In this document: positions 1 to 64,000 of the stretch, piece by piece
How positions within the stretch are numbered: position 1 is the first letter of the stretch
Layout: every line of letters starts with the position of its first letter
Virus record (IMG/VR): IMGVR_UViG_3300017650_000009
DNA from: a virus
Taxonomy: Duplodnaviria > Heunggongvirae > Uroviricota > Caudoviricetes
Length of the DNA stretch: 64,000 nt
Direction: 5' to 3' (one strand)
Notes under the pieces: generated by a model
Told to the model about the DNA's origin: nothing
What the model saw: only the letters and a program-made list of their open reading frames with translations
Database searches by the model: none
Translations under genes and position numbers: made by a program

Positions 1-6
1 TACACT

Positions 7-660
7 TTGGATAAGAACGCTTGGACAATCCAATCTGAGAAGCTCGACGGTCGACATTACTTGTCTCAGTATAAAACGATTGCTGAACGCTTTGAGCGTC
101 GCTATGGCCGTGAATTGACTCCAAAGTATCGTGGTGAGGAAGCTTTCCTCGATGAGTTGCGTTTGCTTTGGAAAGATAAGTTCAAAACGGATATTGCAGA
201 ACAATACTCGACCTTTGTCGAAACCGAAATTGGTAAGCAATTGAAGATGAAGGACATTTGTGTCAACGTGGATAAAAAATTGACATCCACATGGGACGTT
301 GTTACATATGCTTTGCTTATGAATCATAATGTTCAGGTTCATCTTGAGGCTGTTTTTGAATCGCAGGATCTATATGATAAGGCGGACAGAAATCGTGTTC
401 CTAATGAGATGCTTGAACTAAAAGAAATTATTGAAGAAATTTTAGATCCCGCTACTAAGGACCCACAAAGTTTAATTGATACAAATCGTAAGCTTCTGAA
501 TTGCTTGGCCGGTGAAAAAACCGAAGCAGGCATTCCGGTAACCGCTGTTATTAATGACGTTCCTGTTAAGGAAAAGAATGCAGCTTATGACCGTTATGCG
601 GATTTCAAGAAGTCGGTTAAATCGACAGAACCAACTATAATTGGCGGAATCTTCTCCTAA
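7..660 (+). CDS. hypothetical protein; 5' end may extend upstream of the window (TTG at 7, frame open to position 1)
   Basis: ORF track; no recognisable motifs. Confidence 0.3.
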   Translation: MDKNAWTIQSEKLDGRHYLSQYKTIAERFERRYGRELTPKYRGEEAFLDELRLLWKDKFKTDIAEQYSTFVETEIGKQLKMKDICVNVDKKLTSTWDVVTYALLMNHNVQVHLEAVFESQDLYDKADRNRVPNEMLELKEIIEEILDPATKDPQSLIDTNRKLLNCLAGEKTEAGIPVTAVINDVPVKEKNAAYDRYADFKKSVKSTEPTIIGGIFS

Positions 661-671
661 GGATTAAACAG

Positions 672-1712
672 ATGGCGAACATTGTATATGACTCACTGGT
701 ACAAAGTTTATCCGGTTTGAAAAGACGTGGACCTAATAGCTGGTCCAACTTCAACGCCATCTGTTGCATTCACAATGGAGAAACACGCCCTGATAATCGT
801 AACCGAGGTGGACTTATGTTGACCTCGGACGAAACTTGCGTGTACCATTGCTTCAATTGCAAATACAAGGCTTCCTGGAAGCCGGGTGCGCAGCTTTCTC
901 GACGTATGGAGAATCTATTGGAGTGGACATTTATGCCACTTGAGGATCTCAAACGTTTAAAATTTAAAGTATGGCAGCATTGGGCTTCTGCTCGTGAAGG
1001 TATCAAATATGAAGATACCCGAGTAATCAATACTAATTTTTCGTTCAAAGAGGTCCCGTTACCAGAAGGGGCTAAACCATTTTCACATTGGTTGAAACCT
1101 GAAAATTTTGTTGCCGAGTTTACAGATGTGGCTGCATATGTGTTGGATCGTGGTGAGGAAATATTTTCAGATTATGAATACTATTGGTCGCCTTCAAAGG
1201 AATTTTCGATTAATAAGCGTGTAATAATTCCATTCAAATGGGATAATAAAATTGTTGGTTATACTGCTCGTGATATTACAGGCACTTTGAAGAACCGCTA
1301 TTATGGAACAGTTCAACCCAATTTTATATTCAATACTGAATCGATTGATTATGACAACGAATATATATTTGTCACAGAAGGGCCATTTGACGCCATAGCA
1401 ATCAACGGTGTTGCTATGCTCGGTGATAAAATCACTCCAGAACAAGCAGAATGGCTTAACCAAACTGGAAAGAAAATCGTAATTGTTCCGGATCGAGAGA
1501 AGATGGGCGGTAAGCTCGTTGACACCGCGATTCAACAGGGATGGTACGTAAGCTTTCCACGTTGGGGTGATGATATAACTTGGGTTAAGGATCCAGCCGA
1601 GGCGGTCAAAAAACTTGGAAAAATATATACTATGTTGAGCATCATAGATGTTATGTTTAAGGATGCGTTAACAATCAATGTAAGAAGAAGACTCACTTTA
1701 AGGGTACGATAA
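672..1712 (+). CDS. DNA primase, DnaG / T4 gp61-like (Zn-ribbon + TOPRIM)
   Basis: CxxH...CxxC zinc ribbon (CCIHNGE...CFNCKYK); TOPRIM-like FVTEGPFDAIAIN ... IVIVPDREKMGG; lies immediately upstream of the helicase. Confidence 0.65.
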   Translation: MANIVYDSLVQSLSGLKRRGPNSWSNFNAICCIHNGETRPDNRNRGGLMLTSDETCVYHCFNCKYKASWKPGAQLSRRMENLLEWTFMPLEDLKRLKFKVWQHWASAREGIKYEDTRVINTNFSFKEVPLPEGAKPFSHWLKPENFVAEFTDVAAYVLDRGEEIFSDYEYYWSPSKEFSINKRVIIPFKWDNKIVGYTARDITGTLKNRYYGTVQPNFIFNTESIDYDNEYIFVTEGPFDAIAINGVAMLGDKITPEQAEWLNQTGKKIVIVPDREKMGGKLVDTAIQQGWYVSFPRWGDDITWVKDPAEAVKKLGKIYTMLSIIDVMFKDALTINVRRRLTLRVR

Positions 1713-1716
1713 AAAT

Positions 1717-3195
1717 ATGTCCGAGAATACCGAAGTAAAGACCTATAATGAAGACGTCCAGCGCCTATTATTGCAATTTATGATTTCTGACCCCGCAGCA
1801 TTTGCGCGTTCACAGAATATCATTAATCCCAAGTATTGGAACGATAAGCTTCGTAGTTCTTGCCGTTTTATTATGGAGTATTCTGACAAATACAACGTGT
1901 TGCCATCGCCGGAACAGGTAAAAGCAGAAACAGGTCAGGACATTGCATTACTTCCGGATGGTGAAGCTGTCCGTCATAGCGAATGGTATCTCCAAACAGT
2001 TGAAGAATTTTGTCGTCACAAAGCGATGGAACAACTCGTCCTAGATGGTGCAGGACTTGTTGATAAGGGTTTATATTCGGAACTCGAAAGACGTTCCAAA
2101 GAGAATATGCTGATTTCCTTGCAGAAGGATATGGGCACTGATTATTTTGAAAATCCTCTTGAGCGTTTGCATAGGATGCGCGACCGAACTGGTATGACCA
2201 GCACAGGTTGGAAAGACATGGATGCAAAACTTTACGGCGGGATGAACCGAGGCGAACTTACGTTCTTCGCGGGTGGTCCGGGTACGGGTAAGAGTCTGTT
2301 CTTACAGAATCTTGCACTCAATTGGATTCAAATGGGCCTGAATGTCGTATATTTCTCTTTGGAATTGTCGGAAGAACTCGTTGGTTTGCGCTTTGATGCG
2401 ATGATTGCAGAAACTGCAACCAAACAGATTTTCAAGCATATGGATGACACTGCGATGCGAGTCGCAATGGCTTATAAATCCCACAAGTGGGGCAAGCTAC
2501 AAATCAAAAAACTTCCAGAAGCTGGTACAAAGGCTAACGATCTACGTGCGTATTTGAAGGAATATGAAATCCATCACGGATTCAAACCCGATGGTATCCT
2601 AATCGATTATTTGGATCTATTACATCCGAATAGTGGTAAGGTAAGTCCTTCGGATTTGTTCATCAAGGATAAGTACACATCGGAAGAATTACGTGCATTA
2701 GCTAACGAATATAATGTTCTAGCTGCAACGGCTTCCCAGTTGAATCGTGCAAGTATTCAGGAACAAGACTTCGATAACTCTCACATTGCTGGTGGTATTA
2801 GTAAGATCAATACTGCGGATAACGTGATGGGTATTTTTATGAGTCCACAGATGAAGGAGCTAGGTGAGTATCAGATTCAGTTCCTCAAGACACGTTCAAG
2901 TAGTGGGGTTGGTTCTCGAATCAAGCTCAAGTTTAATCTAGAGACACTTAGAATTGTTGATCATGAAGATGGTGACGCGCCAGTAAGTACGAGCCCGCTA
3001 TCCAGTATTCAGAGAGAATTGTCAGCAAGTAAACCATCGATGACTGTCAAGTCAGGTCCCAATACTCCACCGGATAATCCAACTGGTGCACCAGTATCAC
3101 TTGGAACTACTGTTGCAGGTACACAAAAGACAACTCCCGAAGTAGGTTCTCTTAAGGACCGAATGAACATGATGAAAAAGTTCTCAGGCAAGTAA
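1717..3195 (+). CDS. replicative DnaB-family helicase (T4 gp41-like)
   Basis: Walker A GGPGTGKS; Walker B GILIDYLDLL; RecA-like core; N-terminal primase-interaction-like region. Confidence 0.8.
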   Translation: MSENTEVKTYNEDVQRLLLQFMISDPAAFARSQNIINPKYWNDKLRSSCRFIMEYSDKYNVLPSPEQVKAETGQDIALLPDGEAVRHSEWYLQTVEEFCRHKAMEQLVLDGAGLVDKGLYSELERRSKENMLISLQKDMGTDYFENPLERLHRMRDRTGMTSTGWKDMDAKLYGGMNRGELTFFAGGPGTGKSLFLQNLALNWIQMGLNVVYFSLELSEELVGLRFDAMIAETATKQIFKHMDDTAMRVAMAYKSHKWGKLQIKKLPEAGTKANDLRAYLKEYEIHHGFKPDGILIDYLDLLHPNSGKVSPSDLFIKDKYTSEELRALANEYNVLAATASQLNRASIQEQDFDNSHIAGGISKINTADNVMGIFMSPQMKELGEYQIQFLKTRSSSGVGSRIKLKFNLETLRIVDHEDGDAPVSTSPLSSIQRELSASKPSMTVKSGPNTPPDNPTGAPVSLGTTVAGTQKTTPEVGSLKDRMNMMKKFSGK

Positions 3196-3238
3196 TAATC
3201 CCGGTAAACATAAATAGTACAAAATCCGGGAGACCAGC

Positions 3239-3520
3239 ATGGCAGACTACTTGCAAGAACTTAGAGCTTATATAAATCTTACTGATACTCGCTATCAGCA
3301 AGATGAAGCACCTGAGGATCCTTTTGTTGCTGAAAACCATGCAATTGATATTGCTTCCGATGATGATTCTATTATTGAGAGCTTGGAGCTTCTTCGATTT
3401 AAACTTTTGAATGTTCGTTTAACTGAAGGCACTTCCGACTATGCGTTGGGGTACGAAGAAGCTTGTATAAAGGTTGTAGAAATGATCGATGGGATCCTGC
3501 ATTCCCATCGATCACCATAA
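3239..3520 (+). CDS. hypothetical protein
   Basis: ORF track; acidic small protein. Confidence 0.3.
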   Translation: MADYLQELRAYINLTDTRYQQDEAPEDPFVAENHAIDIASDDDSIIESLELLRFKLLNVRLTEGTSDYALGYEEACIKVVEMIDGILHSHRSP

Positions 3521-3535
3521 CAGGCAGTAACTTAA

Positions 3536-3802
3536 ATGAAAAACATGCGTAGCATTATTTCGGAACTGGATCGTTTAGTCCCTGAGCGTGACAAACATCA
3601 AATTATTGAAGCCAGAGCCACTAACGTGATCGCCAGTTGCATTAATGTCATGCAGCTGATAAATGAAACTTTCTCAGATGCGGAAGCCGAAGAGTTAAAC
3701 AAACGTTTACTCGGAGCAATAAAAAATAAAGATGCTTCGAAGTTTAACCGCAAAATTACTGAGATGAAGAAACTTTCAAAGAACGCAAAGCATGACAAAT
3801 AA
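3536..3802 (+). CDS. hypothetical protein
   Basis: ORF track. Confidence 0.3.
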   Translation: MKNMRSIISELDRLVPERDKHQIIEARATNVIASCINVMQLINETFSDAEAEELNKRLLGAIKNKDASKFNRKITEMKKLSKNAKHDK

Positions 3803-4511
3803 CCTGCACAAACACCTAGAGATAATGAGAGAAGCTTCACTCCGCGACATTGCTGCGGCAGCTGGAGACGCTGTGGGTGCTATGGCGGGTAATGATAAGT
3901 CCAAGGGCCGTCAAGATGCCCGTAAACTTAAATCATACTTGACAAAGCAATATAATAAATGGCTTGGTCAAACAGGTAATGAAATTGACGAAGAGTCTCT
4001 AATGACTTTTCTTTCAGCAAAGATTGGATTCACACCCGCAAATATTCGAAAGATTTTCGATAAAGCAAAAGTCAGTGATCCAACACAAATGGAATCCCTA
4101 CAAGAAGATATTAATAAAACAGACGTCGATCGTGTAATGCAGATCGCCGCTGAATTTGCCTTTGCTCATAATTTGGTTAAGCCAACAAATCCGGAGGAAA
4201 CTCCAATGGCTAGCCGAGAAGAACCTCGCCGTGATGGTCGCCGAAGAAATCGCGATGAGGGTTCACCAGATGATATTATCAATAGCTTGCGTAACCGAGT
4301 AGAGAGTAACAAGAATGCCTACAACGTTGACAAGACAGAGCTTGTTGATGCACTGAAACAAACGGGTCTAACCCGAGAATACCTTGGCGACCTCACCGAT
4401 ATAATGGCCAAGGTAAAAGATTACAAAGACATCCAAAAAATGCCCGATCGCAACGAGATTATGAATCAGCTTGCTAAGGTTGGATTTGCTTTCTTCAAGT
4501 CAACACGTTAA
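3792..4511 (+). CDS. hypothetical protein
   Basis: ORF track; ATGA-type overlap with upstream ORF. Confidence 0.4.
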   Translation: MTNNLHKHLEIMREASLRDIAAAAGDAVGAMAGNDKSKGRQDARKLKSYLTKQYNKWLGQTGNEIDEESLMTFLSAKIGFTPANIRKIFDKAKVSDPTQMESLQEDINKTDVDRVMQIAAEFAFAHNLVKPTNPEETPMASREEPRRDGRRRNRDEGSPDDIINSLRNRVESNKNAYNVDKTELVDALKQTGLTREYLGDLTDIMAKVKDYKDIQKMPDRNEIMNQLAKVGFAFFKSTR

Positions 4512-4519
4512 TTGACTTT

Positions 4520-5776
4520 GTGCTCATATCCTGCTTAATTGGGGATATGAGCATCAAACATTTTCACGACCTACCAATCAAAACAATTCGCGCAGCTTTT
4601 GCTGAGTCTTCTACTTGGCTAATTAATGAGAAATATGATGGTAGCTATATTCGTGCAGGTTTGGATGCACTGGGACAGTTTTATACCGCACGTAAAGGGT
4701 TGAAGCCAGTTTACTCATATAGGGACTGGGATCCAAAACCATGGGCCGATGCATTTAGATCCGCACATATTGCGTTAGAGTCGTTTGTTGATCGACTCGA
4801 CAGTATGGGGGTAATCAAACCGGGCGACCATATGGATTTTGAGATTATATATGGTAGGCTTCCCAATACTATTGCGTATCCGCATTATTTGGCAAACACT
4901 CTCATCATGTTTGCCACAAATAATAATGAAATCAAAAACCACACCACAACGCTCATGCATAATGATTTGTTTCTACTTGAACATCCGGGGCTATCCTCGG
5001 AAGGTTCAGTTAAAGTCATGTATGATGAATGGACTACTCATCACGGTAGAAGAAAAACTCGTATAAGAACCAATCGAACATGGACTTTTCTTTTTGCGTA
5101 TGATGTGAAATTCAAACATGATATGATTACCGATGAAGCCATGATTAGTATTCCGGCGTTTTTAGATCGTCATATCAAGTTCATGGGTCAGACCCTAACA
5201 ATCGAACAATTACTTGAGACTAAACTCACAAAGAAGCCAGAATGGCTCATTATTAGTGATAGTGGTTGGAAAACACACAAGCCATACTTGCTTGAACAGA
5301 TTAAGCTTGAACGCTCCAAATATCGTGCTGAATTTGCAATGCTTTGTAACCTCAACACAAGAGTTCTAAAACAGTATTGGGCTAGTTTGCATTCGTGGCG
5401 GCAACGCAAATCATCCGAAATTGAAGGAATTGTTGTCCACTTCAAAGTTGATGGTAACCCCATTATAGCCAAGTTCGTAGACACCGAAACATTCGGGCCA
5501 GCCAATAATTTCTCACATATCGTTCGTTATTGGTTACAGGGTGGGCGCCGTCCAGAACGCCCAAGCTTCCTTTCGCGGACAAAAGATTGGCCAGTTGAAA
5601 AACGTTTGGAACGTTTGGAAGTCCTACGTACCCGTTTTATTGATAATCGTCTAAAACTCACAAAAACGTTTCGTGAAACCGAAGTATCATATTATAATAA
5701 TCAGTTGTTCGAGCGCACTGCTTTGTTATTTGCCGAAATAAAGGAAAAGTTGGAAAATGGGTGGACTGGCGTTTAA
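4520..5776 (+). CDS. ATP-dependent nucleic-acid ligase (covalent nucleotidyltransferase superfamily; motif I resembles T4 Rnl1)
   Basis: Motif I EKYDGS (KxDG; T4 Rnl1 has KEDGS); motif IV-like EGIVVHFK; size 418 aa. Confidence 0.55.
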   Translation: MLISCLIGDMSIKHFHDLPIKTIRAAFAESSTWLINEKYDGSYIRAGLDALGQFYTARKGLKPVYSYRDWDPKPWADAFRSAHIALESFVDRLDSMGVIKPGDHMDFEIIYGRLPNTIAYPHYLANTLIMFATNNNEIKNHTTTLMHNDLFLLEHPGLSSEGSVKVMYDEWTTHHGRRKTRIRTNRTWTFLFAYDVKFKHDMITDEAMISIPAFLDRHIKFMGQTLTIEQLLETKLTKKPEWLIISDSGWKTHKPYLLEQIKLERSKYRAEFAMLCNLNTRVLKQYWASLHSWRQRKSSEIEGIVVHFKVDGNPIIAKFVDTETFGPANNFSHIVRYWLQGGRRPERPSFLSRTKDWPVEKRLERLEVLRTRFIDNRLKLTKTFRETEVSYYNNQLFERTALLFAEIKEKLENGWTGV

Positions 5777-6620
5777 AGATAAAACACGTCGTATTCTACG
5801 TGCGGAAGTGGAGCCAACCATCCGTTGGTTATCCAAAATAACCAATATTGATTATGACTATCTTAGTGAGAATCTTCTGGGGTCGGGAGGGCTTGCCGAA
5901 ACCAGCGGTGACTTGGATATCAATATGTGTCAGGACACGTTTAGCGAAAAGGACAAATTCGCTGATTTACTCGTCGATAGGCTTGGTGCGGATAACGTTA
6001 AAAAGCGCCTATACGTGAATCAAATTTTCACTTGCGTTCCAATCAAGGGCGATTCCAATAACGGGTTCGTTCAAGTTGATTTCATGTTTGGTAATGCAAA
6101 ATGGCAACATTTTTCATATTTTTCTCCTGGAGAGAAATCTGCATATAAGGGATTGTTTCGGACGGAACTTATCAAAGCGGCTGTTGCATTCCAATCTGAT
6201 TGGACTCTTTGGGAAGATGGTGAATTGGTTGCGCGTGTGGGTCCAACGTTCTTCCATGATCGTGGCATTGTTTGGCGGTACAGGCATCGTGCTCCACGAA
6301 AAGATGGAAATGGTCGAGTTCAGACTTTCACTCAACTTACTATGGAAGAATTCTGCAAATTATATCCGAAAGCTCCAAAGGTCTCACGGGAAAACATTGA
6401 TTCCCAAATTGGAACATCAATGTTAATATTCAATACGGTTGAACAGACTGGTGCGTTTTTCAGTTATGAGACATTGAGCCGGGCTCTGAGTAATCATTAT
6501 AATACTACTAACTTTGGTATTATAATGACCATGTTCGAAGAAAGATTAAATAGTCTAAAGGTTGACATACCCGAGGACATTAAGAATGAAATTCTTACAG
6601 CAACTGAGCCCGCATATTGA
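5757..6620 (+). CDS. Pol-beta-fold nucleotidyltransferase-like protein
   Basis: GSGGLAETSGDLDI matches the minimal NTase hG[GS]x9-13DhD motif; start overlaps ligase stop (translationally coupled). Confidence 0.35.
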   Translation: MGGLAFKDKTRRILRAEVEPTIRWLSKITNIDYDYLSENLLGSGGLAETSGDLDINMCQDTFSEKDKFADLLVDRLGADNVKKRLYVNQIFTCVPIKGDSNNGFVQVDFMFGNAKWQHFSYFSPGEKSAYKGLFRTELIKAAVAFQSDWTLWEDGELVARVGPTFFHDRGIVWRYRHRAPRKDGNGRVQTFTQLTMEEFCKLYPKAPKVSRENIDSQIGTSMLIFNTVEQTGAFFSYETLSRALSNHYNTTNFGIIMTMFEERLNSLKVDIPEDIKNEILTATEPAY

Positions 6621-7266
6621 AATACATGATGTAGCTCAAAAAGAACAAATAGACGAATCAAGCGTTATCCGCACCATCGATCAGTTGGGCAAATACACTG
6701 CTCGCGATATTGCGGATTTCGCTTTTCTTCATTTCCTAATCCTCCATTTACTTCAAAATGATTTTGAGAGTGCGCTAGTTGTAAAGGGTCATGCGACTCG
6801 TACCCTACAGATGGGCGGACACTTCAAACGTTTCACATTAATCGGTACGGACTTGTATATGTACCTACATGTGTTACTCGGAGGTACACGCGATCGTTTA
6901 AAGAAGAATCCAGCCAATGAGTTGTTTTGGCGTCAACTAGTCCTATCCGAACGCGAAATAAAAGATTCTCTGCAGAATATGTCCAATGGTCGACGTTTGG
7001 ATTCTACTCAATTTCGATTCCTACAAAAGTTAGAAAAAGACTTACGTGTGGATAATTCCAATTATCGTAGCTGTCGTAGACTGATTTCTGATTGGAATGA
7101 TATAACTACAAATGACCAGAGACTTGTCGTTACACGTTTGCTAATGGCTCTCCGTAGTCGTTGCCCACAAAGTGATTTGCTTGTGCCGCTACAGGATTAT
7201 GCACGTCGTAAACATATGGAACTAAAGTCTGCGAAAAACCCGGAGATTCAAAATGAGAGCAAGTGA
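6562..7266 (+). CDS. hypothetical protein
   Basis: ORF track. Confidence 0.35.
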   Translation: MTYPRTLRMKFLQQLSPHIEIHDVAQKEQIDESSVIRTIDQLGKYTARDIADFAFLHFLILHLLQNDFESALVVKGHATRTLQMGGHFKRFTLIGTDLYMYLHVLLGGTRDRLKKNPANELFWRQLVLSEREIKDSLQNMSNGRRLDSTQFRFLQKLEKDLRVDNSNYRSCRRLISDWNDITTNDQRLVVTRLLMALRSRCPQSDLLVPLQDYARRKHMELKSAKNPEIQNESK

Positions 7267-8149
7267 GCTATATGAGTTATTTGATACAAATTCTGATGTT
7301 GAATGGACTATCGATGACGACGACATGAAGGCTGGTTATTTTGAGTTAAACGGTCAAAAATTCAAAATAGAAATATATGTGAAGGATCCCGAGTTGAATA
7401 CTTGGGGAGTAATATACGGATTCATTGAAAACGGCAATGTTCGTTTGAGTCCATCTGGAGATTCTCCTCGTGATGCGTCAAAAGTCCTCGGAACCGTCAC
7501 TAATGAACTAGCCAAATTCATCAATGAACGTAAACCATCTGCATTGGTATTCAGTGGCGCGAAAGGCTACGGCTTGCATAAGCTCTACACGCTCATGCTT
7601 AGAAATTTGGAAAAGAAAATTCAAACTATTGGTTATCATGTTGAATCAAACGTGGATGGTGAAACATCAAACTTTGCAATCGTAAGCAATAAATTTGATT
7701 CCTACGATGATATTAGTTCTGATCTCCATGAGGCTTTTGATACTGAAGCGCATGTTGATTGGATTGAGCAAGAAGCAGATGGGCAAATTGGTGAATTTGA
7801 AGTAAACGGCGTCAAGTTCCAAATCTCATTTGATTCAGCAAAACCTGGAATATGGAAAGTCTACTACGGTGACATCGATGATGGCCCAGATACTAATTTT
7901 AATCCGAATGGTCGATCTGGTAATTCAGCCGTGAAAGTATTGTCTGTAGTTGTGAATATTATTTTGGATTTCATAATCCAACGTAAACCTCAAATGCTTC
8001 GTTTTTCGGGCAGTAAAGGCGTTGGTCTTGGTGCCCTATATAGTAGAATGGCAAGACATTTGGAACCACAACTAGAAAAACGTGGATACTATATCGAAAA
8101 ACAAGAAACAGGTCGCGATGACTATTTTGCGATTGTTAAGAAGGTGTGA
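7253..8149 (+). CDS. hypothetical protein with internal tandem duplication of a ~140-aa domain
   Basis: Two homologous halves: NGQKFKIEIY...RKPSALVFSGAKGYGLHKLY...GYHVE and NGVKFQISFD...RKPQMLRFSGSKGVGLGALY...GYYIE. Confidence 0.5.
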   Translation: MRASELYELFDTNSDVEWTIDDDDMKAGYFELNGQKFKIEIYVKDPELNTWGVIYGFIENGNVRLSPSGDSPRDASKVLGTVTNELAKFINERKPSALVFSGAKGYGLHKLYTLMLRNLEKKIQTIGYHVESNVDGETSNFAIVSNKFDSYDDISSDLHEAFDTEAHVDWIEQEADGQIGEFEVNGVKFQISFDSAKPGIWKVYYGDIDDGPDTNFNPNGRSGNSAVKVLSVVVNIILDFIIQRKPQMLRFSGSKGVGLGALYSRMARHLEPQLEKRGYYIEKQETGRDDYFAIVKKV

Positions 8150-8150
8150 T

Positions 8151-8339
8151 ATGAGAGCAATTGATATATTAAGTGAATCAGCTCATAAAGAAATTTTCGA
8201 ACATGCAAGCGGTGGAGCTACAGGTGCGGGCAATGTTGCTACCGCAGTGGGCGGTTTAGGAGCAGGATTCGATCCAGAAGGTGATCATGGAATCTATGAA
8301 AAGCCTAAGAAAACAAAAGTTACATTGCTAAGACGATGA
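8151..8339 (+). CDS. small Gly-rich hypothetical protein
   Basis: SD aaggtg + ATG at 8151; the longer track ORF (8082) overlaps the upstream gene. Confidence 0.3.
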   Translation: MRAIDILSESAHKEIFEHASGGATGAGNVATAVGGLGAGFDPEGDHGIYEKPKKTKVTLLRR

Positions 8340-8791
8340 GAGCGTACGAATTAAAAGAGGATTGGCCAGGTCACGAACGTAGTAGGAATATTCCTTTTAC
8401 GGAAAAAGAACTTGAGCAAATCCATCGAATGATAAAGGCATTGGAAGACCGAGGCAGGAACTCACTAAGTGCGAAGGAAATTGGGTTCAAAGGTGAAATG
8501 GATTATGCCGGATTTATGCAGCACGTTGGTTATGAAAAACGTAATGCGGGGTATAAGAAACAAACTCTCCAATTGAATCAAATATATGCCCAAGATCAAG
8601 ATGGTGTTGGAATACGAAATCTAAAAATGGTTCTAGACCATTGGGATACCGCACCTCTACCACAAGTGGTCCTAATGGACAATGGATATTATTGGCTTAT
8701 GGAGGGGCATCATAGACTTGCTTTACAACGTTTAGCTGGAAGAACTGAAATGTTAGTTCTCGTTGATTATAAGAAAAAACGTTCAAAGTAA
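8336..8791 (+). CDS. ParB-like nuclease-domain protein
   Basis: MEGHHRLALQRLAG resembles the ParB/Srx-fold catalytic motif; ATGA overlap with upstream ORF. Confidence 0.45.
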   Translation: MRAYELKEDWPGHERSRNIPFTEKELEQIHRMIKALEDRGRNSLSAKEIGFKGEMDYAGFMQHVGYEKRNAGYKKQTLQLNQIYAQDQDGVGIRNLKMVLDHWDTAPLPQVVLMDNGYYWLMEGHHRLALQRLAGRTEMLVLVDYKKKRSK

Positions 8792-8823
8792 CAGGTTTAT
8801 TATGTCGCTAAATTACTCAAAGG

Positions 8824-8831
8824 TATAAATA
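8824..8831 (+). promoter_or_regulatory. T4-type late promoter core TATAAATA
   Basis: Exact TATAAATA about 34 nt upstream of ATG 8865 with SD taggag. Confidence 0.5.
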
Positions 8832-8864
8832 GTTTTAACACAAACTCTCATAGGAGTATTTAAA

Positions 8865-9281
8865 ATGACTGAAAAAGTTAACGGTGCATCTTTCGCTGGC
8901 CAGGCTCTAACTGGTGGTCTTAATTTCTACAAGATTGTTACCAATCTTGACATCCAGGCAACTGGCGTTCTCAGCGATGAGTCCCAGAAGCGTTTGGACA
9001 AGCTAGTAGAAACTATTTCTCTCCGCGCACAGCCAATCATCATGTCTAAGGTTGCAGTTTCTGTTGCAACTGCTGACGACGTTGCTATTCTTCCAGGTGC
9101 AGCAGTAGGTGACGACATCTACACACTTCGTTTCGCAATCGAGCACAACAAGGCTTGGGAACTAACGAACTCTCCTGATCCTAGCCTTGCTGAATGCCTA
9201 GACGGTATCGAAGGTTTTGTTTATGATATTGCTACCACAGCAGGCAACAACGTTGCTGTTGAGCTAGTAGAAACTCTGTAA
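8865..9281 (+). CDS. abundant late (probably virion) protein, function unknown
   Basis: Late promoter + strong SD + strong intrinsic terminator; 138 aa. Confidence 0.55.
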   Translation: MTEKVNGASFAGQALTGGLNFYKIVTNLDIQATGVLSDESQKRLDKLVETISLRAQPIIMSKVAVSVATADDVAILPGAAVGDDIYTLRFAIEHNKAWELTNSPDPSLAECLDGIEGFVYDIATTAGNNVAVELVETL

Positions 9282-9300
9282 TCCTTCCTCGGAATTACAG

Positions 9301-9331
9301 CAATAAGGGACCCGGAGGATTATAGCAATTC
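9301..9331 (+). terminator. rho-independent terminator
   Basis: cccggag-(13 nt)-ctccggg followed by tttt. Confidence 0.6.
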
Positions 9332-9367
9332 TCCGGGTTTTACTTTGACTGAATTAGGGATAAAAAT

Positions 9368-11017
9368 TTAGGATTTAGATTTACGAACGTAATCTGTTAC
9401 ATCGCGTCCAATACTTTGAACTTCAACGAATTCACCCTGCTCATCATAAATTGCACGATCAATCCAATCAAGCCAACGAGTCTCACCATTGCGGGAAACC
9501 CTATATAAGATACGTTTTACATTTTGTGAGGAATTAATATCATCCAGATGTTGGAATAAACGATTATGATCACGGATATCAACAATATCCGTAAGTGTCA
9601 TTCCGGAATCAATCTTTTCTGCAAAATAATCATAGAATGTTTGGTTCATAAAATTAAGAACCAAATTTTTACCATAACAACAAACAACATCAAAAGTATT
9701 ATCAGTCATTGTTTTATATCGTTCGCGAGACAAATGTAAAAGTTGTTCCACATCCTTAAGATGCGTGATATCACGAATTACTTTAATGCGAACCTTTTCA
9801 TTCTTCCAATCAATCTCACGTTCATTTATGGCAACCTCAACTGGATTCCCACCTTTAGTCCAGAACAACGTCGTGTATGCTTGGTTCGGCGAGTTCTCCA
9901 TGTTAATGAAACGATGACGCTCTAATGGATGAATAAATGCTTCGGCTGACATCTTGCTTATCTCACTATATGAGAATCCTGTCATCTCACCTAAACGTGG
10001 ATTCCAATCCAAAAGACGCTCACCATTATGAATCATCATTGCTTCATTACTGGCTTGACCAAAGACTCTAAAATGTTCTTCAGACTCCAATAGCTCCTCA
10101 CGAGTAATGACAACATCAGTTTCATCTCTTAGAATAACAAGAATGTCTTTACCTTTTTGGATTGCACGTACTTCAAAATACGTAATCGATCCGTTGTTAT
10201 TTTCAACCTTAAGTGACCATGTTTCCAATGGATTATTCGGTGATAAACCCGCACAACCAATCTTGAATGAATCCAACTGAACAGATGTTAAGAATTCTGA
10301 TAAGTTTTTACCAATATGGGATTCCTGGATAATGGTATCAAATGCAGATGGATTGGACACATCCAAAATATTCAATTGTGTATCAATGGTAACCAAAATA
10401 TCCGGAAGAACTTGAATCATTGCATTTTGGTTCTCAAATACTTCAAGGAAACGTTGTTCGTGTTTCACGTTATCCGTAATGTCTTGAACCAAAAGCATAA
10501 CACGTGAAGTACCATCCGAATGGAGAAACTCACTTATTTTGATATTTGGGTAGAATTTTGTGCCATCAGCACGAATACCTCTGATTTCTAAGTTTCCTTG
10601 TTGGACTAACTCAAATGAAGTCAAGTTGTTCTTGTAAACACTTTTGAACTTGTCAATGGAAATCACACCACAATCGGATTCAAATAGATCTGAAAGTTTC
10701 TGGTTAAGTAAGTTAGTCTTGGAATAGCCAAAAATCTTTTCGGCTGAACCATTTGCATTTTCAAGTTTATTGTTGGGTCCAAGCAAGATTAATGCGTCTG
10801 GAATAACAAGACTTGTTGCTTCAATTTGCCTAGTGTAATCGTCGATACGATCACGCAAACTAGTCGTGACAGATTGTGCCATGCTGAGTGTACCAGCAGC
10901 GGCTTCCATAAAATCGCTATAGCTTTGTTTAGCTTTCTCGGTCTGCTCAGTTTCCTTAAGCAGTTTGTGACTTGCTTTTTTGTCCGTTTGCAGGATCTTA
11001 TTTACGAAAGACTTCAT
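9368..11017 (-). CDS. multi-PAS-domain sensor-like protein (N-terminal coiled coil, at least 3 PAS folds, no obvious output domain)
   Basis: Repeated PAS signatures, e.g. GETRWLDWIDRAIYDEQGEFVEVQSIGRDVTD and ...VRIKVIRDITHLKDVEQ. Confidence 0.6.
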   Translation of the reverse strand: MKSFVNKILQTDKKASHKLLKETEQTEKAKQSYSDFMEAAAGTLSMAQSVTTSLRDRIDDYTRQIEATSLVIPDALILLGPNNKLENANGSAEKIFGYSKTNLLNQKLSDLFESDCGVISIDKFKSVYKNNLTSFELVQQGNLEIRGIRADGTKFYPNIKISEFLHSDGTSRVMLLVQDITDNVKHEQRFLEVFENQNAMIQVLPDILVTIDTQLNILDVSNPSAFDTIIQESHIGKNLSEFLTSVQLDSFKIGCAGLSPNNPLETWSLKVENNNGSITYFEVRAIQKGKDILVILRDETDVVITREELLESEEHFRVFGQASNEAMMIHNGERLLDWNPRLGEMTGFSYSEISKMSAEAFIHPLERHRFINMENSPNQAYTTLFWTKGGNPVEVAINEREIDWKNEKVRIKVIRDITHLKDVEQLLHLSRERYKTMTDNTFDVVCCYGKNLVLNFMNQTFYDYFAEKIDSGMTLTDIVDIRDHNRLFQHLDDINSSQNVKRILYRVSRNGETRWLDWIDRAIYDEQGEFVEVQSIGRDVTDYVRKSKS

Positions 11018-11262
11018 TAGAGCTTGCCCTTAATCTCTGCTAGAACGATCTTCAAACTGTTTAGGGCTTCGGTAATCGTAATGTTACCCTTATAATAGTC
11101 CTCAAGAATCTTATCTAGTTTTGCGTCCTTCTTTTCATTTTCCTGCTTTAAGCCGCGACGTTCCCAAATCAACCATCCGATCATAGCCAAAAGAAGAGCA
11201 ATGATTGCTCCTGGACCGCCTTCAATGACAGTCGTGAGCATAATTTTAAAAATTTCTTCCAT
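11017..11262 (-). CDS. small membrane protein; start chosen at MEEIF to avoid the divergent promoter region
   Basis: TM helix GGPGAIIALLLAMIGWLIW; ATGA overlap with the downstream PAS gene. Confidence 0.4.
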   Translation of the reverse strand: MEEIFKIMLTTVIEGGPGAIIALLLAMIGWLIWERRGLKQENEKKDAKLDKILEDYYKGNITITEALNSLKIVLAEIKGKL

Positions 11263-11320
11263 TGGTTCAACCCCGGTTATACGATGCGTACTGAAATATT
11301 TATTGTATATCTGGTACCCA

Positions 11321-11328
11321 TATAAATA
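11321..11328 (+). promoter_or_regulatory. T4-type late promoter core TATAAATA
   Basis: Exact TATAAATA 26 nt upstream of ATG 11354 (SD ggagaag). Confidence 0.5.
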
Positions 11329-11353
11329 GCTTAATAGAGTGGAGAAGTGACAA

Positions 11354-12862
11354 ATGGCCTCATCAGATGAAATTAATGTTGTGGAAATACTTGCTGGGCT
11401 CGGTATTCCTGCTGAACAAGCAAAGCAACTTTCCAATAAAATGAACGGCATTGATTATCTGAATTTGGTAAATGCCTTAGACGACGATTCGAGCGCTGGC
11501 GCATATCAGGCCCAAGTAATTCTCAAAAAGTATGGAATCAATTTGAAGGTACCACAAATGGAAAATAATCGATTGGATACAATCTTTGCTGGCATCCGTG
11601 GTGGTGCAAAGTTTGAAGATGCCGAAGCACAACTAACAACTCATGTTCGCCCAATCAGCGAAATGGATTCTCCAATCGCCGGTCTTCTAGAGGCTAGCGG
11701 ATTCAAGCAATTCGTTAAGATGGCAAATGATGCCGATGCAGAAAAGCTTCGTGATTGGCTAGAAGAACATGATATTGATTACCAAAATAATGACAAATAC
11801 ACCTTTCTTGTGCGACCATCGGATCGTGAACAGACATATCGTTTGAACAAATTTGTAGCGAACTGTCATGGCAAAACGTCCGTAATGGATGATTTAGATC
11901 AGGATAGCACGTTGGCCAATAATGTTCTTAAAAGCCCATTCAAAGGAGAATTTGGGGAAATAATTGCTACTAAGAGTGGTCAGCTACGTATCATTGATGC
12001 CGAACAGGTTACAAATTCTGTGGGTTCACCTGATTGGGTTATGATTGCAAAAAATAGTAAAGGTAAAACTTACAAAGTCCCTTATGACACAGCGAATGCA
12101 GGTCTTTATCGTGGCGGTAAGTTTCAGTTTGATGAACCTGTTGTAGAAGAAAAGAATAAAATGGCAAAAGATCTTCCAAAGAGCCGTAACCCAATTGCAG
12201 CGGGTATGGTTAAGAAAACCGGTGGCGGCGCCCATAATAGTAAAGATCCAGATCGTAAGGATCCATTCTCTCGTAAAGCCAAGCATAAGAATTCCTTTAG
12301 AGAGGAAGTAGAAATCAACGAGGACGATTCCGATCGTATTGATGAAGGAGTATTGGGTATGACAAGAGTCGATCCTATTGACATGAACCGTTTGCGTCAG
12401 CTTGCAGGTATGAAGGCACTCCCTGCGGATGCTGGTATTTCCGAAGCAATCGTAGAAGCTGATCCACTAGAACCAGAAATCGAAGTCGCTGACGATTTCG
12501 ATGATGCAGATTTGGACATGGGTAGTGACTTGGATGCTCCAGTAGATGCCGACGCATTTGGCTCAGACGATGATCTCGGTTTGGATATGGGCGATGATTT
12601 GGGCATGGATGCAGATCCAATGGATATCGGCGGAGTTCCTGGTGATCTTCCACCAGTTGACGACATGATGGGTGGCCTAGACGTTGTACCAACAAATTCC
12701 ATCGCATATGATGAAATTCTAAATAACCTCAATGCAGTACAGGCAACACTGGGTGATGTGAAGCTATCCGAGTATAAGAGTATTTTGGCAAAGCTTGATA
12801 TTCTAGCGGATCAGATCCGTTCCATGGGTCGTGATTATCTCGGTGAAAGACGCCGCAAATGA
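11354..12862 (+). CDS. late protein with highly acidic Asp/Gly-rich low-complexity C-terminal half
   Basis: DLDMGSDLDAPVDADAFGSDDDLGLDMGDDLGMDADPMDIGG. Confidence 0.5.
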   Translation: MASSDEINVVEILAGLGIPAEQAKQLSNKMNGIDYLNLVNALDDDSSAGAYQAQVILKKYGINLKVPQMENNRLDTIFAGIRGGAKFEDAEAQLTTHVRPISEMDSPIAGLLEASGFKQFVKMANDADAEKLRDWLEEHDIDYQNNDKYTFLVRPSDREQTYRLNKFVANCHGKTSVMDDLDQDSTLANNVLKSPFKGEFGEIIATKSGQLRIIDAEQVTNSVGSPDWVMIAKNSKGKTYKVPYDTANAGLYRGGKFQFDEPVVEEKNKMAKDLPKSRNPIAAGMVKKTGGGAHNSKDPDRKDPFSRKAKHKNSFREEVEINEDDSDRIDEGVLGMTRVDPIDMNRLRQLAGMKALPADAGISEAIVEADPLEPEIEVADDFDDADLDMGSDLDAPVDADAFGSDDDLGLDMGDDLGMDADPMDIGGVPGDLPPVDDMMGGLDVVPTNSIAYDEILNNLNAVQATLGDVKLSEYKSILAKLDILADQIRSMGRDYLGERRRK

Positions 12863-13089
12863 GATTTTATGAGATAAAGAGCGGGATTCAAATCCCGCTC
12901 TCTAACGAAGAACTAATACTTGTGGACTATCTTGAGGAAAACCCATCTTTAAGTTCCGATGAACTGGATGAGCGTGGCCTTGAGCTTGCCCGTTTGCTCG
13001 TTTCTCGTGGTGTCTTAAATAGAATAGAAATTGACGACAACAAAGTTGAATTTACTTTAAACCGATTAGAAGACATTTGGAGAGACTAA
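12859..13089 (+). CDS. hypothetical protein
   Basis: ORF track; ATGA overlap. Confidence 0.35.
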   Translation: MRFYEIKSGIQIPLSNEELILVDYLEENPSLSSDELDERGLELARLLVSRGVLNRIEIDDNKVEFTLNRLEDIWRD

Positions 13090-13748
13090 TGAATCATTAT
13101 CCCACAGGCCCCTCAAGTCAAGACGTGAGCGATATGCAACGTCTTATTGACGTGATGAACGGCAAGTCAGATGATGTTCCTATGCATCATCCAGTAGCCG
13201 CTCCCGCAACAACTCATGTACCAGCTACCGACACCCACGCAATGAAAAAGATCCTGGAATCCTTTTACGGTGCTGCCGGGGATGCAATCACTGAAATGGT
13301 TGATAGCTCGGCTTATGATCCACGTTTGAATGAAGCGCTGAACACAAAGCGCACAGATGAAGGTGCAATCATTGGTTCGTGGGAAGTAAGAGTTCATCTT
13401 GTGGAGTCCAGTGGTTCCACTCGTAAAGTATATGATGTATTGCATCCGGGAAGCAAATCGGTTTTGTTTAATAAATTGGTTATCTTCGAAGCAGCACATG
13501 CCATTGTACGATACTTGAATAAGGGTTTGGCTCCCGATCATGTTAAGATCGTTGAGATTGCCGACCTTGAGGAAATGTATCGTCGTAACCGTCAAGATGC
13601 TGTTATTTTTAAAAAGCGTTTTGAACGTTGTTTGGAGCTCAAAGAAGAAGCTGCCGCAGAAGTATTTGAAGCACGCCATCAAAAGGCTCGTGCTCAAGCA
13701 ATTGCGGCAAATGACTCCATTAAGACAATCCTAGACAATATTCGATAA
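13077..13748 (+). CDS. hypothetical protein
   Basis: ORF track. Confidence 0.4.
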   Translation: MERLMNHYPTGPSSQDVSDMQRLIDVMNGKSDDVPMHHPVAAPATTHVPATDTHAMKKILESFYGAAGDAITEMVDSSAYDPRLNEALNTKRTDEGAIIGSWEVRVHLVESSGSTRKVYDVLHPGSKSVLFNKLVIFEAAHAIVRYLNKGLAPDHVKIVEIADLEEMYRRNRQDAVIFKKRFERCLELKEEAAAEVFEARHQKARAQAIAANDSIKTILDNIR

Positions 13749-13785
13749 TAGAGTAATCTGTTGTGTCAGAATAAATAGTTATTAA

Positions 13786-14127
13786 TTGAGGCAACTTCCC
13801 GTAATTGGAAGGAAAACAATGGTTATCAACGAACTAGAAACTAGCGCAGCTTTTAGACTAGCTAAAGTCCTTGATGCTCTTTTCGAGCAACACCAGGTAG
13901 TCTTAGATTTCCTCGCATCTGACTTCGATCAGTTAATGAGAATTTCCGAAGAATGTGCTAGTGTAAAATCTCGTATCGTCGAATCTACTTCCCATAATAC
14001 ATACCACAAAAATGCTGGTTATCAGGAAGCTAGTCTGATACAAGAAGCAATCCAAATCTTTTTAAGCGAGGTTGCTCCTATGCGACTCAACCGTCGCAAG
14101 AAATCAAACACGTCCTCTGGAGCTTAA
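13786..14127 (+). CDS. hypothetical protein
   Basis: ORF track. Confidence 0.35.
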   Translation: MRQLPVIGRKTMVINELETSAAFRLAKVLDALFEQHQVVLDFLASDFDQLMRISEECASVKSRIVESTSHNTYHKNAGYQEASLIQEAIQIFLSEVAPMRLNRRKKSNTSSGA

Positions 14128-14129
14128 CA

Positions 14130-15944
14130 ATGGATAAGAAAGAAAAATTAGAAAAGCTAAAGGCTCTTAAGGAGTCTTACGTAGCCAAGCAGAAGCAATT
14201 GGTTGCAGCTAAGAAACTAGAAGAGTCTCTAAGTGCAACCAACATTGGTGTTCTTCTTGAAGCTGAACTAGAACAAGCCGAAGTTTTGCTTGCTGCAAAG
14301 GATTTCCTTGCGCAGCTCCAGAAGATGGCCGAAGACATTGCAAAAATGCAGGCCGACTCCATCCCACTTAGCGATTCCATGAAGGAAACTTTTGGTCCAG
14401 AAGCTGCTCAGGATTTTGATCAGTCAGTAACTGAGGCTCTTCAGGATGCACTTGCTACGATTCGTGGCGCAAAGGATACAATTTCCAACAGCATTTTGCG
14501 TGCTGAAGGCAAAGAAACAATCGATGCTCCAATTGATAATGACATGGGTGCAGACGATTTTGCTTCTGACGAACTAGACCTTGATGATGCCGAAGATACA
14601 CTTGCTACTGATGATGTAGATGATGTTTTCGGGGGTGCTGATGCATCTGCTGGACCAGTTGATGAACCTTTGGGTCGTGGTTTTAAGGAATCATACAAGA
14701 GCATCGGTAAGAAGCTTTTGGTTAATGAATCCCTCGATTCCCTTGTTAACTGGTTATTTGAAGATGTTGCCGCTACAATGGCTCCTGCACAATTCACGAA
14801 GTTTGCTGGCCAGGTTGCATCTAAGGGTGCACAGGATGCTGAACGTCTAGCTGGTTGGATTGGTTCCCGTAAGTATGGTGCTGGTCTCGGCGCACAGCTT
14901 TCTTCCCCAATGGCTAATCTAGATGACGACATTCTAGATGAATCTGCAATTAAAGAAGGCAAATCCTATCGTCATGATGACGAAGATGAATCCGATATCA
15001 AGAGCAAGAAAAAGGCCGACAACAACAAGCGTGATACAGCAAAGGCAAAGCGCGAAGTCGAAATGACAGAAGGTAAGTCTTACCGTTTCGACGCCGATGA
15101 TGACTATGATATCGAAGATAAGAAAAAGTCAGACAAAGCTCGTCGTGATGCAGCAAAGACAAAGCGTGAAGTTGAAGTCGAAGAAGACGACGATGAAGTT
15201 GAAGCAGTAGCCGAAGGCAAGTCCTATAAGGCGAATGACGAAGACGGCGACTCCAAGGGTCGCAAGAAATCCGATAAGTCTCGCCGTGAAGCTGGTAAAG
15301 CAAAGCGTACGATTGAAGAAGCTGTTCGTTTGATCATCGAGCGTAACATCGCAAAGGGCGGCAAGGGTTTTGCTGCAAAGGCAATTGCTGAGGCTCAGGG
15401 TATGTTCCCAATGGTTGAATCTGATGGTGCATCAATTGCCGAAGCTTTTGAAGCAGCATATGGTATGACACCACAGGCTTACTCAATTAAGAAAGCCCGC
15501 GCAGTAGCTGAAGCAACTAGTTTGAATCAGACTGATCAGAAGAATGCAGCGACTATTATGGCTAATGTTGCTAGTGATTCCGAACGTGATAAGAACTTCT
15601 CCGAGAAGGGTGTTCAGCAGGCTCTCAATAAGATGAAGCCGCAGGAACGCGCTACCGCACAGAAGGTCATCAACAATGCGAAGTCACTGGGTCATCAGGT
15701 TAATAAAGTTGGCGATCTAGTTAATGCAACTCAGAGCGAAATTGATGGCACGATGAAGCCAGCAGGACAGAAGCCTGCAGGCCAGAAAGTTCAAGAGGAT
15801 GTTGATTCTCCAAGTTCCAAGCCTTATTGGTCAACAGCGGATCAGAAGCCAAGCAAGAAGCCTGAACTAGCAAAGCCAGCTGTAAGTAGTGCAAGCGAAA
15901 AGCCACTCTCTGCGGAGAAGGGCAAAGCTAAGATCAAGAAATAA
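14130..15944 (+). CDS. highly charged repeat protein (three tandem ~42-aa EGKSY...KREVE repeats), possibly structural or internal
   Basis: EGKSYRHDDEDESDIKSKKKADNNKRDTAKAKREVE / EGKSYRFDADDDYDIEDKKKSDKARRDAAKTKREVE / EGKSYKANDEDGDSKGRKKSDKSRREAGKAKRTIE. Confidence 0.55.
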   Translation: MDKKEKLEKLKALKESYVAKQKQLVAAKKLEESLSATNIGVLLEAELEQAEVLLAAKDFLAQLQKMAEDIAKMQADSIPLSDSMKETFGPEAAQDFDQSVTEALQDALATIRGAKDTISNSILRAEGKETIDAPIDNDMGADDFASDELDLDDAEDTLATDDVDDVFGGADASAGPVDEPLGRGFKESYKSIGKKLLVNESLDSLVNWLFEDVAATMAPAQFTKFAGQVASKGAQDAERLAGWIGSRKYGAGLGAQLSSPMANLDDDILDESAIKEGKSYRHDDEDESDIKSKKKADNNKRDTAKAKREVEMTEGKSYRFDADDDYDIEDKKKSDKARRDAAKTKREVEVEEDDDEVEAVAEGKSYKANDEDGDSKGRKKSDKSRREAGKAKRTIEEAVRLIIERNIAKGGKGFAAKAIAEAQGMFPMVESDGASIAEAFEAAYGMTPQAYSIKKARAVAEATSLNQTDQKNAATIMANVASDSERDKNFSEKGVQQALNKMKPQERATAQKVINNAKSLGHQVNKVGDLVNATQSEIDGTMKPAGQKPAGQKVQEDVDSPSSKPYWSTADQKPSKKPELAKPAVSSASEKPLSAEKGKAKIKK

Positions 15945-15953
15945 GGTCTAAAG

Positions 15954-16352
15954 ATGAGATTGTCAGAGATAATCGGTAAAGGAGGGGCCAATGGCTCCTC
16001 TTCTATCCTAGAGGGTCAAACGGATAATGCCGTACAAGCGGTTATTAAGAGTGTTTTGATACCGCTAAAATCGCAGAAGGTTGAGAAGATCACAGTCGAT
16101 CAATTGCTCGATAATATCAAAATGGCTCCTCAGCTCAAGGGTATTGATTTTGATCAAAAATACCTGATTGATATACTCGGAAAATCCAGAGTGGTAAGTA
16201 AAGTACAAGCTGATCCTGAAAATGGTGGCGCAATGACCGTGTATATGGATTTTCCAGTAGGTGATCGTCAGATAGATCAAAAACAAGCTGAGCGCGAGAA
16301 AGAAGATATTCGCAAAGCTGCGGTAAAACAGGTTAAGGATAAACTCAAATGA
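15954..16352 (+). CDS. hypothetical protein
   Basis: ORF track. Confidence 0.4.
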   Translation: MRLSEIIGKGGANGSSSILEGQTDNAVQAVIKSVLIPLKSQKVEKITVDQLLDNIKMAPQLKGIDFDQKYLIDILGKSRVVSKVQADPENGGAMTVYMDFPVGDRQIDQKQAEREKEDIRKAAVKQVKDKLK

Positions 16353-17728
16353 GTAGAAGATTGCTTGAAGGTAGAGGCATTGTAGATCACATAGATTTAG
16401 ATGGTCTTGATATTTCCATCGAAGTTGAAGCTGGCGGAACCCGTACAGGAACCAATCATAAGGGTGAACGTTGGGAAAACAAAGTTTCTGCGGCTTACGG
16501 ATATATCAAGGGAACAAATTCTCCTGATGGCGAAGCTCTTGATGTATGGGTTAAAAAGAATCCCAAAGAAGGCAAGCAAGTCTATGTTGTGCATCAGCTT
16601 ACACCAGATGGTTCCAAGTTCGATGAAGACAAAGTAATGCTTGGTTATTCTAGCCGCGATGAAGCAATCAAAGCATTTAAGGCTCACGCATTCAAGCCAA
16701 CAGAAATGTTCGGCGGTTGTTCTGAATTTCAAATGGAACACTTTAAGGTGATTGCGTATGCAGCGCGTAAGAGTTCCGTAATGATTGCATCACAGAAAAT
16801 GTATGATGATTTTGTTGAGCGTAAACTGTTACCACGTGGCATTAAAAGCCCAATTCAGCTTGCGCAAGTTGTTAAGGAAGGTGCAGATATGAATGCATTG
16901 AGAATCACCTATAAGAATCCAATCGTTGTAGAATCGGCATTTGATCTAGCCCTTCGCAACGACATTAACGTTCTTCGTACAAACTTGGAATTAGTATTTG
17001 AGAAGGTAAATGATCTCAGGGAATTCATTAGAGTTATTGATGAAACCCAAGAAGATCGTGCACATTTGGGCGACCTTCATTCGTGTTTACCTGAAAGCAT
17101 GAGTGAAATCACAGAAGCAAATGAAGCAGAAGCTCATTTGATGAGTGAGCCTGATTGCACAGTTGAAGAACCAAAAGAAGATCCAACAAATACGGATAGC
17201 CCATTCACACATACACCAATCGATGGAATTGATGAAATTCTTATTCGTGCGGGCGTGAAACGCGCGGTAGTTGAATCAACTTGGACCCCATTGGTTCATA
17301 AGACACGCGAAGTTGTTAGTGGTATCAACGAATCAACAAACCAAGCTATCGCCCAGTATATGGTTAATTACGCCGTGAAGAAGCAAAGAGCACTCATGGA
17401 GTCCGTTACTGCTTTGGATATTGAGTCGGCTACAAGACGTTTCACAAACACACTGTTGAAGTATCCAAATACACCAGCGAGTAAGATTCTCGAGGCTGTT
17501 GCGGTTCAATTAATGGGCGGAGATATCGCAGCTTTGCGTGAGCATATTGGTGCGCTTACTGGTCTATCAATTGATGAATACGCGAATGCGCTAGTAGTTC
17601 GTGAATGGGCCGGTAACAAGATCTCCAAAGAAATGTTCTCCCGTCTAATCGAATCCACTGATGCAAATTGGAATATCAATTGCCCCGATCGCGGCGAAGC
17701 TTTCAAACGCGCCGTACATTTGGTTTAA
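16349..17728 (+). CDS. protein with N-terminal inorganic-pyrophosphatase-like domain
   Basis: AAYGYIKGTNSPDGEALDVWV versus family I PPase NYGYI..T...DGDPLDVLV. Confidence 0.4.
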   Translation: MSRRLLEGRGIVDHIDLDGLDISIEVEAGGTRTGTNHKGERWENKVSAAYGYIKGTNSPDGEALDVWVKKNPKEGKQVYVVHQLTPDGSKFDEDKVMLGYSSRDEAIKAFKAHAFKPTEMFGGCSEFQMEHFKVIAYAARKSSVMIASQKMYDDFVERKLLPRGIKSPIQLAQVVKEGADMNALRITYKNPIVVESAFDLALRNDINVLRTNLELVFEKVNDLREFIRVIDETQEDRAHLGDLHSCLPESMSEITEANEAEAHLMSEPDCTVEEPKEDPTNTDSPFTHTPIDGIDEILIRAGVKRAVVESTWTPLVHKTREVVSGINESTNQAIAQYMVNYAVKKQRALMESVTALDIESATRRFTNTLLKYPNTPASKILEAVAVQLMGGDIAALREHIGALTGLSIDEYANALVVREWAGNKISKEMFSRLIESTDANWNINCPDRGEAFKRAVHLV

Positions 17729-17736
17729 TATTAATA

Positions 17737-17768
17737 GGAAGAAACATATTTGCGTTTCTTCCTATTTC
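17737..17768 (+). terminator. rho-independent terminator
   Basis: ggaagaaac-atatttgc-gtttcttcc + tattt. Confidence 0.6.
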
Positions 17769-17820
17769 CATATATAATAGCTAAAGTTTTAATTTTATTG
17801 ATTTTTTAAGAATTGAGTTC

Positions 17821-18498
17821 ATGATTATAGATAAAAAATACACCTATGCGCCGCTTGAAAGAGTCACGCATGAAAGTGGTAATCGTTATTATGTTTGCCC
17901 CGAAGGGAATCATTTGAGTTCGGTTACTACAATTCTTAGTGCAACCTCGTATAGTCCGGAACTAGAAGCTTGGCAGAAACGAGTAGGGCTGCAAGAGGCG
18001 GAACGCATTCGTGTAGAAGCTACTGGTCTTGGTTCACTCATGCACACACACTTGGAAAATTACGTGATGGGTGAAGAACGTCCAGGCGGTAATAACATGG
18101 TGCGTGTGATGGCCCGAAACATGGCAGATCAAGTCATCGAAAAAGGTTTGCCGAATGTTGATGAAGTATGGGGCATGGAAGAAATTCTATATATGCCAAA
18201 GAAATACGCAGGCACAACCGATCTAGTAGGCGTTCACCAGGGTAAGCAAGCCATTATGGATTATAAGACTTGTAGGAAGATGAAAAAGAAATCAACCATT
18301 GTTGATTATTCCCTACAGGGTGCCGCGTATGCATTGGCTCATGACGAGCTTCATGGTACAAATATCGAGCGAGTGGTGGTGTTTATGGTCAGTAGAGATT
18401 TGGATTTCCAAGAATATATTTGGGAAGGTGATGAACTAGCCGAGGCCAAAGAACTTTGGAAAACACGTCTCGAAGTATTCTTAAATCTACAGAAATAA
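17821..18498 (+). CDS. RecB-family PD-(D/E)XK nuclease (Cas4/exonuclease-like)
   Basis: D...D-x-K core (TTDLVG ... IMDYKT) and QxxxY motif (LQGAAYALA). Confidence 0.6.
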   Translation: MIIDKKYTYAPLERVTHESGNRYYVCPEGNHLSSVTTILSATSYSPELEAWQKRVGLQEAERIRVEATGLGSLMHTHLENYVMGEERPGGNNMVRVMARNMADQVIEKGLPNVDEVWGMEEILYMPKKYAGTTDLVGVHQGKQAIMDYKTCRKMKKKSTIVDYSLQGAAYALAHDELHGTNIERVVVFMVSRDLDFQEYIWEGDELAEAKELWKTRLEVFLNLQK

Positions 18499-18499
18499 A

Positions 18500-18524
18500 A
18501 AGAGGGGCAATTGCCCCTTTTTTC
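18500..18524. terminator. bidirectional intrinsic terminator
   Basis: aggggcaattgcccct palindrome flanked by A- and T-tracts. Confidence 0.6.
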
Positions 18525-18696
18525 AATCCAGAAATACCGATACGTATGAACATTCCGTTGAGTAACGGACATTCAGAACCTTTCGAGTAAGCCATCGATG
18601 AAACACTTCTTCACCAATGCGAGGGATGGCGGGTAGTTCGACCATATCGCCGCCCTTCTGATCTTGGCCATCGTACCAAATACAAACCTTAACCAT
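18523..18696 (-). CDS. small hypothetical protein (57 aa), translationally coupled
   Basis: Start overlaps upstream stop (TAATG); ends right at the terminator; below the 60-aa track cutoff. Confidence 0.35.
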   Translation of the reverse strand: MVKVCIWYDGQDQKGGDMVELPAIPRIGEEVFHRWLTRKVLNVRYSTECSYVSVFLD

Positions 18697-18911
18697 TATT
18701 CTGCTCCCTCAACTGAAGCTTCCACACCATCGACATCGATATAGCAGAAGCCGCGATCGCCAGACAATGCTGTCTTAATTTCTTCGGCAATCTGATTTGC
18801 ATATGTTTCAGAGCCAATGATAACACGCTCGACGCGCATTTCACTGCCGTAATGAGCATTGATATCATCACCGAACCAGTAAGACTTTACAACGTAAGTT
18901 TCTGTAGCCAT
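18696..18911 (-). CDS. hypothetical protein (start at MATETYV with SD aaggag)
   Basis: ORF track with start adjusted. Confidence 0.4.
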   Translation of the reverse strand: MATETYVVKSYWFGDDINAHYGSEMRVERVIIGSETYANQIAEEIKTALSGDRGFCYIDVDGVEASVEGAE

Positions 18912-18978
18912 GTTCGATCTCCTTTGTTTTGTTATTCCCAATTTAACATGGGAATAGGAGATGTCAACCGGCTAATTC

Positions 18979-19260
18979 CTATTCTGAGTAAGTTTCTTCC
19001 TCAAGTAGGTTCGTAATCCCACGACGGACACGATTGCCACCAACTACAATACCATAATGAATTGCCTGGCGTGTAATCTGAACCATGAAACGATCCGGAT
19101 GAGTTGCACTCAGATCAACACAGAAAGTTGGTTCATCCATCGTGTTATGGGTTAGGCCCAGGGGCCATACACGAGTTCCATCCCAGTGGAATCCATTTGC
19201 ATCAGCGAACTCTTCAATTCGCTTGATATGCTCAACAAGCTTGTCTATCTTCATGTTCAC
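18979..19260 (-). CDS. hypothetical protein
   Basis: ORF track. Confidence 0.4.
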   Translation of the reverse strand: MNMKIDKLVEHIKRIEEFADANGFHWDGTRVWPLGLTHNTMDEPTFCVDLSATHPDRFMVQITRQAIHYGIVVGGNRVRRGITNLLEEETYSE

Positions 19261-19263
19261 TCC

Positions 19264-19515
19264 TTAATCAAAGACAACAGCTTTGAATGGTTCACGGAAC
19301 TGATCTTTATGGGTCTTCCAAGTCGGATCATTAACCCGCCCATAATATGATGGATCATTTTTCGACTGCATAAGTTCCTCATATCGCAGCCAATATCCTG
19401 CGGTGTTCAAGTTAACGGGTTCATAATCACCCGCCGATCCACGACGATGAACTGGAAGATTGGGATCCACAGTCCGTAGAATTTCGATCAAATCCTTAAC
19501 ACGCATATTGGCCAT
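19264..19515 (-). CDS. hypothetical protein
   Basis: ORF track. Confidence 0.4.
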   Translation of the reverse strand: MANMRVKDLIEILRTVDPNLPVHRRGSAGDYEPVNLNTAGYWLRYEELMQSKNDPSYYGRVNDPTWKTHKDQFREPFKAVVFD

Positions 19516-19975
19516 AACTTCCTCCTATGGTTTCGGCCTTTAATTTGAGTTGGGCTTCTGCAACATGTTTACAACGGCGACCACGCTCGCCTGCCACACA
19601 ATTGCATGTCCAATTGAATTTGGATTTCACCACCAAATAAGTGTTACCTTTGGAGCCCGTGATTTCAAATGTGCGATCATCGGCTTTTTCCTCACGCATT
19701 GTTGCGCGGAATGCACCTTCAGTTTGCGCATGAACATCCACTGCCTTGAGAGTTTCCATCGAAACAACTCGAGACAGTTCGATCGTCTTGATTCGCATTT
19801 TCGAATCAGTTGTAAGCAAAGCAAATGAATCCTCGCGTTCCCAATCCTGCGATTCCATTACTTTGCCCACATAGGTGTGGGTGTCGGTTGGCCTTGTGCG
19901 CGCAAACGTGCGGCGATAATCGGCAAAGCTTGTGGTTACACGAACCCATGATCCCACACGAGGCTTTTTCATCAC
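19496..19975 (-). CDS. SWIM zinc-finger protein
   Basis: CNCVAGERGRRCKHV (CxC-x9-CxH). Confidence 0.5.
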   Translation of the reverse strand: MMKKPRVGSWVRVTTSFADYRRTFARTRPTDTHTYVGKVMESQDWEREDSFALLTTDSKMRIKTIELSRVVSMETLKAVDVHAQTEGAFRATMREEKADDRTFEITGSKGNTYLVVKSKFNWTCNCVAGERGRRCKHVAEAQLKLKAETIGGSYGQYAC

Positions 19976-20229
19976 TTTGCTCCCTTGTTTGCGGCTTTCA
20001 ACCGAAGTTGGATCATGCGCTCAGTAGCACGGTTCCATTCGTCGCGATGTGCTTCATCACGGAACAAATATTTGGAACTTTGAGATGCTTTTTCTGCCTG
20101 ATGTTGCTTTAATAATTCCTGGTGCATCTGTTCATGCTTGAGGAAAAATTCCTTTTCTTCCGCGGTCATGTTGTTGAGCAGTCCAGCAATATGCATTTTC
20201 GATCTCCTTGCGCAAGCTTGATCTTGCAT
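19972..20229 (-). CDS. hypothetical protein
   Basis: ORF track. Confidence 0.4.
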   Translation of the reverse strand: MQDQACARRSKMHIAGLLNNMTAEEKEFFLKHEQMHQELLKQHQAEKASQSSKYLFRDEAHRDEWNRATERMIQLRLKAANKGAK

Positions 20230-20273
20230 TCATAGTCCAAATATAGCACCGTTTGGAATCCAGTCAAGCAGAA

Positions 20274-20305
20274 ATAGGAAGAAAAGTTGCCTTTTCTTCC
20301 TATTT
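20274..20305. terminator. bidirectional intrinsic terminator
   Basis: aggaagaaaag-ttgcc-ttttcttcct + ttttatt. Confidence 0.55.
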
Positions 20306-20308
20306 TAT

Positions 20309-20725
20309 TCAAACACCGAAAAACTTACGAACCTCTCTCCAGCTATCAAAAACATGTTCCACACGTCCTTTGGTGAAATCAGTAATCATAGCTTTGCCCG
20401 AATGAAAGTTCTTGAATCCAGAGGATGGACAAATCCAATATTGAACATCGCCCGTTTTAAGATCACAAATGCTGAACGAGTCATACAGATGACCATCAAC
20501 GGGGCAGTTATTTTTGAAGAACACATAACTTTGTTCCGAATCAATAAGCTTTGACTCCGATAGCTGAACCACCTTACGGCCTAAGAATCGTGTCTTGTTG
20601 CGCAGCGAGGTATCACGGCAGAACCAGTCGTACCATCCTGCATCACATTGGACACTCCGGCTTGGATCTTCGAACTCCCCTGCTTCGAATCGCTTAACGA
20701 ATTCGTTGATAGAAATGTTACCCAT
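20309..20725 (-). CDS. hypothetical protein (C-terminus RKFFGV, possibly a distant FKLxFG-family member)
   Basis: ORF track; C-terminal motif. Confidence 0.4.
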   Translation of the reverse strand: MGNISINEFVKRFEAGEFEDPSRSVQCDAGWYDWFCRDTSLRNKTRFLGRKVVQLSESKLIDSEQSYVFFKNNCPVDGHLYDSFSICDLKTGDVQYWICPSSGFKNFHSGKAMITDFTKGRVEHVFDSWREVRKFFGV

Positions 20726-20737
20726 GTTCGATCCTCC

Positions 20738-21171
20738 TTAGATTAGATCACCGAGTTCAGCGTAAGCCTTTGCCTTGTAATGGCTTGCGAGATTCGCGGT
20801 CTGCATGGTGGAGAAGCTCGAGCAGCTAACTTCACGCGCAATGGCTTTCGCATTGGCTTCTTCGAAATTCTCAATGAAGTTGATCAACTTGACGTTAGCC
20901 TCAAGGCTGCTCGATTCAGGGCCAGTGTTTGCGATGAACGAATTCAACACATTCAAGTAATACCGAGCAACATCGTATTTTGCTGCCTGCTCGAAAGTCT
21001 TTTCAGACCAATAGAACACGTCAAGTTTGTTTGGAGATTCTTCGAGTTTCTTGGAGAAACCTGCAAGTTCTGCCTCGGCACGTTCCTTCATGCTTGTGAG
21101 CCGACGGAGGAAGAAATTAAGCTTCTTTGTGGTTTCTTCCGACATACCTGCAATTGCTACGTTTTCCATTT
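20738..21171 (-). CDS. hypothetical protein (start MENVAIAG with SD aggaga)
   Basis: ORF track with start adjusted. Confidence 0.4.
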
Positions 21172-21231
21172 TCGATCTCCTGTTGTGTGTTGTTACAATT
21201 AAATTAGCACAAACAGGAATCCAGTCAACCG

Positions 21232-21654
21232 TTATTTTTCCCATTCAGGAAGAGGAAAAATCAAATCATATGCCCAATTGAAAACCAACGCATATACTAG
21301 GAAAAACATAGAAAAGGAAATATCCATTAGAAATGCTTCAACTAATGTGATTCCCAAATACAAACAAAACATAGGAAGCAAGAAACCCAAAAGGGAAATC
21401 TCATAAGAGATAGCATGTGCTAGACGAAGCTTGGGACTTTTGAGTGTTGTGTTGTATTTCCATTGCATAAGATGGTCGAATCCCCAGTTATACAGGTAAT
21501 TCCAAGTCGTAGCAATGGTTGCACCCATTAATCCGAGTATCCCCATATCAAAGATGGATTGATTAAATGCCCATGCACCAATCGGTGTAACAATGGATAA
21601 CGCAATTATTTCAAAAAGAAATGTATGACGCAGACGATCTGCAACCGAACGCAT
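21232..21654 (-). CDS. polytopic membrane protein
   Basis: Four hydrophobic helices. Confidence 0.4.
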   Translation of the reverse strand: MRSVADRLRHTFLFEIIALSIVTPIGAWAFNQSIFDMGILGLMGATIATTWNYLYNWGFDHLMQWKYNTTLKSPKLRLAHAISYEISLLGFLLPMFCLYLGITLVEAFLMDISFSMFFLVYALVFNWAYDLIFPLPEWEK

Positions 21655-21687
21655 TAGAACCTCACGTGGAAATGGGTTAGGATAATC

Positions 21688-22068
21688 CTAACCCATTGAT
21701 AATTTAATAATCATTACGATTTGTTCGTCATTGAGTACCGAAGTATCCAAATGTTCAAACTCCGTAACAATTCGTTCAAACTTTGCGAAATCAATTCCAT
21801 AGGGAGTTGCCCTATTGCTGATATAATGACGCATTGCAGCCAGTGATATTTCTTCAGGATCCCACTGATCTTCCAAGCCGTAGCATGAACAATGTGAGCC
21901 CCGAAACAAATAGAACCGACCATCCCGAATGAAAATCCCACCAGCAGTGCCTTCATAGGATTCACATTCATATTGCGCATAAAGGAAATGAACTCCCTTT
22001 TGTTCCTCGAGAGGAACGTTGAAGTTTTCAAATACTTCATTTGCATTTGTGAATAAGCCGTAGAACAT
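21688..22068 (-). CDS. hypothetical protein (C-terminus IIKLSMG, FKLxFG-like)
   Basis: ORF track. Confidence 0.4.
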   Translation of the reverse strand: MFYGLFTNANEVFENFNVPLEEQKGVHFLYAQYECESYEGTAGGIFIRDGRFYLFRGSHCSCYGLEDQWDPEEISLAAMRHYISNRATPYGIDFAKFERIVTEFEHLDTSVLNDEQIVMIIKLSMG

Positions 22069-22240
22069 ATTTTTCCTTTTTTATTCAACAGTTTCCACTA
22101 GCTTTGGCCCCACCCGACCGAAGGTGTCGTTGTATCCATTGCACGTTATCCGATACGAAACATCAGTTTGTAATCTAACAAAAACAGGAATATTGTCAAC
22201 CATTGATTTCAAATAAATACTCAGAACATAGGAGTTACCC

Positions 22241-23146
22241 ATGGCTGTTACCCAGATCTCGAGAATCCAAATTCGTAGAGGACCCAAAGATAATCTTCCT
22301 GAGCAATTAGCCGAGGGAGAATTTGGTCTGACTACTGATACGGGCGAATTGTTTGTTGGCGCACCAAATCTTCCATCTTTGGATTATCGTGCCGGTACTG
22401 TATTTCCGTACAAAAATATTAAAATTCTAACTGAGTTTGATGTAGTCCATACGATGCACGATCATATCGTAACTACGGGTCCACTATTGCGAGTGACACA
22501 TCCAGCGCGTGGTCCGAATACAGTTAACACATATACGTTCAAATATACTGGTCCGGTTTTGCCATTGGATAGTTTCGGAAATGCAGTTCAACGAATTGTT
22601 TCTTTAACTGCTAGTGATCCAAATACAGGTGATTTGCGTGGTCGCGTTATCAGCAAGATTACATTCATTCGTGCTTCTGATAACGCACATGTTGTGGTAT
22701 CGAATGACTCGGTAACCATTCGTCATACTCCTGGTGCTTTGACTCCAAATTCAAATGCAATTTTTGGTCTTGATGATGCAAACGTAAAAACTATCACAAA
22801 CGCAGATTCCGTTGAAGTTGAGTTTCTTAATCTTAGTACGATGGTTGAGTTCAACTACACGGATAGTGATTCATTCGTCATGGACTACTCCATGCTATCA
22901 GACGAAGAAGTTAATGGTGTTCGCATTAAGCGTGTTGGTACACTCAAGATCGTAGCTGATGAATATAGCGTTGGAATTCTCGATGAAGGCGTGGATATTA
23001 ATCAGGATCCTGGTACCAACTATATGCGTTTGGTTTTCTCCGGTCACATTAAGAACGGCATCATCACAATCAGTTGTACCAATCTATCTCATTACCCAGT
23101 AAGTGTCACATTCTGTGGTGCACGTTGGAAACACCTTGAGGAATAA
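22241..23146 (+). CDS. tail fiber / baseplate-associated structural protein
   Basis: Immediately upstream of, and coupled to, the tail-collar fiber gene; beta-rich. Confidence 0.45.
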   Translation: MAVTQISRIQIRRGPKDNLPEQLAEGEFGLTTDTGELFVGAPNLPSLDYRAGTVFPYKNIKILTEFDVVHTMHDHIVTTGPLLRVTHPARGPNTVNTYTFKYTGPVLPLDSFGNAVQRIVSLTASDPNTGDLRGRVISKITFIRASDNAHVVVSNDSVTIRHTPGALTPNSNAIFGLDDANVKTITNADSVEVEFLNLSTMVEFNYTDSDSFVMDYSMLSDEEVNGVRIKRVGTLKIVADEYSVGILDEGVDINQDPGTNYMRLVFSGHIKNGIITISCTNLSHYPVSVTFCGARWKHLEE

Positions 23147-23149
23147 AAC

Positions 23150-24424
23150 ATGAGCAAATCAACAGATCTATCAAGTCTGAATAAACAAGTTTCTCAAATT
23201 CACGGTAATGGAGCGGTTGGCATTCCAGCTGGTACCACAAGCCAAAGACCTACTGATACCAACGATGGCTTAATGCGTTGGAACAAAACTACAAAGCTGA
23301 TCGAATATTTTGGTAATGCTCGTTGGAATTCCATATTGGGTGAAACCGAACTAAAAGATGCATTTGTGGAACAAAATAATCCAATCATCCTTGAGGACTT
23401 GAATGCATCGGGTAAAAAACTTACCAATGTCGGTAATCCAACGGATCAGCAAGATGCCGTAACAATCAATTATTTGGAACAAAGATTTGCTGCAGGGACT
23501 GGTATTAATGCGGAAAAGCTTGGTGGCTTCCCTGCATCTTGGTATGCAAGCCAATTCGACCTCGACGACATTAAAGTCATAGTAGATGGTGTTAAGGAAG
23601 ATCTTGATGATCACTTACAAGATCATGATAATCCACACCAAGTCACTAAGGATCAAGTTGGTCTAGATCAAGCCGATAACACATCGGACGTAGACAAACC
23701 ATTGTCCAAAGATATGCTTGCTGCGCTTTATGGTGTACCAAATACAGGCGTTGAACCACTAGCTACGGCAAAGGGTAAAGTTAACCGTTCTGGTGATAAT
23801 ATGGACGGCAATCTCAACATGAATGATAATCATATCCTTGCTGTTGGTAACTTCATTGGTTCCGTGTGGTGGTTTGCATTACCAAATGCACCAGCTGGCT
23901 TCCTAAAAGCGAATGGCGCGGCTGTTAGTCGTACGACATATGCTCGTTTGTTCGCACGTATTGGAACAACCTTTGGCGCAGGAGATGGTTCCACAACATT
24001 CAATCTTCCCGACTTGCGCGGTATGTTCGTTCGAGGTCTAGATGAAGGTCGTGGTATTGACGCACAAGGAGGTCGTGCATTGGGTTCGGTTCAAGCACAT
24101 ACCCTTGCGAGTCACAATCATACGGGTATTGCTGCGGCCAATGGTGGTCATACACATAACGGCACAACATCGAATAGTGGGGCACACTCACACCAAGTAC
24201 CACTAAACGGTTATTCAGATTCTGACCACGCAAACAATCCAACTTTGGGTGCTAATAAAACAACTCGTAATTACATGGCAAGTACAGATGTTTCAGGTGC
24301 ACACCAGCACGCTTTCACTACTGATCTTGCTGGAGCACATACACATGACATAACTCTGAATCCATCTGGTGGGGCTGAAACACGTCCTATAAATATGGCA
24401 TTAGTGCCATGCATTATGTACTAA
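23150..24424 (+). CDS. tail fiber protein with phage tail-collar domain and His-rich HxH distal region
   Basis: FNLPDLRGMFVRG tail-collar signature; HNHTG...HTHNG...HSHQ...HQHAF...HTHD repeats as in T4 gp12/gp37. Confidence 0.75.
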   Translation: MSKSTDLSSLNKQVSQIHGNGAVGIPAGTTSQRPTDTNDGLMRWNKTTKLIEYFGNARWNSILGETELKDAFVEQNNPIILEDLNASGKKLTNVGNPTDQQDAVTINYLEQRFAAGTGINAEKLGGFPASWYASQFDLDDIKVIVDGVKEDLDDHLQDHDNPHQVTKDQVGLDQADNTSDVDKPLSKDMLAALYGVPNTGVEPLATAKGKVNRSGDNMDGNLNMNDNHILAVGNFIGSVWWFALPNAPAGFLKANGAAVSRTTYARLFARIGTTFGAGDGSTTFNLPDLRGMFVRGLDEGRGIDAQGGRALGSVQAHTLASHNHTGIAAANGGHTHNGTTSNSGAHSHQVPLNGYSDSDHANNPTLGANKTTRNYMASTDVSGAHQHAFTTDLAGAHTHDITLNPSGGAETRPINMALVPCIMY

Positions 24425-24457
24425 TGAACACAGGTTAAAACAGAGAATGGTATTACA

Positions 24458-24904
24458 ATGAACCCATTTATGCTTCCCGAGAAAGAACGTATGCTTTCAT
24501 GGAGAGAACTTCGTAACCAAATCCAGGCAGCAAACGATTTAGACACAAAGCTTAACTTACTCCTACAGTGGTGGTCTAAAGCCCCAATATGCCGTTATAG
24601 TATTGATGCTTTTGATTCTAGTGAATGGCCAACACCTTGGGAACTACTTAACGAGAATATGTTTTGTACCAGTGCTATCTCCTATATGATGGCGCAAACA
24701 CTTGCGCTAACCGGATTTGAACCTAGTCGCTTAAAATTGTCATTTATTAAGGGACAAGATGATGAACGTCTAGTACTCGTAGTAGATGAGGAGATCACAC
24801 TAAACTATTCATTCGGAGAGGTTTTTGCGTGGTCTGAAATCCTTAAGGAAGTCAGAGTGAAACATACATTCATGCTAATGGGTGAAAAATACCAAATAAT
24901 TTAA
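24458..24904 (+). CDS. hypothetical protein (possible fiber assembly factor)
   Basis: Position only. Confidence 0.3.
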   Translation: MNPFMLPEKERMLSWRELRNQIQAANDLDTKLNLLLQWWSKAPICRYSIDAFDSSEWPTPWELLNENMFCTSAISYMMAQTLALTGFEPSRLKLSFIKGQDDERLVLVVDEEITLNYSFGEVFAWSEILKEVRVKHTFMLMGEKYQII

Positions 24905-24907
24905 TAG

Positions 24908-24932
24908 AAGCCGCTCGAAAGGGCGGCTTTTT
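24908..24932. terminator. bidirectional intrinsic terminator
   Basis: aagccgctc-gaaa-gggcggctt + ttt. Confidence 0.6.
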
Positions 24933-25152
24933 AACCAAAGACAAGTTTGAAATGTAAAGCAACTTGGGGATCTTTAAACCAGAAATTTTTCCCCACCAAC
25001 GTCCAATTCGGCTCCAATATATCCAACTCGGATATACACCAACGCATTGCCTCTTCTTTCTTTTTCGATCTGACACTCACACAGGGCCATTCATCAAGTA
25101 TTTCATCAACTAATTCCCCAGGTGCTTTATCCAACTGAACGCGAGCCATCAA
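24931..25152 (-). CDS. FKLxFG-family small protein (tandem array member 1)
   Basis: C-terminus VALHFKLVFG. Confidence 0.5.
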   Translation of the reverse strand: MMARVQLDKAPGELVDEILDEWPCVSVRSKKKEEAMRWCISELDILEPNWTLVGKNFWFKDPQVALHFKLVFG

Positions 25153-25367
25153 CCAAACCTCAGTTTGAATTCAAAGGCAATCCTAGCATCTTCGATGAAG
25201 ACAACATCATCAAGTTTGACCCAGCGGAAGTCATTGGCCTTACACTCAGCTATTGCCCAATTCAAACCATCAACAGACTTACGAACAGTCGGGATATGAA
25301 TCTTATGCCATCGAACATATTCTTGTGTTTCTTCATAAGTCATCAAATACGATAATAACCTTGGCAT
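25149..25367 (-). CDS. FKLxFG-family small protein (array member 2)
   Basis: C-terminus IAFEFKLRFG. Confidence 0.5.
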   Translation of the reverse strand: MPRLLSYLMTYEETQEYVRWHKIHIPTVRKSVDGLNWAIAECKANDFRWVKLDDVVFIEDARIAFEFKLRFG

Positions 25368-25600
25368 TAAGCAAACCTCAATTTGAATTCAACAGCAATA
25401 ATGGGATCTTCAATCCAATATGTTCCAAAGAATACTGCCCAATTATAATGTTCGCCACGTTCGTTAAACCAATCAAGAGCTTCACGTGGGTCATGAACTA
25501 GTAGATCAGTCGAAACTATATACCAACTGCTAATGACTTCCATCGGCCGTTCATCAGAACCAATAGTGTTAGTTCTATATGATAATTGAACTTGGGGCAT
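25367..25600 (-). CDS. FKLxFG-family small protein (array member 3)
   Basis: C-terminus IAVEFKLRFA. Confidence 0.5.
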   Translation of the reverse strand: MPQVQLSYRTNTIGSDERPMEVISSWYIVSTDLLVHDPREALDWFNERGEHYNWAVFFGTYWIEDPIIAVEFKLRFA

Positions 25601-25603
25601 ATC

Positions 25604-25816
25604 TCATCCAAATAACATTTTGAACATTATTGCGGCCTGCATCTCTTCAAAGAAAAACTCAACTACATGTGAGTGTCTGACATGATAACGACAATCGAAT
25701 TGCTTTAAAAATGCTGAATATTCCTTCACAGTTATTTCATGCGAATTCAAAACAACGGATGGCCAAATCAACTCATACTCTTTGTCGTAGAATTCCGTTA
25801 TATCCACGCGAATCAT
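25604..25816 (-). CDS. FKLxFG-family small protein (array member 4)
   Basis: C-terminus AAIMFKMLFG. Confidence 0.5.
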   Translation of the reverse strand: MIRVDITEFYDKEYELIWPSVVLNSHEITVKEYSAFLKQFDCRYHVRHSHVVEFFFEEMQAAIMFKMLFG

Positions 25817-26034
25817 GTGAACATCATTTTGAATTGAACTGCGATATCCTTTCGCTCAAAGTAATATGCAGGTTGTGAACCACGGGAAATGAAAAACTTA
25901 CCTATATCACGATTGAAAAAATCGTAGTAGGATTGATCAATTGGCATTCCACTTTGAACATCAATTTTGTGCCAAGACGTTCCGTAGTTGGCCGCTTTAA
26001 AATCATCCCAAAGAACTTGATCCGATTTCATCAT
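25813..26034 (-). CDS. FKLxFG-family small protein (array member 5)
   Basis: C-terminus IAVQFKMMFT. Confidence 0.5.
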   Translation of the reverse strand: MMKSDQVLWDDFKAANYGTSWHKIDVQSGMPIDQSYYDFFNRDIGKFFISRGSQPAYYFERKDIAVQFKMMFT

Positions 26035-26417
26035 TAACCCCCAAATGATAACCTATACGTGAGTGCATCACGTTTGCGCTCGAATGCCAAGAAGGTTCCA
26101 TAGATAGTGAACATGAATCGTCCCTCACATGATTGAAAGAACTCATATAGCTCTGCTATTTTTTGACTTGAGCTATCAGCCACATACGGAACACGAAACA
26201 CAGTCCAACGCAAATACAATTTCTTGTCAGCATATTCGGTTCTCGGTACATGAGTCGGCAAAGCCTCGATTGCACGAACAATTCGATCCCATTCATCGAC
26301 CGTCATCGTGTAATCCGAAACTTCCGGTTGCATGAAAGCCAATCCATTAATGTGCGAATACGCATTTGTCAAAAACATGGTCATGCCACACGTTAACAGG
26401 TTTTGGTACAAAGTCAA
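26034..26417 (-). CDS. FKLxFG-family protein (array member 6; TTG start or internal ATG)
   Basis: C-terminus ALTYRLSFGG. Confidence 0.4.
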   Translation of the reverse strand: MTLYQNLLTCGMTMFLTNAYSHINGLAFMQPEVSDYTMTVDEWDRIVRAIEALPTHVPRTEYADKKLYLRWTVFRVPYVADSSSQKIAELYEFFQSCEGRFMFTIYGTFLAFERKRDALTYRLSFGG

Positions 26418-26420
26418 ACA

Positions 26421-26448
26421 AAAACCCGACCTAAGCCGGGTTTAAGGG
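26421..26448 (-). terminator. intrinsic terminator of the tmRNA transcript
   Basis: Minus strand: aaacccggcttaggtcgggttttt. Confidence 0.6.
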
Positions 26449-26850
26449 ACGTTCTGTTTCCAAGTGTATCGCCCAAAACTCATCTGAGATTAAGCAGCGA
26501 GTGCCATCTCAGCAGAAACATTATCGTTTGCTGCATTTATAAAATCGAACATATATTAGTGTTTTGATTTCTAGCCTATCTCACCGAGGTAATCAAGGCG
26601 TCTGATTGGCTTTCCAGTTACCCAGTCCACACTCAAAACATTAATCGGTCGTATCTTACCGGTAACCTACTCGTACCTTTCGCTGCATAGTCGAAGCCTA
26701 TATCGCCCCCATCATAAACACAAAGCACTCTCCAAAAGCCGATCACTCGTCAATCTTCACAGATTGTCACCTTGTGTTTATGGTGGAGGCGCGGGGAACT
26801 GCCCCCCGGTCCTACACAACTATTGAGTTTGTATCAACAGTTACATGGGT
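26421..26850 (-). ncRNA. ssrA: circularly permuted (two-piece) tmRNA gene. In transcript order: acceptor piece (about 26843-26781, ending with T-arm + CGCCUCC-ACCA); intervening segment (26780-26711); coding piece (26710 to about 26449) with 5' GGGGGCG and tag ORF 26534-26490
   Basis: 5' GGGGGCGAUAUAGGCUUCGACUAUGCAGCGAAAGG (compare E. coli GGGGCUGAUUCUGGAUUCGACGGGAUUUGCGAAACC); acceptor stem GGGGGCG/CGCCUCC with G3.U70; T-arm CGGGG-GGCAGUU-CCCCG then ACCA; ...UAUAAAU GCA GCA AAC GAU AAU GUU UCU GCU GAG AUG GCA CUC GCU GCU UAA, peptide AANDNVSAEMALAA. Confidence 0.75.
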
Positions 26851-26880
26851 ATTTAAGCAGGATCGTCTGTTTTTGTCAAC
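26850..26880 (-). promoter_or_regulatory. sigma70-like promoter for tmRNA (TTGACA-17-TTAAAT)
   Basis: Minus strand: gTTGACAaaaacagacgatcctgcTTAAATAcc. Confidence 0.4.
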
Positions 26881-27042
26881 CACTTATCTCGAATATACTG
26901 GACAAATGTGCAGGAGGCTGAACCCCCATATAGGCAAACGATTGCGACTTGTAAATCCCACCAAAGGATCGCAGACATTCCGACGCCGAAACACACATAC
27001 CCGGCTACCTCTAGACAACGGAGAGCTTTTTCAAAAATTACT

Positions 27043-27492
27043 TTAATCACAACTGGAACTACCTGAATCACTCGAGCTATCAGATGAACTATAACTGGAA
27101 CCGGAATCGTATTGGTTATACGAGCCATAGTTTCCAAACGAATCACCAAAAGATTCGCCGTACGGCTGTGGTGTTTCTTGTACCGTGTTGACGCTGTTAA
27201 GCAAATCCACAGCAAGCCAGTTAGATTGTGTAGCCGAATAGTTTGTATCGTAAGTTGCAGTCATTGAGCGTCTACGGGCTTCTCTGATAGCAGTCCGCTT
27301 TCGATTTCCTCGTTCGGTTTCTTCGTCTTGGAGTCTTGCTTGTCGTTGCAATATAAAAGCACAAAGCACAAATAAAGCACCACCAAACATCAAACTGATA
27401 TTAAAGGTTTGAGCTCCGACTTCGGTAAAATTAGCCACACCATATGCTGACGTGAATACACCAACAAATAACATTAAAAGTCTGAATATCAT
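27043..27492 (-). CDS. membrane protein with Ser/Asp-rich low-complexity C-terminus
   Basis: Two TM helices; YGSYNQYDSGSSYSSSDSSSDSGSSS. Confidence 0.4.
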   Translation of the reverse strand: MIFRLLMLFVGVFTSAYGVANFTEVGAQTFNISLMFGGALFVLCAFILQRQARLQDEETERGNRKRTAIREARRRSMTATYDTNYSATQSNWLAVDLLNSVNTVQETPQPYGESFGDSFGNYGSYNQYDSGSSYSSSDSSSDSGSSSCD

Positions 27493-27541
27493 AGATATGC
27501 CTCCATTGTTTTCTTAGCCATAAACAAATGGAGGCATATTG

Positions 27542-28369
27542 TCAATCATCCTGTTCCGATAGCAATGAGCTGATATCACCAATTGGGAGATCGGGATCAG
27601 CAATATTTTGAGCCGGCGTAGTTACGATTTCACGCATGAATGATTTCAAGCATGGATCTTGAAACTTACGCTTTAGTAGAGCAGCAAGGTTCATTTTCTT
27701 CTGGCGTAACATTGACTTAGCAATGCGATCGGTTTCCTCTTGAATCTTAGTCATAGCTTTGGCAATTTCCGCCATAAGCTTGGCAGTTGCCTGCTCAATA
27801 AGATCCAATACGGGTTGCAAATTATTCTTCATATCAGCGAGTGCTGCCATGATCTCTGCAATTATGTCCTGACCTGCTTGAAGTATTGAACCCATGATAT
27901 CACCGAAAGCCGCGCACGGGTTACTTCCCTGCAACTCACTTACGTTCATGCTAATTTCTTCTTTTACAATATCACTGATTGTTGGGAAATTCGCAAGTAA
28001 GCGATCAGTATGTTCTTTATATTCTTCCATGACCTCTTTTGCTTTTTCGAGATCAGCAATAACGTTGGGAATACTAGTCTGCCATTCATCAACTTCTGAT
28101 GGTGGGCGACTTCGTATTACTTCCTCAAGTAAATCTTGGATCGATCCTGTTACTTCATCAATGTCTGTGCCAACTTGATCCGTCTCACAAGCACGTGGAT
28201 TGATCATCACACCCGAATATGGATTTTGTGTGGGCATTGCACGAACCTGAGCACGAAACTCATCAAGTAGTGCCTCGGATGGTTCACCTTGATCCATAAG
28301 AGAAAAAAGGTCCATCACGTCGGGTGAACGTGATGGATTATATTCGTCACTGGAAAGTATTTCTTTCAT
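27542..28369 (-). CDS. hypothetical acidic protein
   Basis: ORF track. Confidence 0.4.
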   Translation of the reverse strand: MKEILSSDEYNPSRSPDVMDLFSLMDQGEPSEALLDEFRAQVRAMPTQNPYSGVMINPRACETDQVGTDIDEVTGSIQDLLEEVIRSRPPSEVDEWQTSIPNVIADLEKAKEVMEEYKEHTDRLLANFPTISDIVKEEISMNVSELQGSNPCAAFGDIMGSILQAGQDIIAEIMAALADMKNNLQPVLDLIEQATAKLMAEIAKAMTKIQEETDRIAKSMLRQKKMNLAALLKRKFQDPCLKSFMREIVTTPAQNIADPDLPIGDISSLLSEQDD

Positions 28370-28386
28370 GTTAGCTCCCTTGGGAA

Positions 28387-28749
28387 TTAACGACCGCGAC
28401 CTCCACGGCGTCCTACTCCCGATGAAATCTCTGTAGTCTTTGCCATTACTGTTTCTTCACCAACCGCGCTCGCATATTGCGAAGCTGCATCAGAACGTGC
28501 CTTTGTCAGTAATAGGACATTTTTCAAATCAATAGCAAGTGGAACATTTTCCTCTGCACCGAGAACCCATGGCGCAAATGCTACCATACCCTGGTTTCCA
28601 CTATCATCTGGAACCATAACCATCGCAAGAGGATTCTTAATCGTAATGGTTGCGCCCAAATGAGTTACGACACGAGCAAGTATCTCTTCGCCGGTAATAA
28701 GCTTCATTGTTACTACTGAATCGGTATAGTTGGTAGTTTCTACTAGCAT
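28387..28749 (-). CDS. hypothetical protein with RGG-rich tail (possible Sm-like / RNA-binding)
   Basis: C-terminus GVGRRGGRGR; beta-rich core. Confidence 0.35.
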   Translation of the reverse strand: MLVETTNYTDSVVTMKLITGEEILARVVTHLGATITIKNPLAMVMVPDDSGNQGMVAFAPWVLGAEENVPLAIDLKNVLLLTKARSDAASQYASAVGEETVMAKTTEISSGVGRRGGRGR

Positions 28750-28772
28750 GTTTTCCTCTAATATTTAATCCG

Positions 28773-29264
28773 TTATAATCTACGCTGTTTATCCTGAGCA
28801 ACGTATTCAATAAACTCTCGGTCAGTCATCATACCGATAATATCCGAGCTATTCATAATTTCGCCTATTATAGCATGGTCTGGTTTCAAAACTGAATAAT
28901 CAATTTTTATTTCACCACTAGCGGTATCAACAAGAACAAGTTCACCCGGCTCAAGATCATAACTCATTCCCTTTGCTTGTTTGATCAATATGGTTTCTTT
29001 TGTCCAACGATAAACAGGAAAGGTTGGAATCATATTTTGTTTATGGTTCTCTTGCATTTGATCTGCAATGGCTGTAGCTGTAACACTAGCGGTTTTGCCT
29101 CCGCGCTTGGCTAGCTCATGTAGAGCTTTGCGCACCCAAAGAGGCTGACCGCAATTATCTATATCTTCTGGGGACAATTCCGTTATACGATCCAATAGGT
29201 CTTGCTGCGCGGGTTTGCGATTGCAACGCATGAAGAATTCCACGGGTGACATTCCTGATCTCAT
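28773..29264 (-). CDS. hypothetical protein
   Basis: ORF track. Confidence 0.4.
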   Translation of the reverse strand: MRSGMSPVEFFMRCNRKPAQQDLLDRITELSPEDIDNCGQPLWVRKALHELAKRGGKTASVTATAIADQMQENHKQNMIPTFPVYRWTKETILIKQAKGMSYDLEPGELVLVDTASGEIKIDYSVLKPDHAIIGEIMNSSDIIGMMTDREFIEYVAQDKQRRL

Positions 29265-29363
29265 ATTAACCTCCGTTATAAACTAATTTATGCGGGTTAA
29301 ATTTTAATTTTGATTTCCGCATAAGTATGAGTACATAATGAGTAAACCAAATAAGAGGCAATT

Positions 29364-29624
29364 ATGTCACACGATTATATTAATTTGAAATTTTCCATTC
29401 TTCAGTTGGCTGCAACGCATCTGGAACATCATACAGATGTGGAAAAACTTCTAAAGATTGCAAAACAGCTTGAAGATCATATATTTGCAGGTACTGATCT
29501 ATCGGATAAGGTAGACTCCGAAGCTGCAAAACGTGCCGCTTTCCTCGCTTCACTTGATACCACAAGCCATTGCGGTAAAGGTAAAGAAGGTTGCGATGGT
29601 TCTGAAGGAACTTGCACATGCTAA
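29364..29624 (+). CDS. small Cys-rich hypothetical protein
   Basis: C-terminus HCGKGKEGCDGSEGTCTC. Confidence 0.35.
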   Translation: MSHDYINLKFSILQLAATHLEHHTDVEKLLKIAKQLEDHIFAGTDLSDKVDSEAAKRAAFLASLDTTSHCGKGKEGCDGSEGTCTC

Positions 29625-29910
29625 AGCTTATGCCAATGCTTGCTGATTTTTCTGAAATATCTCTCAATACGCATCACACTATTGCTGCGATAGAGGAAGA
29701 AGATACCATTCTGTTTTATAGAGAACAGAGGGACTTCAACAATGATACGCAAGTAGTTTTGGGACCATTCCTAACACTAGAACAAGCAATGTTTGGTATA
29801 AATCCAATTTAAAAGAACAAACACTGGCTCCAAAGGCTGGTGTTTTACTTTGCACTTGCAAATGTTGTTACAGCGTGTAATAGCTTTTGTATTAACCAAC
29901 GGGGGCTACC

Positions 29911-30426
29911 GTGTCGATGTTATTTCACTATGAAACCGCAAATCAAATCAAACGCGAAATGCAAGGGCGTGATGTGTTTGTGCGAATTATCAGGGGAAAG
30001 TTTACTGGTACAATTGCAAAAATCGTAAACATCAATACACCTAGTTTCCGTAAAGTCGAATATGTCATTGATATCGGACAAGCTAAGCCAGTCAAAATCT
30101 GTGGCACACTACTGGAACTGTCTGAGGAAACCAAGATCAATCGTATTTTCGATGCTGATCACATTTATGAGTTTTATGATTTTTGTGGTAGGCAGATCTT
30201 TGTTGGGCAAAATGTCATGGTATCTCTAGTTGGAGAAGCTGGTGGATCAGACATGGTTCTCGGTAAAGTAATCGAGTTACATATCGGGCATGTGCTAGTT
30301 GAACCGATTGGTGTAAATGGTAATTTTGGTAAATCAAAAAACCGTAAAGTGACAGCATCAAACCACTTGATGATTCTTGATGATCAAACATTGAAAAATG
30401 TTATGCTCGCAAAACTTAGCTCATAA
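29911..30426 (+). CDS. hypothetical protein
   Basis: ORF track. Confidence 0.4.
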   Translation: MSMLFHYETANQIKREMQGRDVFVRIIRGKFTGTIAKIVNINTPSFRKVEYVIDIGQAKPVKICGTLLELSEETKINRIFDADHIYEFYDFCGRQIFVGQNVMVSLVGEAGGSDMVLGKVIELHIGHVLVEPIGVNGNFGKSKNRKVTASNHLMILDDQTLKNVMLAKLSS

Positions 30427-30485
30427 TAATTATTGACATTCACGGTAAGCCAAGTTAAGGCTCGAATAAACTTAAGGAGTTTACC

Positions 30486-31115
30486 GTGTTTGCATTTCTT
30501 ATCGCTGACGAATATCTCGTCTTCAGTTGCGCACTAGCCGTGTCTTTGGCTTTTATCGCGCTCGAGTTAGCTGGAACATTTATCGGCTTCTCATTTTTCT
30601 CAGATACCCATGCGGATCATGATTTCGACCTATCCGGTGATAGCTTCTTCGCCAGCATTAGTGCGGGTATGCGTTGGATGGGATTTGGTAAAGTGCCACT
30701 CCTTGCACATTTAATCTTGCTTGCGGGATTGTTTGGTCTTATAGGGATGGTTCTACTCCATATTATCTATGGAGCAACTGGATTATATTTGAGTAACTGG
30801 GCTGCGGTGCCAATTGCTCTTATTGGAACAGTTTTTCTTTCAAATCGTTTTACCGCACTTGTGGTTAAAATCATCCCCACGGATGAAACCAACGCAATCA
30901 GTGTATCGGAACTAGTTGGTTATGAAGCAACTATTAGTGTGGGTAAGGCAACCCATACGATGCCGGCTCCTGCCAACACCGTTGACAAATACGGTACACA
31001 ACATAATTTCATGGTCTGCGCACTTGATGCAGGCACTGAACTAAACGAACGCACAAAGGTACGCCTTGTCAGTCTTACTGATAATGGTTATTTTTATGCA
31101 ACACCTTTGAATTAA
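30486..31115 (+). CDS. NfeD-like membrane protein (partner of SPFH proteins)
   Basis: N-terminal TM helices + C-terminal OB-like beta domain; immediately upstream of flotillin; GTG start after SD aaggag. Confidence 0.5.
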   Translation: MFAFLIADEYLVFSCALAVSLAFIALELAGTFIGFSFFSDTHADHDFDLSGDSFFASISAGMRWMGFGKVPLLAHLILLAGLFGLIGMVLLHIIYGATGLYLSNWAAVPIALIGTVFLSNRFTALVVKIIPTDETNAISVSELVGYEATISVGKATHTMPAPANTVDKYGTQHNFMVCALDAGTELNERTKVRLVSLTDNGYFYATPLN

Positions 31116-31133
31116 CAGAAGGATCTGCCTTTA

Positions 31134-32888
31134 ATGGAAAATATCATCTTTATGGCAATTGTTGCTCTAGTAGCAATTCTAGTCGTTGGCGTTTTTGGTT
31201 TTATCGTTGCTCGGCTTTATAAGCGCGCTTCGAAGGAAACAGCTTTTGTACGTACTGGTGCTGGTGGTCAGAAAGTCGTCAAGGACGGCGGTGCCCTCAT
31301 TATTCCGGTTCTGCATGATACACTTGATATCAATATGCAGACACTCAAGCTGGAAGTTTCTCGTACTGGCCAAGACGCACTTATTACGCATGATCGTATG
31401 CGTACGGATGTTACCGCAACATTCTTCGTTCGTGTCAAGCCGGATAATGATGCAATTGCACAGGCCGCACAGACCCTTGGTCGCCGGACTCAGAACCCAG
31501 ACCTTCTCAAGGCTGTTATTGAAGATAAGTTCATCGATGCTTTGCGTTCGGTTGCTTCTTCGATGGAACTGAAGGACTTGCATGAAAAGCGTTCGGACTT
31601 CGTGCAGAAGGTTAAGACCACTGTTGAAGAAGATCTGAAGACTAATGGTCTCGAACTTGAATCGGTCTCTTTGACTCGTTTGGATCAGACGGATCAGAAG
31701 TTCTTGAATCCAAACAATGCGTTCGATGCTGAAGGTCTCACCAATCTTGCAAAGATCACGCAGGAAAAGGCTCGCGAACGTAACGAAATCGAGCAGACCG
31801 CTCGCGTTGCTATTGAGAAGCGCAACTTCGAAGCGAACCAGGAATCGCTCGCGATCCGCCAGTCTGATGAGTTCGCCCGTCTTGATCAGGAACGTCAGGT
31901 TGAAACTCGCAAGGCCGAGCAGGAAGCTCAGCTTGCCCAGCAGCGCGCCGATCGCAAGCGTGAAGCCGATGTTGCGGCAATCGAAGCTGAAAAGCAAACT
32001 GAACTTGCTCGTACAACGTCAAACCAGGAAACTGCATTGGCTCGCACCGAAGCAAATAAGCGTCAGAAGGAAGCTGAAATTACCGCAAACCAGCAGCTTC
32101 GTATTGCTGAGCAGAACCAACAGATTGCTTTGAACGCTAAGTCTGAGGAAGAATCCAAGTCTCGTGCTATCGCGGATACTGAACGTGCAAATGCTGTTGC
32201 GGCTGCAGAATCGGTTAAGACTGCAGAAGCTGTCGCAACGGCGGAACGTTTGAAGCGCGTTGCGATCATCGAAGCCGAACAGGAAGCTGGCCGCAAGGCT
32301 ACCGAAATTACGGTTCAGGCAAAGGCTGAATTCGAAGCTTCGGATCTTCGTACAAAGGCACGTCTCAAGGACGCCGAAGCACGTGAGCGTGAGCTTACTG
32401 TTGAAGCTGAAGGTAAGCTCAAGATCAACGAAGCTGAAAACTCCTTGAGCCCTGAACAGATTGCACTTCGTCTTCGTACAACTGTTGTGCAGGCACTTCC
32501 TGGTATTCTCGAGCAGATGGTTGCTCCAATGAAGGCAGTCAAGGACGCACGTATCGTTACGATCAACGGTACGGGTGTTGGTGGTGCGGTCGCAGGTGGC
32601 ACTACTGGTTCGAATACTACTTCGGTTCCAGAGCAGCTTACCAATTCGTTGCTCAACTACCGTTCACAGGCCCCACTTGCTGATGCTCTTGGTAAGCTTG
32701 TTGGTATGAACCTCAATGGTTCGCTCAACGATATCATCCCTGATGATCTTCTAAGCGGTGAAGATGGTTTGCTTGCTCCGGTAGCGGCTGTGGCTCAGGT
32801 TGCTGACACAAAGACCAATACCGTACAGAAGGAAGACCAGGAACTGAAGAATATTCAGCACTTGGCTGGTATCGACACTAAGAAGTAA
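31134..32888 (+). CDS. flotillin-like SPFH/band-7 protein (FloT/YqiK-like)
   Basis: N-terminal TM, SPFH core (YKRASKETAFVRTGAGGQKVV...), long Ala/Glu-rich coiled coil with EA repeats. Confidence 0.75.
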   Translation: MENIIFMAIVALVAILVVGVFGFIVARLYKRASKETAFVRTGAGGQKVVKDGGALIIPVLHDTLDINMQTLKLEVSRTGQDALITHDRMRTDVTATFFVRVKPDNDAIAQAAQTLGRRTQNPDLLKAVIEDKFIDALRSVASSMELKDLHEKRSDFVQKVKTTVEEDLKTNGLELESVSLTRLDQTDQKFLNPNNAFDAEGLTNLAKITQEKARERNEIEQTARVAIEKRNFEANQESLAIRQSDEFARLDQERQVETRKAEQEAQLAQQRADRKREADVAAIEAEKQTELARTTSNQETALARTEANKRQKEAEITANQQLRIAEQNQQIALNAKSEEESKSRAIADTERANAVAAAESVKTAEAVATAERLKRVAIIEAEQEAGRKATEITVQAKAEFEASDLRTKARLKDAEARERELTVEAEGKLKINEAENSLSPEQIALRLRTTVVQALPGILEQMVAPMKAVKDARIVTINGTGVGGAVAGGTTGSNTTSVPEQLTNSLLNYRSQAPLADALGKLVGMNLNGSLNDIIPDDLLSGEDGLLAPVAAVAQVADTKTNTVQKEDQELKNIQHLAGIDTKK

Positions 32889-32903
32889 TTCTTAGTTTTA
32901 CGG

Positions 32904-32930
32904 AAAAGGGGACTTCGGTCCCCTTTTTGT
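32904..32930 (+). terminator. rho-independent terminator
   Basis: aaggggac-ttcg-gtcccctt + tttg. Confidence 0.6.
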
Positions 32931-32961
32931 TTGACTTTTTACCAAAACAAAGCTAAAAGGG

Positions 32962-33690
32962 ATGAAATCGAAGGAGATACCTGTGGGTTATATTAAGCAA
33001 AAAGGATTAAAAATGAACCAAGCCATGAACATCATTTATAGCTTGGTTGCCGGCTTTAGTGTCGGGGTATCAATCTTCTTCGGTGTGTTTCTTACATTCG
33101 GTGTGGGCATTGGCCCCTTTATGATTGCAGCTATGGGCGGTGCAATCGGTATGATTCTCACCACTGCTTATGTTTGTGATAAACTCCATAACTTGCAATG
33201 GAATAAAGAACGTAAAGAAAAAGATCTCGCACTAACGTACCAGGAGTTCAATGGACTCGAAGGTCTTTCGGGTGTGGATGTGGAAGCATTCCGAAACACG
33301 ATTCTAGAAGCTCGCAAAAAGCAATCAAAAATCCAATCCATGTATGTGCATTTGCATTTGCAAAAGGATGCCAAAATCATTCTAGCAGCATCAGCTATTG
33401 CAATTTTCATGGGAGAAATTCTAGCGTATGTGAAGAAAGAACCACAGAACTATCGTGCTGTTCACAAATGGCTTGATGTATATGCGGATCAAACAATTAA
33501 CATTTTGGAACAATATGCGGATATTCACGTAGATGCGCGTGATAAGGTTCGTGACAAATTCACCGATACCATTGTGCTGGTTAAAGATAACTTGCAATCG
33601 ACTATGGAATCGCTTACAGATAACACGATTGACAATTTACAAATTGATCTGGAACTTCTTCAGGATCAAATGAAACAGTACACGCGATAA
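32962..33690 (+). CDS. membrane protein (2 TM) with cytoplasmic helical domain
   Basis: Hydrophobic segments near residues 20-70. Confidence 0.4.
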   Translation: MKSKEIPVGYIKQKGLKMNQAMNIIYSLVAGFSVGVSIFFGVFLTFGVGIGPFMIAAMGGAIGMILTTAYVCDKLHNLQWNKERKEKDLALTYQEFNGLEGLSGVDVEAFRNTILEARKKQSKIQSMYVHLHLQKDAKIILAASAIAIFMGEILAYVKKEPQNYRAVHKWLDVYADQTINILEQYADIHVDARDKVRDKFTDTIVLVKDNLQSTMESLTDNTIDNLQIDLELLQDQMKQYTR

Positions 33691-33700
33691 GGAGCACGAA

Positions 33701-34789
33701 ATGAAAGTAACCAAAATCAAAGACACTGAGCTGGATTTGCTACCGATCACAAGTGATCCCAATGGTATCGATTTATCGAAGGTTCCAGCAATCCGTGATG
33801 GTCTTGATATTACGAAAACCAACGATATTATTGGTTTTGGTTCCGGTGCTCAGAAGAAGGTTACCGACATCAGCCGCAAAATGCTTGAAGGCGTGAAGTC
33901 CAAGGATACTGGCGTTGTCGGTGGGCTGCTCGTCGATATGGTTACATCTATGCGTGGCCTTGATTTCGACAAAGTCAAGCCTGGATCAAAGGTTGGATTC
34001 CTCGGCAAGCTTTTGGGTCGTTTGACTCCAGTGGCCAAGTTTATTCAGCAGTACGAGGGTATCTCTTCACACATTTCAGTTGTGGTTGCTGATCTTGAAA
34101 CCAACAAAGTCGCCCTTATGCGCGACGTGAAGGTTCTTGATCGTCTTTATGCGACGACACTTACGTATTTCCATGAACTTGCCGCCTACATTGAAGCGGG
34201 GACACAAAAGCTTGAACAGCTTGATAAAACGGAAATCCCAGCCCTGAAAGCTATAGCTGAAAAGTCCGGGGATATGCTGGATGCACAGAAAGTTCAGGAC
34301 CTTGTTCATGCACGTGATATGCTTGACCGAAAGGTGCACGACCTAAAGCTAACACGCCAAGTCGTCATGCAAAGCCTACCAAGTATTCGCATGGTTCAGC
34401 AGAACGATACTGATTTGATTGAAAAGATCAATTCACAAATCACCAACACCATTCCGGCATGGGAACAGCAATTGGCCCTTGCTGTTGCTATGTGGCGTTC
34501 AGCTGATGCGACAAAAACAACTCGTGCGGTTTCGGATTATTCCAATGAATTGATCAAGCAAAATGCAAAAATGCTGCGCCAGTCAAATGCGGAAGCACGT
34601 ACGGAAATCGAACGTGGCATCTATGATGTTGAAGCAATCAAGGCAGCAAATGAAGAATTGATTGCAGCCATTGGTGAATCCATTGCTATCGCTAATGCAG
34701 GCAAAGAAAAGCGCTTGCAAGCATCAGCAGAACTCATCGAGTGTGAGAATAAGCTTCGTGATGTCTTAGCGAGCGCTTCTACTAATTAA
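33701..34789 (+). CDS. TelA/KlaB-like toxic-anion-resistance family protein (tentative)
   Basis: 362 aa, helical; conserved-looking N-terminal region GFGSGAQKKV...; size and context (with SPFH/NfeD) like Bacillus YceH. Confidence 0.45.
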   Translation: MKVTKIKDTELDLLPITSDPNGIDLSKVPAIRDGLDITKTNDIIGFGSGAQKKVTDISRKMLEGVKSKDTGVVGGLLVDMVTSMRGLDFDKVKPGSKVGFLGKLLGRLTPVAKFIQQYEGISSHISVVVADLETNKVALMRDVKVLDRLYATTLTYFHELAAYIEAGTQKLEQLDKTEIPALKAIAEKSGDMLDAQKVQDLVHARDMLDRKVHDLKLTRQVVMQSLPSIRMVQQNDTDLIEKINSQITNTIPAWEQQLALAVAMWRSADATKTTRAVSDYSNELIKQNAKMLRQSNAEARTEIERGIYDVEAIKAANEELIAAIGESIAIANAGKEKRLQASAELIECENKLRDVLASASTN

Positions 34790-34796
34790 GTTAGTT

Positions 34797-34826
34797 CCTA
34801 AGCCGTGGGATTACCACGGCTTAGGA
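34797..34826. terminator. bidirectional hairpin between convergent genes
   Basis: cctaagccgtgg-gatta-ccacggcttagg. Confidence 0.5.
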
Positions 34827-37800
34827 GTTTTAGGTGGTTCATTCGGATCCGGTGTTGATGGAGGAAGAATAGTACATTCACCAATCGTACGAGCATCCTT
34901 ATATACACAAATCATTGTACCACCACGAGGAGGCAAGAAGCTCTTTCCAACACTAGATAGTGCATCAGTAGTTTTACTTTTAGCTCCCTCAGGCGATTTT
35001 CCAGTTTCAGTATAATGAATCTTAAACGTGCGGATTTTTTCCTCACCCGTATAGATATCGTATGCTCGAGCCTGGAACGTAATAGTTGTTGGGCCCTCAG
35101 GTGGAGTTGTATTGATAGTTCCACCATTACGTTTTTCACGAGCATTGTTAACCATGTCCGGAGACAAGAACGTCAACTCACCCTGGAACCAAGCGTCCGC
35201 AGCTTTTGATATTGGTTGCATATTTTCGTCTTTCTCTCCAGTTTGGAAGAAGAATTTCCATTCATCCATATGCTTGCGAATATCTAGCACACCATATTGT
35301 GCACCCGCCATTGGAACCACCGTGCTATCACGCAGTGGGTTTCTCACTCGACGATCCACATTACCCGATACATATCCAACTGAATCATATTCATCCCAAA
35401 TTTTGGTACTTTTTGGTTTACGAATTTTATCGTTATTGAATAGTTCCCAATTCATATATTCCGGTGTTAGCTTTGGTCTCGAAGCCGCAGCAAATGCACC
35501 ATAATAATCTGTTCCCGGGAATTGAACAATATAATTTCCTAATTGATATGGATCAGTTGATGTTGGTTTAAAATATTGATTTGTAAACATTGCATCTTCA
35601 ACGTTATCCATAGGAGATGTTAGGAACAAATTACCACGCCCACAATTGGCATCTGCATTCATTGCTTTTAGAATACTTGTAGTATAGGTTGTTCCATTCG
35701 GATCACGCTGAGAAATCAAACATTTCGGAGCCGTTAATAGCCAACTAGTACGCTCCTTGCCGGGGGAAACAAATGGATCAAATCTACTATACACTTTTGT
35801 ACCAATGGTATTCATAATGTCAATACGAACATAAAGACGATTGGTATAAAATTTGATAGTGAATTTTTGTTTGAATGGCATCCAAAATTCATTTGGCCCA
35901 ATCCAAGTGAAAGGATCGACATTATAAGCTTCTGTATGTGGGTTTGGTTGTGGAATATATGTTTCGTCAGGCTGTTTAACCCAAACATTATTGGATTCCT
36001 TATCAAAAACCACACGCGGTGGCGGCCAAGGCCATTCCTCTCTTGTATTTTCGATAGCAGGAAGGAAATCATATTCCTTGATAATTGGATCCAATTTACC
36101 ATCCCATGTGCCCTTTTCAGGTGCGAGTTGACCTGCGGCATCACTAATGAAAGTTCCATTAGGTGTTCGATAACAAGTACGTGGATCTCCAGTTGGAGGA
36201 GGAGCATCCCAACCCACAGTTGGCTTACCAACACGAACGCTATAATTATTTGCTACAATCTCACCATAGCTTGCTGGTTGATTAATCTTTGTGTTCTTAT
36301 CATTGTAATAGATGAAATCTTTAAGTTGAGATCCGTTGACTTCAATCGAATCAACACGGATGAAACGACGACTTGCACCCTTCACTTTATAGTTTGTCTG
36401 GACAATACCAATTGTAGTATTTGGACCCAAAGTACCCTCATATGTGAAGATGAATTGCTTTGAACCAACTTGATCAGCTTTAAGTCCATCGAACGATTTC
36501 TTTTCCAATCGTTTATTATCAACAATAAGGGCAAACTCAGGAACTCCGTCATATTCCCAACCAGTAATTTTTGCATAGATTACATTTACATTGGTTTTGA
36601 TATTCGGGACACTAGTTACCACTTGACATGTACCCTCAGGTGGCATGTCGATAATGAATGGAAGGATTTCCCATGTCAACACACCGTCACGCTTTACTGC
36701 CACTACAGTTACTGGTTGCTCAGCATTCGGGACGTGTATGATTTCGCCTTCTTCTTCAGGTTCAGGCAAAGTACGACCTTCAATTTCAGCGAATAGCCCG
36801 CACTTGCCCTTGAGCTGCCATTGACCATCAAACCCCATGACATACGAACATCCAGTAAGCGGGATAACATTATAATTATCATCAACTGGTGGGTGTTCAA
36901 TTGGCTTCAAGTGAACACGAACAATAAGATCACCCAACACACATTTGTTCTTTTGCGTACATACGTCGAACATAACGTGTTCCCAAATCGGAGTCTTATC
37001 TTCCTCACAATGATGAACTAACTTTACACGGCCTGCATTGACATCGGCTTGCGTAAACTGTGGCGGGACAACTTCAATGTGAGGATTGCCGTTTGTAAAC
37101 TCGAGTGTTTTTTCTATATTCCAAGTATATGTAATTTGATCCGGATTTGAACCAAACTCAACGGTATGTTTGAGGTTATCCTCAGTAAGAGTTATCTCCT
37201 CACATTCATTCATCGACGCTGTATTATTAACGACTTCGGGATAAGGCCATTCACGAACCTTAACATCGAAACGACCCCAAGTACATTTGTTGACATTTGC
37301 ACATGCATTGAAGAAAAAGCTAACTAGCTCATCAGGACCTATAAATTGCCCTTCAATGCAAACTTTTCCCTCATCAAGATCTGAATGCGTAAATGTATCT
37401 CCTTCTTTCATTGGTGCGCCATTTAGCTTATAAATGGCTCTGGCTGGAAATTTCTCTGAACCTTTATCAACATGTTCAATAGTGTATGTAATTGGAAAAC
37501 GTTCAAACAATGGATCGGCACGGGGATCAGTAGGTTCTTCACCCTCTGGTGGCAATACCTTAAAATTCAAATTTGTTAAACGAGCATTATTCTGAGATAG
37601 TGCACCAAAACCATATTGAGATTGACCTGCGAACGGTCCACTCAAAGTATAAGTTAGAAGGGTTGAATCATCAAGCTCTGTGCTTCCAAATTGACTACAA
37701 CGCGCTGTAAGGGTATTTCCCTTACGTATGATTTCAACAGCCGTTTCTCCTAAAGATGGCCAAGATTCATTCTTTGTATTGTTATGGTGATTTGGCGCAC

Positions 37801-38689
37801 GGGACGAACCATCAACGACTGTAGACCAAGTTGAACCATTATAGTTGAAAATAAACCAACTTGGATTTCCTAGGTTACCACCATTTGAATTCAAACCACC
37901 AGAACGACCAACACCAATAAAATTTGGTTTTCCGTCGATTTCCACATAAGCGGCGATCATGAAAATCATGTCATCGTCTTTGGCTGTGGAACTCATTACG
38001 CTAGAGAAGCTAAAACGATCCGCGGTAAGCCAACCAACCGCACCAGTCATTTCCTCACTATTGCGAGTCAACAACATTCCTCTGTTGCCCAATTCGGGAT
38101 CATGCATCCAGTAATATGCGGGATCACTTTGTGGTATAGTCTGTCCTAGATCATAAACACGATCACCAGCAAAACGTTTCCAATAAGCAAAATTTTGATT
38201 CTCTGGTGATGGAGCATAGATCGCAGGATCCTGATCAAATCGTTTGATTTCTTCGGAGTCCGAGCTATAAAACAGGTGAGCACGGGAGAAACAAAGTGTT
38301 TCATCTTCCATGATCGTTATTTTTTTGTTGATAATTTCCTTCGGGAAAGGAATACAAAGGATCGTAATACCAAATGTGAAGACACCGTCCTCTGGAATGT
38401 TTGCGGGTGGCAAACAGGTCGAACGAGGGGTTTCAGCAGTTAGGATTTCTGTTTCAGAAATAGGCACAACATACTTGAAACTATCCGACATAATCTCGGC
38501 TTTCAAGTCAACTTTTGTATTTTGGTATTGAAAACGTCCAGCGCCCACATCTTCATGTGTGAAACGTTGGCCTACTTTCATGATTTCGCCATTTAGAAGC
38601 AAATTACCTTTTGTGGGCAATGTTCGCAACTGATATAAACCACGTTCTGCGTAAGCTTCGACGATAATATGTTCGTTCAACAAACTCAT
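34811..38689 (-). CDS. giant structural protein (1292 aa) with CSPG/cadherin-like repeats; probable fiber/baseplate/adhesin
   Basis: Repeats FTHEDVGAGRFQYQN, FTHSDLDEGKVCIEG, FTQADVNAGRVKLVHH. Confidence 0.55.
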   Translation of the reverse strand: MSLLNEHIIVEAYAERGLYQLRTLPTKGNLLLNGEIMKVGQRFTHEDVGAGRFQYQNTKVDLKAEIMSDSFKYVVPISETEILTAETPRSTCLPPANIPEDGVFTFGITILCIPFPKEIINKKITIMEDETLCFSRAHLFYSSDSEEIKRFDQDPAIYAPSPENQNFAYWKRFAGDRVYDLGQTIPQSDPAYYWMHDPELGNRGMLLTRNSEEMTGAVGWLTADRFSFSSVMSSTAKDDDMIFMIAAYVEIDGKPNFIGVGRSGGLNSNGGNLGNPSWFIFNYNGSTWSTVVDGSSRAPNHHNNTKNESWPSLGETAVEIIRKGNTLTARCSQFGSTELDDSTLLTYTLSGPFAGQSQYGFGALSQNNARLTNLNFKVLPPEGEEPTDPRADPLFERFPITYTIEHVDKGSEKFPARAIYKLNGAPMKEGDTFTHSDLDEGKVCIEGQFIGPDELVSFFFNACANVNKCTWGRFDVKVREWPYPEVVNNTASMNECEEITLTEDNLKHTVEFGSNPDQITYTWNIEKTLEFTNGNPHIEVVPPQFTQADVNAGRVKLVHHCEEDKTPIWEHVMFDVCTQKNKCVLGDLIVRVHLKPIEHPPVDDNYNVIPLTGCSYVMGFDGQWQLKGKCGLFAEIEGRTLPEPEEEGEIIHVPNAEQPVTVVAVKRDGVLTWEILPFIIDMPPEGTCQVVTSVPNIKTNVNVIYAKITGWEYDGVPEFALIVDNKRLEKKSFDGLKADQVGSKQFIFTYEGTLGPNTTIGIVQTNYKVKGASRRFIRVDSIEVNGSQLKDFIYYNDKNTKINQPASYGEIVANNYSVRVGKPTVGWDAPPPTGDPRTCYRTPNGTFISDAAGQLAPEKGTWDGKLDPIIKEYDFLPAIENTREEWPWPPPRVVFDKESNNVWVKQPDETYIPQPNPHTEAYNVDPFTWIGPNEFWMPFKQKFTIKFYTNRLYVRIDIMNTIGTKVYSRFDPFVSPGKERTSWLLTAPKCLISQRDPNGTTYTTSILKAMNADANCGRGNLFLTSPMDNVEDAMFTNQYFKPTSTDPYQLGNYIVQFPGTDYYGAFAAASRPKLTPEYMNWELFNNDKIRKPKSTKIWDEYDSVGYVSGNVDRRVRNPLRDSTVVPMAGAQYGVLDIRKHMDEWKFFFQTGEKDENMQPISKAADAWFQGELTFLSPDMVNNAREKRNGGTINTTPPEGPTTITFQARAYDIYTGEEKIRTFKIHYTETGKSPEGAKSKTTDALSSVGKSFLPPRGGTMICVYKDARTIGECTILPPSTPDPNEPPKTPKPW

Positions 38690-39852
38690 AGGATTTGAGT
38701 CTCCGATTGTAAGCCAGCACTATTGGTCCCCGTTTGTGTTGTAATCAAAGCGTATCTACGTGTAGCGCTAAGACCGGTTACCGGATCAATGGCTGTGACC
38801 GTGAACAAATAGCGTCCCGGCTCTATTGGAAGCTTCCATGGTTGTGTACCAGCTTGTGATAACGGAATACGATATTGCGTACCCACATATCCTATGCTAG
38901 AAACAGCAACACCAGTAGGCAACCCGCCATCCCAATAAAACTGCTCGTGCAAATTCTTATACTGTATTAATTTATCAAATCCCAAACCACGTTCCGGATC
39001 ATCCAGCGGCGCACCATCAGCAATCGCATAGTTGGACCAATCAATAATGCCAGTACTCGGCGTGCTTGCGTTTCGTGGTGATATATCGGATCCACCTCTA
39101 AGAGACCACAATGCATTTGGTTTGTTTGTTTGGAATGTCCAAGTGAATACTGAATCGATGCGTGCATAGATTACGTTATCACCAATTTGTTTGAAATCCG
39201 CATGAATCTCAACATCAATAACTGTAGGTCCAACACATTGATTTGTTTTTGTGCAAACCATCAAACTAATTGTATCCCATGCAGGGGCCATTCCAGTAGC
39301 AACATAACGAATTGAGTTAGAGTTTACATCTGCTTGGGTGAACATAGTAGTCTTCTTACCACGTAGGCTCAAATAACCATTCGTGAGTGGGGTATTCAAT
39401 TTATAGATAAGATCGTTTGGACTAACACCATCTAGTTCCGCATGTATTACAGTATTATCCAAAACCGTAGACTTCTCCTCAACCACATTGATTTTGTTCT
39501 CAATTAGTGTGATCGTAGGAGGTGTCATTTTATTAATGCGGATCGAAAACTCAAATATTCCATCCTCAGGAACTTCAATATCACGATCAGGCAAGCATGT
39601 ATTATAGGAATCAGCCGTTATATTTCCAAGTCCATACTTGTATAGGTTATATTTGAAGGAATCCTCTAGAAACTCAACATTGTCGGGTACTTTGGTCGTA
39701 CTTACGAATTTGATTTGCTCATCGAAAATATCCTGTTGTGAAAATTTAGATCCCACTTGTAGTCGGGTTTTACCCTTAACAAGATAACCATATTGGGGCA
39801 ACGTGAGGAGCTTAAAAAGCCCCTCCGTCGGAATCATAGGATTAACAACCAT
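38686..39852 (-). CDS. structural protein (388 aa) with CSPG/cadherin-like repeats
   Basis: FSQQDIFDEQIKFVST, FTQADVNSNSIRYVATG; ATGA overlap with neighbours. Confidence 0.5.
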   Translation of the reverse strand: MVVNPMIPTEGLFKLLTLPQYGYLVKGKTRLQVGSKFSQQDIFDEQIKFVSTTKVPDNVEFLEDSFKYNLYKYGLGNITADSYNTCLPDRDIEVPEDGIFEFSIRINKMTPPTITLIENKINVVEEKSTVLDNTVIHAELDGVSPNDLIYKLNTPLTNGYLSLRGKKTTMFTQADVNSNSIRYVATGMAPAWDTISLMVCTKTNQCVGPTVIDVEIHADFKQIGDNVIYARIDSVFTWTFQTNKPNALWSLRGGSDISPRNASTPSTGIIDWSNYAIADGAPLDDPERGLGFDKLIQYKNLHEQFYWDGGLPTGVAVSSIGYVGTQYRIPLSQAGTQPWKLPIEPGRYLFTVTAIDPVTGLSATRRYALITTQTGTNSAGLQSETQIL

Positions 39853-39853
39853 A

Positions 39854-42800
39854 TTAACCCTCCTTTGTGCGGAAGTCTACGTTCCATACAGCCGGAGTAG
39901 GACCTACAGCACAATTCTCAGTTACTAGGATGTTAACGTATTGGCTTGTTAGTCCAGTATTGAATGTATATTCTAGTTCACCCGCAGTATTTGAACGGCA
40001 ACCCGAATTTACATGCACTGTACGATTTTGATCCTGAACAAAGATACTAGCATAACCAATATCAACTTTGAACTTGAGAACCATAGTCGAACCTGGCTTC
40101 TTCAAGAAAATAGTCTTCGATGCTTTGTTTGTAACTGGATCAGTATCACTTGGGCTGATAACTTCGCCTTCTTCCCAGTTGTCTGTTTCACCTGGAGTTT
40201 CGGCATCGTCTGGGTTAGGATCATCGACGTTTGCGTAATCCATATCAACATCACACATCTGCAAGTAATCATATGTAATTGCACGAGTTTCTAGCTCAAA
40301 TAGTACAAGCTGAGTCTGGAAACAAATCCAAGGTGGGTTGTTCACTTGTGTGAATTTAATATCGAATGTGCCTGAACCTGAGAAAGGTATTGAGTTAACC
40401 TCAAAATCAAAAGAATCAGGATCCGTACGATACGTGATACTAGTGTATGTGATTACGTTCGCATAGATGTCAGCAAGGGTAAATGTATCACCTTCATTGA
40501 GCACTACGCCGTTACGCTCGAGTACACCACGAGAAACACCACGAGTAATTGTGAAAATCATATCTTCACGATTAAAACTCGTACGCAAGTTCAACACGTT
40601 GAGTGACACACCTGTGATTGCTCGTTTGGTACAAGGCGGAACAACTAGACCCTTGTTGACCAACTCTGGCGGTGGTGGTGGAATAATACGAATTGGGAAT
40701 GTTTCCAAAGGCAACACATTTCCACCTGCATCTGTGAGCGAGAAGTCAAAGGAGTCCAAAAGTGCTCCTTCTTCTGTTTCACAATACGATAGGAAACCAA
40801 ATCTAATATCCTGATACGTGAATACATCGCCTTCCTTCAGTGGCACATCCTTTAGAGAAAGTGTACCATAAAGAGGAAGTTTGAGTATCTGTAACTTCAA
40901 TTGATCATCTGTGGATTCACGATCATTGATATAGATATTTGAGCCAGTAATTTGCTTACAAGTTAGCTCGCCTAGCACCAATTCGTTCATTACCAATTCA
41001 GGCGGACGATCCGTCATGATAAGTTCAATAAGGAAGTTATCCGTAATCTTTTCAATTCCATCAGTAACTTCAAAAGTAAAGAAATCAGTGCTCTGAACCA
41101 TTTGGTCCGGATCAGGAACATATGTTAGGCGTCCACTATTGATATCTTCTTGTGTTAGCTTTGTGCCAATTTCAATCTCAACAGTTCCCAACATAAGCTT
41201 ACCAACTTTTGGTAAAGAACGGATTGTATAAACCAGTTCAGCGTCGGTAGTAACGGAACCACTTGTAGCCAACAACAATGAGTTATCGATGGTTCCAGTT
41301 TCAGATTGCTCAACGACTAGTTTTTCGTTTTTCAATTCGAGTCCAGGAAGGAAAAACACATGGAATTCAATTTCTCTAGCACAGAATCCATTTGTCACCG
41401 ATAGCTCAAATACATCCTCTTCTGGAGTGTCACGTTCGTGTTGGTATGAGAGTAACATCAACAGGATATCATTACTTGTGAATGTTTCATCACGGCCAAT
41501 ACGTTTGCCATCGACTTTGAGATATCCAAAATTAGGAGTTTTGGTTACCGTAAACACGAACTCACTAGGATCAACACCTTCATTGTATGCGAGCAAATTA
41601 AGCTCAGTGATAGCCTTTTCCTTGGTGAAACTCATTGTGATTGGATTATAAATGATTTCAGGGCAAAGCAATGGTGGTGGTGGAAAAATAAACAACATCG
41701 CACCAGCAATACGGGACGAAAATTCATCATACATTACAAAGTGGACATAATCATTTACTACGTTTCGGTCGGTGACTTCGGCCACATAACGGAACGTATT
41801 GAGCTGCCAATCAGGTTGGTTGAATTTCTGCCCAACAAACGCCGGCTCACCATTGATATAGAATGTACCATATAGTGGTAGCTCGGTAATTTCCAACCAT
41901 GCATCCTCAAGTGGACCATCATCATCTGTAAAATTTACGTCTTCGACATCGAAGTTTACTTCACCATTTCGTGGTGGAGAATGTGGTTTATTAACTGTCA
42001 AATACGGAGGTTTATTATTCTCGTTCGTAATAACAATACCAGCGCCTTTACGTACTTCATTCATTTCGTCTCGAACAATGAATTCAAAACCATCAGTCCA
42101 AGGTGTGTGAACAGTACAATCATGTGTATATGTGAGTTTTGAGTCCAATACATCCTGATATGTAAACTTGTCACCGATTTTAACCGGTTTGCCATCCAAT
42201 AATAGTTCACCATGTGTGGGCAATACTGTAACTTCAATTTCGAGTTTATCTGGCTTCAAACCCTCTGGGTCACGAATGTAAATGTTTTCTTCAGTGAACA
42301 CACCGGATTCGCAACGTTCAACTTCCAAAATAACAGTATCAACAATTGGAGGTTCATTTGGAACTAGTTCCAATATGTATTTGAAGTCAGTTACGGTAGA
42401 AGTTTCACGAGTGTGATACGCATCCATAATAATTTCATCGAATGGTGTCTTTGAGCAATCATGTGTGAAACTTAGGCGACCAGCAGTAATATCAGCTAGA
42501 ACCCATGTATCTCCGACTTTCATTGGAGAATTATTCTTCTTTAAGATACCATGCAATGGAAGTTTCTTCAGAACAAAAGTAATTGGTTCATCTGGATCAT
42601 CTTCATCAACGGCCCATAGCGAATCCTGAGAGAATATTAATTCCTCACACTGCTTGATTTTACGTGGAGAGCCCTGGATCTGAATCAGTTTATCAACAAG
42701 ACGAATACGAATTTCAAGTGTATAAACGGGTGCCTTATCCTCCGGTTCACCAACTACAACACCAGACCAGTTATTCTTCGCATCACGTACTTTGAATACC

Positions 42801-43432
42801 AAATAGTCGAGTTCTTCCTCACGACTACCATTATGTCGGTATTCTAATCGACCTTTATCAATATCATCTTGTGTGAATTCGGTGCCAGGACCAATGCGCT
42901 TGCCCTTCAAGTAGATATCACCGAATTGTGGCCATGCTTGCACTCGCATAAAGATCGCACTTGGAGGGTCCTTAATATCGGTGAAGTGGATATTAACGTT
43001 TCCAATAACTTTATTTTCACTAATACCAACGTAAAGCGGAAGTGTACCACCTTCTGGTGCTCGATCGGGAAAGTTATATCGAATAGTGAGAGTAACGTTT
43101 ACTGGGCGGCTACTCGGATCATTTAGATCCTGAATTACTAGGTTTACCTTAATATACTCTTTAGTGACGTTAGACGGATCAGCAACGTAACGAATAACAC
43201 CGGAATTGATTTCAGCTTGTGTGAAAACAACTGGCTGTAATGTCGTAGTATTTCGTACAAAATGTCCAATGTCTGGATCCAAACTTCTCATCGTATATTG
43301 GATTTTATTGGGTGCACCATTACCACCAGTCGGCAACGTAGATACCGCATTCAAGTTTATTTGTGTTATAGGAGTGTTTGTTGCGGGGTTAATACCCAGC
43401 TCTTTAACCGTCACATTTGAGTTAATTGCCAT
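39854..43432 (-). CDS. giant structural protein (1192 aa) with about 9 CSPG/cadherin-like repeats
   Basis: Periodic x-GD-x-F-T-x-x-D-[IL]-x-x-G-x-[LI]-x-Y-x-H motifs about 100 aa apart. Confidence 0.55.
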   Translation of the reverse strand: MAINSNVTVKELGINPATNTPITQINLNAVSTLPTGGNGAPNKIQYTMRSLDPDIGHFVRNTTTLQPVVFTQAEINSGVIRYVADPSNVTKEYIKVNLVIQDLNDPSSRPVNVTLTIRYNFPDRAPEGGTLPLYVGISENKVIGNVNIHFTDIKDPPSAIFMRVQAWPQFGDIYLKGKRIGPGTEFTQDDIDKGRLEYRHNGSREEELDYLVFKVRDAKNNWSGVVVGEPEDKAPVYTLEIRIRLVDKLIQIQGSPRKIKQCEELIFSQDSLWAVDEDDPDEPITFVLKKLPLHGILKKNNSPMKVGDTWVLADITAGRLSFTHDCSKTPFDEIIMDAYHTRETSTVTDFKYILELVPNEPPIVDTVILEVERCESGVFTEENIYIRDPEGLKPDKLEIEVTVLPTHGELLLDGKPVKIGDKFTYQDVLDSKLTYTHDCTVHTPWTDGFEFIVRDEMNEVRKGAGIVITNENNKPPYLTVNKPHSPPRNGEVNFDVEDVNFTDDDGPLEDAWLEITELPLYGTFYINGEPAFVGQKFNQPDWQLNTFRYVAEVTDRNVVNDYVHFVMYDEFSSRIAGAMLFIFPPPPLLCPEIIYNPITMSFTKEKAITELNLLAYNEGVDPSEFVFTVTKTPNFGYLKVDGKRIGRDETFTSNDILLMLLSYQHERDTPEEDVFELSVTNGFCAREIEFHVFFLPGLELKNEKLVVEQSETGTIDNSLLLATSGSVTTDAELVYTIRSLPKVGKLMLGTVEIEIGTKLTQEDINSGRLTYVPDPDQMVQSTDFFTFEVTDGIEKITDNFLIELIMTDRPPELVMNELVLGELTCKQITGSNIYINDRESTDDQLKLQILKLPLYGTLSLKDVPLKEGDVFTYQDIRFGFLSYCETEEGALLDSFDFSLTDAGGNVLPLETFPIRIIPPPPPELVNKGLVVPPCTKRAITGVSLNVLNLRTSFNREDMIFTITRGVSRGVLERNGVVLNEGDTFTLADIYANVITYTSITYRTDPDSFDFEVNSIPFSGSGTFDIKFTQVNNPPWICFQTQLVLFELETRAITYDYLQMCDVDMDYANVDDPNPDDAETPGETDNWEEGEVISPSDTDPVTNKASKTIFLKKPGSTMVLKFKVDIGYASIFVQDQNRTVHVNSGCRSNTAGELEYTFNTGLTSQYVNILVTENCAVGPTPAVWNVDFRTKEG

Positions 43433-43539
43433 GTTTTTTGATTACTCCAAGGAAGCGCTTTTTCTTCCTATTTATGTTGTTTTGGACTTGACATTTTTTG
43501 CTTTCCTGTTACGTTTGTAGAAACAATGGAGAAGATCGT

Positions 43540-45132
43540 ATGTGGACAACAGACCTTAAACAGATTCACAAATTGTTCGACGATGCAGGATTTGAGATCC
43601 GGATCGTTGGTGGTGCTGTCCGCGATCATCTTTTGGGTCTTGAGCCCAACGACATCGATCTTTGCACTGATGCAACTCCAGATGAAATGATTACACTGGC
43701 CGAAACAAACAGTATCAAAGTTATCCCAACTGGTCTACAGCATGGTACGGTTACATTTGTAATCAATGGCGAACCCTATGAGATCACAACTTTGCGAATC
43801 GACGTTGAAACAGATGGTCGTCACGCAGAAGTTGCGTTCACTCGTAGCTTTGAAGAAGATGCTTTGCGCCGGGATTTCACGTTCAACGCTATGAGTTATG
43901 ATATTCATGGTGTTGTGCATGATTACTTCGATGGTCAAGTCGATCTGAAACGCAATGTTGTTCGATTCGTCGGAGATGCCGAAGCACGTATCCGTGAGGA
44001 TTACCTACGTGTATTGAGGTGGTTCCGGTTTTACTCGCGTATGGGTTCGAGTGAACGAACTATGGAAGACGTTGATCTTCTTCGTTTGTTTGGTGAAGAT
44101 TGGATTCAATCGGGTATGGATAAACTCAGTGGTGAGCGCATATGGTCCGAACTGAAAAAGATTTTATCAACCACAAACATGCGACAGGCCGCAATCGATT
44201 TGATTCAAACAGGAATGCTCGAAACAGTCCTGGGTCTTAGTATGACTCAATCCGAACGTGATATGTTCGTTACGCCGTCTTACGAATCATACTCGGTGAT
44301 TTGGAGTATAGAGGAGATTCTGAAATCCGATTTTGGTCATTTCCCACAATTTGTGGAACTTGCTCCAATTACAGTCATTGCACGATTTCTTGCTTCGTTC
44401 ACACCCGAAGAAGCAAACGCGGTAATTGATCGTTTGCGTATGTCTGCATCGGAAGCCAAAGCAATGCGCGAAATGCGCGATTACATGTTGATTGAACTTA
44501 CCGCGGGAAGTGAAACTGCTCGTCTCGATCTCATTTCCGGATTGACACGTACTTCACTTACATATTGGGTTCACTACGCGAGCTCCAAAGGCGTTGATAT
44601 GCATTTGGCTTTGTTTGCTGCGCTAACTTCACCAAATATGTTTCAGCCACGCGATGTTAGTGAAATGATCCGCTCAGTGTTTAAGCCAAACGGCGAAGTC
44701 GAGATGTCGGAAATTGAACCATTTACAATAACGGGCAAGGATCTGATTGAGCTCGGTTTGAAACCTGGTCCAATGTTCTCCAAGATCATTGAGATGGCAC
44801 GATGGAAATGGTACTCAAGCTCATGTAGTATGGACCGTGGACGGCAGCGTACTTGGGTTTCCAAACTGATCGCGGATGCACCCGAGCCGCATGTGTTGGT
44901 CAAACACCTCTATAGTTGTTTCCAAAGTGAACTCGATTTCAATAAGGGAATGGATCATTATGATATCCAACTTCATACCATCGAATGGGCAACTAAGCTA
45001 CCAAAGGGGTTTCATGCAGTTATCGAGGATCGCAAATCCCGTGATGATTGTCGCATGTTTGTATTGTGTCCGACTAAAGCTGCGGCGGTTACGCTCAAAC
45101 TAGAGGACGAATATATGCATGACGCAAAGTAA
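43540..45132 (+). CDS. cca: CCA-adding tRNA nucleotidyltransferase (class II Pol-beta NTase) with C-terminal extension
   Basis: RIVGGAVRDHLLGLEPNDIDLCTDATP head motif; SD ggagaag + ATG 43540 (track ORF starts earlier at 43498). Confidence 0.75.
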   Translation: MWTTDLKQIHKLFDDAGFEIRIVGGAVRDHLLGLEPNDIDLCTDATPDEMITLAETNSIKVIPTGLQHGTVTFVINGEPYEITTLRIDVETDGRHAEVAFTRSFEEDALRRDFTFNAMSYDIHGVVHDYFDGQVDLKRNVVRFVGDAEARIREDYLRVLRWFRFYSRMGSSERTMEDVDLLRLFGEDWIQSGMDKLSGERIWSELKKILSTTNMRQAAIDLIQTGMLETVLGLSMTQSERDMFVTPSYESYSVIWSIEEILKSDFGHFPQFVELAPITVIARFLASFTPEEANAVIDRLRMSASEAKAMREMRDYMLIELTAGSETARLDLISGLTRTSLTYWVHYASSKGVDMHLALFAALTSPNMFQPRDVSEMIRSVFKPNGEVEMSEIEPFTITGKDLIELGLKPGPMFSKIIEMARWKWYSSSCSMDRGRQRTWVSKLIADAPEPHVLVKHLYSCFQSELDFNKGMDHYDIQLHTIEWATKLPKGFHAVIEDRKSRDDCRMFVLCPTKAAAVTLKLEDEYMHDAK

Positions 45133-45135
45133 TTT

Positions 45136-45170
45136 TACAGCGGTCGCCGATCTTCGGCGGTCGCAGCTTT
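45136..45170 (+). terminator. GC-rich hairpin terminator after cca gene
   Basis: cggtcgccga-tct-tcggcggtcg then gcagcttt. Confidence 0.45.
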
Positions 45171-45323
45171 GTCATCAATATTTTGATTTTTCTAGTTGGT
45201 ATACCAATGAACCTAACGAGAAAAAGGTATCCAATACTTACGTGCTTGACATGGCATTGAAACGGTTTCTTGCTGATTTTACGAAATATGACTTTGACAC
45301 CAAAACGGGTGTATTATTAGTTT

Positions 45324-45749
45324 TTGATAAGTTACTTGCAATTGCTTTACGACTGGAATTTGGAGATGAAATTCGTTTCACAAGGACCGTATAATAGCGT
45401 CCATTTTTCTGCAGAACGATCACCGCAATATTATGATGCAAAAAATTTGCATATAGTGGTGTCTTGTTTCGAAGAAGAAGAAAATAAACAACCTAATTTG
45501 AATCGAGACAAGTGTTTCACCTATCTTGCTCGTAGTATCAATGATATGCAGGAAGAATTGCTTTCAAGCGATTTGAGAGATGTTCTAGATCATAAACATG
45601 GTAAATCCATACCGCATCCATACTCGATCGAGCATGAAGCTTATCGAAATAGGGATATATATTTGGCTAAAACCGTTTTGAGCATTGTTACTCGAATCAT
45701 CATTCATGATCCTCTTTTAATGGTACATCTTAAACTCATATATGGTTGA
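45324..45749 (+). CDS. FKLxFG-family protein (exact start uncertain)
   Basis: C-terminus LMVHLKLIYG. Confidence 0.35.
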   Translation: MISYLQLLYDWNLEMKFVSQGPYNSVHFSAERSPQYYDAKNLHIVVSCFEEEENKQPNLNRDKCFTYLARSINDMQEELLSSDLRDVLDHKHGKSIPHPYSIEHEAYRNRDIYLAKTVLSIVTRIIIHDPLLMVHLKLIYG

Positions 45750-45779
45750 CATTTTGGTTGCCCATGCTATATCCGATAT

Positions 45780-46310
45780 ATGGAACAGACATCTTTTTAT
45801 CATCCGCGCTTGAACGCGCATAAAGCCATCGGCGTAGACATTGATTCTACACTGATCGAGGGTCCTTGCAGCTTTTACCTTCAGCGGTGGGTCCAACAAT
45901 ATCACAAAGATATTGAGTTGCACTTGGTCACATTCCGTGTTGAGGATGACTTCGACGCAATTGAGCGTGACATCGGTACATATGGGATGCAACTCGATAT
46001 GTTTCATGGCGTTCATGGCATTCCGCTTGATGTGGCTAATGATTTCTACAAGCTCACAGCTAAAGTCGGCATGAAGGGTCAGGTTAACGAAGCAAAGTGG
46101 AAACGCACACTTGCTTATCACAACACGAGTGAGGAGCAATATGAATCCACATCCACTATGGTCAAAAAGTGGAAAGGGCTCAAATGCCGAGAGCTTGGGC
46201 TTACTGCGCTCATCGATGATCTCGAAGATATGGTTGTTCCAGGTTGCCTCGAACACGGCATTGAATGGATTAATGCCCTAACCCTGACCAAGGACTATTA
46301 TGGAAAATAG
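45780..46310 (+). CDS. HAD-superfamily phosphatase-like protein
   Basis: Motif I DIDSTL (DxDxT) near N-terminus. Confidence 0.45.
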   Translation: MEQTSFYHPRLNAHKAIGVDIDSTLIEGPCSFYLQRWVQQYHKDIELHLVTFRVEDDFDAIERDIGTYGMQLDMFHGVHGIPLDVANDFYKLTAKVGMKGQVNEAKWKRTLAYHNTSEEQYESTSTMVKKWKGLKCRELGLTALIDDLEDMVVPGCLEHGIEWINALTLTKDYYGK

Positions 46311-46548
46311 AATTATCCCCGTAGATGAACTACCTGAGGATCTTGTAATCGAGGATTATGGCATCGTTGACATTCGGTGCTACGGGGGTTCACCTGTTGA
46401 GATAAACGGTCCCATTTATGAGTTGATTCCTGAAGTTACGGAATGGCTCAAAGAGAATTGCCCAAATAGCTTTTTTCATGAGGAAGAGTTTGAGCTGCGC
46501 TTGCATTCGGATCATGATGCTATGATGTTTAAGTTGAGGTGGCTATGA
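46300..46548 (+). CDS. FKLxFG-family small protein
   Basis: C-terminus AMMFKLRWL. Confidence 0.45.
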   Translation: MENRIIPVDELPEDLVIEDYGIVDIRCYGGSPVEINGPIYELIPEVTEWLKENCPNSFFHEEEFELRLHSDHDAMMFKLRWL

Positions 46549-46844
46549 GCCTAATTGATATTGATAACTCGGATATCCTAAACAAGTTGTTTGTGATTCC
46601 GTGGGACGAGTTTAGTTTCTTCGGAACACCAGATGATGTTCCATTTATTGATCATGTTATGGCTAGACTTGAACTTGTCGAGTATCAATCTGATTTTAAA
46701 CAATGGCTTGAAGAAAACAATATGGTAGGAATAAAGCGTAGGTTTTATCTTGAAGAAGTATCGCCAAACAATTTCATGATTCATGTGGAGTTTGCATCGG
46801 ATTCAGAAGCAAACTCCATGCTGTTTAAGTTAACTTGGCTCTAA
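46539..46844 (+). CDS. FKLxFG-family small protein
   Basis: C-terminus SMLFKLTWL. Confidence 0.45.
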   Translation: MAMSLIDIDNSDILNKLFVIPWDEFSFFGTPDDVPFIDHVMARLELVEYQSDFKQWLEENNMVGIKRRFYLEEVSPNNFMIHVEFASDSEANSMLFKLTWL

Positions 46845-47159
46845 TTACTTGGGGCGGTAATCCGTTGGGAACATATCATCGGGATCCGTCCTGCAAAGCC
46901 CACACATTCCATCATGCTCATCACGTTCGGCTTCATCAACGATTTGTATTAAATCATAAACAAATATTGTGAATGCTTGGTTGATCGAAGTAGCAACTTG
47001 TGACGCAATAGCTTGGTTCATCATACGCATGGCGTTATCGATATCGTAGTTTCCACTAGAATACCCACCATTCATATAAGAGCTTGAATATGATTTACCC
47101 GCCAACATTCGAAGTCTGTTACGCATGACATCGGCATCAATTACTTTTTTCTTAGCCAT
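46845..47159 (-). CDS. hypothetical protein
   Basis: ORF track. Confidence 0.4.
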   Translation of the reverse strand: MAKKKVIDADVMRNRLRMLAGKSYSSSYMNGGYSSGNYDIDNAMRMMNQAIASQVATSINQAFTIFVYDLIQIVDEAERDEHDGMCGLCRTDPDDMFPTDYRPK

Positions 47160-47533
47160 AAAATCCAGGCTCCACCTTCATTAAGTTTTTTAATTTTACG
47201 AATTTTCGGATGAAGCGTTGCCCATGTCTCAAACTCTTGAGATATTTGTCCGCTCTTACCCGTAATATGTGTGATCTTCTTATAACCCAAAAGATCAGCT
47301 TGTTCAATATGTTGGAGAATCTCTGCATGTGCTTGCTGAAGAGTCATGTGATGCAAGTCAAGCTTGGGAGAGAAACTAATGTCGCGAACAGGCAACCGAC
47401 GCACACGATGCACGGGTGGATTTAGGTTTGGTGTTGAGAAACACGATGTACTTGACATCGCCTCGTCCCAAAGTGTCTGTTCCTCTTTTGTAAGTTTTCT
47501 CATTTCAATTTTGACTCTTAACCCTATTATCAC
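47141..47533 (-). CDS. Smr-domain protein
   Basis: KLDLHHMTLQQA ... KITHITGKSG resembles Smr LDLHG...HGKG. Confidence 0.5.
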   Translation of the reverse strand: MIIGLRVKIEMRKLTKEEQTLWDEAMSSTSCFSTPNLNPPVHRVRRLPVRDISFSPKLDLHHMTLQQAHAEILQHIEQADLLGYKKITHITGKSGQISQEFETWATLHPKIRKIKKLNEGGAWILWLRKK

Positions 47534-47584
47534 GTATAACTACATGGACGGCTCATAATAGTCAATTTTTTAGGAGTATTTTTT

Positions 47585-48034
47585 ATGTATGTAAGCACCA
47601 AAACATATGGACACGAAATCGGTCTATCATGTGCTTTCCGTCAGTGGCGCGCTGATTCTCATTGCCGTTTTATTCACGGTTACGCGCTGAAGATTCATTT
47701 GGAATTCGAAGCTGATGAGCTCGATGCTCGTAATTGGGTTGTTGATTTTGGATCCCTTAAGAGTTTCAAGCAGATGCTTGAAGATACATTCGACCATAAG
47801 CTTCTAGTAGCGGAGGATGATCCGGAACTAGAAACCCTTAAGGCGCTTCAGGACAAGGGTCTTGCCGAGGTTGTTGTTTTGCCTAAGGCTGGTTGCGAAG
47901 CGTTTGCTGAGTATGTCTTTGGTGCTGCCGAGACATGGATTGCGTCGAATGGTTATGCACCACGTGTTCGTATGCGCCGTGTTGAAGTACATGAGCATGG
48001 TGCAAATAGCGCTGCTTACGTTCCTACCCGTTAA
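47585..48034 (+). CDS. queD: 6-carboxytetrahydropterin synthase / PTPS-family protein
   Basis: CRFIHGY (CxxxHGH-like) and DFGSLKSFK...DHKLL match QueD/PTPS. Confidence 0.65.
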   Translation: MYVSTKTYGHEIGLSCAFRQWRADSHCRFIHGYALKIHLEFEADELDARNWVVDFGSLKSFKQMLEDTFDHKLLVAEDDPELETLKALQDKGLAEVVVLPKAGCEAFAEYVFGAAETWIASNGYAPRVRMRRVEVHEHGANSAAYVPTR

Positions 48035-48663
48035 GAACGTTGCTCAACTTCTACAACTTGGTCCCCGAACATCAATTTGAGGACCAAGACTTCGTTTAGT
48101 TTATCAACATAAACGAATGTATCTCTGATAACACCTTCGGGACAAATCGGAGTAACACTGTTTGAGAACTTTCTACAAACAAGCTTATGATGTAGACCTA
48201 GCTCCAATAGCTGGTCTACATTTTCTTTTTCCGTACCCCAATCCCGTTGCTTCATCTTGATGCGAAACATAAACTCGTCAAAGAACTTCCCCTTGCGGTT
48301 AGTCTTCGGCATTGGCTTTGACCATGAATCCTTATGCGTTTGAATCACGCTGTTTACGTAAAAAGATGAATGATTCGTTAGGAACCAACGAATGATACTT
48401 GGTTCATTACCATATATGTGAAAATCATAAGTGCTTCGATTCGCAATGATGTTTGCGCCAAGTGAATCAAGCTTATCATGAAGCCGTTGCTTTAGATCAT
48501 CAAAACGAATCCATGAATCTGGTGTTGGACTTACTGAAATGCGAAATCCATATTTGTTGAAGAAACGTGGACGATGACGTACTTCACTAGCCGATGAGTC
48601 AAGGATATCACTATCAACTAGCGCCCGGATTGCTCGTTCCATACGTTGTTCATAAGTCCACAT
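48031..48663 (-). CDS. FKLxFG-family protein, longer member (start at MWTYEQ with SD gaaggag)
   Basis: C-terminal VLVLKLMFGDQ; start adjusted from the track to remove overlap with 48775 gene. Confidence 0.4.
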   Translation of the reverse strand: MWTYEQRMERAIRALVDSDILDSSASEVRHRPRFFNKYGFRISVSPTPDSWIRFDDLKQRLHDKLDSLGANIIANRSTYDFHIYGNEPSIIRWFLTNHSSFYVNSVIQTHKDSWSKPMPKTNRKGKFFDEFMFRIKMKQRDWGTEKENVDQLLELGLHHKLVCRKFSNSVTPICPEGVIRDTFVYVDKLNEVLVLKLMFGDQVVEVEQRS

Positions 48664-48774
48664 TTGATTCTCCTTCAGCTTCATATTTAACATGAATAGC
48701 AAATCCATACAAGGATAAAGGTTGACTTTGGATAGTGCTTTGTTAAAACATCTATAACCAATAAGGAGAGAATT

Positions 48775-49275
48775 GTGAATTGCATTCCGAAAGCTCGTAT
48801 TTCCGTTTATGATGATGCATCGCGCCGGGAAACCGAAACAATAGCATTTCGTAGTGCGAGCATTCAGTTTATCAAGGAATGCAAGGAGTATCATGGTCAG
48901 GAGAAAACTTCCAATCTTATTAACAAGTTGGGAGAAGTCTTGGGACGTGAATGGTCCGCACAAGTGATTTTCGATCTACTAACGGAAGAAGAAACTAACG
49001 TTGTAACTATTCGGTTTACCGCGTTTTCAACGGAAAATGCGATCCCCAAGATTAAAGCTCTCCGATCTGCTGCTGAAATATCCTTAAAGGAAGCAAAAGA
49101 TCTTATAGAGGATTTGCATGACAAGTTAGCCGCAATTATATTTGAATGCCAACGTAAAGGTGTGAGTTTACCTCGTGCACATTTCTTGCCATTCATCGAG
49201 TTGCGAGTTAAAATGGAAGATCGTAACGACGCCTTAGCGGCACTTAGGTATTGTAATGGACTTTTTATAATATGA
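48775..49275 (+). CDS. protein with ribosomal L7/L12 C-terminal-domain-like region
   Basis: VVTIRFTAFSTENAIPKIKALRSAAEISLKEAKDLIEDL versus L12 CTD [24 protein letters not shown]; GTG start with SD aaggagag. Confidence 0.45.
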   Translation: MNCIPKARISVYDDASRRETETIAFRSASIQFIKECKEYHGQEKTSNLINKLGEVLGREWSAQVIFDLLTEEETNVVTIRFTAFSTENAIPKIKALRSAAEISLKEAKDLIEDLHDKLAAIIFECQRKGVSLPRAHFLPFIELRVKMEDRNDALAALRYCNGLFII

Positions 49276-49502
49276 GTATTTTGAATGATGTACGAGCTCG
49301 AATCGCTGAGCTCGGTGGTAGTGAACTAGCCACGAAAGAGGATATGCCTGCACTCCAAGAACTTTGGGAGAAGATGCAGGAACTTCGTGTCGAAATGTAT
49401 GAAGTGAAAAAGAAAGCTGCCGAGGACGCGGCTGCACCATATATGGAAGCAATTGCTGAAATCGAGAAACGTTATGCGTTTCTCCTTAGGATGACTAGTT
49501 AA
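49272..49502 (+). CDS. hypothetical coiled-coil protein
   Basis: ORF track. Confidence 0.35.
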   Translation: MSILNDVRARIAELGGSELATKEDMPALQELWEKMQELRVEMYEVKKKAAEDAAAPYMEAIAEIEKRYAFLLRMTS

Positions 49503-50044
49503 TGACAACTCAACCCGCCAAAGCTCTTAGCACTATCATGCGTGGTTATGTTCGCTTGTTTAATCAAGTGACATACTATCGAAATAATGTCATATTGCCT
49601 TGGCGGGGCGATAACAAACAAATTGATTTGGCTGTGATTCATACATGGCCAATTAGTGAGAAAAATTATGAAAATTATTTGAGTTCAAATCCCAAAGAGA
49701 TCGATTGGAAACACTTTGTCAGCAAGACTCTTGTCACATATATGCAACAGAACCCCGATTGTACGCTGGGCTCATATATGATGGTATTGTTTCCACGAGC
49801 AATAAATTTTGCTATGCCATTTGAAAATGGAGAGACGTTTTATAATGTACGAGCGAAACTTGCCACAAAATTAGAAGTGGCTGGTATTCGTATCCCAAGC
49901 AATAAAGGGCCATTTGCTACTCCATCACACCGTTTAACGTTGTCCGATGAAGTACATCGATTGATCATCGATATGTTTCAAGACATTTCGGATGGTGCAA
50001 AGATAGAATCCGAACTAATTAACCTTCGCTTTAGACTTTCATAG
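49502..50044 (+). CDS. hypothetical protein (C-terminus LINLRFRLS, possible distant family member)
   Basis: ORF track. Confidence 0.4.
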   Translation: MTTQPAKALSTIMRGYVRLFNQVTYYRNNVILPWRGDNKQIDLAVIHTWPISEKNYENYLSSNPKEIDWKHFVSKTLVTYMQQNPDCTLGSYMMVLFPRAINFAMPFENGETFYNVRAKLATKLEVAGIRIPSNKGPFATPSHRLTLSDEVHRLIIDMFQDISDGAKIESELINLRFRLS

Positions 50045-50052
50045 GAGAACTT

Positions 50053-51372
50053 ATGTCTTATACTGAAAATAAAGCCATCAACATTCCAAAGTCACATTAT
50101 GTGGGATTCAAGAGTTCTGGTGGCACAGTTCCACTAGGATTCATGACACCGGATGGTACAGACAAAGCTGCGGCAAAGCGTAAATCCACAGTCGATAATT
50201 GGGCTCGTGGTTATTATTATGGTAATAGAGAACGCCCAAAGGAAATTCCTGCATCAGTGCTTGAGAATAAACCAATGGTTGGGTTCAAGTTGGGTCGCAA
50301 TATTTCGGGTGGCGGTTCGGGCTGGAATTCACGTCATGATAAGTGGCGTATCCAGGATCCACGTGGTTTCGAACTTGAAATCAATTCAGGCAACCTCGAA
50401 GAAATCATTCGTTTGAGCACTTTGGAGAATGGTGAAATTCTCGAACCATGCATTTGGGCTCGTTTGGGCGCTGAAAACATTTTGCTTCCAACAGCATCGG
50501 ATGCATACAAAAATGCAACAGCAAACACCGTTCGCAATAACACAACTGGGTCAGTTCGAGATCTAGTACCGGGCTGTAAAGCTACTTTGAAGAATGGTAC
50601 TGAAATTCGATTTATCGGTCGCGTGTATGTTTATGGTTTGAAGAAGTACGTGAAGACCGAGGATTATTCTCGTCAACTTGATTTGCAGACTATTTTCTAT
50701 CCCAAGACTACGTATTTTGCATTCTATGAGTTTGATAAGAATGGCAATCAATCAAAGACGATCAACTTGAAGAAGTCGATTGTTGTCTCGTATATCGACA
50801 CGGAAGAAACCACACCCATCGAAAAGATGTGTGAGATTGCGAACCGGTCGGTTGTTGCTGGTGATCATATCTATACCTCAGGTAATGATCTTGCCGATGT
50901 TCGTATTCTAGCGTTGCTTCCAACGTACGACGTTGATCCAGTTAGTATCGACCGCAAGCTTGTTAGCCGTGGTGGTGTACTTGAGAATCACGAGCGTATA
51001 GCTGCAAATAAAACCAACGACGCTCATCCCGAATATTATACGATCGTTCACGTAGGTGGCCAGGGTGTTTGGGCAAAGGCATATTCTCGTGCCGAACATA
51101 AAAGCCCTTCAACGGCAAAACTTTCGGAACTATTTGTGCCACACTATTCATACCAGGTAGACGAAGAAGAACTTACAAAGAACTTCCGTCCATGTTTGGT
51201 GTATAAGACGGTACAAACGAATTCGTGGTACTCTTCGAGGAATCATCGTCAAACAGTTACCATCGATTTCACTAATGGCTCGGGTAATGATCTTGAATTC
51301 TTTAGTCTGATCTACACGATTACGTTAAAGAATGGCGTTACGTACGATATCGATTTTTCCAGTTTATACTAG
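50053..51372 (+). CDS. hypothetical protein
   Basis: ORF track; SD aggaga. Confidence 0.45.
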   Translation: MSYTENKAINIPKSHYVGFKSSGGTVPLGFMTPDGTDKAAAKRKSTVDNWARGYYYGNRERPKEIPASVLENKPMVGFKLGRNISGGGSGWNSRHDKWRIQDPRGFELEINSGNLEEIIRLSTLENGEILEPCIWARLGAENILLPTASDAYKNATANTVRNNTTGSVRDLVPGCKATLKNGTEIRFIGRVYVYGLKKYVKTEDYSRQLDLQTIFYPKTTYFAFYEFDKNGNQSKTINLKKSIVVSYIDTEETTPIEKMCEIANRSVVAGDHIYTSGNDLADVRILALLPTYDVDPVSIDRKLVSRGGVLENHERIAANKTNDAHPEYYTIVHVGGQGVWAKAYSRAEHKSPSTAKLSELFVPHYSYQVDEEELTKNFRPCLVYKTVQTNSWYSSRNHRQTVTIDFTNGSGNDLEFFSLIYTITLKNGVTYDIDFSSLY

Positions 51373-51396
51373 AACGTCCAAATTACAGTCAAGGAA

Positions 51397-51425
51397 AAGC
51401 CCCAAGTTTTTGCTTGGGGCTTTTT
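51397..51425. terminator. bidirectional intrinsic terminator between convergent genes
   Basis: aaagccccaag-ttttt-gcttggggcttt + tt. Confidence 0.6.
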
Positions 51426-51431
51426 AGTATC

Positions 51432-52784
51432 TTAATCGAACTTTAGTTTCCCAAGCTCCACAACTTCTTTCCTGTATATGGATTTTAGCTTCTTAGGATC
51501 AGCCAACGTACTGGTGTATTCGGCAATATTATCCTCAAGACGCTTGATATTCTCCAACACACTAGCATAAGCATCCTGCGCCCAACGATACGAAGGCAAG
51601 CTTACAATGCGATCTAGCTGAGAAGCATCCAATAGAATACCACTAGTAATTGCCTTGACTGCATCAGTTATCTCAGCCTTGTTCGCCATAGTACTGAGTT
51701 TGCTTGGAAGCTTTTTATCGAAACAAATCTTAACAGCGCGCCAATAGTTGAGTGCGTATTCGTCCTCTGCTTTCATATATTCGTATCGTGTGGTGTACCA
51801 CTTAAGGCGCCAATCAACAAATGACTTTACAACATCCTCTGCGCAATCATATTGCTTGATCGTACTGTTATTCCAATCCACTACAACGATACGTTCTGAC
51901 TTCTTCTGACGTAACTTGAGGAAATCAATAGCCTTTGTTTCGTCCCATTTTGCAACAGAACCTCGCGCCATTTTAATCTTAATATCGATGGTCTTAGTCG
52001 AACTATCTGTGTAAGAGTTGATCTTTCCATCGTCCTCAAGTGAGTTTAGGCGTTCTTTAAACTTAGCTAGACTCAGATCAACAGGCAATTCAGTAACATG
52101 CAAGGTAGAGGAATCAATAACCGCAACACGTCCAGTAAACTCCCAGGAATTTTCCTCCAAATGCTTAACTTGCACTTGATAACGCGCATAATCGGGAACC
52201 AAACGCTTGATTTCTTTTCCATCAATTGCTGCGAGTGTTGCTTCAACTAGGCTATTGAAGTTACGACGTAGAATCTCCGTAGACCAACCAACCGCAATAC
52301 CCGATACACCATTGAGCAAAACAGTCGGAATCAATGGAAGGAAATGTACGGGTTCCTTTACCGAACCATCATAGTTGTCCTTTAGCGGGACAATATCAAG
52401 ATCAGTGAGCATGAGATTCTGCAGGACTGAGCCTCTACGAACATACGTATAACGAGGAGCACCAATACCCTCCACTGGGGCAGTTCGTGTACCAAAAGCA
52501 CCAATGCCATTGAGCAGCGGGATATTATTAACGAACGGAGCCGCAAGCATACTGACAGCGCCGGCCGCGCTTGCATCACCATGCAGGTACAAACCAGACT
52601 GAATCATTTCACCAGCAAGTGAAACGGTTTTAACCTTTTCTGATTTATTACGGATTAGCCAAAGAGCTTTACGTTGTGCGTCCTTGAGACCGTCATGAAC
52701 CTTTGGGATTGCTCGGTTCTCACAAACGTAAATGGAATATTCGCGTGAAGTATCTAGGATATAATCTGAACTATTTTGAGCCAT
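51432..52784 (-). CDS. type II DNA topoisomerase, GyrA-like cleavage subunit (T4 gp52-like)
   Basis: HDGLKDAQRKALWLI (GyrA DGLKPVHRR motif); RYTYV active-site Tyr region. Confidence 0.75.
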   Translation of the reverse strand: MAQNSSDYILDTSREYSIYVCENRAIPKVHDGLKDAQRKALWLIRNKSEKVKTVSLAGEMIQSGLYLHGDASAAGAVSMLAAPFVNNIPLLNGIGAFGTRTAPVEGIGAPRYTYVRRGSVLQNLMLTDLDIVPLKDNYDGSVKEPVHFLPLIPTVLLNGVSGIAVGWSTEILRRNFNSLVEATLAAIDGKEIKRLVPDYARYQVQVKHLEENSWEFTGRVAVIDSSTLHVTELPVDLSLAKFKERLNSLEDDGKINSYTDSSTKTIDIKIKMARGSVAKWDETKAIDFLKLRQKKSERIVVVDWNNSTIKQYDCAEDVVKSFVDWRLKWYTTRYEYMKAEDEYALNYWRAVKICFDKKLPSKLSTMANKAEITDAVKAITSGILLDASQLDRIVSLPSYRWAQDAYASVLENIKRLEDNIAEYTSTLADPKKLKSIYRKEVVELGKLKFD

Positions 52785-53011
52785 TATTGAGCCTTATTAT
52801 TTTTTATTTTTTAATTATGGGTTTTAACACCGAAACTATTTACAACATGAGCTTAAATCGGATAGCTTCTTGTTTTGTCTCAAATAACAAATAGAATCCA
52901 CCATCATCTATATACCAAGTAATTATTTTGGGCTCGATATTCAATTCAACACAAACTTCAAAAACTCTAGCTTCGTCATATTTGGTCAAATCCAAATAAA
53001 GCTTGTATCCT

Positions 53012-53263
53012 TTAGCCATTGAAGTTCAATCGGAACATCATTGCGTCTTGCTTCTTACTGAACCAACACTTGACCTCGTAATGCTTGAATGCACCGTATG
53101 AGTCTTCGAATTTGATAATCTCGTACCATACTGTACCGACGCAATACTGCTTGACCCAATCAACTAGTTCTTGTTCATCCCATGTTGAGTAATTCACACG
53201 ATTCACAAACTTGAATTTGGATTCCTTAGGAACTGATCCGCTAATACGAACTGCTTTACTCAT
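53012..53263 (-). CDS. FKLxFG-family small protein
   Basis: C-terminus AMMFRLNFNG. Confidence 0.45.
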   Translation of the reverse strand: MSKAVRISGSVPKESKFKFVNRVNYSTWDEQELVDWVKQYCVGTVWYEIIKFEDSYGAFKHYEVKCWFSKKQDAMMFRLNFNG

Positions 53264-53264
53264 G

Positions 53265-53738
53265 TTATTCCCTTATAAGTTTAACTCGAACGAGGTCTCT
53301 ATTCCCTTGATCCGTAATGAGAAAAATCGTGTTGTGCCTATATATGAACGCATATGATTCTGGTGCCAGATTCAAATCTTCAGTCACGATATTATAGATT
53401 TCGGCAAACTCATCTGTATTCAGAGCAAGATAAGACATACCAAATAGCTCAGGCACCATAAGATGAGCAAACTTTTTTACTATTGCCTCGTAATCGGATT
53501 TTTGATCGTCATACATGCATGACAAGCGTATATGAAGGGAATCCATCCCTTCAAGCTCTATATCATCGGGGTCATATATGGAATCAGATCCTCGTCCAGC
53601 AAACTCATATCCGACATTTTTTGAATCCATATATAAGGCAAACAAAAACAAATATGTATTTGGGGTCGTATTCTGATTCAAATCCTTATACGACCCCAAA
53701 AAGTTTGCATCCTTTAGATTCTGGCCTGATATTCTCAT
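53265..53738 (-). CDS. hypothetical protein
   Basis: ORF track; SD aaggagac. Confidence 0.4.
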   Translation of the reverse strand: MRISGQNLKDANFLGSYKDLNQNTTPNTYLFLFALYMDSKNVGYEFAGRGSDSIYDPDDIELEGMDSLHIRLSCMYDDQKSDYEAIVKKFAHLMVPELFGMSYLALNTDEFAEIYNIVTEDLNLAPESYAFIYRHNTIFLITDQGNRDLVRVKLIRE

Positions 53739-53749
53739 TTTGTCTCCTT

Positions 53750-53779
53750 AGGGGTATTTGACCCCTTGGGGTCAAATAC
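53750..53779. other. perfect 30-bp palindromic hairpin at intercistronic junction (no T-tract)
   Basis: ggggtatttgacccc-ttg-gggtcaaatacc; overlaps stop of topo subunit and precedes SD of next gene. Confidence 0.5.
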
Positions 53780-55652
53780 CAATCCAATCTTTTCTGTCGT
53801 CTGAACGACCATTGTTAAAGATCAAGTCCAAGGATTCCTTCATATTGCCATCATCGACGAATCCATAAAGTGCTGGATTATCCAACGAATATTGCCAGTC
53901 ATCCTCGGTAAGCGTTCCAAGACCCTTAGCACGAGTAATAGACCAACCGCTATATTCTTTTGGATCAAAATCCATATAGTTGTCAGAGTACCAGTATTTG
54001 CGTGTTTTGCCCTTCTCCGCAATGATGAATGGAGTCTTGAAAATATTAATAAACGCTGGTAGCTTTGGATCAAAAAGTTCTGGCCAATATGTGTGGAAGA
54101 AATTAATCAAAAGTGCGCCAATATTAAGACCATCCGGATCCATATCGTGCGCAATGTAAACGGAACCATAACGTAGCTCATCACGAACAGCTTTACGACC
54201 CAATACTAGACCCAAACTATTCATGATATCAGCGAGTGCTTTATTCGCAATAACAGTCTTCAGATCTTCACCATTGACGTTTAGAACCTTACCACGCAAC
54301 CCCAAGCCGCCATGGATTTTTGGATCACGAACTGACCCCATACCCGAGATAGCAGATTCACCTTCGGCCAAAAATAGTATGCACTTGGTACGATCGTTGC
54401 CGTTTGCATCCATTAGACCAGCCACTTTACTACGAGAAAGCTTCTTTGCTGCCTTTGCAATATCAGCAGCATCTTTCTTCATAGTGCGTTCGGAACAACG
54501 CTTATAGATTTCTTCAATCCATTCTTTGTTCTTTCGGATAACATCCTTGTATAGTTCAGGATCCTCAAGTGCCTTTGTAACGACCTTGGATACTTCTTCG
54601 TTAATCAAGCGAGTCTTTGACTGCGAATCGAAGTTGGGACCATGCATATTTGTGATGTTATAGATGAGAACACCCTCAGTGACATCACTACGGTTTGGAC
54701 TCAACTTACGACGCTTGCTTTCCTTCTCCAATGCATTCAATAGATTACGATAGAAATCACGTCGGAATGTTTCAATATGAACACCGCCGTTGAAAGCTGG
54801 AATATTATTGACTAGTGTATGGAAATGTTCACCATCATTGATAAAATTCGGAACTAGCCAGAAACGTGTACGGAAGTTGTCTTGTTTGATTTCCAAATTA
54901 ATCGGTTTGATCTTCTCAAACATGGTTTGTTCTGGACGCGGCTTTACTCGGATTTGTGTACCATTGAAATACACCTTAATCAACGAGTTAGCAATCGCAA
55001 TCTCTGTAATACGATCACGAACAAACTCAACTGGCAAAGTAGTATCCGAAAATACCTTCTTGCTTAGTTTGAATGTAACCTTGGTTCCAGTCTTTCCACT
55101 TGTAACATCGATGATCTTTGGTTCACTCGCAACTAGTTCCTCACCAAGTGCTTCATTACCCTCTGTGAAACTCTGGGTGAATTTCTTACCATTGCGATGA
55201 ATCACAAGCTTGAAATATTCGGAACAAAAGTTAACGCCGGCAGCACCAATACCATTCGTGCCAGCTACCTCACCACGTTCTTCGAAATTACGACCTGCAC
55301 GAGCATGAGACAAAGCCAATGTTGCAGCATGAACTTGATGATCATCGTCCCAATCGATTGGAATACCGCGACCATTGTCCTCAACTGACATTTCGCGAGT
55401 TTCAGGATCATATGTTACGTCAAGACGATTACCATGACCATGGCCGACTACTTCATCCAAGCTGTTATCGATGATTTCACGGAAGGCCGTATAAACTGCT
55501 GGAACCCATTTATAGGAGCGAGGTTCTGGTTTAGTTCCGTCATATGCGATGACTGTCTGTTCATGCAAGGCGCGTGAACCAAAATACATTTCAGTCTTTA
55601 ATCGAACGTGTGAATAATCGGTGAGTTTCTTAATTGATTTTTCAGATGCCAT
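53772..55652 (-). CDS. type II DNA topoisomerase, GyrB-like ATPase/TOPRIM subunit (T4 gp39+gp60-like)
   Basis: HVRLKTEMYFGS, EIIDNSLDE, DNGRGIP (GHKL ATPase); LAEGESA TOPRIM motif. Confidence 0.8.
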   Translation of the reverse strand: MASEKSIKKLTDYSHVRLKTEMYFGSRALHEQTVIAYDGTKPEPRSYKWVPAVYTAFREIIDNSLDEVVGHGHGNRLDVTYDPETREMSVEDNGRGIPIDWDDDHQVHAATLALSHARAGRNFEERGEVAGTNGIGAAGVNFCSEYFKLVIHRNGKKFTQSFTEGNEALGEELVASEPKIIDVTSGKTGTKVTFKLSKKVFSDTTLPVEFVRDRITEIAIANSLIKVYFNGTQIRVKPRPEQTMFEKIKPINLEIKQDNFRTRFWLVPNFINDGEHFHTLVNNIPAFNGGVHIETFRRDFYRNLLNALEKESKRRKLSPNRSDVTEGVLIYNITNMHGPNFDSQSKTRLINEEVSKVVTKALEDPELYKDVIRKNKEWIEEIYKRCSERTMKKDAADIAKAAKKLSRSKVAGLMDANGNDRTKCILFLAEGESAISGMGSVRDPKIHGGLGLRGKVLNVNGEDLKTVIANKALADIMNSLGLVLGRKAVRDELRYGSVYIAHDMDPDGLNIGALLINFFHTYWPELFDPKLPAFINIFKTPFIIAEKGKTRKYWYSDNYMDFDPKEYSGWSITRAKGLGTLTEDDWQYSLDNPALYGFVDDGNMKESLDLIFNNGRSDDRKDWIGI

Positions 55653-55764
55653 TTTGAATCCAATATTTTTTCTTAAATTTACTAAATTGTTGAGCCAATT
55701 GTCAATTTTCTAGGTGCCAAGAGAAACCCACTAATGAGTTCCACATAATAATTTATGCCTGTGT

Positions 55765-55793
55765 TGACAATCAATATATTTTCCGCTACATTG
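55765..55793 (+). promoter_or_regulatory. sigma70-like (early) promoter TTGACA-17-TACATT
   Basis: gtgTTGACAatcaatatattttccgcTACATTggg upstream of 55811. Confidence 0.4.
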
Positions 55794-55810
55794 GGCAAAA
55801 GGAGTAACCC

Positions 55811-56179
55811 ATGTCTTATATTGCATATGAGCTAGATGAAGTATCAAGAAACAAGCTTTTGGCGATCTTTCCACCAAAGTTTGCTGATTTCATTGGGCAC
55901 CATGTGACTTGGGCATTTGGTGTGGGCTCAGATGTTCCATTGCCGCCGGTTACTGACATTCGTGTTATCGGATATCTCAGCGACGATTCGCTTGAGTGTC
56001 TCGTGGTTGAGGTTGGAGGAACACATGTACGCGAAGATGGTCGAACATACCACATCACTTGGTCGCTTGATCGTGACAAAGGTCGAAAGCCTGCGGAATC
56101 AAATTTTCTTCTTGGTGCTTCTACTTTCTCTAGGATTTCACCTGTGGAGATTCATGCAATCCCCAAGCATTTTAAGTGA
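55811..56179 (+). CDS. 2H phosphoesterase superfamily protein (LigT/CPDase/Acb1-like)
   Basis: Two H-x-T-x motifs: HHVTWAF and YHITWSL. Confidence 0.55.
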   Translation: MSYIAYELDEVSRNKLLAIFPPKFADFIGHHVTWAFGVGSDVPLPPVTDIRVIGYLSDDSLECLVVEVGGTHVREDGRTYHITWSLDRDKGRKPAESNFLLGASTFSRISPVEIHAIPKHFK

Positions 56180-56604
56180 GACTAATGAATAACATTGATA
56201 TGACTGTGGTAACATACCCGGATTACCATTTGGAGCCGGGAGCCCACAATATTGTTGTAACTGGTGGGCATAAAGATCGGCAGCAAATACAAGATTTAAT
56301 TGGTGAGCTTTGGCCCTCCAAAGTCGCAGTTTATCATCTAGAGAATCCGAGTATTCCCAATGTGAATTCCAAAATTGCTCACGCATTCACGTATATGAGT
56401 TTGTCTCATACTCAGATTATTTTGATTGAGCAAACCTCTTCCCTTCTAACCAATATGCTTCCTATTTGCAAAAATGCGTTCATCATTATTGTTGACGATC
56501 AGGCGTTAGAATATGTGACCTGTTCTTTAAACTTGACATATCCGGGTCGCCTGTTTTTTAATATAGAAGACGCGGTTAAAGCTGCAATTTTGGCTACCAA
56601 ATAA
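56176..56604 (+). CDS. hypothetical protein
   Basis: ATGA overlap with upstream gene. Confidence 0.4.
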   Translation: MRLMNNIDMTVVTYPDYHLEPGAHNIVVTGGHKDRQQIQDLIGELWPSKVAVYHLENPSIPNVNSKIAHAFTYMSLSHTQIILIEQTSSLLTNMLPICKNAFIIIVDDQALEYVTCSLNLTYPGRLFFNIEDAVKAAILATK

Positions 56605-56637
56605 ATATCATAATAACATCAATAGGAAGCATCATAG

Positions 56638-57882
56638 ATGGCCAACAAAGAACTCACTTGCTCGTTTTGCGAAAAGAGCCAACATGAAGTTAAAAAACTG
56701 ATTGCTGGCCCAGACGTTTACATTTGCGATGGTTGCGCAATTCTCTGTTATGAGATTCTGGATGAAAAGCCAGGTGCAGAACTAAGTGTGTCGGATGATA
56801 CACCTACACCACGTAAGATTAAGGAATTCCTCGATCAATACGTTATTGGTCAAGATGACGCAAAAATGGTTTTTGCAGTTGCAGTTAATGCTCATTATAA
56901 GCGACTCGAAAATCCAATTGTTGATGGAGTTGAACTTGAGAAATCCAACATTTTGTTGCTCGGTCCAACAGGATCAGGTAAAACGCTTATTGCAAAGAGT
57001 ATTGCACGTATGCTTGATGTACCTTTCACGATTGCCGACGCGACGAGCCTGACGGAAGCCGGTTATGTCGGTGATGATGTTGAATCTATCATTAGCCGGT
57101 TGATAGCATCAGCAGAAGGTGATGTGAAGAAAGCCGAACGTGGAATCATCTACTTGGATGAAATCGACAAGAAAGCAAAGAAATCCGAAAATATGAGTAT
57201 TACTCGCGATGTTTCCGGTGAAGGTGTTCAGCAGGCTCTTTTGAAGATCATCGAAGGTTCCGAAGTTCGTGTTCCTGCACAAGGTGGACGTAAAAATCCT
57301 TCGCAGGAAATGCTAACAGTTGATACATCAAATATCCTGTTCATCGTCGGTGGCGCGTTTGTTGGCCTTGAGGCAATCATTGATAAGCGCGTGAATAACA
57401 ACGATAATAGCATTGGTTTCGGTGCAAAGCCAAAGAAGTCTGGAAAACTAGCATATGATGGTTCCCTACTAAAGCAAGTTGAACCAGAGGATCTTGCCAA
57501 ATACGGTATTATTCCGGAACTCATCGGTCGACTCAGTACAATTACGTATCTCGAGGAGCTTAACGCGGAACAGTTGATCCGCGTCCTCACTGAACCTAAG
57601 AACGCGATTACACGCCAATATGAAAAGCTATTTAAGCTGGAAAAGGTCGAACTTACGTTCGAACCAGAAGCTCTTCAATTTGTTGCGGAAACTGCAATTG
57701 CTCGTAAAGTGGGTGCTCGTGGTCTTCGTAGTGTTATCGAGCGTAAGTTGACAAAACTACAGTATGAGCTACCTGAACTAGCAGCGGATGGTGTAACAAA
57801 GATCTCTTTGAACCGTGAGTTCTTCGAGCTTGACACTGCGCCTACCCTAGTGTATGAATCAAAAAAGACCGGTTCTAATTGA
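56638..57882 (+). CDS. clpX: ClpX ATP-dependent protease ATPase subunit
   Basis: N-terminal zinc-binding [11 protein letters not shown]...[10 protein letters not shown]; Walker [12 protein letters not shown]; full-length 414 aa. Confidence 0.85.
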
Positions 57883-57917
57883 TCCGGTCGACCGCAAATA
57901 TAAAGGAGAATTTTTCG

Positions 57918-58439
57918 GTGAATCTCACACATGATGTGAACAATAAGATCCGTGCTAAAGAAGTGCGTGTAATCGATAACAACGGCGAACAGATTGGCGT
58001 GCTTGCGTTAGCTGATGCCCAGAAACTTGCTGATGAATGTGATCTTGATCTAGTAGTGATCAATCCAAAGTCAGCTCCACCAATTGCCCGTATTGTCGAT
58101 TATGGCAAGTTCAAGTACGAGCTTGTTCGTAGTGAGAAGGAACGCAAGAAAAAGTCTCGCGAAAACATCATCGATGTTAAGGAAGTTCAGCTTCGTCCAG
58201 TCACGGACACACACGATGTTGAGATCAAAGCCAAGCGCGCCAAGTCATTCCTCGAGGATGGTGACAAAGTGAAGGTGGTAGTCCGTTTCAAGGGTCGTGA
58301 GCTATCCCATCGCGAAATGGGTCAAAAGATCATCGATAGTTTTTGCGTCCTTGTGGGCGAAGAAAACTATAAAGTTGATTCTCCAGTACAGATGTCTGGT
58401 CGTCAGATGTCTATGATTCTTAGCCCTAACCGCAAGTAA
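57918..58439 (+). CDS. infC: translation initiation factor IF-3 (start GTG 57918 after SD aaggag; alternatively TTG 57879)
   Basis: INNKIRAKEVRVIDNNGEQIGV...DLDLVVINPKSAPPIARIVDYGKFKYE...KEVQLRP...VVRFKGRELSHREMGQKII matches IF3 N- and C-domains. Confidence 0.8.
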   Translation: MNLTHDVNNKIRAKEVRVIDNNGEQIGVLALADAQKLADECDLDLVVINPKSAPPIARIVDYGKFKYELVRSEKERKKKSRENIIDVKEVQLRPVTDTHDVEIKAKRAKSFLEDGDKVKVVVRFKGRELSHREMGQKIIDSFCVLVGEENYKVDSPVQMSGRQMSMILSPNRK

Positions 58440-58448
58440 GAGGGAATT

Positions 58449-58637
58449 ATGAAACAGTGTGATGTGACTGCAACTCAAACTGGGCGTACAGTTCGTGCAG
58501 ATATCATGAGTCAAACTGACAAATCAATTAAAGTTGCTCTTGTCGGTACAAACATCACACTGGTTCTTTCTCGAACAGACGTACGTCGTCCATATGTGGG
58601 AAATAAAAATGGACTTGAATTCACGACGAAAGGCTAA
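58449..58637 (+). CDS. small hypothetical protein
   Basis: ORF track. Confidence 0.3.
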   Translation: MKQCDVTATQTGRTVRADIMSQTDKSIKVALVGTNITLVLSRTDVRRPYVGNKNGLEFTTKG

Positions 58638-58970
58638 AGAAGCTTCCCGCACTTTAGCTATGTTCAAAAAAGAAAAACTGATAAAAATCAAAACTAATAT
58701 TTTTATGGGTCAGCCAGTGGCATGGCGCACAACATCTGCTAGAGTCAAAAACAGCCACAAGAAAAAAGTAAAAAAATATCGCCCACTTTCAACTATCGCA
58801 ACAGCGGAAGTAAAACGACTCCTGCATACGATGGGCAGAACGCCTAAACCCCCCAATAATCAAAAGCAATCAAATCTTATGAAATATGCAGTCAATAATT
58901 TGATTATCCATAATCTGGATTAATCTAGGTTGACATCATTCCTGTTTATGCTACAACGGTATAAACAGGA

Positions 58971-59564
58971 ATGGGATACGATATGAAAAAGTTTCAGGAA
59001 TTTTGCAAAATCGAAAACACCACAAGCTATAACGAATTCATTCGTGCTTGTGTTCGTGCAAAATGGCCTTCTGATGCACAAAAAGAATGGTGGTATACCA
59101 AACTCAGCAACAGTCGTCGCCTGAAATTGCTTCAAGTTTCTGAAGCACAAAATCATCATTGCTGCTACTGCGGGGTTAAAACCTGGCATCCCAGCTATAA
59201 TGAAATTGGATCGAGAAAGACACTCGCAACGCTCGAGCACGTTAAGTGCCGTGCACATGGTGGGACAGATTCAAATATGAATCTGGCAATGGCTTGCCAC
59301 AGTTGCAATAATCTGCGCGCCGATCATGACGCAGATTGGTTCTACGACATATCACAGATGCCCGGTTCAACCCACGCTAATATGCGGTTAGCATTGGGTA
59401 TGACTCCTATGGTTGAGCGTCAGCGGAGCGAAGAGAAGCTAGCCGCGTCGGCTGCTCGACATAACGCCATGGTGTTAACGTTAGGTTGGTATTTCCTTGT
59501 TGACAATCATGCTAGTGATAGTATAGATGATTTCCTGAATATGGAAATGTTGGAGGCGGCTTAA
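58971..59564 (+). CDS. HNH endonuclease
   Basis: HHCCYCGVKTW...LEHVKCRAHGGTDSNMNLAMACHSCNNLRAD. Confidence 0.7.
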   Translation: MGYDMKKFQEFCKIENTTSYNEFIRACVRAKWPSDAQKEWWYTKLSNSRRLKLLQVSEAQNHHCCYCGVKTWHPSYNEIGSRKTLATLEHVKCRAHGGTDSNMNLAMACHSCNNLRADHDADWFYDISQMPGSTHANMRLALGMTPMVERQRSEEKLAASAARHNAMVLTLGWYFLVDNHASDSIDDFLNMEMLEAA

Positions 59565-60658
59565 TGGCACTGGGTGAAGTTTTCAATATTGTTGGTTCAC
59601 TCTATCCGAAGCTGCTTTCGGATTTCGAAAGTCTGCAAGATTCACTTGTTGAGCACCTCGACATTAAACCATTTATGACTGTTGTTGGAAAACATCAAGG
59701 TGATCTTGATCTCAGAAAGAATGTTGAATTCTTCGAGGTGTTCGTAAGTATTCCTTCACTGGTTGTCAATGAGCAGAAGTTCATTGGAAAATCCATAGTT
59801 GGTCATTTCGGTAACCTTGTTTATACGTTTGCAGGCGAAGAATCACCACGCGAATTATACGAGGTCAAAGTTTGTCCCAAATGTAACTGCGAAAAAGAAC
59901 GATTCTTTGCGTTCGAAGATTCAAATGCATCAGTTAATATCCAATGCAACACTTGTATGCGTTGGGATAAAGGTTTAAGCCAAATTGTCGATGAAGCTTT
60001 GTTCTTCCCATCCAAACTTCGTTCGTTCAATGAAGTTCGTAACCCTCGTACAAAACGGGACGCAACCATGCTATGTATGGATCTTATGCGGTTCTCGGCA
60101 CGAATTATAGCACGGGATGGTTGGATTAGTCGTCAGGAATCTATACGAACTGGCAACGAACCAACTGCAGATACAATCCGTAATTTGATGTGGGGGGATC
60201 CGGAAAAATCGAAGAAATATCCGGAAACTCCCGAAACAATCAAACTGGCTCAAGACGCATTTGACTGGGCAAGATCAATGACTGGTAATTCAGATTGGAT
60301 CGCAAAGATTCATGAAATCACACAACGTGATATTGTTGAACCAAGTCTGAGTGGAATGATATCAAGTATCATCGGAGTTTATTCGATGAAGGCTAGACTT
60401 ACTGCGCCGGATAACGATACTCACTTTGGTACAGTCGGTGACCGTGTCGAACAAACCATGCTGTTGCAAGTTGAAAAAGCTTCTATGTATGGTTGGAAAT
60501 ATTTTTGCATGAATGATGATGGGCAGGCTGTCATTTTTTATACCCAGCATAAAATCAAATATAAGCCGGGCGATACCATTGTTGTTTCAGGAAAAATCAA
60601 AGCTCACATAGTTGAGCGCAATCATAACATAACAGTTCTAAACTACGTGAAAGTGTAA
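59564..60658 (+). CDS. hypothetical protein with CxxC...CxxC zinc-binding motif
   Basis: CPKCNC ... CNTC. Confidence 0.45.
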   Translation: MALGEVFNIVGSLYPKLLSDFESLQDSLVEHLDIKPFMTVVGKHQGDLDLRKNVEFFEVFVSIPSLVVNEQKFIGKSIVGHFGNLVYTFAGEESPRELYEVKVCPKCNCEKERFFAFEDSNASVNIQCNTCMRWDKGLSQIVDEALFFPSKLRSFNEVRNPRTKRDATMLCMDLMRFSARIIARDGWISRQESIRTGNEPTADTIRNLMWGDPEKSKKYPETPETIKLAQDAFDWARSMTGNSDWIAKIHEITQRDIVEPSLSGMISSIIGVYSMKARLTAPDNDTHFGTVGDRVEQTMLLQVEKASMYGWKYFCMNDDGQAVIFYTQHKIKYKPGDTIVVSGKIKAHIVERNHNITVLNYVKV

Positions 60659-60659
60659 A

Positions 60660-60959
60660 ATGAAACCACGCCATGTTGTGATTATCGGTTCCGAAGGTGA
60701 AACACTCGCGTTGATTCGTGCAATCGCTGCTCACCCTATGAGCCGTGATATTGATGTAAAAGTTATTGATTCTGATAATGCAGGACAATTTATTAACTTT
60801 CACGAGCATGAAAAACAATTCTACGATTTTGATCCAATCGGTTGGCTAATTACGGATGACGTATATCGGAAACAGCCGAAAGGTCCTGGTTCAGCTAAAA
60901 AGCCAGATTTCCTTGTGGAGAAGTATGCTCAAATTCGTAGCCCTAGAGGTCGAAGATAA
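60660..60959 (+). CDS. hypothetical protein
   Basis: ORF track. Confidence 0.4.
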   Translation: MKPRHVVIIGSEGETLALIRAIAAHPMSRDIDVKVIDSDNAGQFINFHEHEKQFYDFDPIGWLITDDVYRKQPKGPGSAKKPDFLVEKYAQIRSPRGRR

Positions 60960-61012
60960 CATTTGACAAACTTTGGATTCCTATTATAACGGGCACAACA
61001 AAGGAGATCGAT

Positions 61013-61363
61013 ATGGTTAAGAAAAAGAAACTCTCATTTGAAGATCGATTGCATCAGCTTGCTGTGGCTTTCGGCATTGAGAAGCCGCAGATTAATCCAC
61101 GTATGGTAACCGAGGTCGAAGTGGATTGGACAAAAGTCGACACACCATTCGTATATGCGCTAGTCACCGATACTTTGCTGGAACTGGGCAAGGAATTCAA
61201 ACAATACGGCAAGCCAAATGTCCTGATCGATCGCAAAGTGGAAGTTGCGCTGAATAACTTCCGTTTGTATTCGGAGGAATTTGCAATTCTGTTTGCACGG
61301 CAGCTTTCGTTTTTTGGAATAGAAATAAAAAATCCAACAATAGTGTATTATTACTTGGATTAA
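61013..61363 (+). CDS. hypothetical protein
   Basis: SD aaggagatcgat + ATG. Confidence 0.4.
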   Translation: MVKKKKLSFEDRLHQLAVAFGIEKPQINPRMVTEVEVDWTKVDTPFVYALVTDTLLELGKEFKQYGKPNVLIDRKVEVALNNFRLYSEEFAILFARQLSFFGIEIKNPTIVYYYLD

Positions 61364-61383
61364 TAAAGGGAGCAATGCTCCCT

Positions 61384-63222
61384 TTAAATTGGTTTATATG
61401 TAAGCATTATCTTTATTTCACCTGTGGTGCTACCCACGGTGAAGAATGTTTTAGAAACCATGTTAGCAATTGCTATTTTTCGCAATGAAGTCAAGCTATC
61501 AAAAGCTGCAAACCCTTTTGTTTGGTTTCCAATCCAATAGCTAGACATCGTTGTGTTTCCAGAAGTACCGTTTTCGACATAATACATATACGTACAATCA
61601 ATATATTCAACTGGACGGGTTAAATTAATCAGTAGCGTTTTTGGGGAACCCGCTGGTATCGTTGGTTGGAATGTAGAAAGTGTCGCGATTGTTGGTGAAT
61701 TGTTAGCTGATTCAATTGAATATGTTGTCATTGGTCCATTAACAAAATTCACTTTAATCCATAAAATTTGAACTTCATTAGTATTATATGAACCAAACGA
61801 TAAACCATTGCCTGCTGGATTTACGACAATTGCACGACCTGATTGCCCGGAATAAGTTGCTGGGGTGTCAGTTAATTTCAAAAAAGTATCCGCTCCCGGC
61901 GTAGCAGCCTTGAATTCCAAAGCAGTACCAGAAGCATTTACACCAACAATTTTATTGCCTTGCCCCAAAAGCGTTGAAGGTGCATCAATTAGATCGGTAA
62001 ATTTGGCAATGTTAGTCGGATTCCCCCATTTAAAATCATAATCTGCATTGGAATTCTTCACCAAGATCTGATTTGTTGTACCAGCTTTCGGTAAACCTAT
62101 ACCAGGGTCACCTTTTTCTCCATCTTGACCATTAATGCCGTTTGATCCATTGATACCAGGGTCACCTTTTTCACCTCGTTCACCACGGTCTCCCTGGTCA
62201 CCCTTTAGCCCTTGGATGCCTTGAAGCCCTTGTTCGCCTCGATCACCCTTTTCGCCCTTTTCACCGCGCGGACCAACATTGCCTTCTGGACCCTCCGGTC
62301 CAGAAACACCGACGATGGGACCCAAATCGCGCCAAATACCTCCTGGTTCATAACGTACAAGATGACCACCCATATCGCCATTAAGAGCCGCAGGCAATGA
62401 TTGATCAGCTCTATCATCACCTTCTGCAATTACTAGGTAATTCCATTCCACATCTGCGGCTTCAATACGAGCAATTGTAGCTTCATCAAAAATTCCATAT
62501 TCATCAGGGATAATGGTAGCGCCTAACTCACCTCGTAACCCACGAGGTCCTGTTGCACCATCTAATCCGTTTGTTCCGTCTTTGCCATCGATGCCGTCGC
62601 GTCCATCTGTTCCCGGATCTCCTTTATCACCTTTTTCGCCTTTGTCACCTGTAGATCCAGCTTCACCTTTAATCGAGTAAAGCCAATCCTGTTCTGTTCC
62701 GATGAATCCATTATCCAAAGCAATTTCATATGCTGATTTGCCAGTAAATGCCAATTTACTCACATATAAGCCATCATCCACTATAGTAATCGCATTATCT
62801 GGATCAGCTGACAATAAAACATTAGCTGTTAATGGACTATCTAGAATACCTGAACCAGATAGCTGTATAGTTGAACTTGAATTAGTCCGCAAAACCGATG
62901 AACCGTTATATGCAATTTCGATTGTTTCTGCATTTTGTATCAGGGTGATATTCTCACCGCCAATTAATGTTTTAAAATAAAAATTATTTTCCCTACGGCT
63001 ATTATAAACTGGTAAGCCTGTTCCTATATTAATAAGATTTATACCAACGGGTAGGGGCGATACATCCGTCGGACTTGCAGGCATTGGGGTATCTGTTCCA
63101 GGAGTTCCAGGATTTCTACGTTTGGAGATATCATTTGGATCACTAATCCCGCCTTGAGTTCCTGGAAGTGGAAATAACTCTCCAGTTCCATATTGGATCC
63201 CATACTTGTCAAAAGAACTCAT
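61384..63222 (-). CDS. collagen-like-repeat tail fiber protein
   Basis: Two G-x-y triple-helix blocks (GDKGEKGDKGDPGTDGRDGIDGKDG...; GPEGPEGNVGPRGEKGEKGDRGEQGLQGIQGLKGDQGDRGERGEKGDPG...). Confidence 0.7.
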   Translation of the reverse strand: MSSFDKYGIQYGTGELFPLPGTQGGISDPNDISKRRNPGTPGTDTPMPASPTDVSPLPVGINLINIGTGLPVYNSRRENNFYFKTLIGGENITLIQNAETIEIAYNGSSVLRTNSSSTIQLSGSGILDSPLTANVLLSADPDNAITIVDDGLYVSKLAFTGKSAYEIALDNGFIGTEQDWLYSIKGEAGSTGDKGEKGDKGDPGTDGRDGIDGKDGTNGLDGATGPRGLRGELGATIIPDEYGIFDEATIARIEAADVEWNYLVIAEGDDRADQSLPAALNGDMGGHLVRYEPGGIWRDLGPIVGVSGPEGPEGNVGPRGEKGEKGDRGEQGLQGIQGLKGDQGDRGERGEKGDPGINGSNGINGQDGEKGDPGIGLPKAGTTNQILVKNSNADYDFKWGNPTNIAKFTDLIDAPSTLLGQGNKIVGVNASGTALEFKAATPGADTFLKLTDTPATYSGQSGRAIVVNPAGNGLSFGSYNTNEVQILWIKVNFVNGPMTTYSIESANNSPTIATLSTFQPTIPAGSPKTLLINLTRPVEYIDCTYMYYVENGTSGNTTMSSYWIGNQTKGFAAFDSLTSLRKIAIANMVSKTFFTVGSTTGEIKIMLTYKPI

Positions 63223-63299
63223 TTTAAGACTCCATTATTTTTCAGTTATTTAGCTGTTAAAAATTTATTACCGTTAACATATACTATTTGACAACTCTG

Positions 63300-63680
63300 G
63301 TTCCGATAAAGTATTGTATGAGGAATCAGAGTGTGTCATCACGAACAGCGAACTCGGACTAAGACGGGCGCGATGAGCCGGTGCACTCCCGGCGAAAGGA
63401 ACGAAGTCATACCCGGCCCCATGCAAAAGGACTCCCGGGATATGTGGACCGCCTAAAAGAGTCGCCCCACTGATGGTGGTGAGAGAATGATCAGTGATAT
63501 CCTTATGATGTTTAGGAACACTGGAGCACAACATGGTAGTCTCGTGAGGCTTTGTTGTGTAGAGCGCGTCCGGCAGGATAGCGCAACCGTATGTGGCGAA
63601 AGCCAGGATGACCGGGAGTTGTAGGTAAATGCATACCGCCTATTTGATATCCCGTTATCGAGAACGTGAGCACTCGTAGA
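63300..63680. other. ORF-poor, locally GC-rich, stem-loop-dense region; candidate structured RNA of unknown class
   Basis: No credible ORF; hairpins gccgg-tgcactc-ccggc, tggc-GAAA-gcca (GNRA), gcgc-(13)-gcgc; candidate promoter TTGACA-18-TATTGT at 63286. Confidence 0.3.
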
Positions 63681-63687
63681 ATGCTTT

Positions 63688-63762
63688 AGTATCATCCCCC
63701 TATTTGTTTATAACAGCGCAAGCATTTTTGCTTTGTACTTTATTCTGTTATGAACAAATGGG
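63688..63762. repeat. 22-bp imperfect inverted repeat around a 30-nt AT-rich loop
   Basis: atccccctatttgtttataacag ... ctgttatgaacaaatgggggga. Confidence 0.5.
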
Positions 63763-64000
63763 GGGATAAAGAACATCGCATCTGTAGAATACCTAATAAA
63801 TCTTAACATATTTCTACTCGATCTACCAATCAAATCACCCACACAATCTCTCCTACCAAATAACCCATAGAGATCTGACACACAGCTCTGAACATACCTT
63901 GACATATATGTGGGAATCTTGATATGGAAAAGCCCCAGTATGACTACCAGGGCTATGACTTTACCAATACCAATGTATCAGACACTCGCGTATTCGATTC

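Follow-up and report, generated by a model that had tools for sequence, protein, structure and literature searches.

Very large tailed phages, and only these, carry what appears to be a self-contained two-gene operon, in which a small membrane protein is encoded directly ahead of a protein that combines a long N-terminal helix with an array of PAS domains. We describe the operon from a window of 64,000 nucleotides of a Caudoviricetes virus (IMG/VR record IMGVR_UViG_3300017650_000009), the window being the whole stretch of DNA that was analysed. No intracellular sensor module is commoner in bacteria than the PAS domain, and among phages, to our knowledge, only one case has been studied well, the VqmA receptor carried by a temperate vibriophage. 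What is new here is that a PAS array without any output domain is tied, across giant phages, to a small membrane protein of its own. An earlier note on this DNA had described a two-gene unit that pairs a small single-pass membrane protein with a cytoplasmic protein of several PAS domains, helical at its N-terminus and devoid of an output domain, and this description holds. The features of the locus are collected in Table 1.

Table 1. Coordinates of the two genes, their predicted domains and the flanking signals (positions in the window).
Feature	Position	Strand	Basis or remark
PAS-only protein gene	9368..11017	-	ORF list, Pfam, NCBIfam, AF2 model, Foldseek
N-terminal helix, residues 1-72	10802..11017	-	AF2 helix 2-71, invariant columns
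PAS1, residues 73-180	10478..10801	-	in every family member; nearest solved relative FixL heme PAS
PAS2, residues 205-298	10124..10405	-	divergent PAS1 duplicate; hhalign
PAS3, residues 324-416	9770..10048	-	highly conserved among close relatives
PAS4, residues 443-539	9401..9691	-	highly conserved; absent from 2-PAS variants
81-aa small membrane protein gene	11017..11262	-	ORF list; 38 close homologues, 51-97 aa
Predicted transmembrane segment, residues 15-33, GGPGAIIALLLAMIGWLIW	11164..11220	-	Kyte-Doolittle
Predicted cytoplasmic helical hairpin, residues 34-81	11020..11163	-	alignments; AF2
ATAAATA motif, core of T4-type late promoter TATAAATA	11297..11303	-	41 nt upstream of small-gene ATG
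Two hairpins in the 86-nt spacer 3' of the PAS stop, between convergent genes	9276..9344	-	terminator-like

The PAS gene was found as first noted, an ORF of 549 aa with an ATG start, and the small gene lies directly upstream of it on the same strand. Two details of the earlier description had to be adjusted: the small protein has 81 aa and not 82 (82 codons counting the stop), and the junction is not an ATGA overlap but cTAATGa, in which stop and start share a single nucleotide (TAATG). The homologous gene pair of Agrobacterium phage Atu_ph07 has a 4-nt overlap. A longer form of the small ORF, reaching up to 11451 (144 aa), was rejected because 32 aligned homologues, which are 70-97 aa long and mostly 81-86, start at the equivalent of 11262; in addition, the 144-aa version would run into the divergent gene that begins at 11354. 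We infer that the two genes are co-transcribed from their common strand, their overlap and their conserved adjacency, as well as from the placing of the signals around them, since the promoter-like motif occurs only 5' of the small gene and the hairpins only 3' of the PAS gene. The spacer hairpins have a minimum free energy of -25.8 kcal/mol (z -2.68), and one of them was also returned by a terminator scan.

The domain content of the larger protein is clear from profile searches. Pfam PAS_9 matches at 81.6 bits (cut-off 27; E 5.8e-23) over three stretches, accompanied by PAS (52.3 bits, cut-off 22.6), PAS_8 (43.7, cut-off 21.8), PAS_4 (38.6, cut-off 23.1) and PAS_3 (37.7, cut-off 25.6), and NCBIfam TIGR00229 matches at 119.4 bits (cut-off 22.9; E 1e-34). 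When the domains were scanned singly, PAS1 (E 1e-10) and PAS3 (E 1e-6) lay above the PAS_9 cut-off and PAS4 (E 4.5e-5) just below it; PAS2 alone gave no Pfam match and is related to PAS1 by hhalign (probability 95.4%, E 2e-8). The AF2 model (mean pLDDT 73) comprises a helix over residues 2-71 and four alpha/beta modules with pLDDT around 75-88, each of which is predicted to adopt the PAS fold, a five-stranded antiparallel sheet with flanking helices. Foldseek with the whole model returned multi-PAS proteins only, PpsR at the top (E 7.6e-17), then DosP, a Brucella LOV-PAS-HK and FixL; against the PDB there were 478 matches at E<=1e-3, the top ones all PAS proteins. The earlier note had proposed at least three PAS folds, to be checked against Pfam PAS and PAS_9, and had considered that the repeats might belong to another alpha/beta fold. 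Profiles and predicted fold both give PAS, and the count by AF2 and hhalign is four. The PAS2 segment is exactly what Sinorhizobium phage Phosso is missing and is absent from all short variants too; PAS2 is a lineage-specific copy of PAS1.

Beyond these modules the protein has little else. Pfam at E<=1 gave no domain other than PAS, with HisKA, HATPase_c, GGDEF, EAL and HTH all lacking. After PAS4 the AF2 model has only an 8-residue helix, and the protein ends 10 residues past the domain. The close family of ~550-aa proteins (33-77% identity) likewise ends within a few residues of PAS4, and its alignment has 57 invariant columns over 17 sequences. The Atu_ph07 homologue, gp49, is named in GenBank as a sensor histidine kinase, which we rejected: no HisKA-type family was found at E<=1, HATPase_c is absent at the same threshold, PF02518 and PF00512 occur in none of the proteins P0001-P0018, and no invariant His is present in residues 1-72 of the PAS protein or beyond PAS4. 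Judged from its sequence, gp49 has no kinase domain, and we correct the name as a database misnomer.

The N-terminal helix carries a ladder of mostly small residues that is invariant even in distant members (S32, A39, A40, T43, A47, T51, L54). As a monomer it is modelled with low pLDDT over residues 36-72 (34-50), as expected of a helix that needs a partner. Searched alone against Pfam it matches nothing, and the nearest cellular homologue aligns only from residue 72, leaving the helix with no cellular counterpart. In 14 IMG/VR loci, the ORF that lies downstream of the small gene is matched by an HMM of the helix, with E from 4e-36 to 4e-10. By Kyte-Doolittle the PAS proteins have no transmembrane segment like that of the small protein.

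In the small protein, the best 19-residue Kyte-Doolittle mean is 1.87, within the family range of 1.73-2.87. One Lys or Arg lies on the N side of this segment and six lie within the first 15 residues on its C side (family means 0.66 and 5.2, respectively), an asymmetry that indicates an N-out/C-in topology. Hydropathy and charge distribution therefore bear out the single transmembrane segment that had been proposed. The best conserved region is the C-terminal hairpin, with the consensus KKDxKIDKIIDDYYKGNxTLTEALNSLKxVLxEIKGKL, which hardly varies where overall identity is 49-54%. AF2 (mean pLDDT 80.6) places helices at residues 2-14, 17-58 and 63-80, so that the transmembrane helix would run on into a cytoplasmic helix, then a turn at G59-N60 and then another helix, with a total of 47 residues. 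A HAMP linker would be such a two-helix unit placed directly behind a transmembrane helix; there is no match to Pfam HAMP at E<=1, and the connector between the helices is far shorter than that of a HAMP domain. Relatives are numerous, a search of 1.84 billion proteins giving 215 cluster representatives at E<=1e-3. Against Pfam, NCBIfam and PHROGs the small protein gave only sub-threshold noise (CcmD, DUF4381, phrog_31714), with no holin, antiholin, spanin or HAMP profile match. PHROG searches with 32 members of the family gave, as best matches, families with no assigned function, the lone Rz-like spanin match having an E of 0.039. Foldseek against viral structures returned nothing at E<=1e-3. 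The window has another ORF of 81 aa, at 18696-18941; it is unrelated and thus no paralogue of the small protein.

The pairing of these two proteins is strict. Wherever downstream sequence is available, in about 25 loci and several neighbourhoods, the N-helix/PAS gene comes next after the small gene: in the window, in Phosso and Atu_ph07, in nine metagenomic contexts and in all 15 testable IMG/VR loci, one of which has a 236-aa ORF inserted between the two genes. The contigs bearing the pair are giant phages of 190-608 kb. In this fixed module a TM-hairpin protein of ~80-95 aa comes first, followed by an N-helix of the pattern S..AA..T...A...T..L with 2-4 PAS domains. Across the family the PAS number varies within this range, and the N-helix, PAS1 and the cytoplasmic hairpin of the small protein stay constant. 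In a distant pair (L012) the small protein retains 53% identity as against 23% for its partner. Neighbouring genes differ, being virion genes in the Atu_ph07 group and, elsewhere, dCMP deaminase and RNA ligase, a 5'-3' exonuclease, or PRA-PH; the pairing survives relocation among these neighbourhoods. Among 50,697 phage records, relatives were found in only two distinct phages, Agrobacterium Atu_ph07 and Sinorhizobium Phosso, and a megablast-level nucleotide search of the locus against the same records gave no match. Neither protein has a PHROG family, which together with the count of two phages is consistent with the earlier remark that PAS arrays are rare in lytic phages. Among 185,579 species-representative genomes, none has a relative of the small protein. 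Beyond the two cultured phages, the carriers are many uncultivated giant phages, and our literature search found no paper on PAS proteins in jumbo or huge phages, or on that of Atu_ph07.

Promoter signals point to late expression. The ATAAATA heptamer occurs nine times in the 64-kb window, counting both strands, against ~21.5 expected, and all nine copies lie 15-69 nt 5' of a same-strand start codon, those of the small gene and of virion-type genes included. At least 10 related loci, distant ones among them, have kept it at 25-55 nt 5' of the small gene. The full TATAAATA octamer is at chance level in count (3 against 3.1 expected), and the informative promoter signal is the position bias of the heptamer only. 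A scan for sigma-70-type promoters was set aside, its yield being at chance level (10 sites against 7.5 expected). Atu_ph07 has a candidate for a T4 gp55-like late sigma factor (Table S3, PMC6102473). By analogy with T4, the pair is apparently expressed late.

We tentatively propose that the pair is a phage-specific, late, membrane-tethered PAS adaptor or sensor that acts by protein contact, with lysis timing as the favoured role. We infer for it a physical complex, membrane tethering, late timing and a lysis-timing output. Gene 1 would give an 81-aa bitopic inner-membrane protein with a 14-residue N-terminus outside, a transmembrane helix and a 47-residue cytoplasmic hairpin. Gene 2, translationally coupled to it, would give a soluble cytoplasmic protein with a ~70-residue N-helix and four PAS domains, devoid of kinase, cyclase or DNA-binding part. 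The hairpin of the small protein may pack on the small-residue face of the N-helix and so anchor the PAS array, which is probably dimeric, on the cytoplasmic side of the membrane, the outcome being a split form of the usual receptor built as transmembrane helix, linker helix and PAS. The predicted topology places hairpin and N-helix both in the cytoplasm, and the constancy of the hairpin on one side and of the N-helix with PAS1 on the other counts in favour of both proposed contact surfaces. The state of the PAS array, set by a ligand, a metabolite or a binding partner, would have to be relayed by protein contact, since there is no enzymatic output. Its likeliest target would be a late membrane event, and we favour control of lysis timing, in which the small protein would be, or act on, a holin- or antiholin-like membrane effector. 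With 81 aa, one transmembrane segment and a tail rich in K, R, D and E, it fits the outline of a holin, a generic outline with no diagnostic value. In Atu_ph07 no lysis genes have been identified (PMC6102473), so the lysis role is vacant there. That the pair is a split membrane receptor that reads late infected-cell physiology and sets the moment of lysis is a more specific version and, in our estimation, rather unlikely; the further idea that it does with PAS domains what lysis inhibition does in T4, and is the lysis control so far missing from Atu_ph07-like phages, is part of that version and shares its odds. No lysis cassette is apparent at the locus: no endolysin adjoins the pair in the window, the immediate neighbours have no lysin domain, and the ten flanking ORFs have no informative domain. 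The ORF at 16349-17728 matches an endolysin PHROG, the match falling within its InPase domain.

As to input, the earlier note had suggested sensing of host redox or energy state. A classical cofactor sensor, with heme or flavin bound in a PAS domain and reporting host redox or energy state, oxygen or light, strikes us as improbable. Such a reading bears on the input alone and could hold together with each of the readings of the output. PAS1 does align with the FixL heme PAS over ~120 residues (E 5.3e-5), NCBIfam gives weak matches to FixL and DosP that lie far under the cut-offs, and PAS3 of the close family has invariant His330, Trp338 and His363. However, the proximal heme ligand of FixL, His200 (B. 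japonicum) on the F-alpha helix, which lies within 'RSRHDSY', stands opposite Ile121 in the phmmer alignment to 1dp6/2cmn, and the Ile121 column holds Ile, Val, Leu, Asn, Thr or Asp and no His in the family. Against a LOV sensor, the cysteines C116, C255, C448 and C449 all lie outside an NCRFLQ-type context (GxNCRFLQ), their own contexts being SDCGV, IGCAG and VVCCY, and C116 lacks conservation. Within PAS1 it is the E-alpha/F-alpha region that varies most, with indels, the residues invariant in distant members are turn or structural ones only, and the wide-family alignment has no invariant His or Cys. PAS3 and PAS4 have no solved relatives detectable by sequence (no match at E<=1 when searched singly against PDB sequences). 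With the FixL His replaced by Ile121 and the LOV Cys absent, the idea of a redox or oxygen sensor gained no positive evidence. Since no conserved cofactor or ligand signature is present, the PAS domains may not sense at all and could be pure interaction scaffolds.

Three other readings concern the output. The tethered PAS array could heterodimerise with the PAS domains of host membrane sensor kinases or chemoreceptors, titrating or rewiring them, which develops the earlier suggestion that it might mimic or titrate a host PAS partner and which we consider somewhat unlikely. PAS arrays dimerise, and the top fold matches (PpsR, bHLH-PAS proteins, FixL) are homo- or heterodimeric; PAS1 is most like the FixL PAS, the cultured hosts are Rhizobiaceae and the window encodes a tmRNA of alphaproteobacterial type. 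As a precedent, a PAS protein that lacks an output domain acts in trans on the regulation of the cell cycle in alphaproteobacteria (PMC4432633, PMC4620464), and the window offers no phage-encoded output partner, 30 further ORFs having no kinase, response regulator, GGDEF/EAL, PP2C or STAS domain. On the other hand, the nearest cellular PAS arrays, generic multi-PAS kinases among which no host donor can be named, have only ~24% identity, and bit scores drop sharply outside the phage family (from 298 to 91), so the protein has not been copied recently from a host sensor. For host takeover a promoter of late type would be unusual, and the family spans uncultivated giant phages whose hosts are probably varied. 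Host interference would also leave unexplained the dedicated, co-evolving membrane partner and the phage-specific N-helix, and on promoter type, identity and N-helix together we regard the mimicry suggestion as a poor fit. That the gene is a decayed, functionless remnant of a captured host sensor kinase that has lost its kinase half is very improbable indeed, and the conservation pattern effectively refutes it: the uniform end after PAS4 and the invariant columns of the close family described above, a gene conserved with its dedicated partner over contigs from many samples and, downstream, hairpins and a convergent gene instead of a kinase fragment.

The remaining alternative makes the small protein a component of the virion or its assembly and the PAS protein a non-packaged assembly factor or chaperone, with PAS domains serving only to bind protein. 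The small-protein homologue of Atu_ph07, gp48 (9.11 kDa), is in the list of virion proteins detected by ESI-MS/MS, with three peptides and 37% coverage, and the PAS protein gp49 is absent from it (Table S5, PMC6102473). The flanking gp40-47, gp50 and gp53-69 are virion proteins (same table), and homologues of those genes flank the pair in the window, where it adjoins a PHROG 'virion structural protein'. The late-type promoter is common to the pair and the structural genes, and conserved cofactor residues are lacking; the detection of gp48 in virion preparations fits a structural or assembly role at least as well as it fits lysis timing. We nevertheless hold such a role to be unlikely. A textbook transmembrane segment with a positive-inside flank would be unexpected in a tailed-phage particle, and in other giant phages the pair lies among genes of nucleotide metabolism and replication, not structural genes. 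Moreover, the Atu_ph07 virions were only PEG-purified and contained contaminants, as is evident from a RecA-like protein, SSB, ribonucleotide reductase and terminase in the same list (PMC6102473).

The choice between a tethered adaptor or sensor and these alternatives matters beyond the locus. If the pair is a membrane-tethered sensor, lytic giant phages would monitor the host during infection and adjust a late step, which would bear on how phages with hours-long cycles time lysis. The question is testable in cultured, genetically accessible carriers, Atu_ph07 (A. tumefaciens C58) and Phosso (S. meliloti). If the PAS protein is merely an assembly factor, the pair would still be a clean new protein-pair family, of narrower interest.

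Known systems resemble the pair in parts. FixL, DosP and the Brucella LOV-PAS-HK, which are among the top fold matches, likewise have tandem PAS domains on helical linkers, whereas the phage protein lacks the DHp/CA kinase, EAL/GGDEF, heme His and LOV Cys of these proteins, has its membrane anchor on a separate polypeptide and bears an N-helix found in no cellular relative. PpsR of Rhodobacter sphaeroides (PDB 4hh2), an N-Q-PAS1-PAS2 repressor, is the best structural match, and its helical PAS extensions serve oligomerisation and partner binding, not catalysis (PMC3949515). It is, however, a cytoplasmic transcription factor with a C-terminal HTH; the phage protein has no HTH at E<=1 and does have a membrane partner. 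MopJ of Caulobacter crescentus, a single-domain 'trans-encoded sensory domain' (PMC4432633, PMC4620464), is an output-less PAS protein like the phage one and works only through contacts with signalling proteins, but it is cellular, has one PAS domain and no dedicated membrane partner, and is likened here by description, not by sequence. VqmA(Phage) of vibriophage VP882 is a phage PAS receptor that reads host-related chemistry (PMC8284805). It has one PAS domain and an HTH and sets the lysis-lysogeny switch of a temperate, plasmid-like phage through transcription, whereas the present pair has 2-4 PAS domains, no HTH and a membrane partner, and occurs in giant phages of lytic type.

In T4 lysis inhibition, lysis is delayed or triggered in answer to a signal by small, late-acting inner-membrane proteins, the antiholins RI (97 aa, with an N-terminal membrane segment) and RIII (82 aa), which act on the holin T; as far as we know, no PAS domain is involved. 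The likeness to our pair is a functional analogy only, PHROGs showing no similarity and the lysis role of the pair being conjecture. Small bitopic proteins (<130 aa) that bind a sensory protein are familiar from bacteria, namely MgrB and SafA with PhoQ and MzrA with EnvZ. These are cellular and target complete kinases, mostly through periplasmic or membrane contacts, whereas the small phage protein has its conserved part in the cytoplasm, by its predicted topology, and a partner that carries no kinase.

The association between the small membrane protein gene and the PAS protein gene is robust; the function of the pair is conjecture. In every locus with downstream DNA present, the small gene is followed by a gene encoding a family-specific N-terminal helix (N-helix) and PAS domains (two further loci end before the downstream gene and were left out of this count). 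The two genes are adjacent in Sinorhizobium phage Phosso and Agrobacterium phage Atu_ph07, in nine metagenomic contexts, and in 14 IMG/VR loci where the gap is -4 to +123 nt and the N-helix HMM E-value 4e-36 to 4e-10. The sole locus with a split pair is L025 (IMGVR_UViG_3300034072_000758, 517 kb), where a 236-aa reverse-strand ORF (3718-4428, minus), which may be a mobile element, separates them. Of the 17 IMG/VR contigs, 10 are longer than 190 kb, the largest measuring 608 kb. The pair is kept while its neighbourhood changes: virion genes adjoin it in the Atu_ph07 group, and elsewhere dCMP deaminase and RNA ligase, a 5'-3' exonuclease, or PRA-PH. A tight PAS-only family (matches P0001-P0018, mostly ~550 aa, 934-298 bits) was recovered from 5.8 billion proteins; beyond it, scores fall steeply to 91 bits, the level of ordinary cellular multi-PAS kinases. 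The small-protein family is much larger: its profile gave 215 matches at E<=1e-3 (109 at E<=1e-10), nearly all of 78-105 aa, among 1.84 billion cluster representatives, and 185,579 species-representative bacterial and archaeal genomes yielded no relative. The best match of this profile, P0068 (3151 aa; 28 matched stretches at profile positions ~10-54), is probably an artefact of repeats or low complexity. PAS-only proteins, phage PAS receptors and small membrane modulators were already known separately; new here are the fixed combination, the confinement to giant phages, the N-helix and the late-type promoter, and the pair is accessible in two cultured systems. Among the papers searched, none discusses PAS proteins of jumbo or huge phages.

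An ORF check agrees with the earlier note on the extent of the pair in the window, 9368-11262, and adjusts two details: the small protein has 81 rather than 82 aa, and the junction is cTAATGa, with one base common to stop and start, rather than an ATGA overlap. The Atu_ph07 homologues overlap by 4 nt. The mechanical ORF of the small gene reaches 11451, a long form that would enter the divergent gene starting at 11354; homologues are ~81-86 aa and all have their start codon at the position corresponding to 11262. Two hairpins (-25.8 kcal/mol, z -2.7) lie in the 86-nt spacer between the PAS gene and the convergent gene, which makes the pair a compact unit set in the opposite orientation to the genes around it. 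The divergent gene (11354-12862, plus; 502 aa) is without family match, has an exact TATAAATA 26 nt upstream, and the C-terminus of its product is of low complexity, strongly acidic and enriched in D, L, G and M; the Atu_ph07 gene at this position encodes only 122 aa. At 7253-8149 (plus), a 298-aa protein has an apparent internal duplication with similar halves (…NGQKFKIEIY…/…NGVKFQISFD…), one of which matches DUF6934 (E 5e-8). The 459-aa product of 16349-17728 (plus) carries an N-terminal InPase domain (PF18823, E 9e-36); its equivalents in relatives lie a few genes away from the pair, and the Atu_ph07 gene in the corresponding place carries the annotation 'mega protein' (gp42, a virion protein).

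Positions of the gene pair, its homologues, promoter motifs and protein regions (window coordinates unless another locus or residues are named)
Feature	Position	Strand	Details
PAS protein gene	9368-11017	minus	ORF, 549 aa
Small membrane protein gene	11017-11262	minus	ORF directly upstream of PAS gene, 81 aa
ATAAATA sites	3210, 8825, 11322, 13771, 22213, 24389, 56601	plus	
ATAAATA sites	11303, 43475	minus	
CCA-adding/poly(A)-polymerase-type nucleotidyltransferase	43498-45132	plus	~11.5 kb upstream of ClpX-IF3
ClpX with zinc finger, then IF3	56638-58439	plus	4-nt overlap
gp49 gene, Atu_ph07 (L002, MF403008)	4977-6587		GenBank AUZ94861.1
Small gene, L025	3414-3665		
PAS partner, L025	4504-5586		
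PAS protein, long N-terminal helix	residues 2-71		AlphaFold2
PAS protein, four alpha/beta modules	residues 73-180, 205-298, 324-416, 443-539		helix-joined, AlphaFold2
PAS protein, C-terminal helix			8 residues, AlphaFold2

The Pfam search proposed in the earlier note was positive for the 549-aa protein (PAS_9, 81.6 bits, E 5.8e-23), with PAS, PAS_8, PAS_4 and PAS_3 likewise above their curated cut-offs and TIGR00229 scoring 119 bits. At E<=1, Pfam gave no match other than PAS, with HisKA, HATPase_c, GGDEF, EAL and HTH all absent, in line with the claim that the protein has no output domain. The AlphaFold2 model (family alignment of 19 sequences, mean pLDDT 73) contains four modules where at least three PAS folds had been predicted; the second (PAS2) has no Pfam detection and is homologous to PAS1 in profile-profile comparison (probability 95.4%, E 2e-8). 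Foldseek against the PDB returned multi-PAS proteins only, led by PpsR (E 7.6e-17) and followed by DosP, Brucella LOV-PAS-HK, bHLH-PAS proteins and FixL. Pfam, TIGR00229 and the model all indicate PAS, rather than the other fold that the earlier note had allowed for.

The number of PAS modules varies between two (283-309 aa), three (360-440 aa) and four (549-558 aa), the Phosso protein being without exactly PAS2, and the N-helix and PAS1 are common to all variants. A small-residue ladder in the N-helix (S32, A39, A40, T43, A47, T51, L54) is invariant among very distant members; this helix has no cellular counterpart, the alignment of the nearest cellular homologue beginning at residue 72. The small protein is predicted to be bitopic, bearing out the single transmembrane segment described earlier: residues 15-33 (GGPGAIIALLLAMIGWLIW) form one hydrophobic segment (Kyte-Doolittle 19-mer mean 1.87; 1.73-2.87 across 32 homologues) with a positively charged C-side flank, the family mean of K+R being 0.66 before the segment versus 5.2 in the 15 residues after it, an imbalance that predicts an N-out/C-in topology. 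Its AlphaFold2 model (pLDDT 80.6) has three helices: 2-14, a long one at 17-58 that leads from membrane to cytoplasm, and, beyond a turn at G59-N60, 63-80. The hairpin on the cytoplasmic side hardly varies (KKDxKIDKIIDDYYKGNxTLTEALNSLKxVLxEIKGKL), and in the distant pair L012 the small protein is better kept than its PAS partner (53% vs 23% identity). Since a Kyte-Doolittle scan found no transmembrane-type segment in the PAS proteins, both conserved helical parts should, given the predicted topology, face the cytoplasm. It is natural to suppose from the sequences that hairpin and N-helix contact each other, which would tether the PAS array to the membrane.

The timing of expression is suggested by the heptamer ATAAATA, which in T4 forms the core of the late promoter (TATAAATA). 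The window holds 9 copies, where ~21.5 are expected and the lowest count in 200 shuffles is 10; all nine lie 15-69 nt upstream of a same-strand start codon, a placement for which ~4.5% of positions would qualify by chance; this depletion and start-only placement imply selection against the motif inside genes. Among the genes behind the motif are the small gene, the two flanking genes and a 1192-aa virion-type gene. At least 10 related loci, some of them distant and in other neighbourhoods, keep it 25-55 nt upstream of the small gene. In this phage group ATAAATA can serve to mark late promoters. A candidate late sigma factor of gp55 type in Atu_ph07 (Table S3, PMC6102473), together with the placement and conservation of the motif, makes late transcription of the pair likely.

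We tentatively propose that the pair acts through protein contacts as a late-expressed PAS adaptor or sensor, specific to phages and tethered to the membrane, resembling a receptor split into an anchor (the small protein) and a sensor (the PAS protein). As its output we would favour control of some late step at the membrane, with lysis timing the most plausible; Atu_ph07's lysis genes are described as unknown in PMC6102473. A morphogenesis or virion role is unlikely, though it draws on virion proteomics and on the location of the pair in a structural module in one clade. Attai et al. 2018 (PMC6102473) list gp48, which by gene order and size is the small-protein homologue, in the Atu_ph07 virion ESI-MS/MS table (9.11 kDa, 3 unique peptides, 37% coverage), and the proteins around it, gp40-47, gp50 and gp53-69, belong to the virion; the PAS protein, gp49, is absent from that table. 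However, the virions were PEG-purified only and the table also has a RecA-like protein, SSB, ribonucleotide reductase and terminase (PMC6102473), so gp48 may be a membrane contaminant, and both its transmembrane segment and the non-structural neighbourhoods in other phages weaken the virion role. The published name of gp49, histidine kinase, is wrong because it has no kinase domain: a domain search found neither HisKA nor HATPase_c in gp49 or any relative. That the PAS protein is a decayed kinase remnant is hardly credible, the conservation pattern effectively excluding it.

That the PAS protein acts as a decoy for host PAS kinases is plausible from PAS biology and has a precedent in MopJ, yet it is made doubtful by the low identity between the protein and cellular PAS arrays, by late timing and by a membrane partner left unexplained. 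That the input is sensed classically, through heme or flavin, is quite improbable. PAS1 aligns with the heme PAS of FixL (E 5.3e-5), but the position of the proximal heme histidine (His200 of B. japonicum FixL) is Ile121 in the window protein and a histidine in no family member; the four cysteines of the PAS protein all lie outside LOV-type contexts, and one of them, C116, is not conserved. The redox or energy sensing suggested in the earlier note thus finds no positive evidence for heme or flavin. The E-alpha/F-alpha region of PAS domains lines the usual ligand pocket; in PAS1 it is the most variable stretch, with indels, and residues invariant across distant members are turn and structural ones only. 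His330, Trp338 and His363 are invariant within the close family, whose PAS3 or PAS4 may bind a ligand.

No nucleotide-level match to the window was found among 50,697 phage records, and protein searches placed relatives of either gene in two cultured phages only, Phosso (469 kb; PAS protein 47.7% and small protein 72.8% identical) and Atu_ph07 (490 kb; 30.6% and 39.5%). Copies identical to both window proteins occur in public assemblies, the longest such contig for the small protein measuring 434,884 bp. The remaining window genes are those of a T4-like giant phage and include a DnaB-like helicase, topoisomerase II, a tail collar and virion proteins; ClpX, IF3 and nucleotidyltransferase genes also come first in the gene list of Atu_ph07. 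A permuted two-piece tmRNA of alphaproteobacterial type (26399-26917, minus; Rfam alpha_tmRNA 73.2 bits, tmRNA_permuted 90.4 bits; tag peptide by ARAGORN AANDNVSAEMALAA) points to an alphaproteobacterial host and fits a rhizobial-type one. A run of inner-membrane stress-type genes at 30486-34789 (plus), encoding a YqiJ/NfeD-like membrane protein, a 584-aa flotillin/SPFH protein, an XpaC-like 'Halogen_Hydrol' protein and TelA (E 1e-101), resembles a flotillin/TelA membrane module carried by the phage.

Follow-up and report, generated by a model that had tools for sequence, protein, structure and literature searches.

Six paralogous small genes downstream of a phage tmRNA gene belong to an uncatalogued, phage-restricted protein family

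The window analysed here is a stretch of 64,000 nucleotides from IMG/VR virus record IMGVR_UViG_3300017650_000009. Between positions 24931 and 26333 its minus strand carries a run of six tightly packed small ORFs, labelled F to A along that strand (Table 1). A sequence-only reading of this DNA had described six consecutive minus-strand ORFs with overlapping starts and stops and had compared them with arrays in T4-like phages. The ORFs are present as described, and their junctions, read from the sequence, are TGATG, TAATG, a 3-nt gap, ATGA and TAATG, that is, all overlapping or nearly touching. The phage itself is a jumbo Atu_ph07/Phosso-like rhizobiophage and not a classical T4-like phage. Judged by the junctions, the six genes apparently form a tightly packed, translationally coupled operon. 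The upstream limit of the array, previously drawn at 26417, is revised: gene F most likely starts at the ATG at 26333, as in public gene sets, and not at the TTG at 26417, a start that would make it extend into the neighbouring tmRNA gene.

This tmRNA gene immediately precedes the array. Its tag is given by ARAGORN as AANDNVSAEMALAA, and the gene ends in a terminator-like hairpin (26443-26422). The same placement is found in four related jumbo rhizobiophages (this phage, L001, L003 and Phosso), and in all four the array is convergent with tail-collar fibre genes. At the other end of the array, a GC-rich hairpin is a possible bidirectional terminator, a weak assignment given that the consensus scan made no call there. 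The consensus promoter scan remained at background, with 7 sites against 8.4 expected.

Table 1. Family members and flanking features in the window, with E-values from profile searches.
Feature	Position	Strand	Leave-one-out HMM (E)	Outside HMM (E)	Description
Array gene 1 (F)	26034..26333	-	0.72	2e-7 and 3e-7	99 aa; 'LYLRW' subtype; public gene call P0003 = 99 aa
Array gene 2 (E)	25813..26034	-	8e-5	3e-8	72-73 aa; tandem ATGs; 'SQPxYYFE' subtype
Array gene 3 (D)	25604..25816	-	2e-7	2e-8	70 aa
Array gene 4 (C)	25367..25600	-	5e-6	1e-7	77 aa; lineage-specific A-type duplicate; nearest relatives A and B
Array gene 5 (B)	25149..25367	-	4e-5	1e-9	72 aa; lineage-specific A-type duplicate; AF2-modelled copy
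Array gene 6 (A)	24931..25149	-	9e-7	6e-12	72 aa; last gene of the array; AF2-modelled copy
Member G	46300..46548	+		3e-6 and 3e-12 (two HMMs)	82 aa; very acidic, net charge about -13
Member H	46545..46844	+		1e-3 and 8e-6 (two HMMs)	99 aa; adjoins G; public gene call P0025; G-H blastp E = 3.5e-4
Member I	53012..53263	-		2e-4 and 3e-7 (two HMMs)	83 aa; between two topoisomerase II subunit genes; public gene call P0026
Probable member I2	52840..53019	-		0.01 and 9e-4 (two HMMs)	59 aa; C-terminal end ...FETKQEAIRFKLML
Phage tmRNA	26443..26917	-			Permuted, alphaproteobacterial-type; directly upstream of the array; Rfam RF01849 73 bits, RF04321 90 bits
GC-rich hairpin	24905..24930				GCCGC-N8-GCGGC, read from sequence; between the array end and a convergent 148-aa gene

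All six array proteins share the C-terminal motif A-h-x-[FY]-[KR]-[LM]-x-F that the sequence-only reading had seen in them. The literal pattern A[LIVMAFT]x[FY][KR][LM]x[FW] matches the six-frame translation of the window eight times, always 1-2 residues from a stop codon and always in an ORF claimed for the family, compared with 0.1 on average, and never more than 2, in 500 residue shuffles. Profile searches separate the members from decoys over a much longer span. Leave-one-out HMMs recovered genes A-E at E = 2e-7 to 8e-5, with best decoys typically at 0.2-0.6 and one at 0.008; gene F failed in this design and was recovered by outside-only profiles. The outside-only HMM, built from 225 sequences of which none comes from this phage, matched nine members (A-I) at E = 3e-12 to 8e-6, with the best reversed decoy at 0.034 and the next ORF of the window at 0.33. 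Membership was assigned on an outside-only profile match spanning both the half that contains W17 and W37 and the terminal helix; such matches were found for A-F, G, H and I, and I2 scored 9e-4. Across the two designs members and decoys lie 4-10 orders of magnitude apart, and the alignments cover 50-70 residues, not 10. On these profile comparisons the six array genes are homologous, true paralogues of a single family, as had been proposed.

The same reading had counted at least 11 members genome-wide, a figure that the window does not sustain: it contains nine firm members (A-I) and one probable member (I2). The ORFs at 46300-46548 and 53012-53263 are confirmed by the outside-only HMM, as is that at 46539-46844 once its start is corrected to 46545. 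Five further ORFs, at 48031-48663, 45324-45749, 20309-20725, 21688-22068 and 49502-50044, were rejected as their HMM scores never exceed noise and they have no match to the outside-only profile. I2, missed earlier, is a probable extra member by its profile scores (best decoy 0.034). The dispersed copies are situated in replication and RNA-metabolism regions.

Members are found well beyond this genome. Among IMG/VR loci gathered by a back-translated motif scan, 78 loci contain 159 ORFs at E <= 0.01 compared with 0 reversed decoys; a larger HMM at E <= 0.001 yields 187 members in these loci, with arrays of 2-11 copies. An indexed protein search with a 103-sequence alignment added 169 metagenomic proteins, all of 72-102 aa and all without Pfam domains, and family proteins are roughly 75 residues long. 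An exhaustive HMMER search gave 22 hits, about 14 of them small proteins from outside this phage, and the indexed search, when given alignments of only six copies or 23 sequences, brought up little besides the proteins of this phage. When 34 proteins were joined into one query against 50,697 deposited phages, members came up only in Phosso and Atu_ph07; megablast with the array matched none of these records, and tblastn with one outside member found nothing. The Atu_ph07 members are gp255 and gp258. They flank gp256, published as a peptidyl-tRNA hydrolase, whose annotation was considered for the family and rejected, gp256 being a true PTH2 and a non-member. A motif scan of 596 Gb of cellular genomes yielded only 3 real members. 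By this distribution the family is large, phage-restricted and not peculiar to this genome. Clustering of neighbouring genes across loci revealed no consistent partner gene.

The sequence-only reading had not recognised the family, and curated libraries do not recognise it either. When 103 members were scanned singly against Pfam-A, PHROGs v4, NCBIfam 20 and PADLOC 2.0, no library family was matched by more than one member, and the window copies had no match. The only matches were singletons at E = 3e-4 to 1e-2: EbsA, TscA, DrmMII and three PHROGs. The TscA antitoxin (PF23767 / NF047365) was matched by one of the 103 members, at E = 0.0025 and 0.0055, and was dismissed because such a score is expected by chance over 103 queries; EbsA and DrmMII were likewise rejected as lone chance matches. 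No sequence similarity to the family was found among PDB chains, and NCBI cluster look-ups gave no informative names for members. On the strength of these searches the family is uncatalogued, with no member recognised by Pfam, PHROGs, NCBIfam, PADLOC or PDB.

Conservation extends across a whole domain of about 55 aa. The signature reads W-x-[KR]-V-x-V, then W-C-x-E-N, then [FY]-x-F-E-N-x-x-D-A-x-x-F-K-L-x-[WF]-G, with the stop codon 0-2 residues beyond. The top positions are W17, W37, F58, A64, F67, L69 and W71, all hydrophobic; W17 and W37, the aromatics of strand 1 and helix 1, lie 40-55 residues upstream of the tail. The earlier description of everything outside the motif as highly diverged holds in part, except that these two residues of the N-terminal half are as conserved as the tail. 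Moderately conserved polar residues surround the last helix (E59, N60, D63, K68 and R70), and the conserved positions include no catalytic-type polar constellation, CxxC motif or transmembrane segment; CxxC occurs in 1 of 235 members. The pI of the family is bimodal, with 40% of members below 6 and 48% above 8, and most window copies are acidic (pI 4.3-6.7).

Two independent AF2 models, of moderate confidence (mean pLDDT 74) and built from shallow alignments of 10 and 25 sequences, predict the same beta-alpha-beta-beta-alpha topology for A and B, with a pLDDT of 74 for the gene B model and about 85 in the core of the gene A model. In both, the motif forms a helix at residues 61-71 with a local pLDDT of 78-87. 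The predicted fold recalls the two-layer alpha/beta sandwiches of ferredoxin-like, ACT and KH domains without their final strand, and the likeness is generic, the best Foldseek match in the PDB having E of about 1. Secondary structure and residue type suggest that the motif is buried. The best reading of the models is that the motif is the final amphipathic helix of a compact fold, where it packs against the sheet, and not a free signal peptide.

The array has diverged faster than its surroundings while remaining under constraint. Gene F has orthologues at 7301-7672 in L003 and in Phosso 478/479, gene E at 8001-8243 in L003 and in Phosso 476, and gene A at 8776-9012 in L003 and in Phosso 475; for gene D neither phage has a clear orthologue. 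Both phages keep the F, E and A types in the order seen here. Going by these orthologies, the three subtypes are ancient and their order is fixed among phages that share only about 50% identity in their flanking proteins. Lineage-specific duplicates exist on either side, A/B/C here and 478/479 in Phosso, and the array comprises six copies here, six in L003 and four in Phosso. Such a pattern suggests birth-and-death evolution by local duplication with conserved order. Identity of the array proteins to L003 and Phosso is 23-37% or undetectable, versus 38-66% for flanking genes. Relative to L001, the array has 9 nonsynonymous and 16 synonymous changes while five flanking genes have 0 and 49 (one-sided Fisher test, about 2e-5). 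The array pN/pS of about 0.14 indicates purifying selection, and all its reading frames are intact across the four phages. The genes had been called rapidly evolving, which is accurate in comparison with their flanks, but purifying selection and the kept order of three subtypes qualify that description.

The best explanation of the whole, held tentatively, is that a coupled operon encodes members of an uncatalogued single-domain family with a fixed core and a variable surface, which serve as diversified accessory binders. It joins the observed homology, distribution, gene organisation and selection to a fold and a motif burial taken from the models, and to a binding role that is conjectural. 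Each protein would be essentially one domain of about 55 residues with a ferredoxin-like layout minus the last strand, preceded by a variable, partly disordered N-terminal segment. The signature residues would form an aromatic and hydrophobic folding core that stays fixed, while surface charge, N-terminal segment and loops vary. Copies would be born and lost through local duplication; in this clade the old F, E and A types have retained their order behind the tmRNA gene. We infer that the proteins may act as non-enzymatic binding modules, each an accessory protein engaging a different host or phage partner. The phage-restricted distribution, copy-number turnover and relaxed constraint are features seen in the family. 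The polar residues clustered there, around the last helix, might together make up a functional surface common to all copies, and one shared partner would then be favoured over many.

Lineage-specific expansions of small domains are known in jumbo phages. For instance, a zinc-ribbon is present in roughly 35 copies in Bacillus phage G (Iyer et al. 2021, PMC7824862). The present family resembles such expansions: a very large phage genome holds many copies of one small domain, some in tandem and others dispersed, and an enzymatic signature is lacking. It differs from the zinc-ribbon case in its alpha/beta aromatic core without metal ligands and in its spread over many unrelated uncultivated phages instead of one lineage. 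In a term search of the survey the word 'tandem' was absent, and none of its four passages on Atu_ph07 deals with this family.

Variable ('hyperplastic') regions of T4-like phages contain small non-essential ORFs, several of which encode host-takeover or anti-defence proteins. The array shares with them genes of 60-100 codons with overlapping stops and starts, packed between conserved core genes, varying in presence and copy number among relatives and diverging faster than core genes. Unlike those regions, which mix unrelated ORFans, it reuses one homologous domain many times. Apart from the singletons above no member matches any PHROG, so T4 and most cultured phages would lack the family. As suggested earlier, the array may have a role in host takeover or anti-defence. 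An unlikely but more far-reaching version holds that the family is a phage-specific, non-enzymatic binding scaffold presenting hypervariable surfaces on an invariant aromatic core, whose paralogues neutralise different host factors of defence or translation quality control or co-assemble as a hetero-oligomer.

A distinctly unlikely alternative is that the proteins are RNA- or ribosome-associated factors for translation rescue and tRNA repair, acting with the phage tmRNA, PTH2, CCA-adding enzyme and Smr proteins. The four phages with the tmRNA arrangement form one clade with a common gene order and so provide a single observation. Near members in 53 other viral loci there is no tmRNA and almost no tRNA, and a role as tmRNA/SmpB trans-translation accessory factors was rejected on this ground, the tmRNA link being judged a clade-specific gene order. 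Recurrent neighbours are heterogeneous, including a CobS-like ATPase, ClpP, an exonuclease, a desaturase and DNA polymerase, and I and I2 sit between topoisomerase subunit genes. The mostly acidic window copies and the bimodal pI are likewise unlike a dedicated RNA binder.

It is improbable that the copies build one hetero-oligomeric assembly, in which the incomplete ferredoxin-like domains join through their edge strands to give a ring or filament, coupling sets the stoichiometry and a link to the neighbouring tail-fibre module might exist. Assembly of the paralogues into one complex would also be compatible with translational coupling and a fixed gene order; the start/stop overlaps, the subtype order kept across diverged phages, the missing fourth strand and the convergent tail-collar fibre genes all agree with it. 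However, most member groups in viral loci (78 of 107) consist of one gene only, copy number varies between close relatives, and copies are dispersed to other genomic regions. Neither gp255 nor gp258 is listed in the Atu_ph07 virion proteome (Supplementary Table S5, PMC6102473), a weak argument, since proteomics readily overlooks proteins of 8-12 kDa.

The sequence-only reading had suggested that the C-terminal peptide shared by these fast-evolving proteins could serve in docking, degradation or localisation, for example through ClpX, the sliding clamp or the ribosome. That otherwise unrelated proteins have only such a linear peptide in common is now very improbable. The motif is the most conserved stretch, it lies within six residues of the stop in 140 of the 159 viral members, and moderate conservation is seen at K68 and R70, which face outward on the helix. 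The extreme C-terminal position recalls degrons and docking peptides such as ssrA-type tags and clamp-binding motifs. Against this, W17 and W37 outrank every tail position in information, and profile similarity spans the domain. A degron or linear docking motif would be a disordered, accessible tail and the sole conserved element, whereas both models place the motif in a helix packed in the confident core, and its invariant residues (A, F, L and W/F) are hydrophobic, as expected if buried. No unstructured spacer precedes it, and there is no free tail because the protein ends 0-2 residues after it. The clamp-binding consensus is QL[SD]LF and that of ssrA ...LAA; the family motif differs from both. 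The notion that the copies are non-functional filler or decaying duplicates with the motif as a duplication relic, for which variable copy number, high divergence and the lack of a known domain or function might speak, is effectively refuted by the excess of synonymous changes, the intact reading frames and core residues conserved across hundreds of distant members.

In uncultivated large phages the family comprises several hundred proteins at the least, and up to 11 copies are adjacent. Its definition gives a name, and a domain to search with, to 'hypothetical proteins' of Phosso, of Atu_ph07 and of many jumbo phages known from metagenomes, and two cultured systems, Sinorhizobium meliloti with Phosso and Agrobacterium tumefaciens with Atu_ph07, give experimental access to it. 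Should the hypervariable scaffold prove real, it would be a widespread diversifying-binder system of large phages on Alphaproteobacteria and aquatic bacteria that all catalogues have missed. If the copies turn out to bind host factors in diversified ways, new inhibitors could be drawn from the arrays as a compact source; even if they are no more than ordinary accessory genes, the appealing but unsupported notion that they share a C-terminal signal peptide has been corrected.

The interval 24931-26417 holds six minus-strand open reading frames (ORFs) arranged head to tail from F, the first gene, to A, the last, as the sequence-only reading had described. Their junctions overlap or leave a 3-nt gap, the pattern of an operon with coupled translation. 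In public gene sets (P0003), F starts at ATG 26333 (99 aa) and not at TTG 26417, which would overlap the same-strand tmRNA gene. A terminator-like hairpin (26443-26422) lies at the tmRNA 3′ end, and a GC-rich hairpin lies 3′ of A. The window is part of a 434,884-bp contig from a jumbo phage that has Sinorhizobium phage Phosso and Agrobacterium phage Atu_ph07 as distant relatives.

Features of the window and related loci (L001, L003 and other L numbers, loci outside the window; Phosso, L082; Atu_ph07, L083); E values are from an HMM of 225 outside proteins
Feature	Locus	Position	Strand	E	Remark
F	window	26333 (start)	-	3e-7	F/E junction TAATG; F type (first): L003 7301-7672, Phosso 478/479
E	window		-	3e-8	E/D junction ATGA; E type: L003 8001-8243, Phosso 476
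D	window		-	2e-8	D/C junction 3-nt gap
C	window		-	1e-7	C/B junction TAATG
B	window		-	1e-9	B/A junction TGATG
A	window	24931 (end)	-	6e-12	A type (last): L003 8776-9012, Phosso 475
G	window	46300-46548		3e-12	dispersed
H	window	46545-46844		8e-6	dispersed
I	window	53012-53263		3e-7	dispersed
I2	window	52840-53019		9e-4	probable
tmRNA	window	about 26399-26917	-		ARAGORN and Rfam; also given as 26443-26917
tmRNA	L001	9135-9589
tmRNA	L003	5952-6648
tmRNA	Phosso	3944-4633
148-aa gene	window	24458-24904	+		follows tail-collar fibre gene
Serine-rich 149-aa membrane protein	window	27043-27492
PAAR-domain gene	L003	5203-5487
PAAR-domain gene	Phosso	3140-3424
YqiJ/NfeD-like to TelA-like cluster	window	30486-34789	+
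CCA-adding/poly(A) polymerase-like	window	43498-45132	+
Smr-domain	window	47141-47533	-
PTPS/QueD-like	window	47585-48034	+
GyrA-like to GyrB-like genes	window	51432-55652	-
PTH2 (gp256)	Atu_ph07	3672-4004
tRNA (CUA)	L007	7499-7573
tRNA (CUA)	L049	6252-6327
tRNA (CUA)	L062	7996-8072
Divergent cluster	L064	2151-2501	-
Divergent cluster	L069	4288-4695	+

In a six-frame translation, the literal C-terminal motif A[LIVMAFT]x[FY][KR][LM]x[FW] was found eight times, each copy 1-2 residues ahead of a stop; shuffles average 0.1 occurrences and never exceed 2. Among 677 stop-to-stop ORFs, leave-one-out HMMs recovered A-E (E = 2e-7 to 8e-5; reversed decoys typically 0.2-0.6, one at 0.008). F was missed by this search (E 0.72) and recovered by profiles built without any sequence from the window phage; an HMM of 13 outside proteins matched A-F at 2e-13 to 2e-7. 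Judged by the motif count and these profiles, the similarity exceeds chance. Because of their scores with the 225-protein HMM relative to noise (next ORF 0.33, best decoy 0.034), nine ORFs are firm members and one, I2, which was absent from the earlier list, is probable. The earlier count of at least 11 is not borne out: of its dispersed candidates, those at 46300, 46539 (H) and 53012 stand, and those at 48031, 45324, 20309, 21688 and 49502 never scored above noise.

This is a large family restricted to phages. When 1.84 billion representatives were searched exhaustively with HMMER, 22 matches came back at E <= 1e-3, some 14 of them small outside proteins (66-93 aa) and two of them repetitive proteins rejected as false positives. 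Scanning IMG/VR with back-translated F-E-N-x-x-D-A-x-x-F-K-L gave 78 loci, in which 159 ORFs match the family HMM (E <= 0.01; reversed decoys 0), the match ending within 6 residues of the stop in 140. With a larger HMM (E <= 0.001) the count rises to 187 members, of which 78 stand alone and the rest form tandem groups of 2-11. A 103-member alignment, used in an indexed search, contributed 169 more proteins (72-102 aa), all labelled 'hypothetical' and lacking Pfam domains. When bacterial and archaeal genomes (596 Gb) were scanned in the same way, only three ORFs at the 24 loci obtained proved to be real members (one in Microvirga, two in Novosphingobium), possibly located in prophages. The proposed search of other phages for the motif yielded relatives. 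Phosso and Atu_ph07 are the only deposited phage genomes with a match. The family, which the sequence-only reading did not recognise, is uncatalogued: Pfam, PHROGs, NCBIfam, PADLOC and PDB sequences gave no match beyond single chance ones. The best structural neighbours in BFVD, uncharacterised proteins of uncultured Caudovirales (identity up to 31%), are probably further members. Two neighbour-gene clusters below the HMM threshold, ending in ...DKEADWFTLRWL or ...NAIIAKLMWT, look like more divergent relatives, and the superfamily may be larger than the present count.

In all four relatives the order is tmRNA, array, convergent 148-aa gene and tail-collar fibre gene. L001 is near-identical to the window phage; L003 is diverged and has, besides its six members, an unrelated 158-aa insertion, and Phosso carries four members. 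Best-hit analysis distinguishes three old subtypes (F, E and A) whose order is retained in the window, L003 and Phosso. B and C have A as their nearest relative; in Phosso, genes 478 and 479 are each other's closest match. Both sets are lineage-specific duplications. Compared with L003 or Phosso, the proteins that flank the array in the window phage share 38-66% identity; those of the array share 23-37%, or escape detection by BLAST. Against L001, synonymous differences number 16 in the array and nonsynonymous ones 9 (pN/pS about 0.14), compared with 49 and 0 in five flanking genes. The array genes are real and constrained, yet clearly less so than their neighbours. The description 'rapidly evolving' holds in this relative sense; the mode is birth-and-death evolution, not unchecked rapid divergence.

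The tmRNA, conserved in four related jumbo phages, is permuted (two-piece) and of alphaproteobacterial type, with predicted tag AANDNVSAEMALAA, and points to an alphaproteobacterial host. The Phosso record does not annotate it; one is reported in the related phage AP-J-162 (PMC11242549). The dispersed copies fill spaces that separate core genes: of the three small genes between the GyrA-like and GyrB-like topoisomerase II subunit genes, two are I and I2, and G and H lie 3′ of the CCA-adding/poly(A) polymerase-like gene, near Smr and PTPS genes. In Atu_ph07, family members gp255 and gp258 flank Nudix hydrolase and PTH2 peptidyl-tRNA hydrolase genes, the stop of gp256 overlapping the start of gp255. 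Such neighbours, together with the tmRNA, suggest a link to translation rescue; however, the tmRNA cases form one syntenic clade, 53 other member-bearing loci have no tmRNA, and recurrent neighbours are heterogeneous across loci. An accessory role in RNA or ribosome rescue has a lower probability.

RefSeq lists Atu_ph07 gp256 as 'hypothetical', but Pfam clearly identifies it as a PTH2 peptidyl-tRNA hydrolase (E = 5.5e-16), in agreement with the original Atu_ph07 paper. The closely spaced CCA-adding, Smr and PTPS genes form, with the tmRNA, a notable RNA and translation-maintenance set. On three related IMG/VR contigs (159-436 kb), amber-suppressor-like tRNAs with anticodon CUA (ARAGORN label tRNA-Pyl) lie 2-3 kb from family members. 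Among the neighbours, conservation is highest for the 148-aa gene (64-66% identity with L003 and Phosso); it has no Pfam or PHROG match and may encode a fibre assembly factor. In L003 and Phosso, a PAAR-domain gene separates the DUF7217 and tmRNA genes; at that position the window has only the serine-rich membrane protein gene. A cluster of YqiJ/NfeD-like, flotillin/Band_7 (584 aa), Halogen_Hydrol-like and TelA-like genes, also in L003 and labelled from identical L001 genes by Pfam, is a membrane-microdomain/tellurite-resistance-type module carried by a phage.

Information in the profile logo peaks at W17, W37, F58, A64, F67, L69 and W71, with V20, C38, Y/F46, E59, N60, D63, K68 and R70 moderately conserved. 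AlphaFold2 models of A and B concur on a strand (21-25), a helix (28-41), a hairpin (49-52/55-58) and a second helix (61-71), with core pLDDT ~85 and a disordered N-terminus. Most likely, we infer, the family would be a conserved scaffold with variable surfaces, its members serving as accessory binding proteins. Assembly of the paralogues into hetero-oligomers is possible but less probable; gp255 and gp258 are absent from the published Atu_ph07 virion proteome, which weakly counts against a structural role. The C-terminal signal peptide proposed in the sequence-only reading is not supported: the motif region is helix 61-71 in both models, and W17 and W37 are among the logo maxima. A docking-peptide model has a lower probability. 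The earlier observation is largely confirmed and extended, and its interpretation holds in part: the family is real, unrecognised and relatively fast-evolving.

Large phages with expanded families of small proteins are already known (PMC7824862); the present sequence family is uncatalogued. So far there is no sign of an unusual mechanism. As putative binding scaffolds, these proteins represent a solid lead that is experimentally tractable through Phosso and S. meliloti, and through Atu_ph07 and A. tumefaciens.

Follow-up and report, generated by a model that had tools for sequence, protein, structure and literature searches.

A probably functional alphaproteobacterial-type two-piece tmRNA gene in a jumbo-phage lineage related to Phosso and Atu_ph07

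The window (the whole stretch of DNA that was analysed, 64 kb) derives from a metagenomic jumbo phage with a T4-like gene content. It codes on its minus strand for a circularly permuted tmRNA. Judged from sequence comparison, this is very probably a functional two-piece ssrA of the alphaproteobacterial type, which has long been carried by a jumbo-phage lineage related to Phosso and Atu_ph07. A preliminary description of the region had listed the elements of a complete permuted ssrA on this strand, and each of them was recovered at its position.

ARAGORN calls a permuted tmRNA at 26399-26873 (minus strand) with the tag AANDNVSAEMALAA. This is the sole gene it reports in the 64 kb, and the program arrived independently at the gene type and the tag of the preliminary description. 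Two Rfam covariance models match the gene from end to end, both above their gathering thresholds, with E-values from 4e-16 to 5e-20. RF04321 (tmRNA_permuted) scores 90.4 bits when the whole window is searched and 98.2 bits in the sub-region (threshold 47), and RF01849 (alpha_tmRNA) scores 73.2 bits (threshold 50). The circular permutation is evident from the order of the parts: along the strand, the T arm, the acceptor 3' strand and the CCA come first, and the acceptor 5' strand and the tag follow, with G1 (26710) standing 70 nt downstream of the ACCA end (26781). The elements of the locus are as follows.

26851-26879, minus strand: sigma-70-like promoter, with TTGACA (26879-26874), a 17-nt spacer and TTAAAT (26856-26851) (sequence reading, homologues)
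26844, minus strand: probable transcription start (G), 6 nt past TTAAAT
26781-26844, minus strand: acceptor piece, 64 nt, with the 5' strands of P2a, P2c and P2d, the signature CUGUUGAUACA, the T arm, the acceptor 3' strand and ACCA
26808-26792, minus strand: T arm, CGGGG/GGCAGUU/CCCCG (Rfam alignments, helix table)
26791-26785, minus strand: acceptor 3' strand, CGCCUCC, followed by ACCA (26784-26781)
26711-26780, minus strand: intervening segment, 70 nt, closed by the inverted repeat AUAAACACAA/UUGUGUUUAU (folds)
26422-26710, minus strand: coding piece, from G1 (26710) to the terminator, with the P1 5' strand, the P2 3' strands, PK1, tag, P5 and a 3' hairpin
26710-26704, minus strand: P1 5' strand, GGGGGCG
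26646-26661, minus strand: P3 hairpin of PK1, CGGU, loop AAGAUACG, ACCG (Rfam structure)
26555-26643, minus strand: 89-nt insertion in loop 3 of PK1, extra with respect to both Rfam models
26547-26551, minus strand: P4 3' strand of PK1, UGUUC, with G..ACG/GA of the P3 loop as its partner (pairing table)
26490-26534, minus strand: tag frame, GCA GCA AAC GAU AAU GUU UCU GCU GAG AUG GCA CUC GCU GCU UAA
26534-26532, minus strand: resume codon GCA; the stop codon UAA is at 26492-26490 and the peptide is AANDNVSAEMALAA (ARAGORN, Rfam alignment)
26484-26512, minus strand: P5 hairpin, CUGAGAU/AUCUCAG, which contains the tag end and the stop codon (folds)
26474-26447, minus strand: 3' hairpin of the coding piece
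26443-26422, minus strand: stem of the intrinsic terminator, followed by a T run

Several of these assignments had been made beforehand from reading the sequence, and they stand: the T arm and the CGCCUCC-ACCA end with its CCA at 26781, the 70-nt intervening segment (26780-26711) with a 10-bp inverted repeat, the coding piece that starts with GGGGGCG at 26710, and the terminator stem with its T run at the gene end. The resume codon and tag proposed at 26534-26490 are confirmed by ARAGORN. The TTGACA-17-TTAAAT promoter is likewise present. A simple promoter scan of the window did not list it because the scan accepts only -10 hexamers whose second base is A. The arrangement recurs, however, in seven of the nine homologous loci described below (L001, which is Phosso, L002, L107, L023, L113 and L112 besides the window), with the -35 hexamer, the 17-nt spacer and the -10 hexamer at an equal distance from the first RNA nucleotide.

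Eight homologous tmRNA genes were found in phage and metagenome contigs, so that nine loci, including the window, could be compared. One of them fills an unannotated gap in the Phosso genome, which proved to be a permuted tmRNA (RF04321 113 bits, RF01849 108 bits). The other seven are from IMG/VR and metagenomes (L002 on a 480-kb contig, L023 on a 333-kb contig, L105, L107, L112, L113 and L114) and were retrieved by pattern scans built on the lineage-specific sequence of the acceptor piece. Such patterns also return chance matches. The 15-mer CGAGTAGGTTNCCGG has 102 matches in IMG/VR, and all except L023 are fortuitous and lack a tmRNA; four further candidates (L104, L106, L108 and L109) fit a longer pattern and hold no tmRNA. 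ARAGORN missed five of the nine genes, that of the deposited Phosso genome among them, where the 410-nt intervening segment is probably the reason. Phage tmRNAs with long intervening segments are thus under-annotated.

The helices of the tRNA-like domain and of the pseudoknot are maintained across these loci by compensatory changes. This holds for all helices tabulated (P1, T arm, P2a, P2c, P2d, P3 and the closing stem of the intervening segment). Standard pairs occur in 96.6% of the cells of the helix strands from the nine loci, and both sides have changed in 20 of 37 pairs. None of 500 shuffles matched the observed pairing values, and controls with slid partners were 38-51% paired. The MAFFT alignment (A1) lost the structural register between subclades and was replaced by an anchored extraction of the helix strands; the pair counts derive from this anchored parse, in which bulge and loop lengths are set partly by pairing, so that they carry a small bias.

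The acceptor stem has seven pairs (CGCCUCC/GGGGGCG). The preliminary description had pointed to a G3.U70 pair, which is the third pair of the stem (U.G) and which, together with A73-CCA, provides alanine identity. This pair is invariant in the nine loci, and pairs 5 and 6 of the stem covary. The T arm has five pairs and a 7-nt loop, and its six different stem sequences among the homologues are all fully paired. P2a, P2c and P2d are paired throughout in the nine loci (100%), and 7 of their 11 pairs have changed on both sides; the P2b helix of the Rfam model has no support in the lineage of the window and Phosso. That the two pieces fold into a common tRNA-like domain was reproduced in part by co-folding: a 7-bp intermolecular P1 with its G3.U pair and the T arm were obtained, while P2 is missing from the minimum-free-energy structure. 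It is thus the comparison of loci that argues for P2 pairing between the two pieces.

PK1, as defined from bacteria and phages, stands just upstream of the resume codon. Its P3 shows a change from U-A to C-G in L002. In P4, the loop G-N-(U)-A-C-G/C pairs with a downstream 5-mer, and an A-U pair is replaced by U-A in relatives and bacteria (AAGAUACG with UGUUC, AAGUUACG with UGUAC); the window retains both P4 strands. The stem sequences of P5 differ among the homologues, and pairing is maintained in six of the nine loci. The closing stem of the intervening segment is 10-14 bp long, stacks on the acceptor stem in the folds and covaries in seven of the nine homologues. This covariation speaks for processing, by which the precursor would be cut into two paired RNAs.

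The gene seems to be an old resident of the phage lineage rather than a recent capture, because the acceptor-piece signature CUGUUGAUACA is present in all nine phage loci and absent from the bacterial comparators (none of the 120 bacterial loci listed). This bears on the question of host DNA. For temperate phages ssrA is a common integration site, and they often carry fragments of the gene (noted in PMC9004378), so the locus might be an attP remnant, a recently acquired bacterial ssrA fragment or the product of a chimeric assembly. We give next to no credence to such an origin. The gene is complete and not a 3' fragment, it has the same neighbourhood as in Phosso, three assemblies agree (see below), and the signature distribution is that of a phage gene. 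Furthermore, bacterial tmRNAs resemble the gene only weakly at the nucleotide level (best match 80 bits), and the G+C content is 44-45%, compared to a bacterial median of 57%. When the L023 gene was compared to deposited phages, only short T-arm matches were obtained, to Caulobacter phage CcrPW and an Alcaligenes phage, with none in Atu_ph07.

The remainder of the window codes for a DnaB-like helicase, a tail-collar fibre protein, both subunits of a T4-type topoisomerase II, an SPFH/flotillin protein, TelA and cadherin-like giant proteins. Three further genes bear on the tmRNA.

43498-45132, plus strand: nucleotidyltransferase of the CCA-adding or poly(A)-polymerase family (Pfam PolyA_pol)
56638-57882, plus strand: ClpX with zinc finger, GYVG pore loop and IGF ClpP-docking loop (Pfam, NCBIfam, translation)
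57879-58439: IF-3, immediately after ClpX

The nucleotidyltransferase scores 189.9 bits with the NCBIfam model for CCA tRNA nucleotidyltransferase, which is under the cut-off (290). ClpX, which had been noted beforehand as phage-encoded, is borne out at 56638-57882 (plus strand) as a full-length NCBIfam equivalog (581.6 bits, cut-off 359), with the RKH loop reading RKN; its gene is 30 kb from that of the tmRNA. The protein shares 73.7% identity with its counterpart in Sinorhizobium phage Phosso (469 kb) and 60.9% with the one in Agrobacterium phage Atu_ph07 (490 kb). Around the tmRNA, Phosso shows the same order of an SPFH protein, small genes, an unannotated gap, small genes and a tail fibre. 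The ClpX and TelA proteins of the window are on record from metagenome assemblies only, the longest contig having 434,884 bp, and the window presumably represents 64 kb of a genome of about 435 kb. The window is not from a deposited phage, as a megablast search with 14 kb around the gene returned no match to deposited phages. A tblastn search of phages with a neighbouring protein of 149 aa likewise returned no match.

All nine loci code for a tag with NDN and an xAA end. The tags are:

window: AANDNVSAEMALAA
Phosso (L001): ANDNVSTKVALAA
L107: ANDNTSASKVALAA
L002: ANDNSVASQPVALAA
L113: AANDNAPFEMALAA
L114: ANDNSAYVELALAA
L023 and L112: ANFIASNDNEFVAMEMAA
L105: AITASNDNVPYSAMKIAA

The window tag has an alanine resume codon, an ALAA end and its stop codon UAA inside P5. 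It starts with two GCA codons; both Rfam models treat the second as an insertion, and L113 has it as well. Translation probably resumes at the first GCA, because in every locus this codon directly follows a conserved UAAAU.

The tag belongs to the alphaproteobacterial class ANDN-x5-ALAA. A scan for this pattern followed by a stop codon gave at least 120 loci, and among the matches listed (one genome per species) nearly all are from Alphaproteobacteria, including Rhizobiaceae, Brucella, Devosia, Rhodobacterales, Caulobacterales, Hyphomonadaceae and Acetobacteraceae. The window tag is identical in 9 of 13 positions to the tag of Agrobacterium/Rhizobium (ANDNNAKEYALAA in A. tumefaciens, PMC12493166) and in 8 of 13 to that of Caulobacter (PMC1233412). 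The alphaproteobacterial host that had been proposed from the tag and the permuted gene is supported by this class assignment, by the alpha_tmRNA match and by the nearest cultured relatives, which infect Sinorhizobium and Agrobacterium.

The preliminary description had also raised the option that the degron is altered and retargets ClpXP substrates, so that tagged proteins would be steered towards the ClpX of the phage or kept from the proteases of the host. The central residues (VSAEM) are indeed unlike those of known host tags, there is an additional N-terminal alanine codon, and the phage has its own ClpX with RKN in place of the RKH loop. However, the five central residues vary among bacteria as much as they do between phage and bacteria. 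With the N-terminal ANDN and the C-terminal ALAA both canonical, the degron is best described as host-like, and the claim of an altered degron finds no support at either end of the tag. The phage ClpX, moreover, is an ordinary equivalog in which the GYVG and IGF loops are present. A modified degron is therefore distinctly unlikely, and we favour a conventional alphaproteobacterial tag.

The window gene differs from all its comparators in the length of its coding piece, which had already been described as atypical, with about 175 nt between the 5' end and the resume codon. The distance is 176 nt. It is 86-87 nt in the eight phage relatives, and among 107 bacterial alphaproteobacterial tmRNAs of the same type it has a median of 84 and a maximum of 89. 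The excess is due to one 89-nt hairpin (26643-26555), which is inserted in loop 3 of PK1 and is lacking in the 8 phage and 107 bacterial comparators. The insertion is a self-contained hairpin domain. Its arms (26645-26633 and 26567-26555) form 12 of 13 pairs, and its fold has -23.6 kcal/mol (z -2.2).

An assembly artefact is excluded by three independent assemblies that hold the whole gene with the insertion, two being identical to the window and one having three SNPs. Only one of these SNPs falls within the insertion (26559, C to U), and it converts the lone A.C mismatch of the closing stem to A-U. Nor is an origin from a mobile repeat supported: the insertion does not duplicate the intervening segment in either orientation, it has no repeat within the 64-kb window, and its 25-mers have no exact match in IMG/VR. 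No Rfam family was detected in it at E<=10.

The insertion is located 20 nt upstream of the resume codon, in the frame-selection region, and could impair function. In the extreme case, it would have disabled trans-translation, leaving a decaying copy on its way to loss; its uniqueness among the 8 phage and 107 bacterial comparators and its place in PK1 near the resume codon would fit. We consider this highly improbable, though, because all other parts are intact (promoter, terminator, P1 with G3.U70, T arm, P2, P3/P4, tag frame and P5). As the insertion folds back on itself, the PK1 strands stay adjacent and the pseudoknot can still form. The stem-repairing SNP and the presence in three assemblies point to constraint rather than decay. 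Most likely, the hairpin is an expansion that is tolerated or has an accessory role, and the pseudoknot is unaffected by it.

It is tempting to speculate that the ssrA of this lineage is more than a rescue RNA, being a processing cassette with non-tmRNA parts that carry separate structured RNAs. The basis for this is that the intervening segments of relatives hold structured RNAs, and that loop 3 of PK1 in the window has gained a constrained hairpin. The 89-nt hairpin could then be a protein-binding or regulatory domain, or even a second excised segment, which would result in a three-piece tmRNA. Such a cassette is conceivable but unlikely, and the following considers the gene as a ribosome-rescue RNA.

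By analogy with the Caulobacter two-piece tmRNA, a single precursor would be transcribed by host RNA polymerase at an early stage of infection. Through its long stem, the intervening segment would present the tRNA-like domain to host RNase P and 3' processing enzymes, freeing the 64-nt acceptor piece and a coding piece of about 290 nt, held together by P1 and P2. The phage tmRNA would be charged by host AlaRS and brought by host SmpB to ribosomes that have stalled on broken mRNAs; such mRNAs should be abundant in infected cells and where RNA-targeting defences act. This would release the ribosome, and the nascent chain would gain (A)AANDNVSAEMALAA and be degraded by ClpXP, consisting of phage or host ClpX and host ClpP. 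The net effect would be that translation capacity is kept up, a role that fits the neighbouring IF-3 and the CCA-adding-type enzyme.

Dependence on host SmpB is presumed from searches with the E. coli protein as query: no homologue is present in the 64-kb window of the genome of about 435 kb, and Phosso and Atu_ph07 are not among the 68 phage-collection records that match it. With no phage SmpB detected in these searches, the RNA encoded by the phage has to compete with host tmRNA for the host protein. It might therefore act as a decoy that soaks up host SmpB and AlaRS and thereby shuts down or hijacks host trans-translation. A precedent is the tmRNA of mycobacteriophage DS6A, which has a tRNA-like domain only and inhibits tmRNA (cited in PMC4131195, PMC11915505). 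A decoy, however, needs the tRNA-like domain alone, while the nine loci conserve PK1, the resume context, P5 with the stop codon and a 14-codon frame with NDN and (L/M/I)AA ends. We thus regard a decoy as very unlikely and retain the rescue function.

Two-piece tmRNAs of phages are a known kind, and the window gene is detected by standard tools. The novelty implied by the preliminary description does not hold, as such genes have been described and counted before (PMC9004378), and tmRNAs are also on record from huge phages (PMC7162821) and from the related phage AP-J-162 (PMC11242549). In a survey of 18,146 phage genomes, 402 contained tmRNA; the unique structures numbered 133, of which 53 were two-piece, and 50 of these 53 were of marine or aquatic origin (PMC9004378); the lineage of the window includes soil rhizobiophages, unlike that mostly marine or aquatic set. 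What is particular to the window gene is the lineage-specific acceptor element, the long intervening segment, the doubled alanine codon and the insertion in PK1.

The closest bacterial counterpart is the ssrA of Caulobacter crescentus (RF01849, RF04321), which has the same order of acceptor piece, intervening segment and coding piece, the G3.U70 pair and the alpha-type T loop, and also resembles the window gene in P2, PK1, the ANDN...AA tag and P5 with the stop codon. Compared to alphaproteobacterial two-piece tmRNAs in general, the window gene is phage-encoded, has 44-45% G+C, carries the CUGUUGAUACA element in the acceptor piece, and has a 70-nt intervening segment (bacterial median 32), a doubled GCA and the 89-nt hairpin.

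Among phages, Phosso (PV764938, tmRNA unannotated) shares the phage and tmRNA lineage and the gene neighbourhood, but its gene has a 410-nt intervening segment, no insertion in PK1 and the tag ANDNVSTKVALAA. Sinorhizobium jumbo phage AP-J-162, a relative of Atu_ph07, has one tmRNA listed in Table 1 of its description, without analysis (PMC11242549); as in the window, its clpX adjoins IF-3 and topoisomerase genes. OM43 phage Melnitz and the pelagimyophages are also lytic T4-like phages with a complete permuted ssrA of the alpha type (PMC9004378), and the proposed roles, maintenance of the hijacked translation machinery or protein tagging, are alike for Melnitz and the window lineage. Melnitz, however, represents another phage lineage and environment, and its ssrA is described under a glutamine riboswitch; no riboswitch was matched in the window. 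Phage ssrA is further known in mycobacteriophages of the Bxz1 group and in Bacillus phage G (PMC4131195), and tmRNAs are known in huge phages (PMC7162821). These resemble the window in that ssrA lies amid translation genes and mostly no SmpB gene was found, but they are one-piece and not permuted (PMC4131195, PMC7162821).

With nine covarying homologues, the case is well documented: a lineage of jumbo phages of alphaproteobacteria from soil and aquatic habitats maintains a ribosome-rescue RNA of its own and presumably relies on host SmpB. It supports the view that large phages invest in ongoing translation. For the uncultivated 435-kb phage, the tag class and the type of the matching model are a clue to the host. 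The PK1 hairpin and the RNAs within the intervening segments of relatives bear on the capacity of the tmRNA scaffold for extra RNA.

The intervening segment is long throughout the lineage (70-410 nt, compared to a bacterial median of 32 nt). In L023, L113 and L114 it is filled by a skipping-rope RNA (RF02924), with about 47 bits at a threshold of 36.7. The skipping-rope consensus does not fit the intervening segment of the window, and neither this nor any other Rfam family was detected in that segment at E<=10 (region searched: 26380-26950). In L112, the segment has a cloverleaf-like fold with a canonical T arm, while Phosso and L107 have a module of about 130 nt in common. A tRNA within the intervening segment of a permuted tmRNA was termed 'a unique feature' by the tmRNA database paper (PMC11915505), and in view of this remark the intervening-segment RNAs of the lineage may merit separate study.

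In three homologous tmRNA loci from phage and metagenome contigs (L023, L113 and L114), the intervening segment, which is expected to be removed from the precursor, coincides with a full-length match to skipping-rope (RF02924), an orphan Rfam motif. With scores of 46.8-47 bits, the matches clear the threshold of 36.7 bits. No published account of skipping-rope inside a tmRNA intervening segment was found in the literature searched.

Skipping-rope matches (Rfam RF02924)
L023, 559-651
L113, 2761-2853
L114, 432-524

In all three loci, the intervening segment is closed by the outer stem of the motif itself. Thus, tRNA-type processing of the tmRNA precursor would release the skipping-rope RNA.

The intervening segment of a further homologous locus, L112, consists of 79 nt between CCACCA and GGGGGCG. 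In the predicted fold, a stem of 13-14 bp encloses three hairpins, one being a canonical T arm (GAAGG UUCGAGU CCUUC). As modeled, the segment is a tRNA-like cloverleaf with an "anticodon" loop of only 3 nt. ARAGORN makes no tRNA call in this segment, and it also misses the tmRNA of L112, as it does those of L023, L107, L113 and Sinorhizobium phage Phosso (L001).

The deposited Phosso genome (PV764938.1) contains an unannotated permuted tmRNA (6012-6614, plus strand), which matches the Rfam model tmRNA_permuted (RF04321) with 113 bits and encodes the tag ANDNVSTKVALAA. Its intervening segment (6080-6490) has 410 nt, and that of L107 has 268 nt. Common to both is a conserved module of ~130 nt (ACGAGGCCUUC...GCAGCGUAGUCGUUCA.GUGACGGCG). 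In both cases, the predicted fold does not pair the 3' end of the acceptor piece with the 5' end of the coding piece across the intervening segment; each of these ends forms a separate hairpin of 15-18 bp with internal sequence.

The tag ending EMALAA is common to the window and L113, and only these two have a doubled GCA GCA at the tag start (26529-26534 in the window). The coding piece has a 3' hairpin (window 26447-26474), absent in three relatives, whose loop is conserved (YUUGGAAACAGRA). Within this loop, AACAG is the complement of CUGUU in an invariant element of the acceptor piece (window 26830-26840), and the two pieces may therefore be in tertiary contact. AACAG and CUGUU are both invariant, and there is thus no covariation to draw on for this possible contact.

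In the window, the gene for translation initiation factor IF-3 directly follows that for ClpX (56638-58439 for the two together), and topoisomerase II genes (51432-55652) lie next to the ClpX gene. The same arrangement has been described for the Sinorhizobium jumbo phage AP-J-162 (PMC11242549). The RKH loop of the window ClpX reads RKN.

Several other window genes (PAS, SPFH/flotillin with TelA, cadherin-like) are unusual cargo for a phage.

Other genes in the window
9368-11017, minus strand, protein with several PAS domains (549 aa)
31134-34789, plus strand, SPFH/flotillin protein, followed by a 242-aa ORF and a TelA gene
34811-43432, minus strand, three consecutive cadherin-like repeat proteins (1292, 388 and 1192 aa)
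16349-17728, plus strand, inorganic pyrophosphatase (InPase) domain protein (Pfam)
47585-48034, plus strand, 6-pyruvoyl-tetrahydropterin synthase, QueD-like (Pfam)
58971-59564, plus strand, HNH endonuclease, weak match (Pfam)
61384-63222, minus strand, collagen-repeat protein (Pfam)
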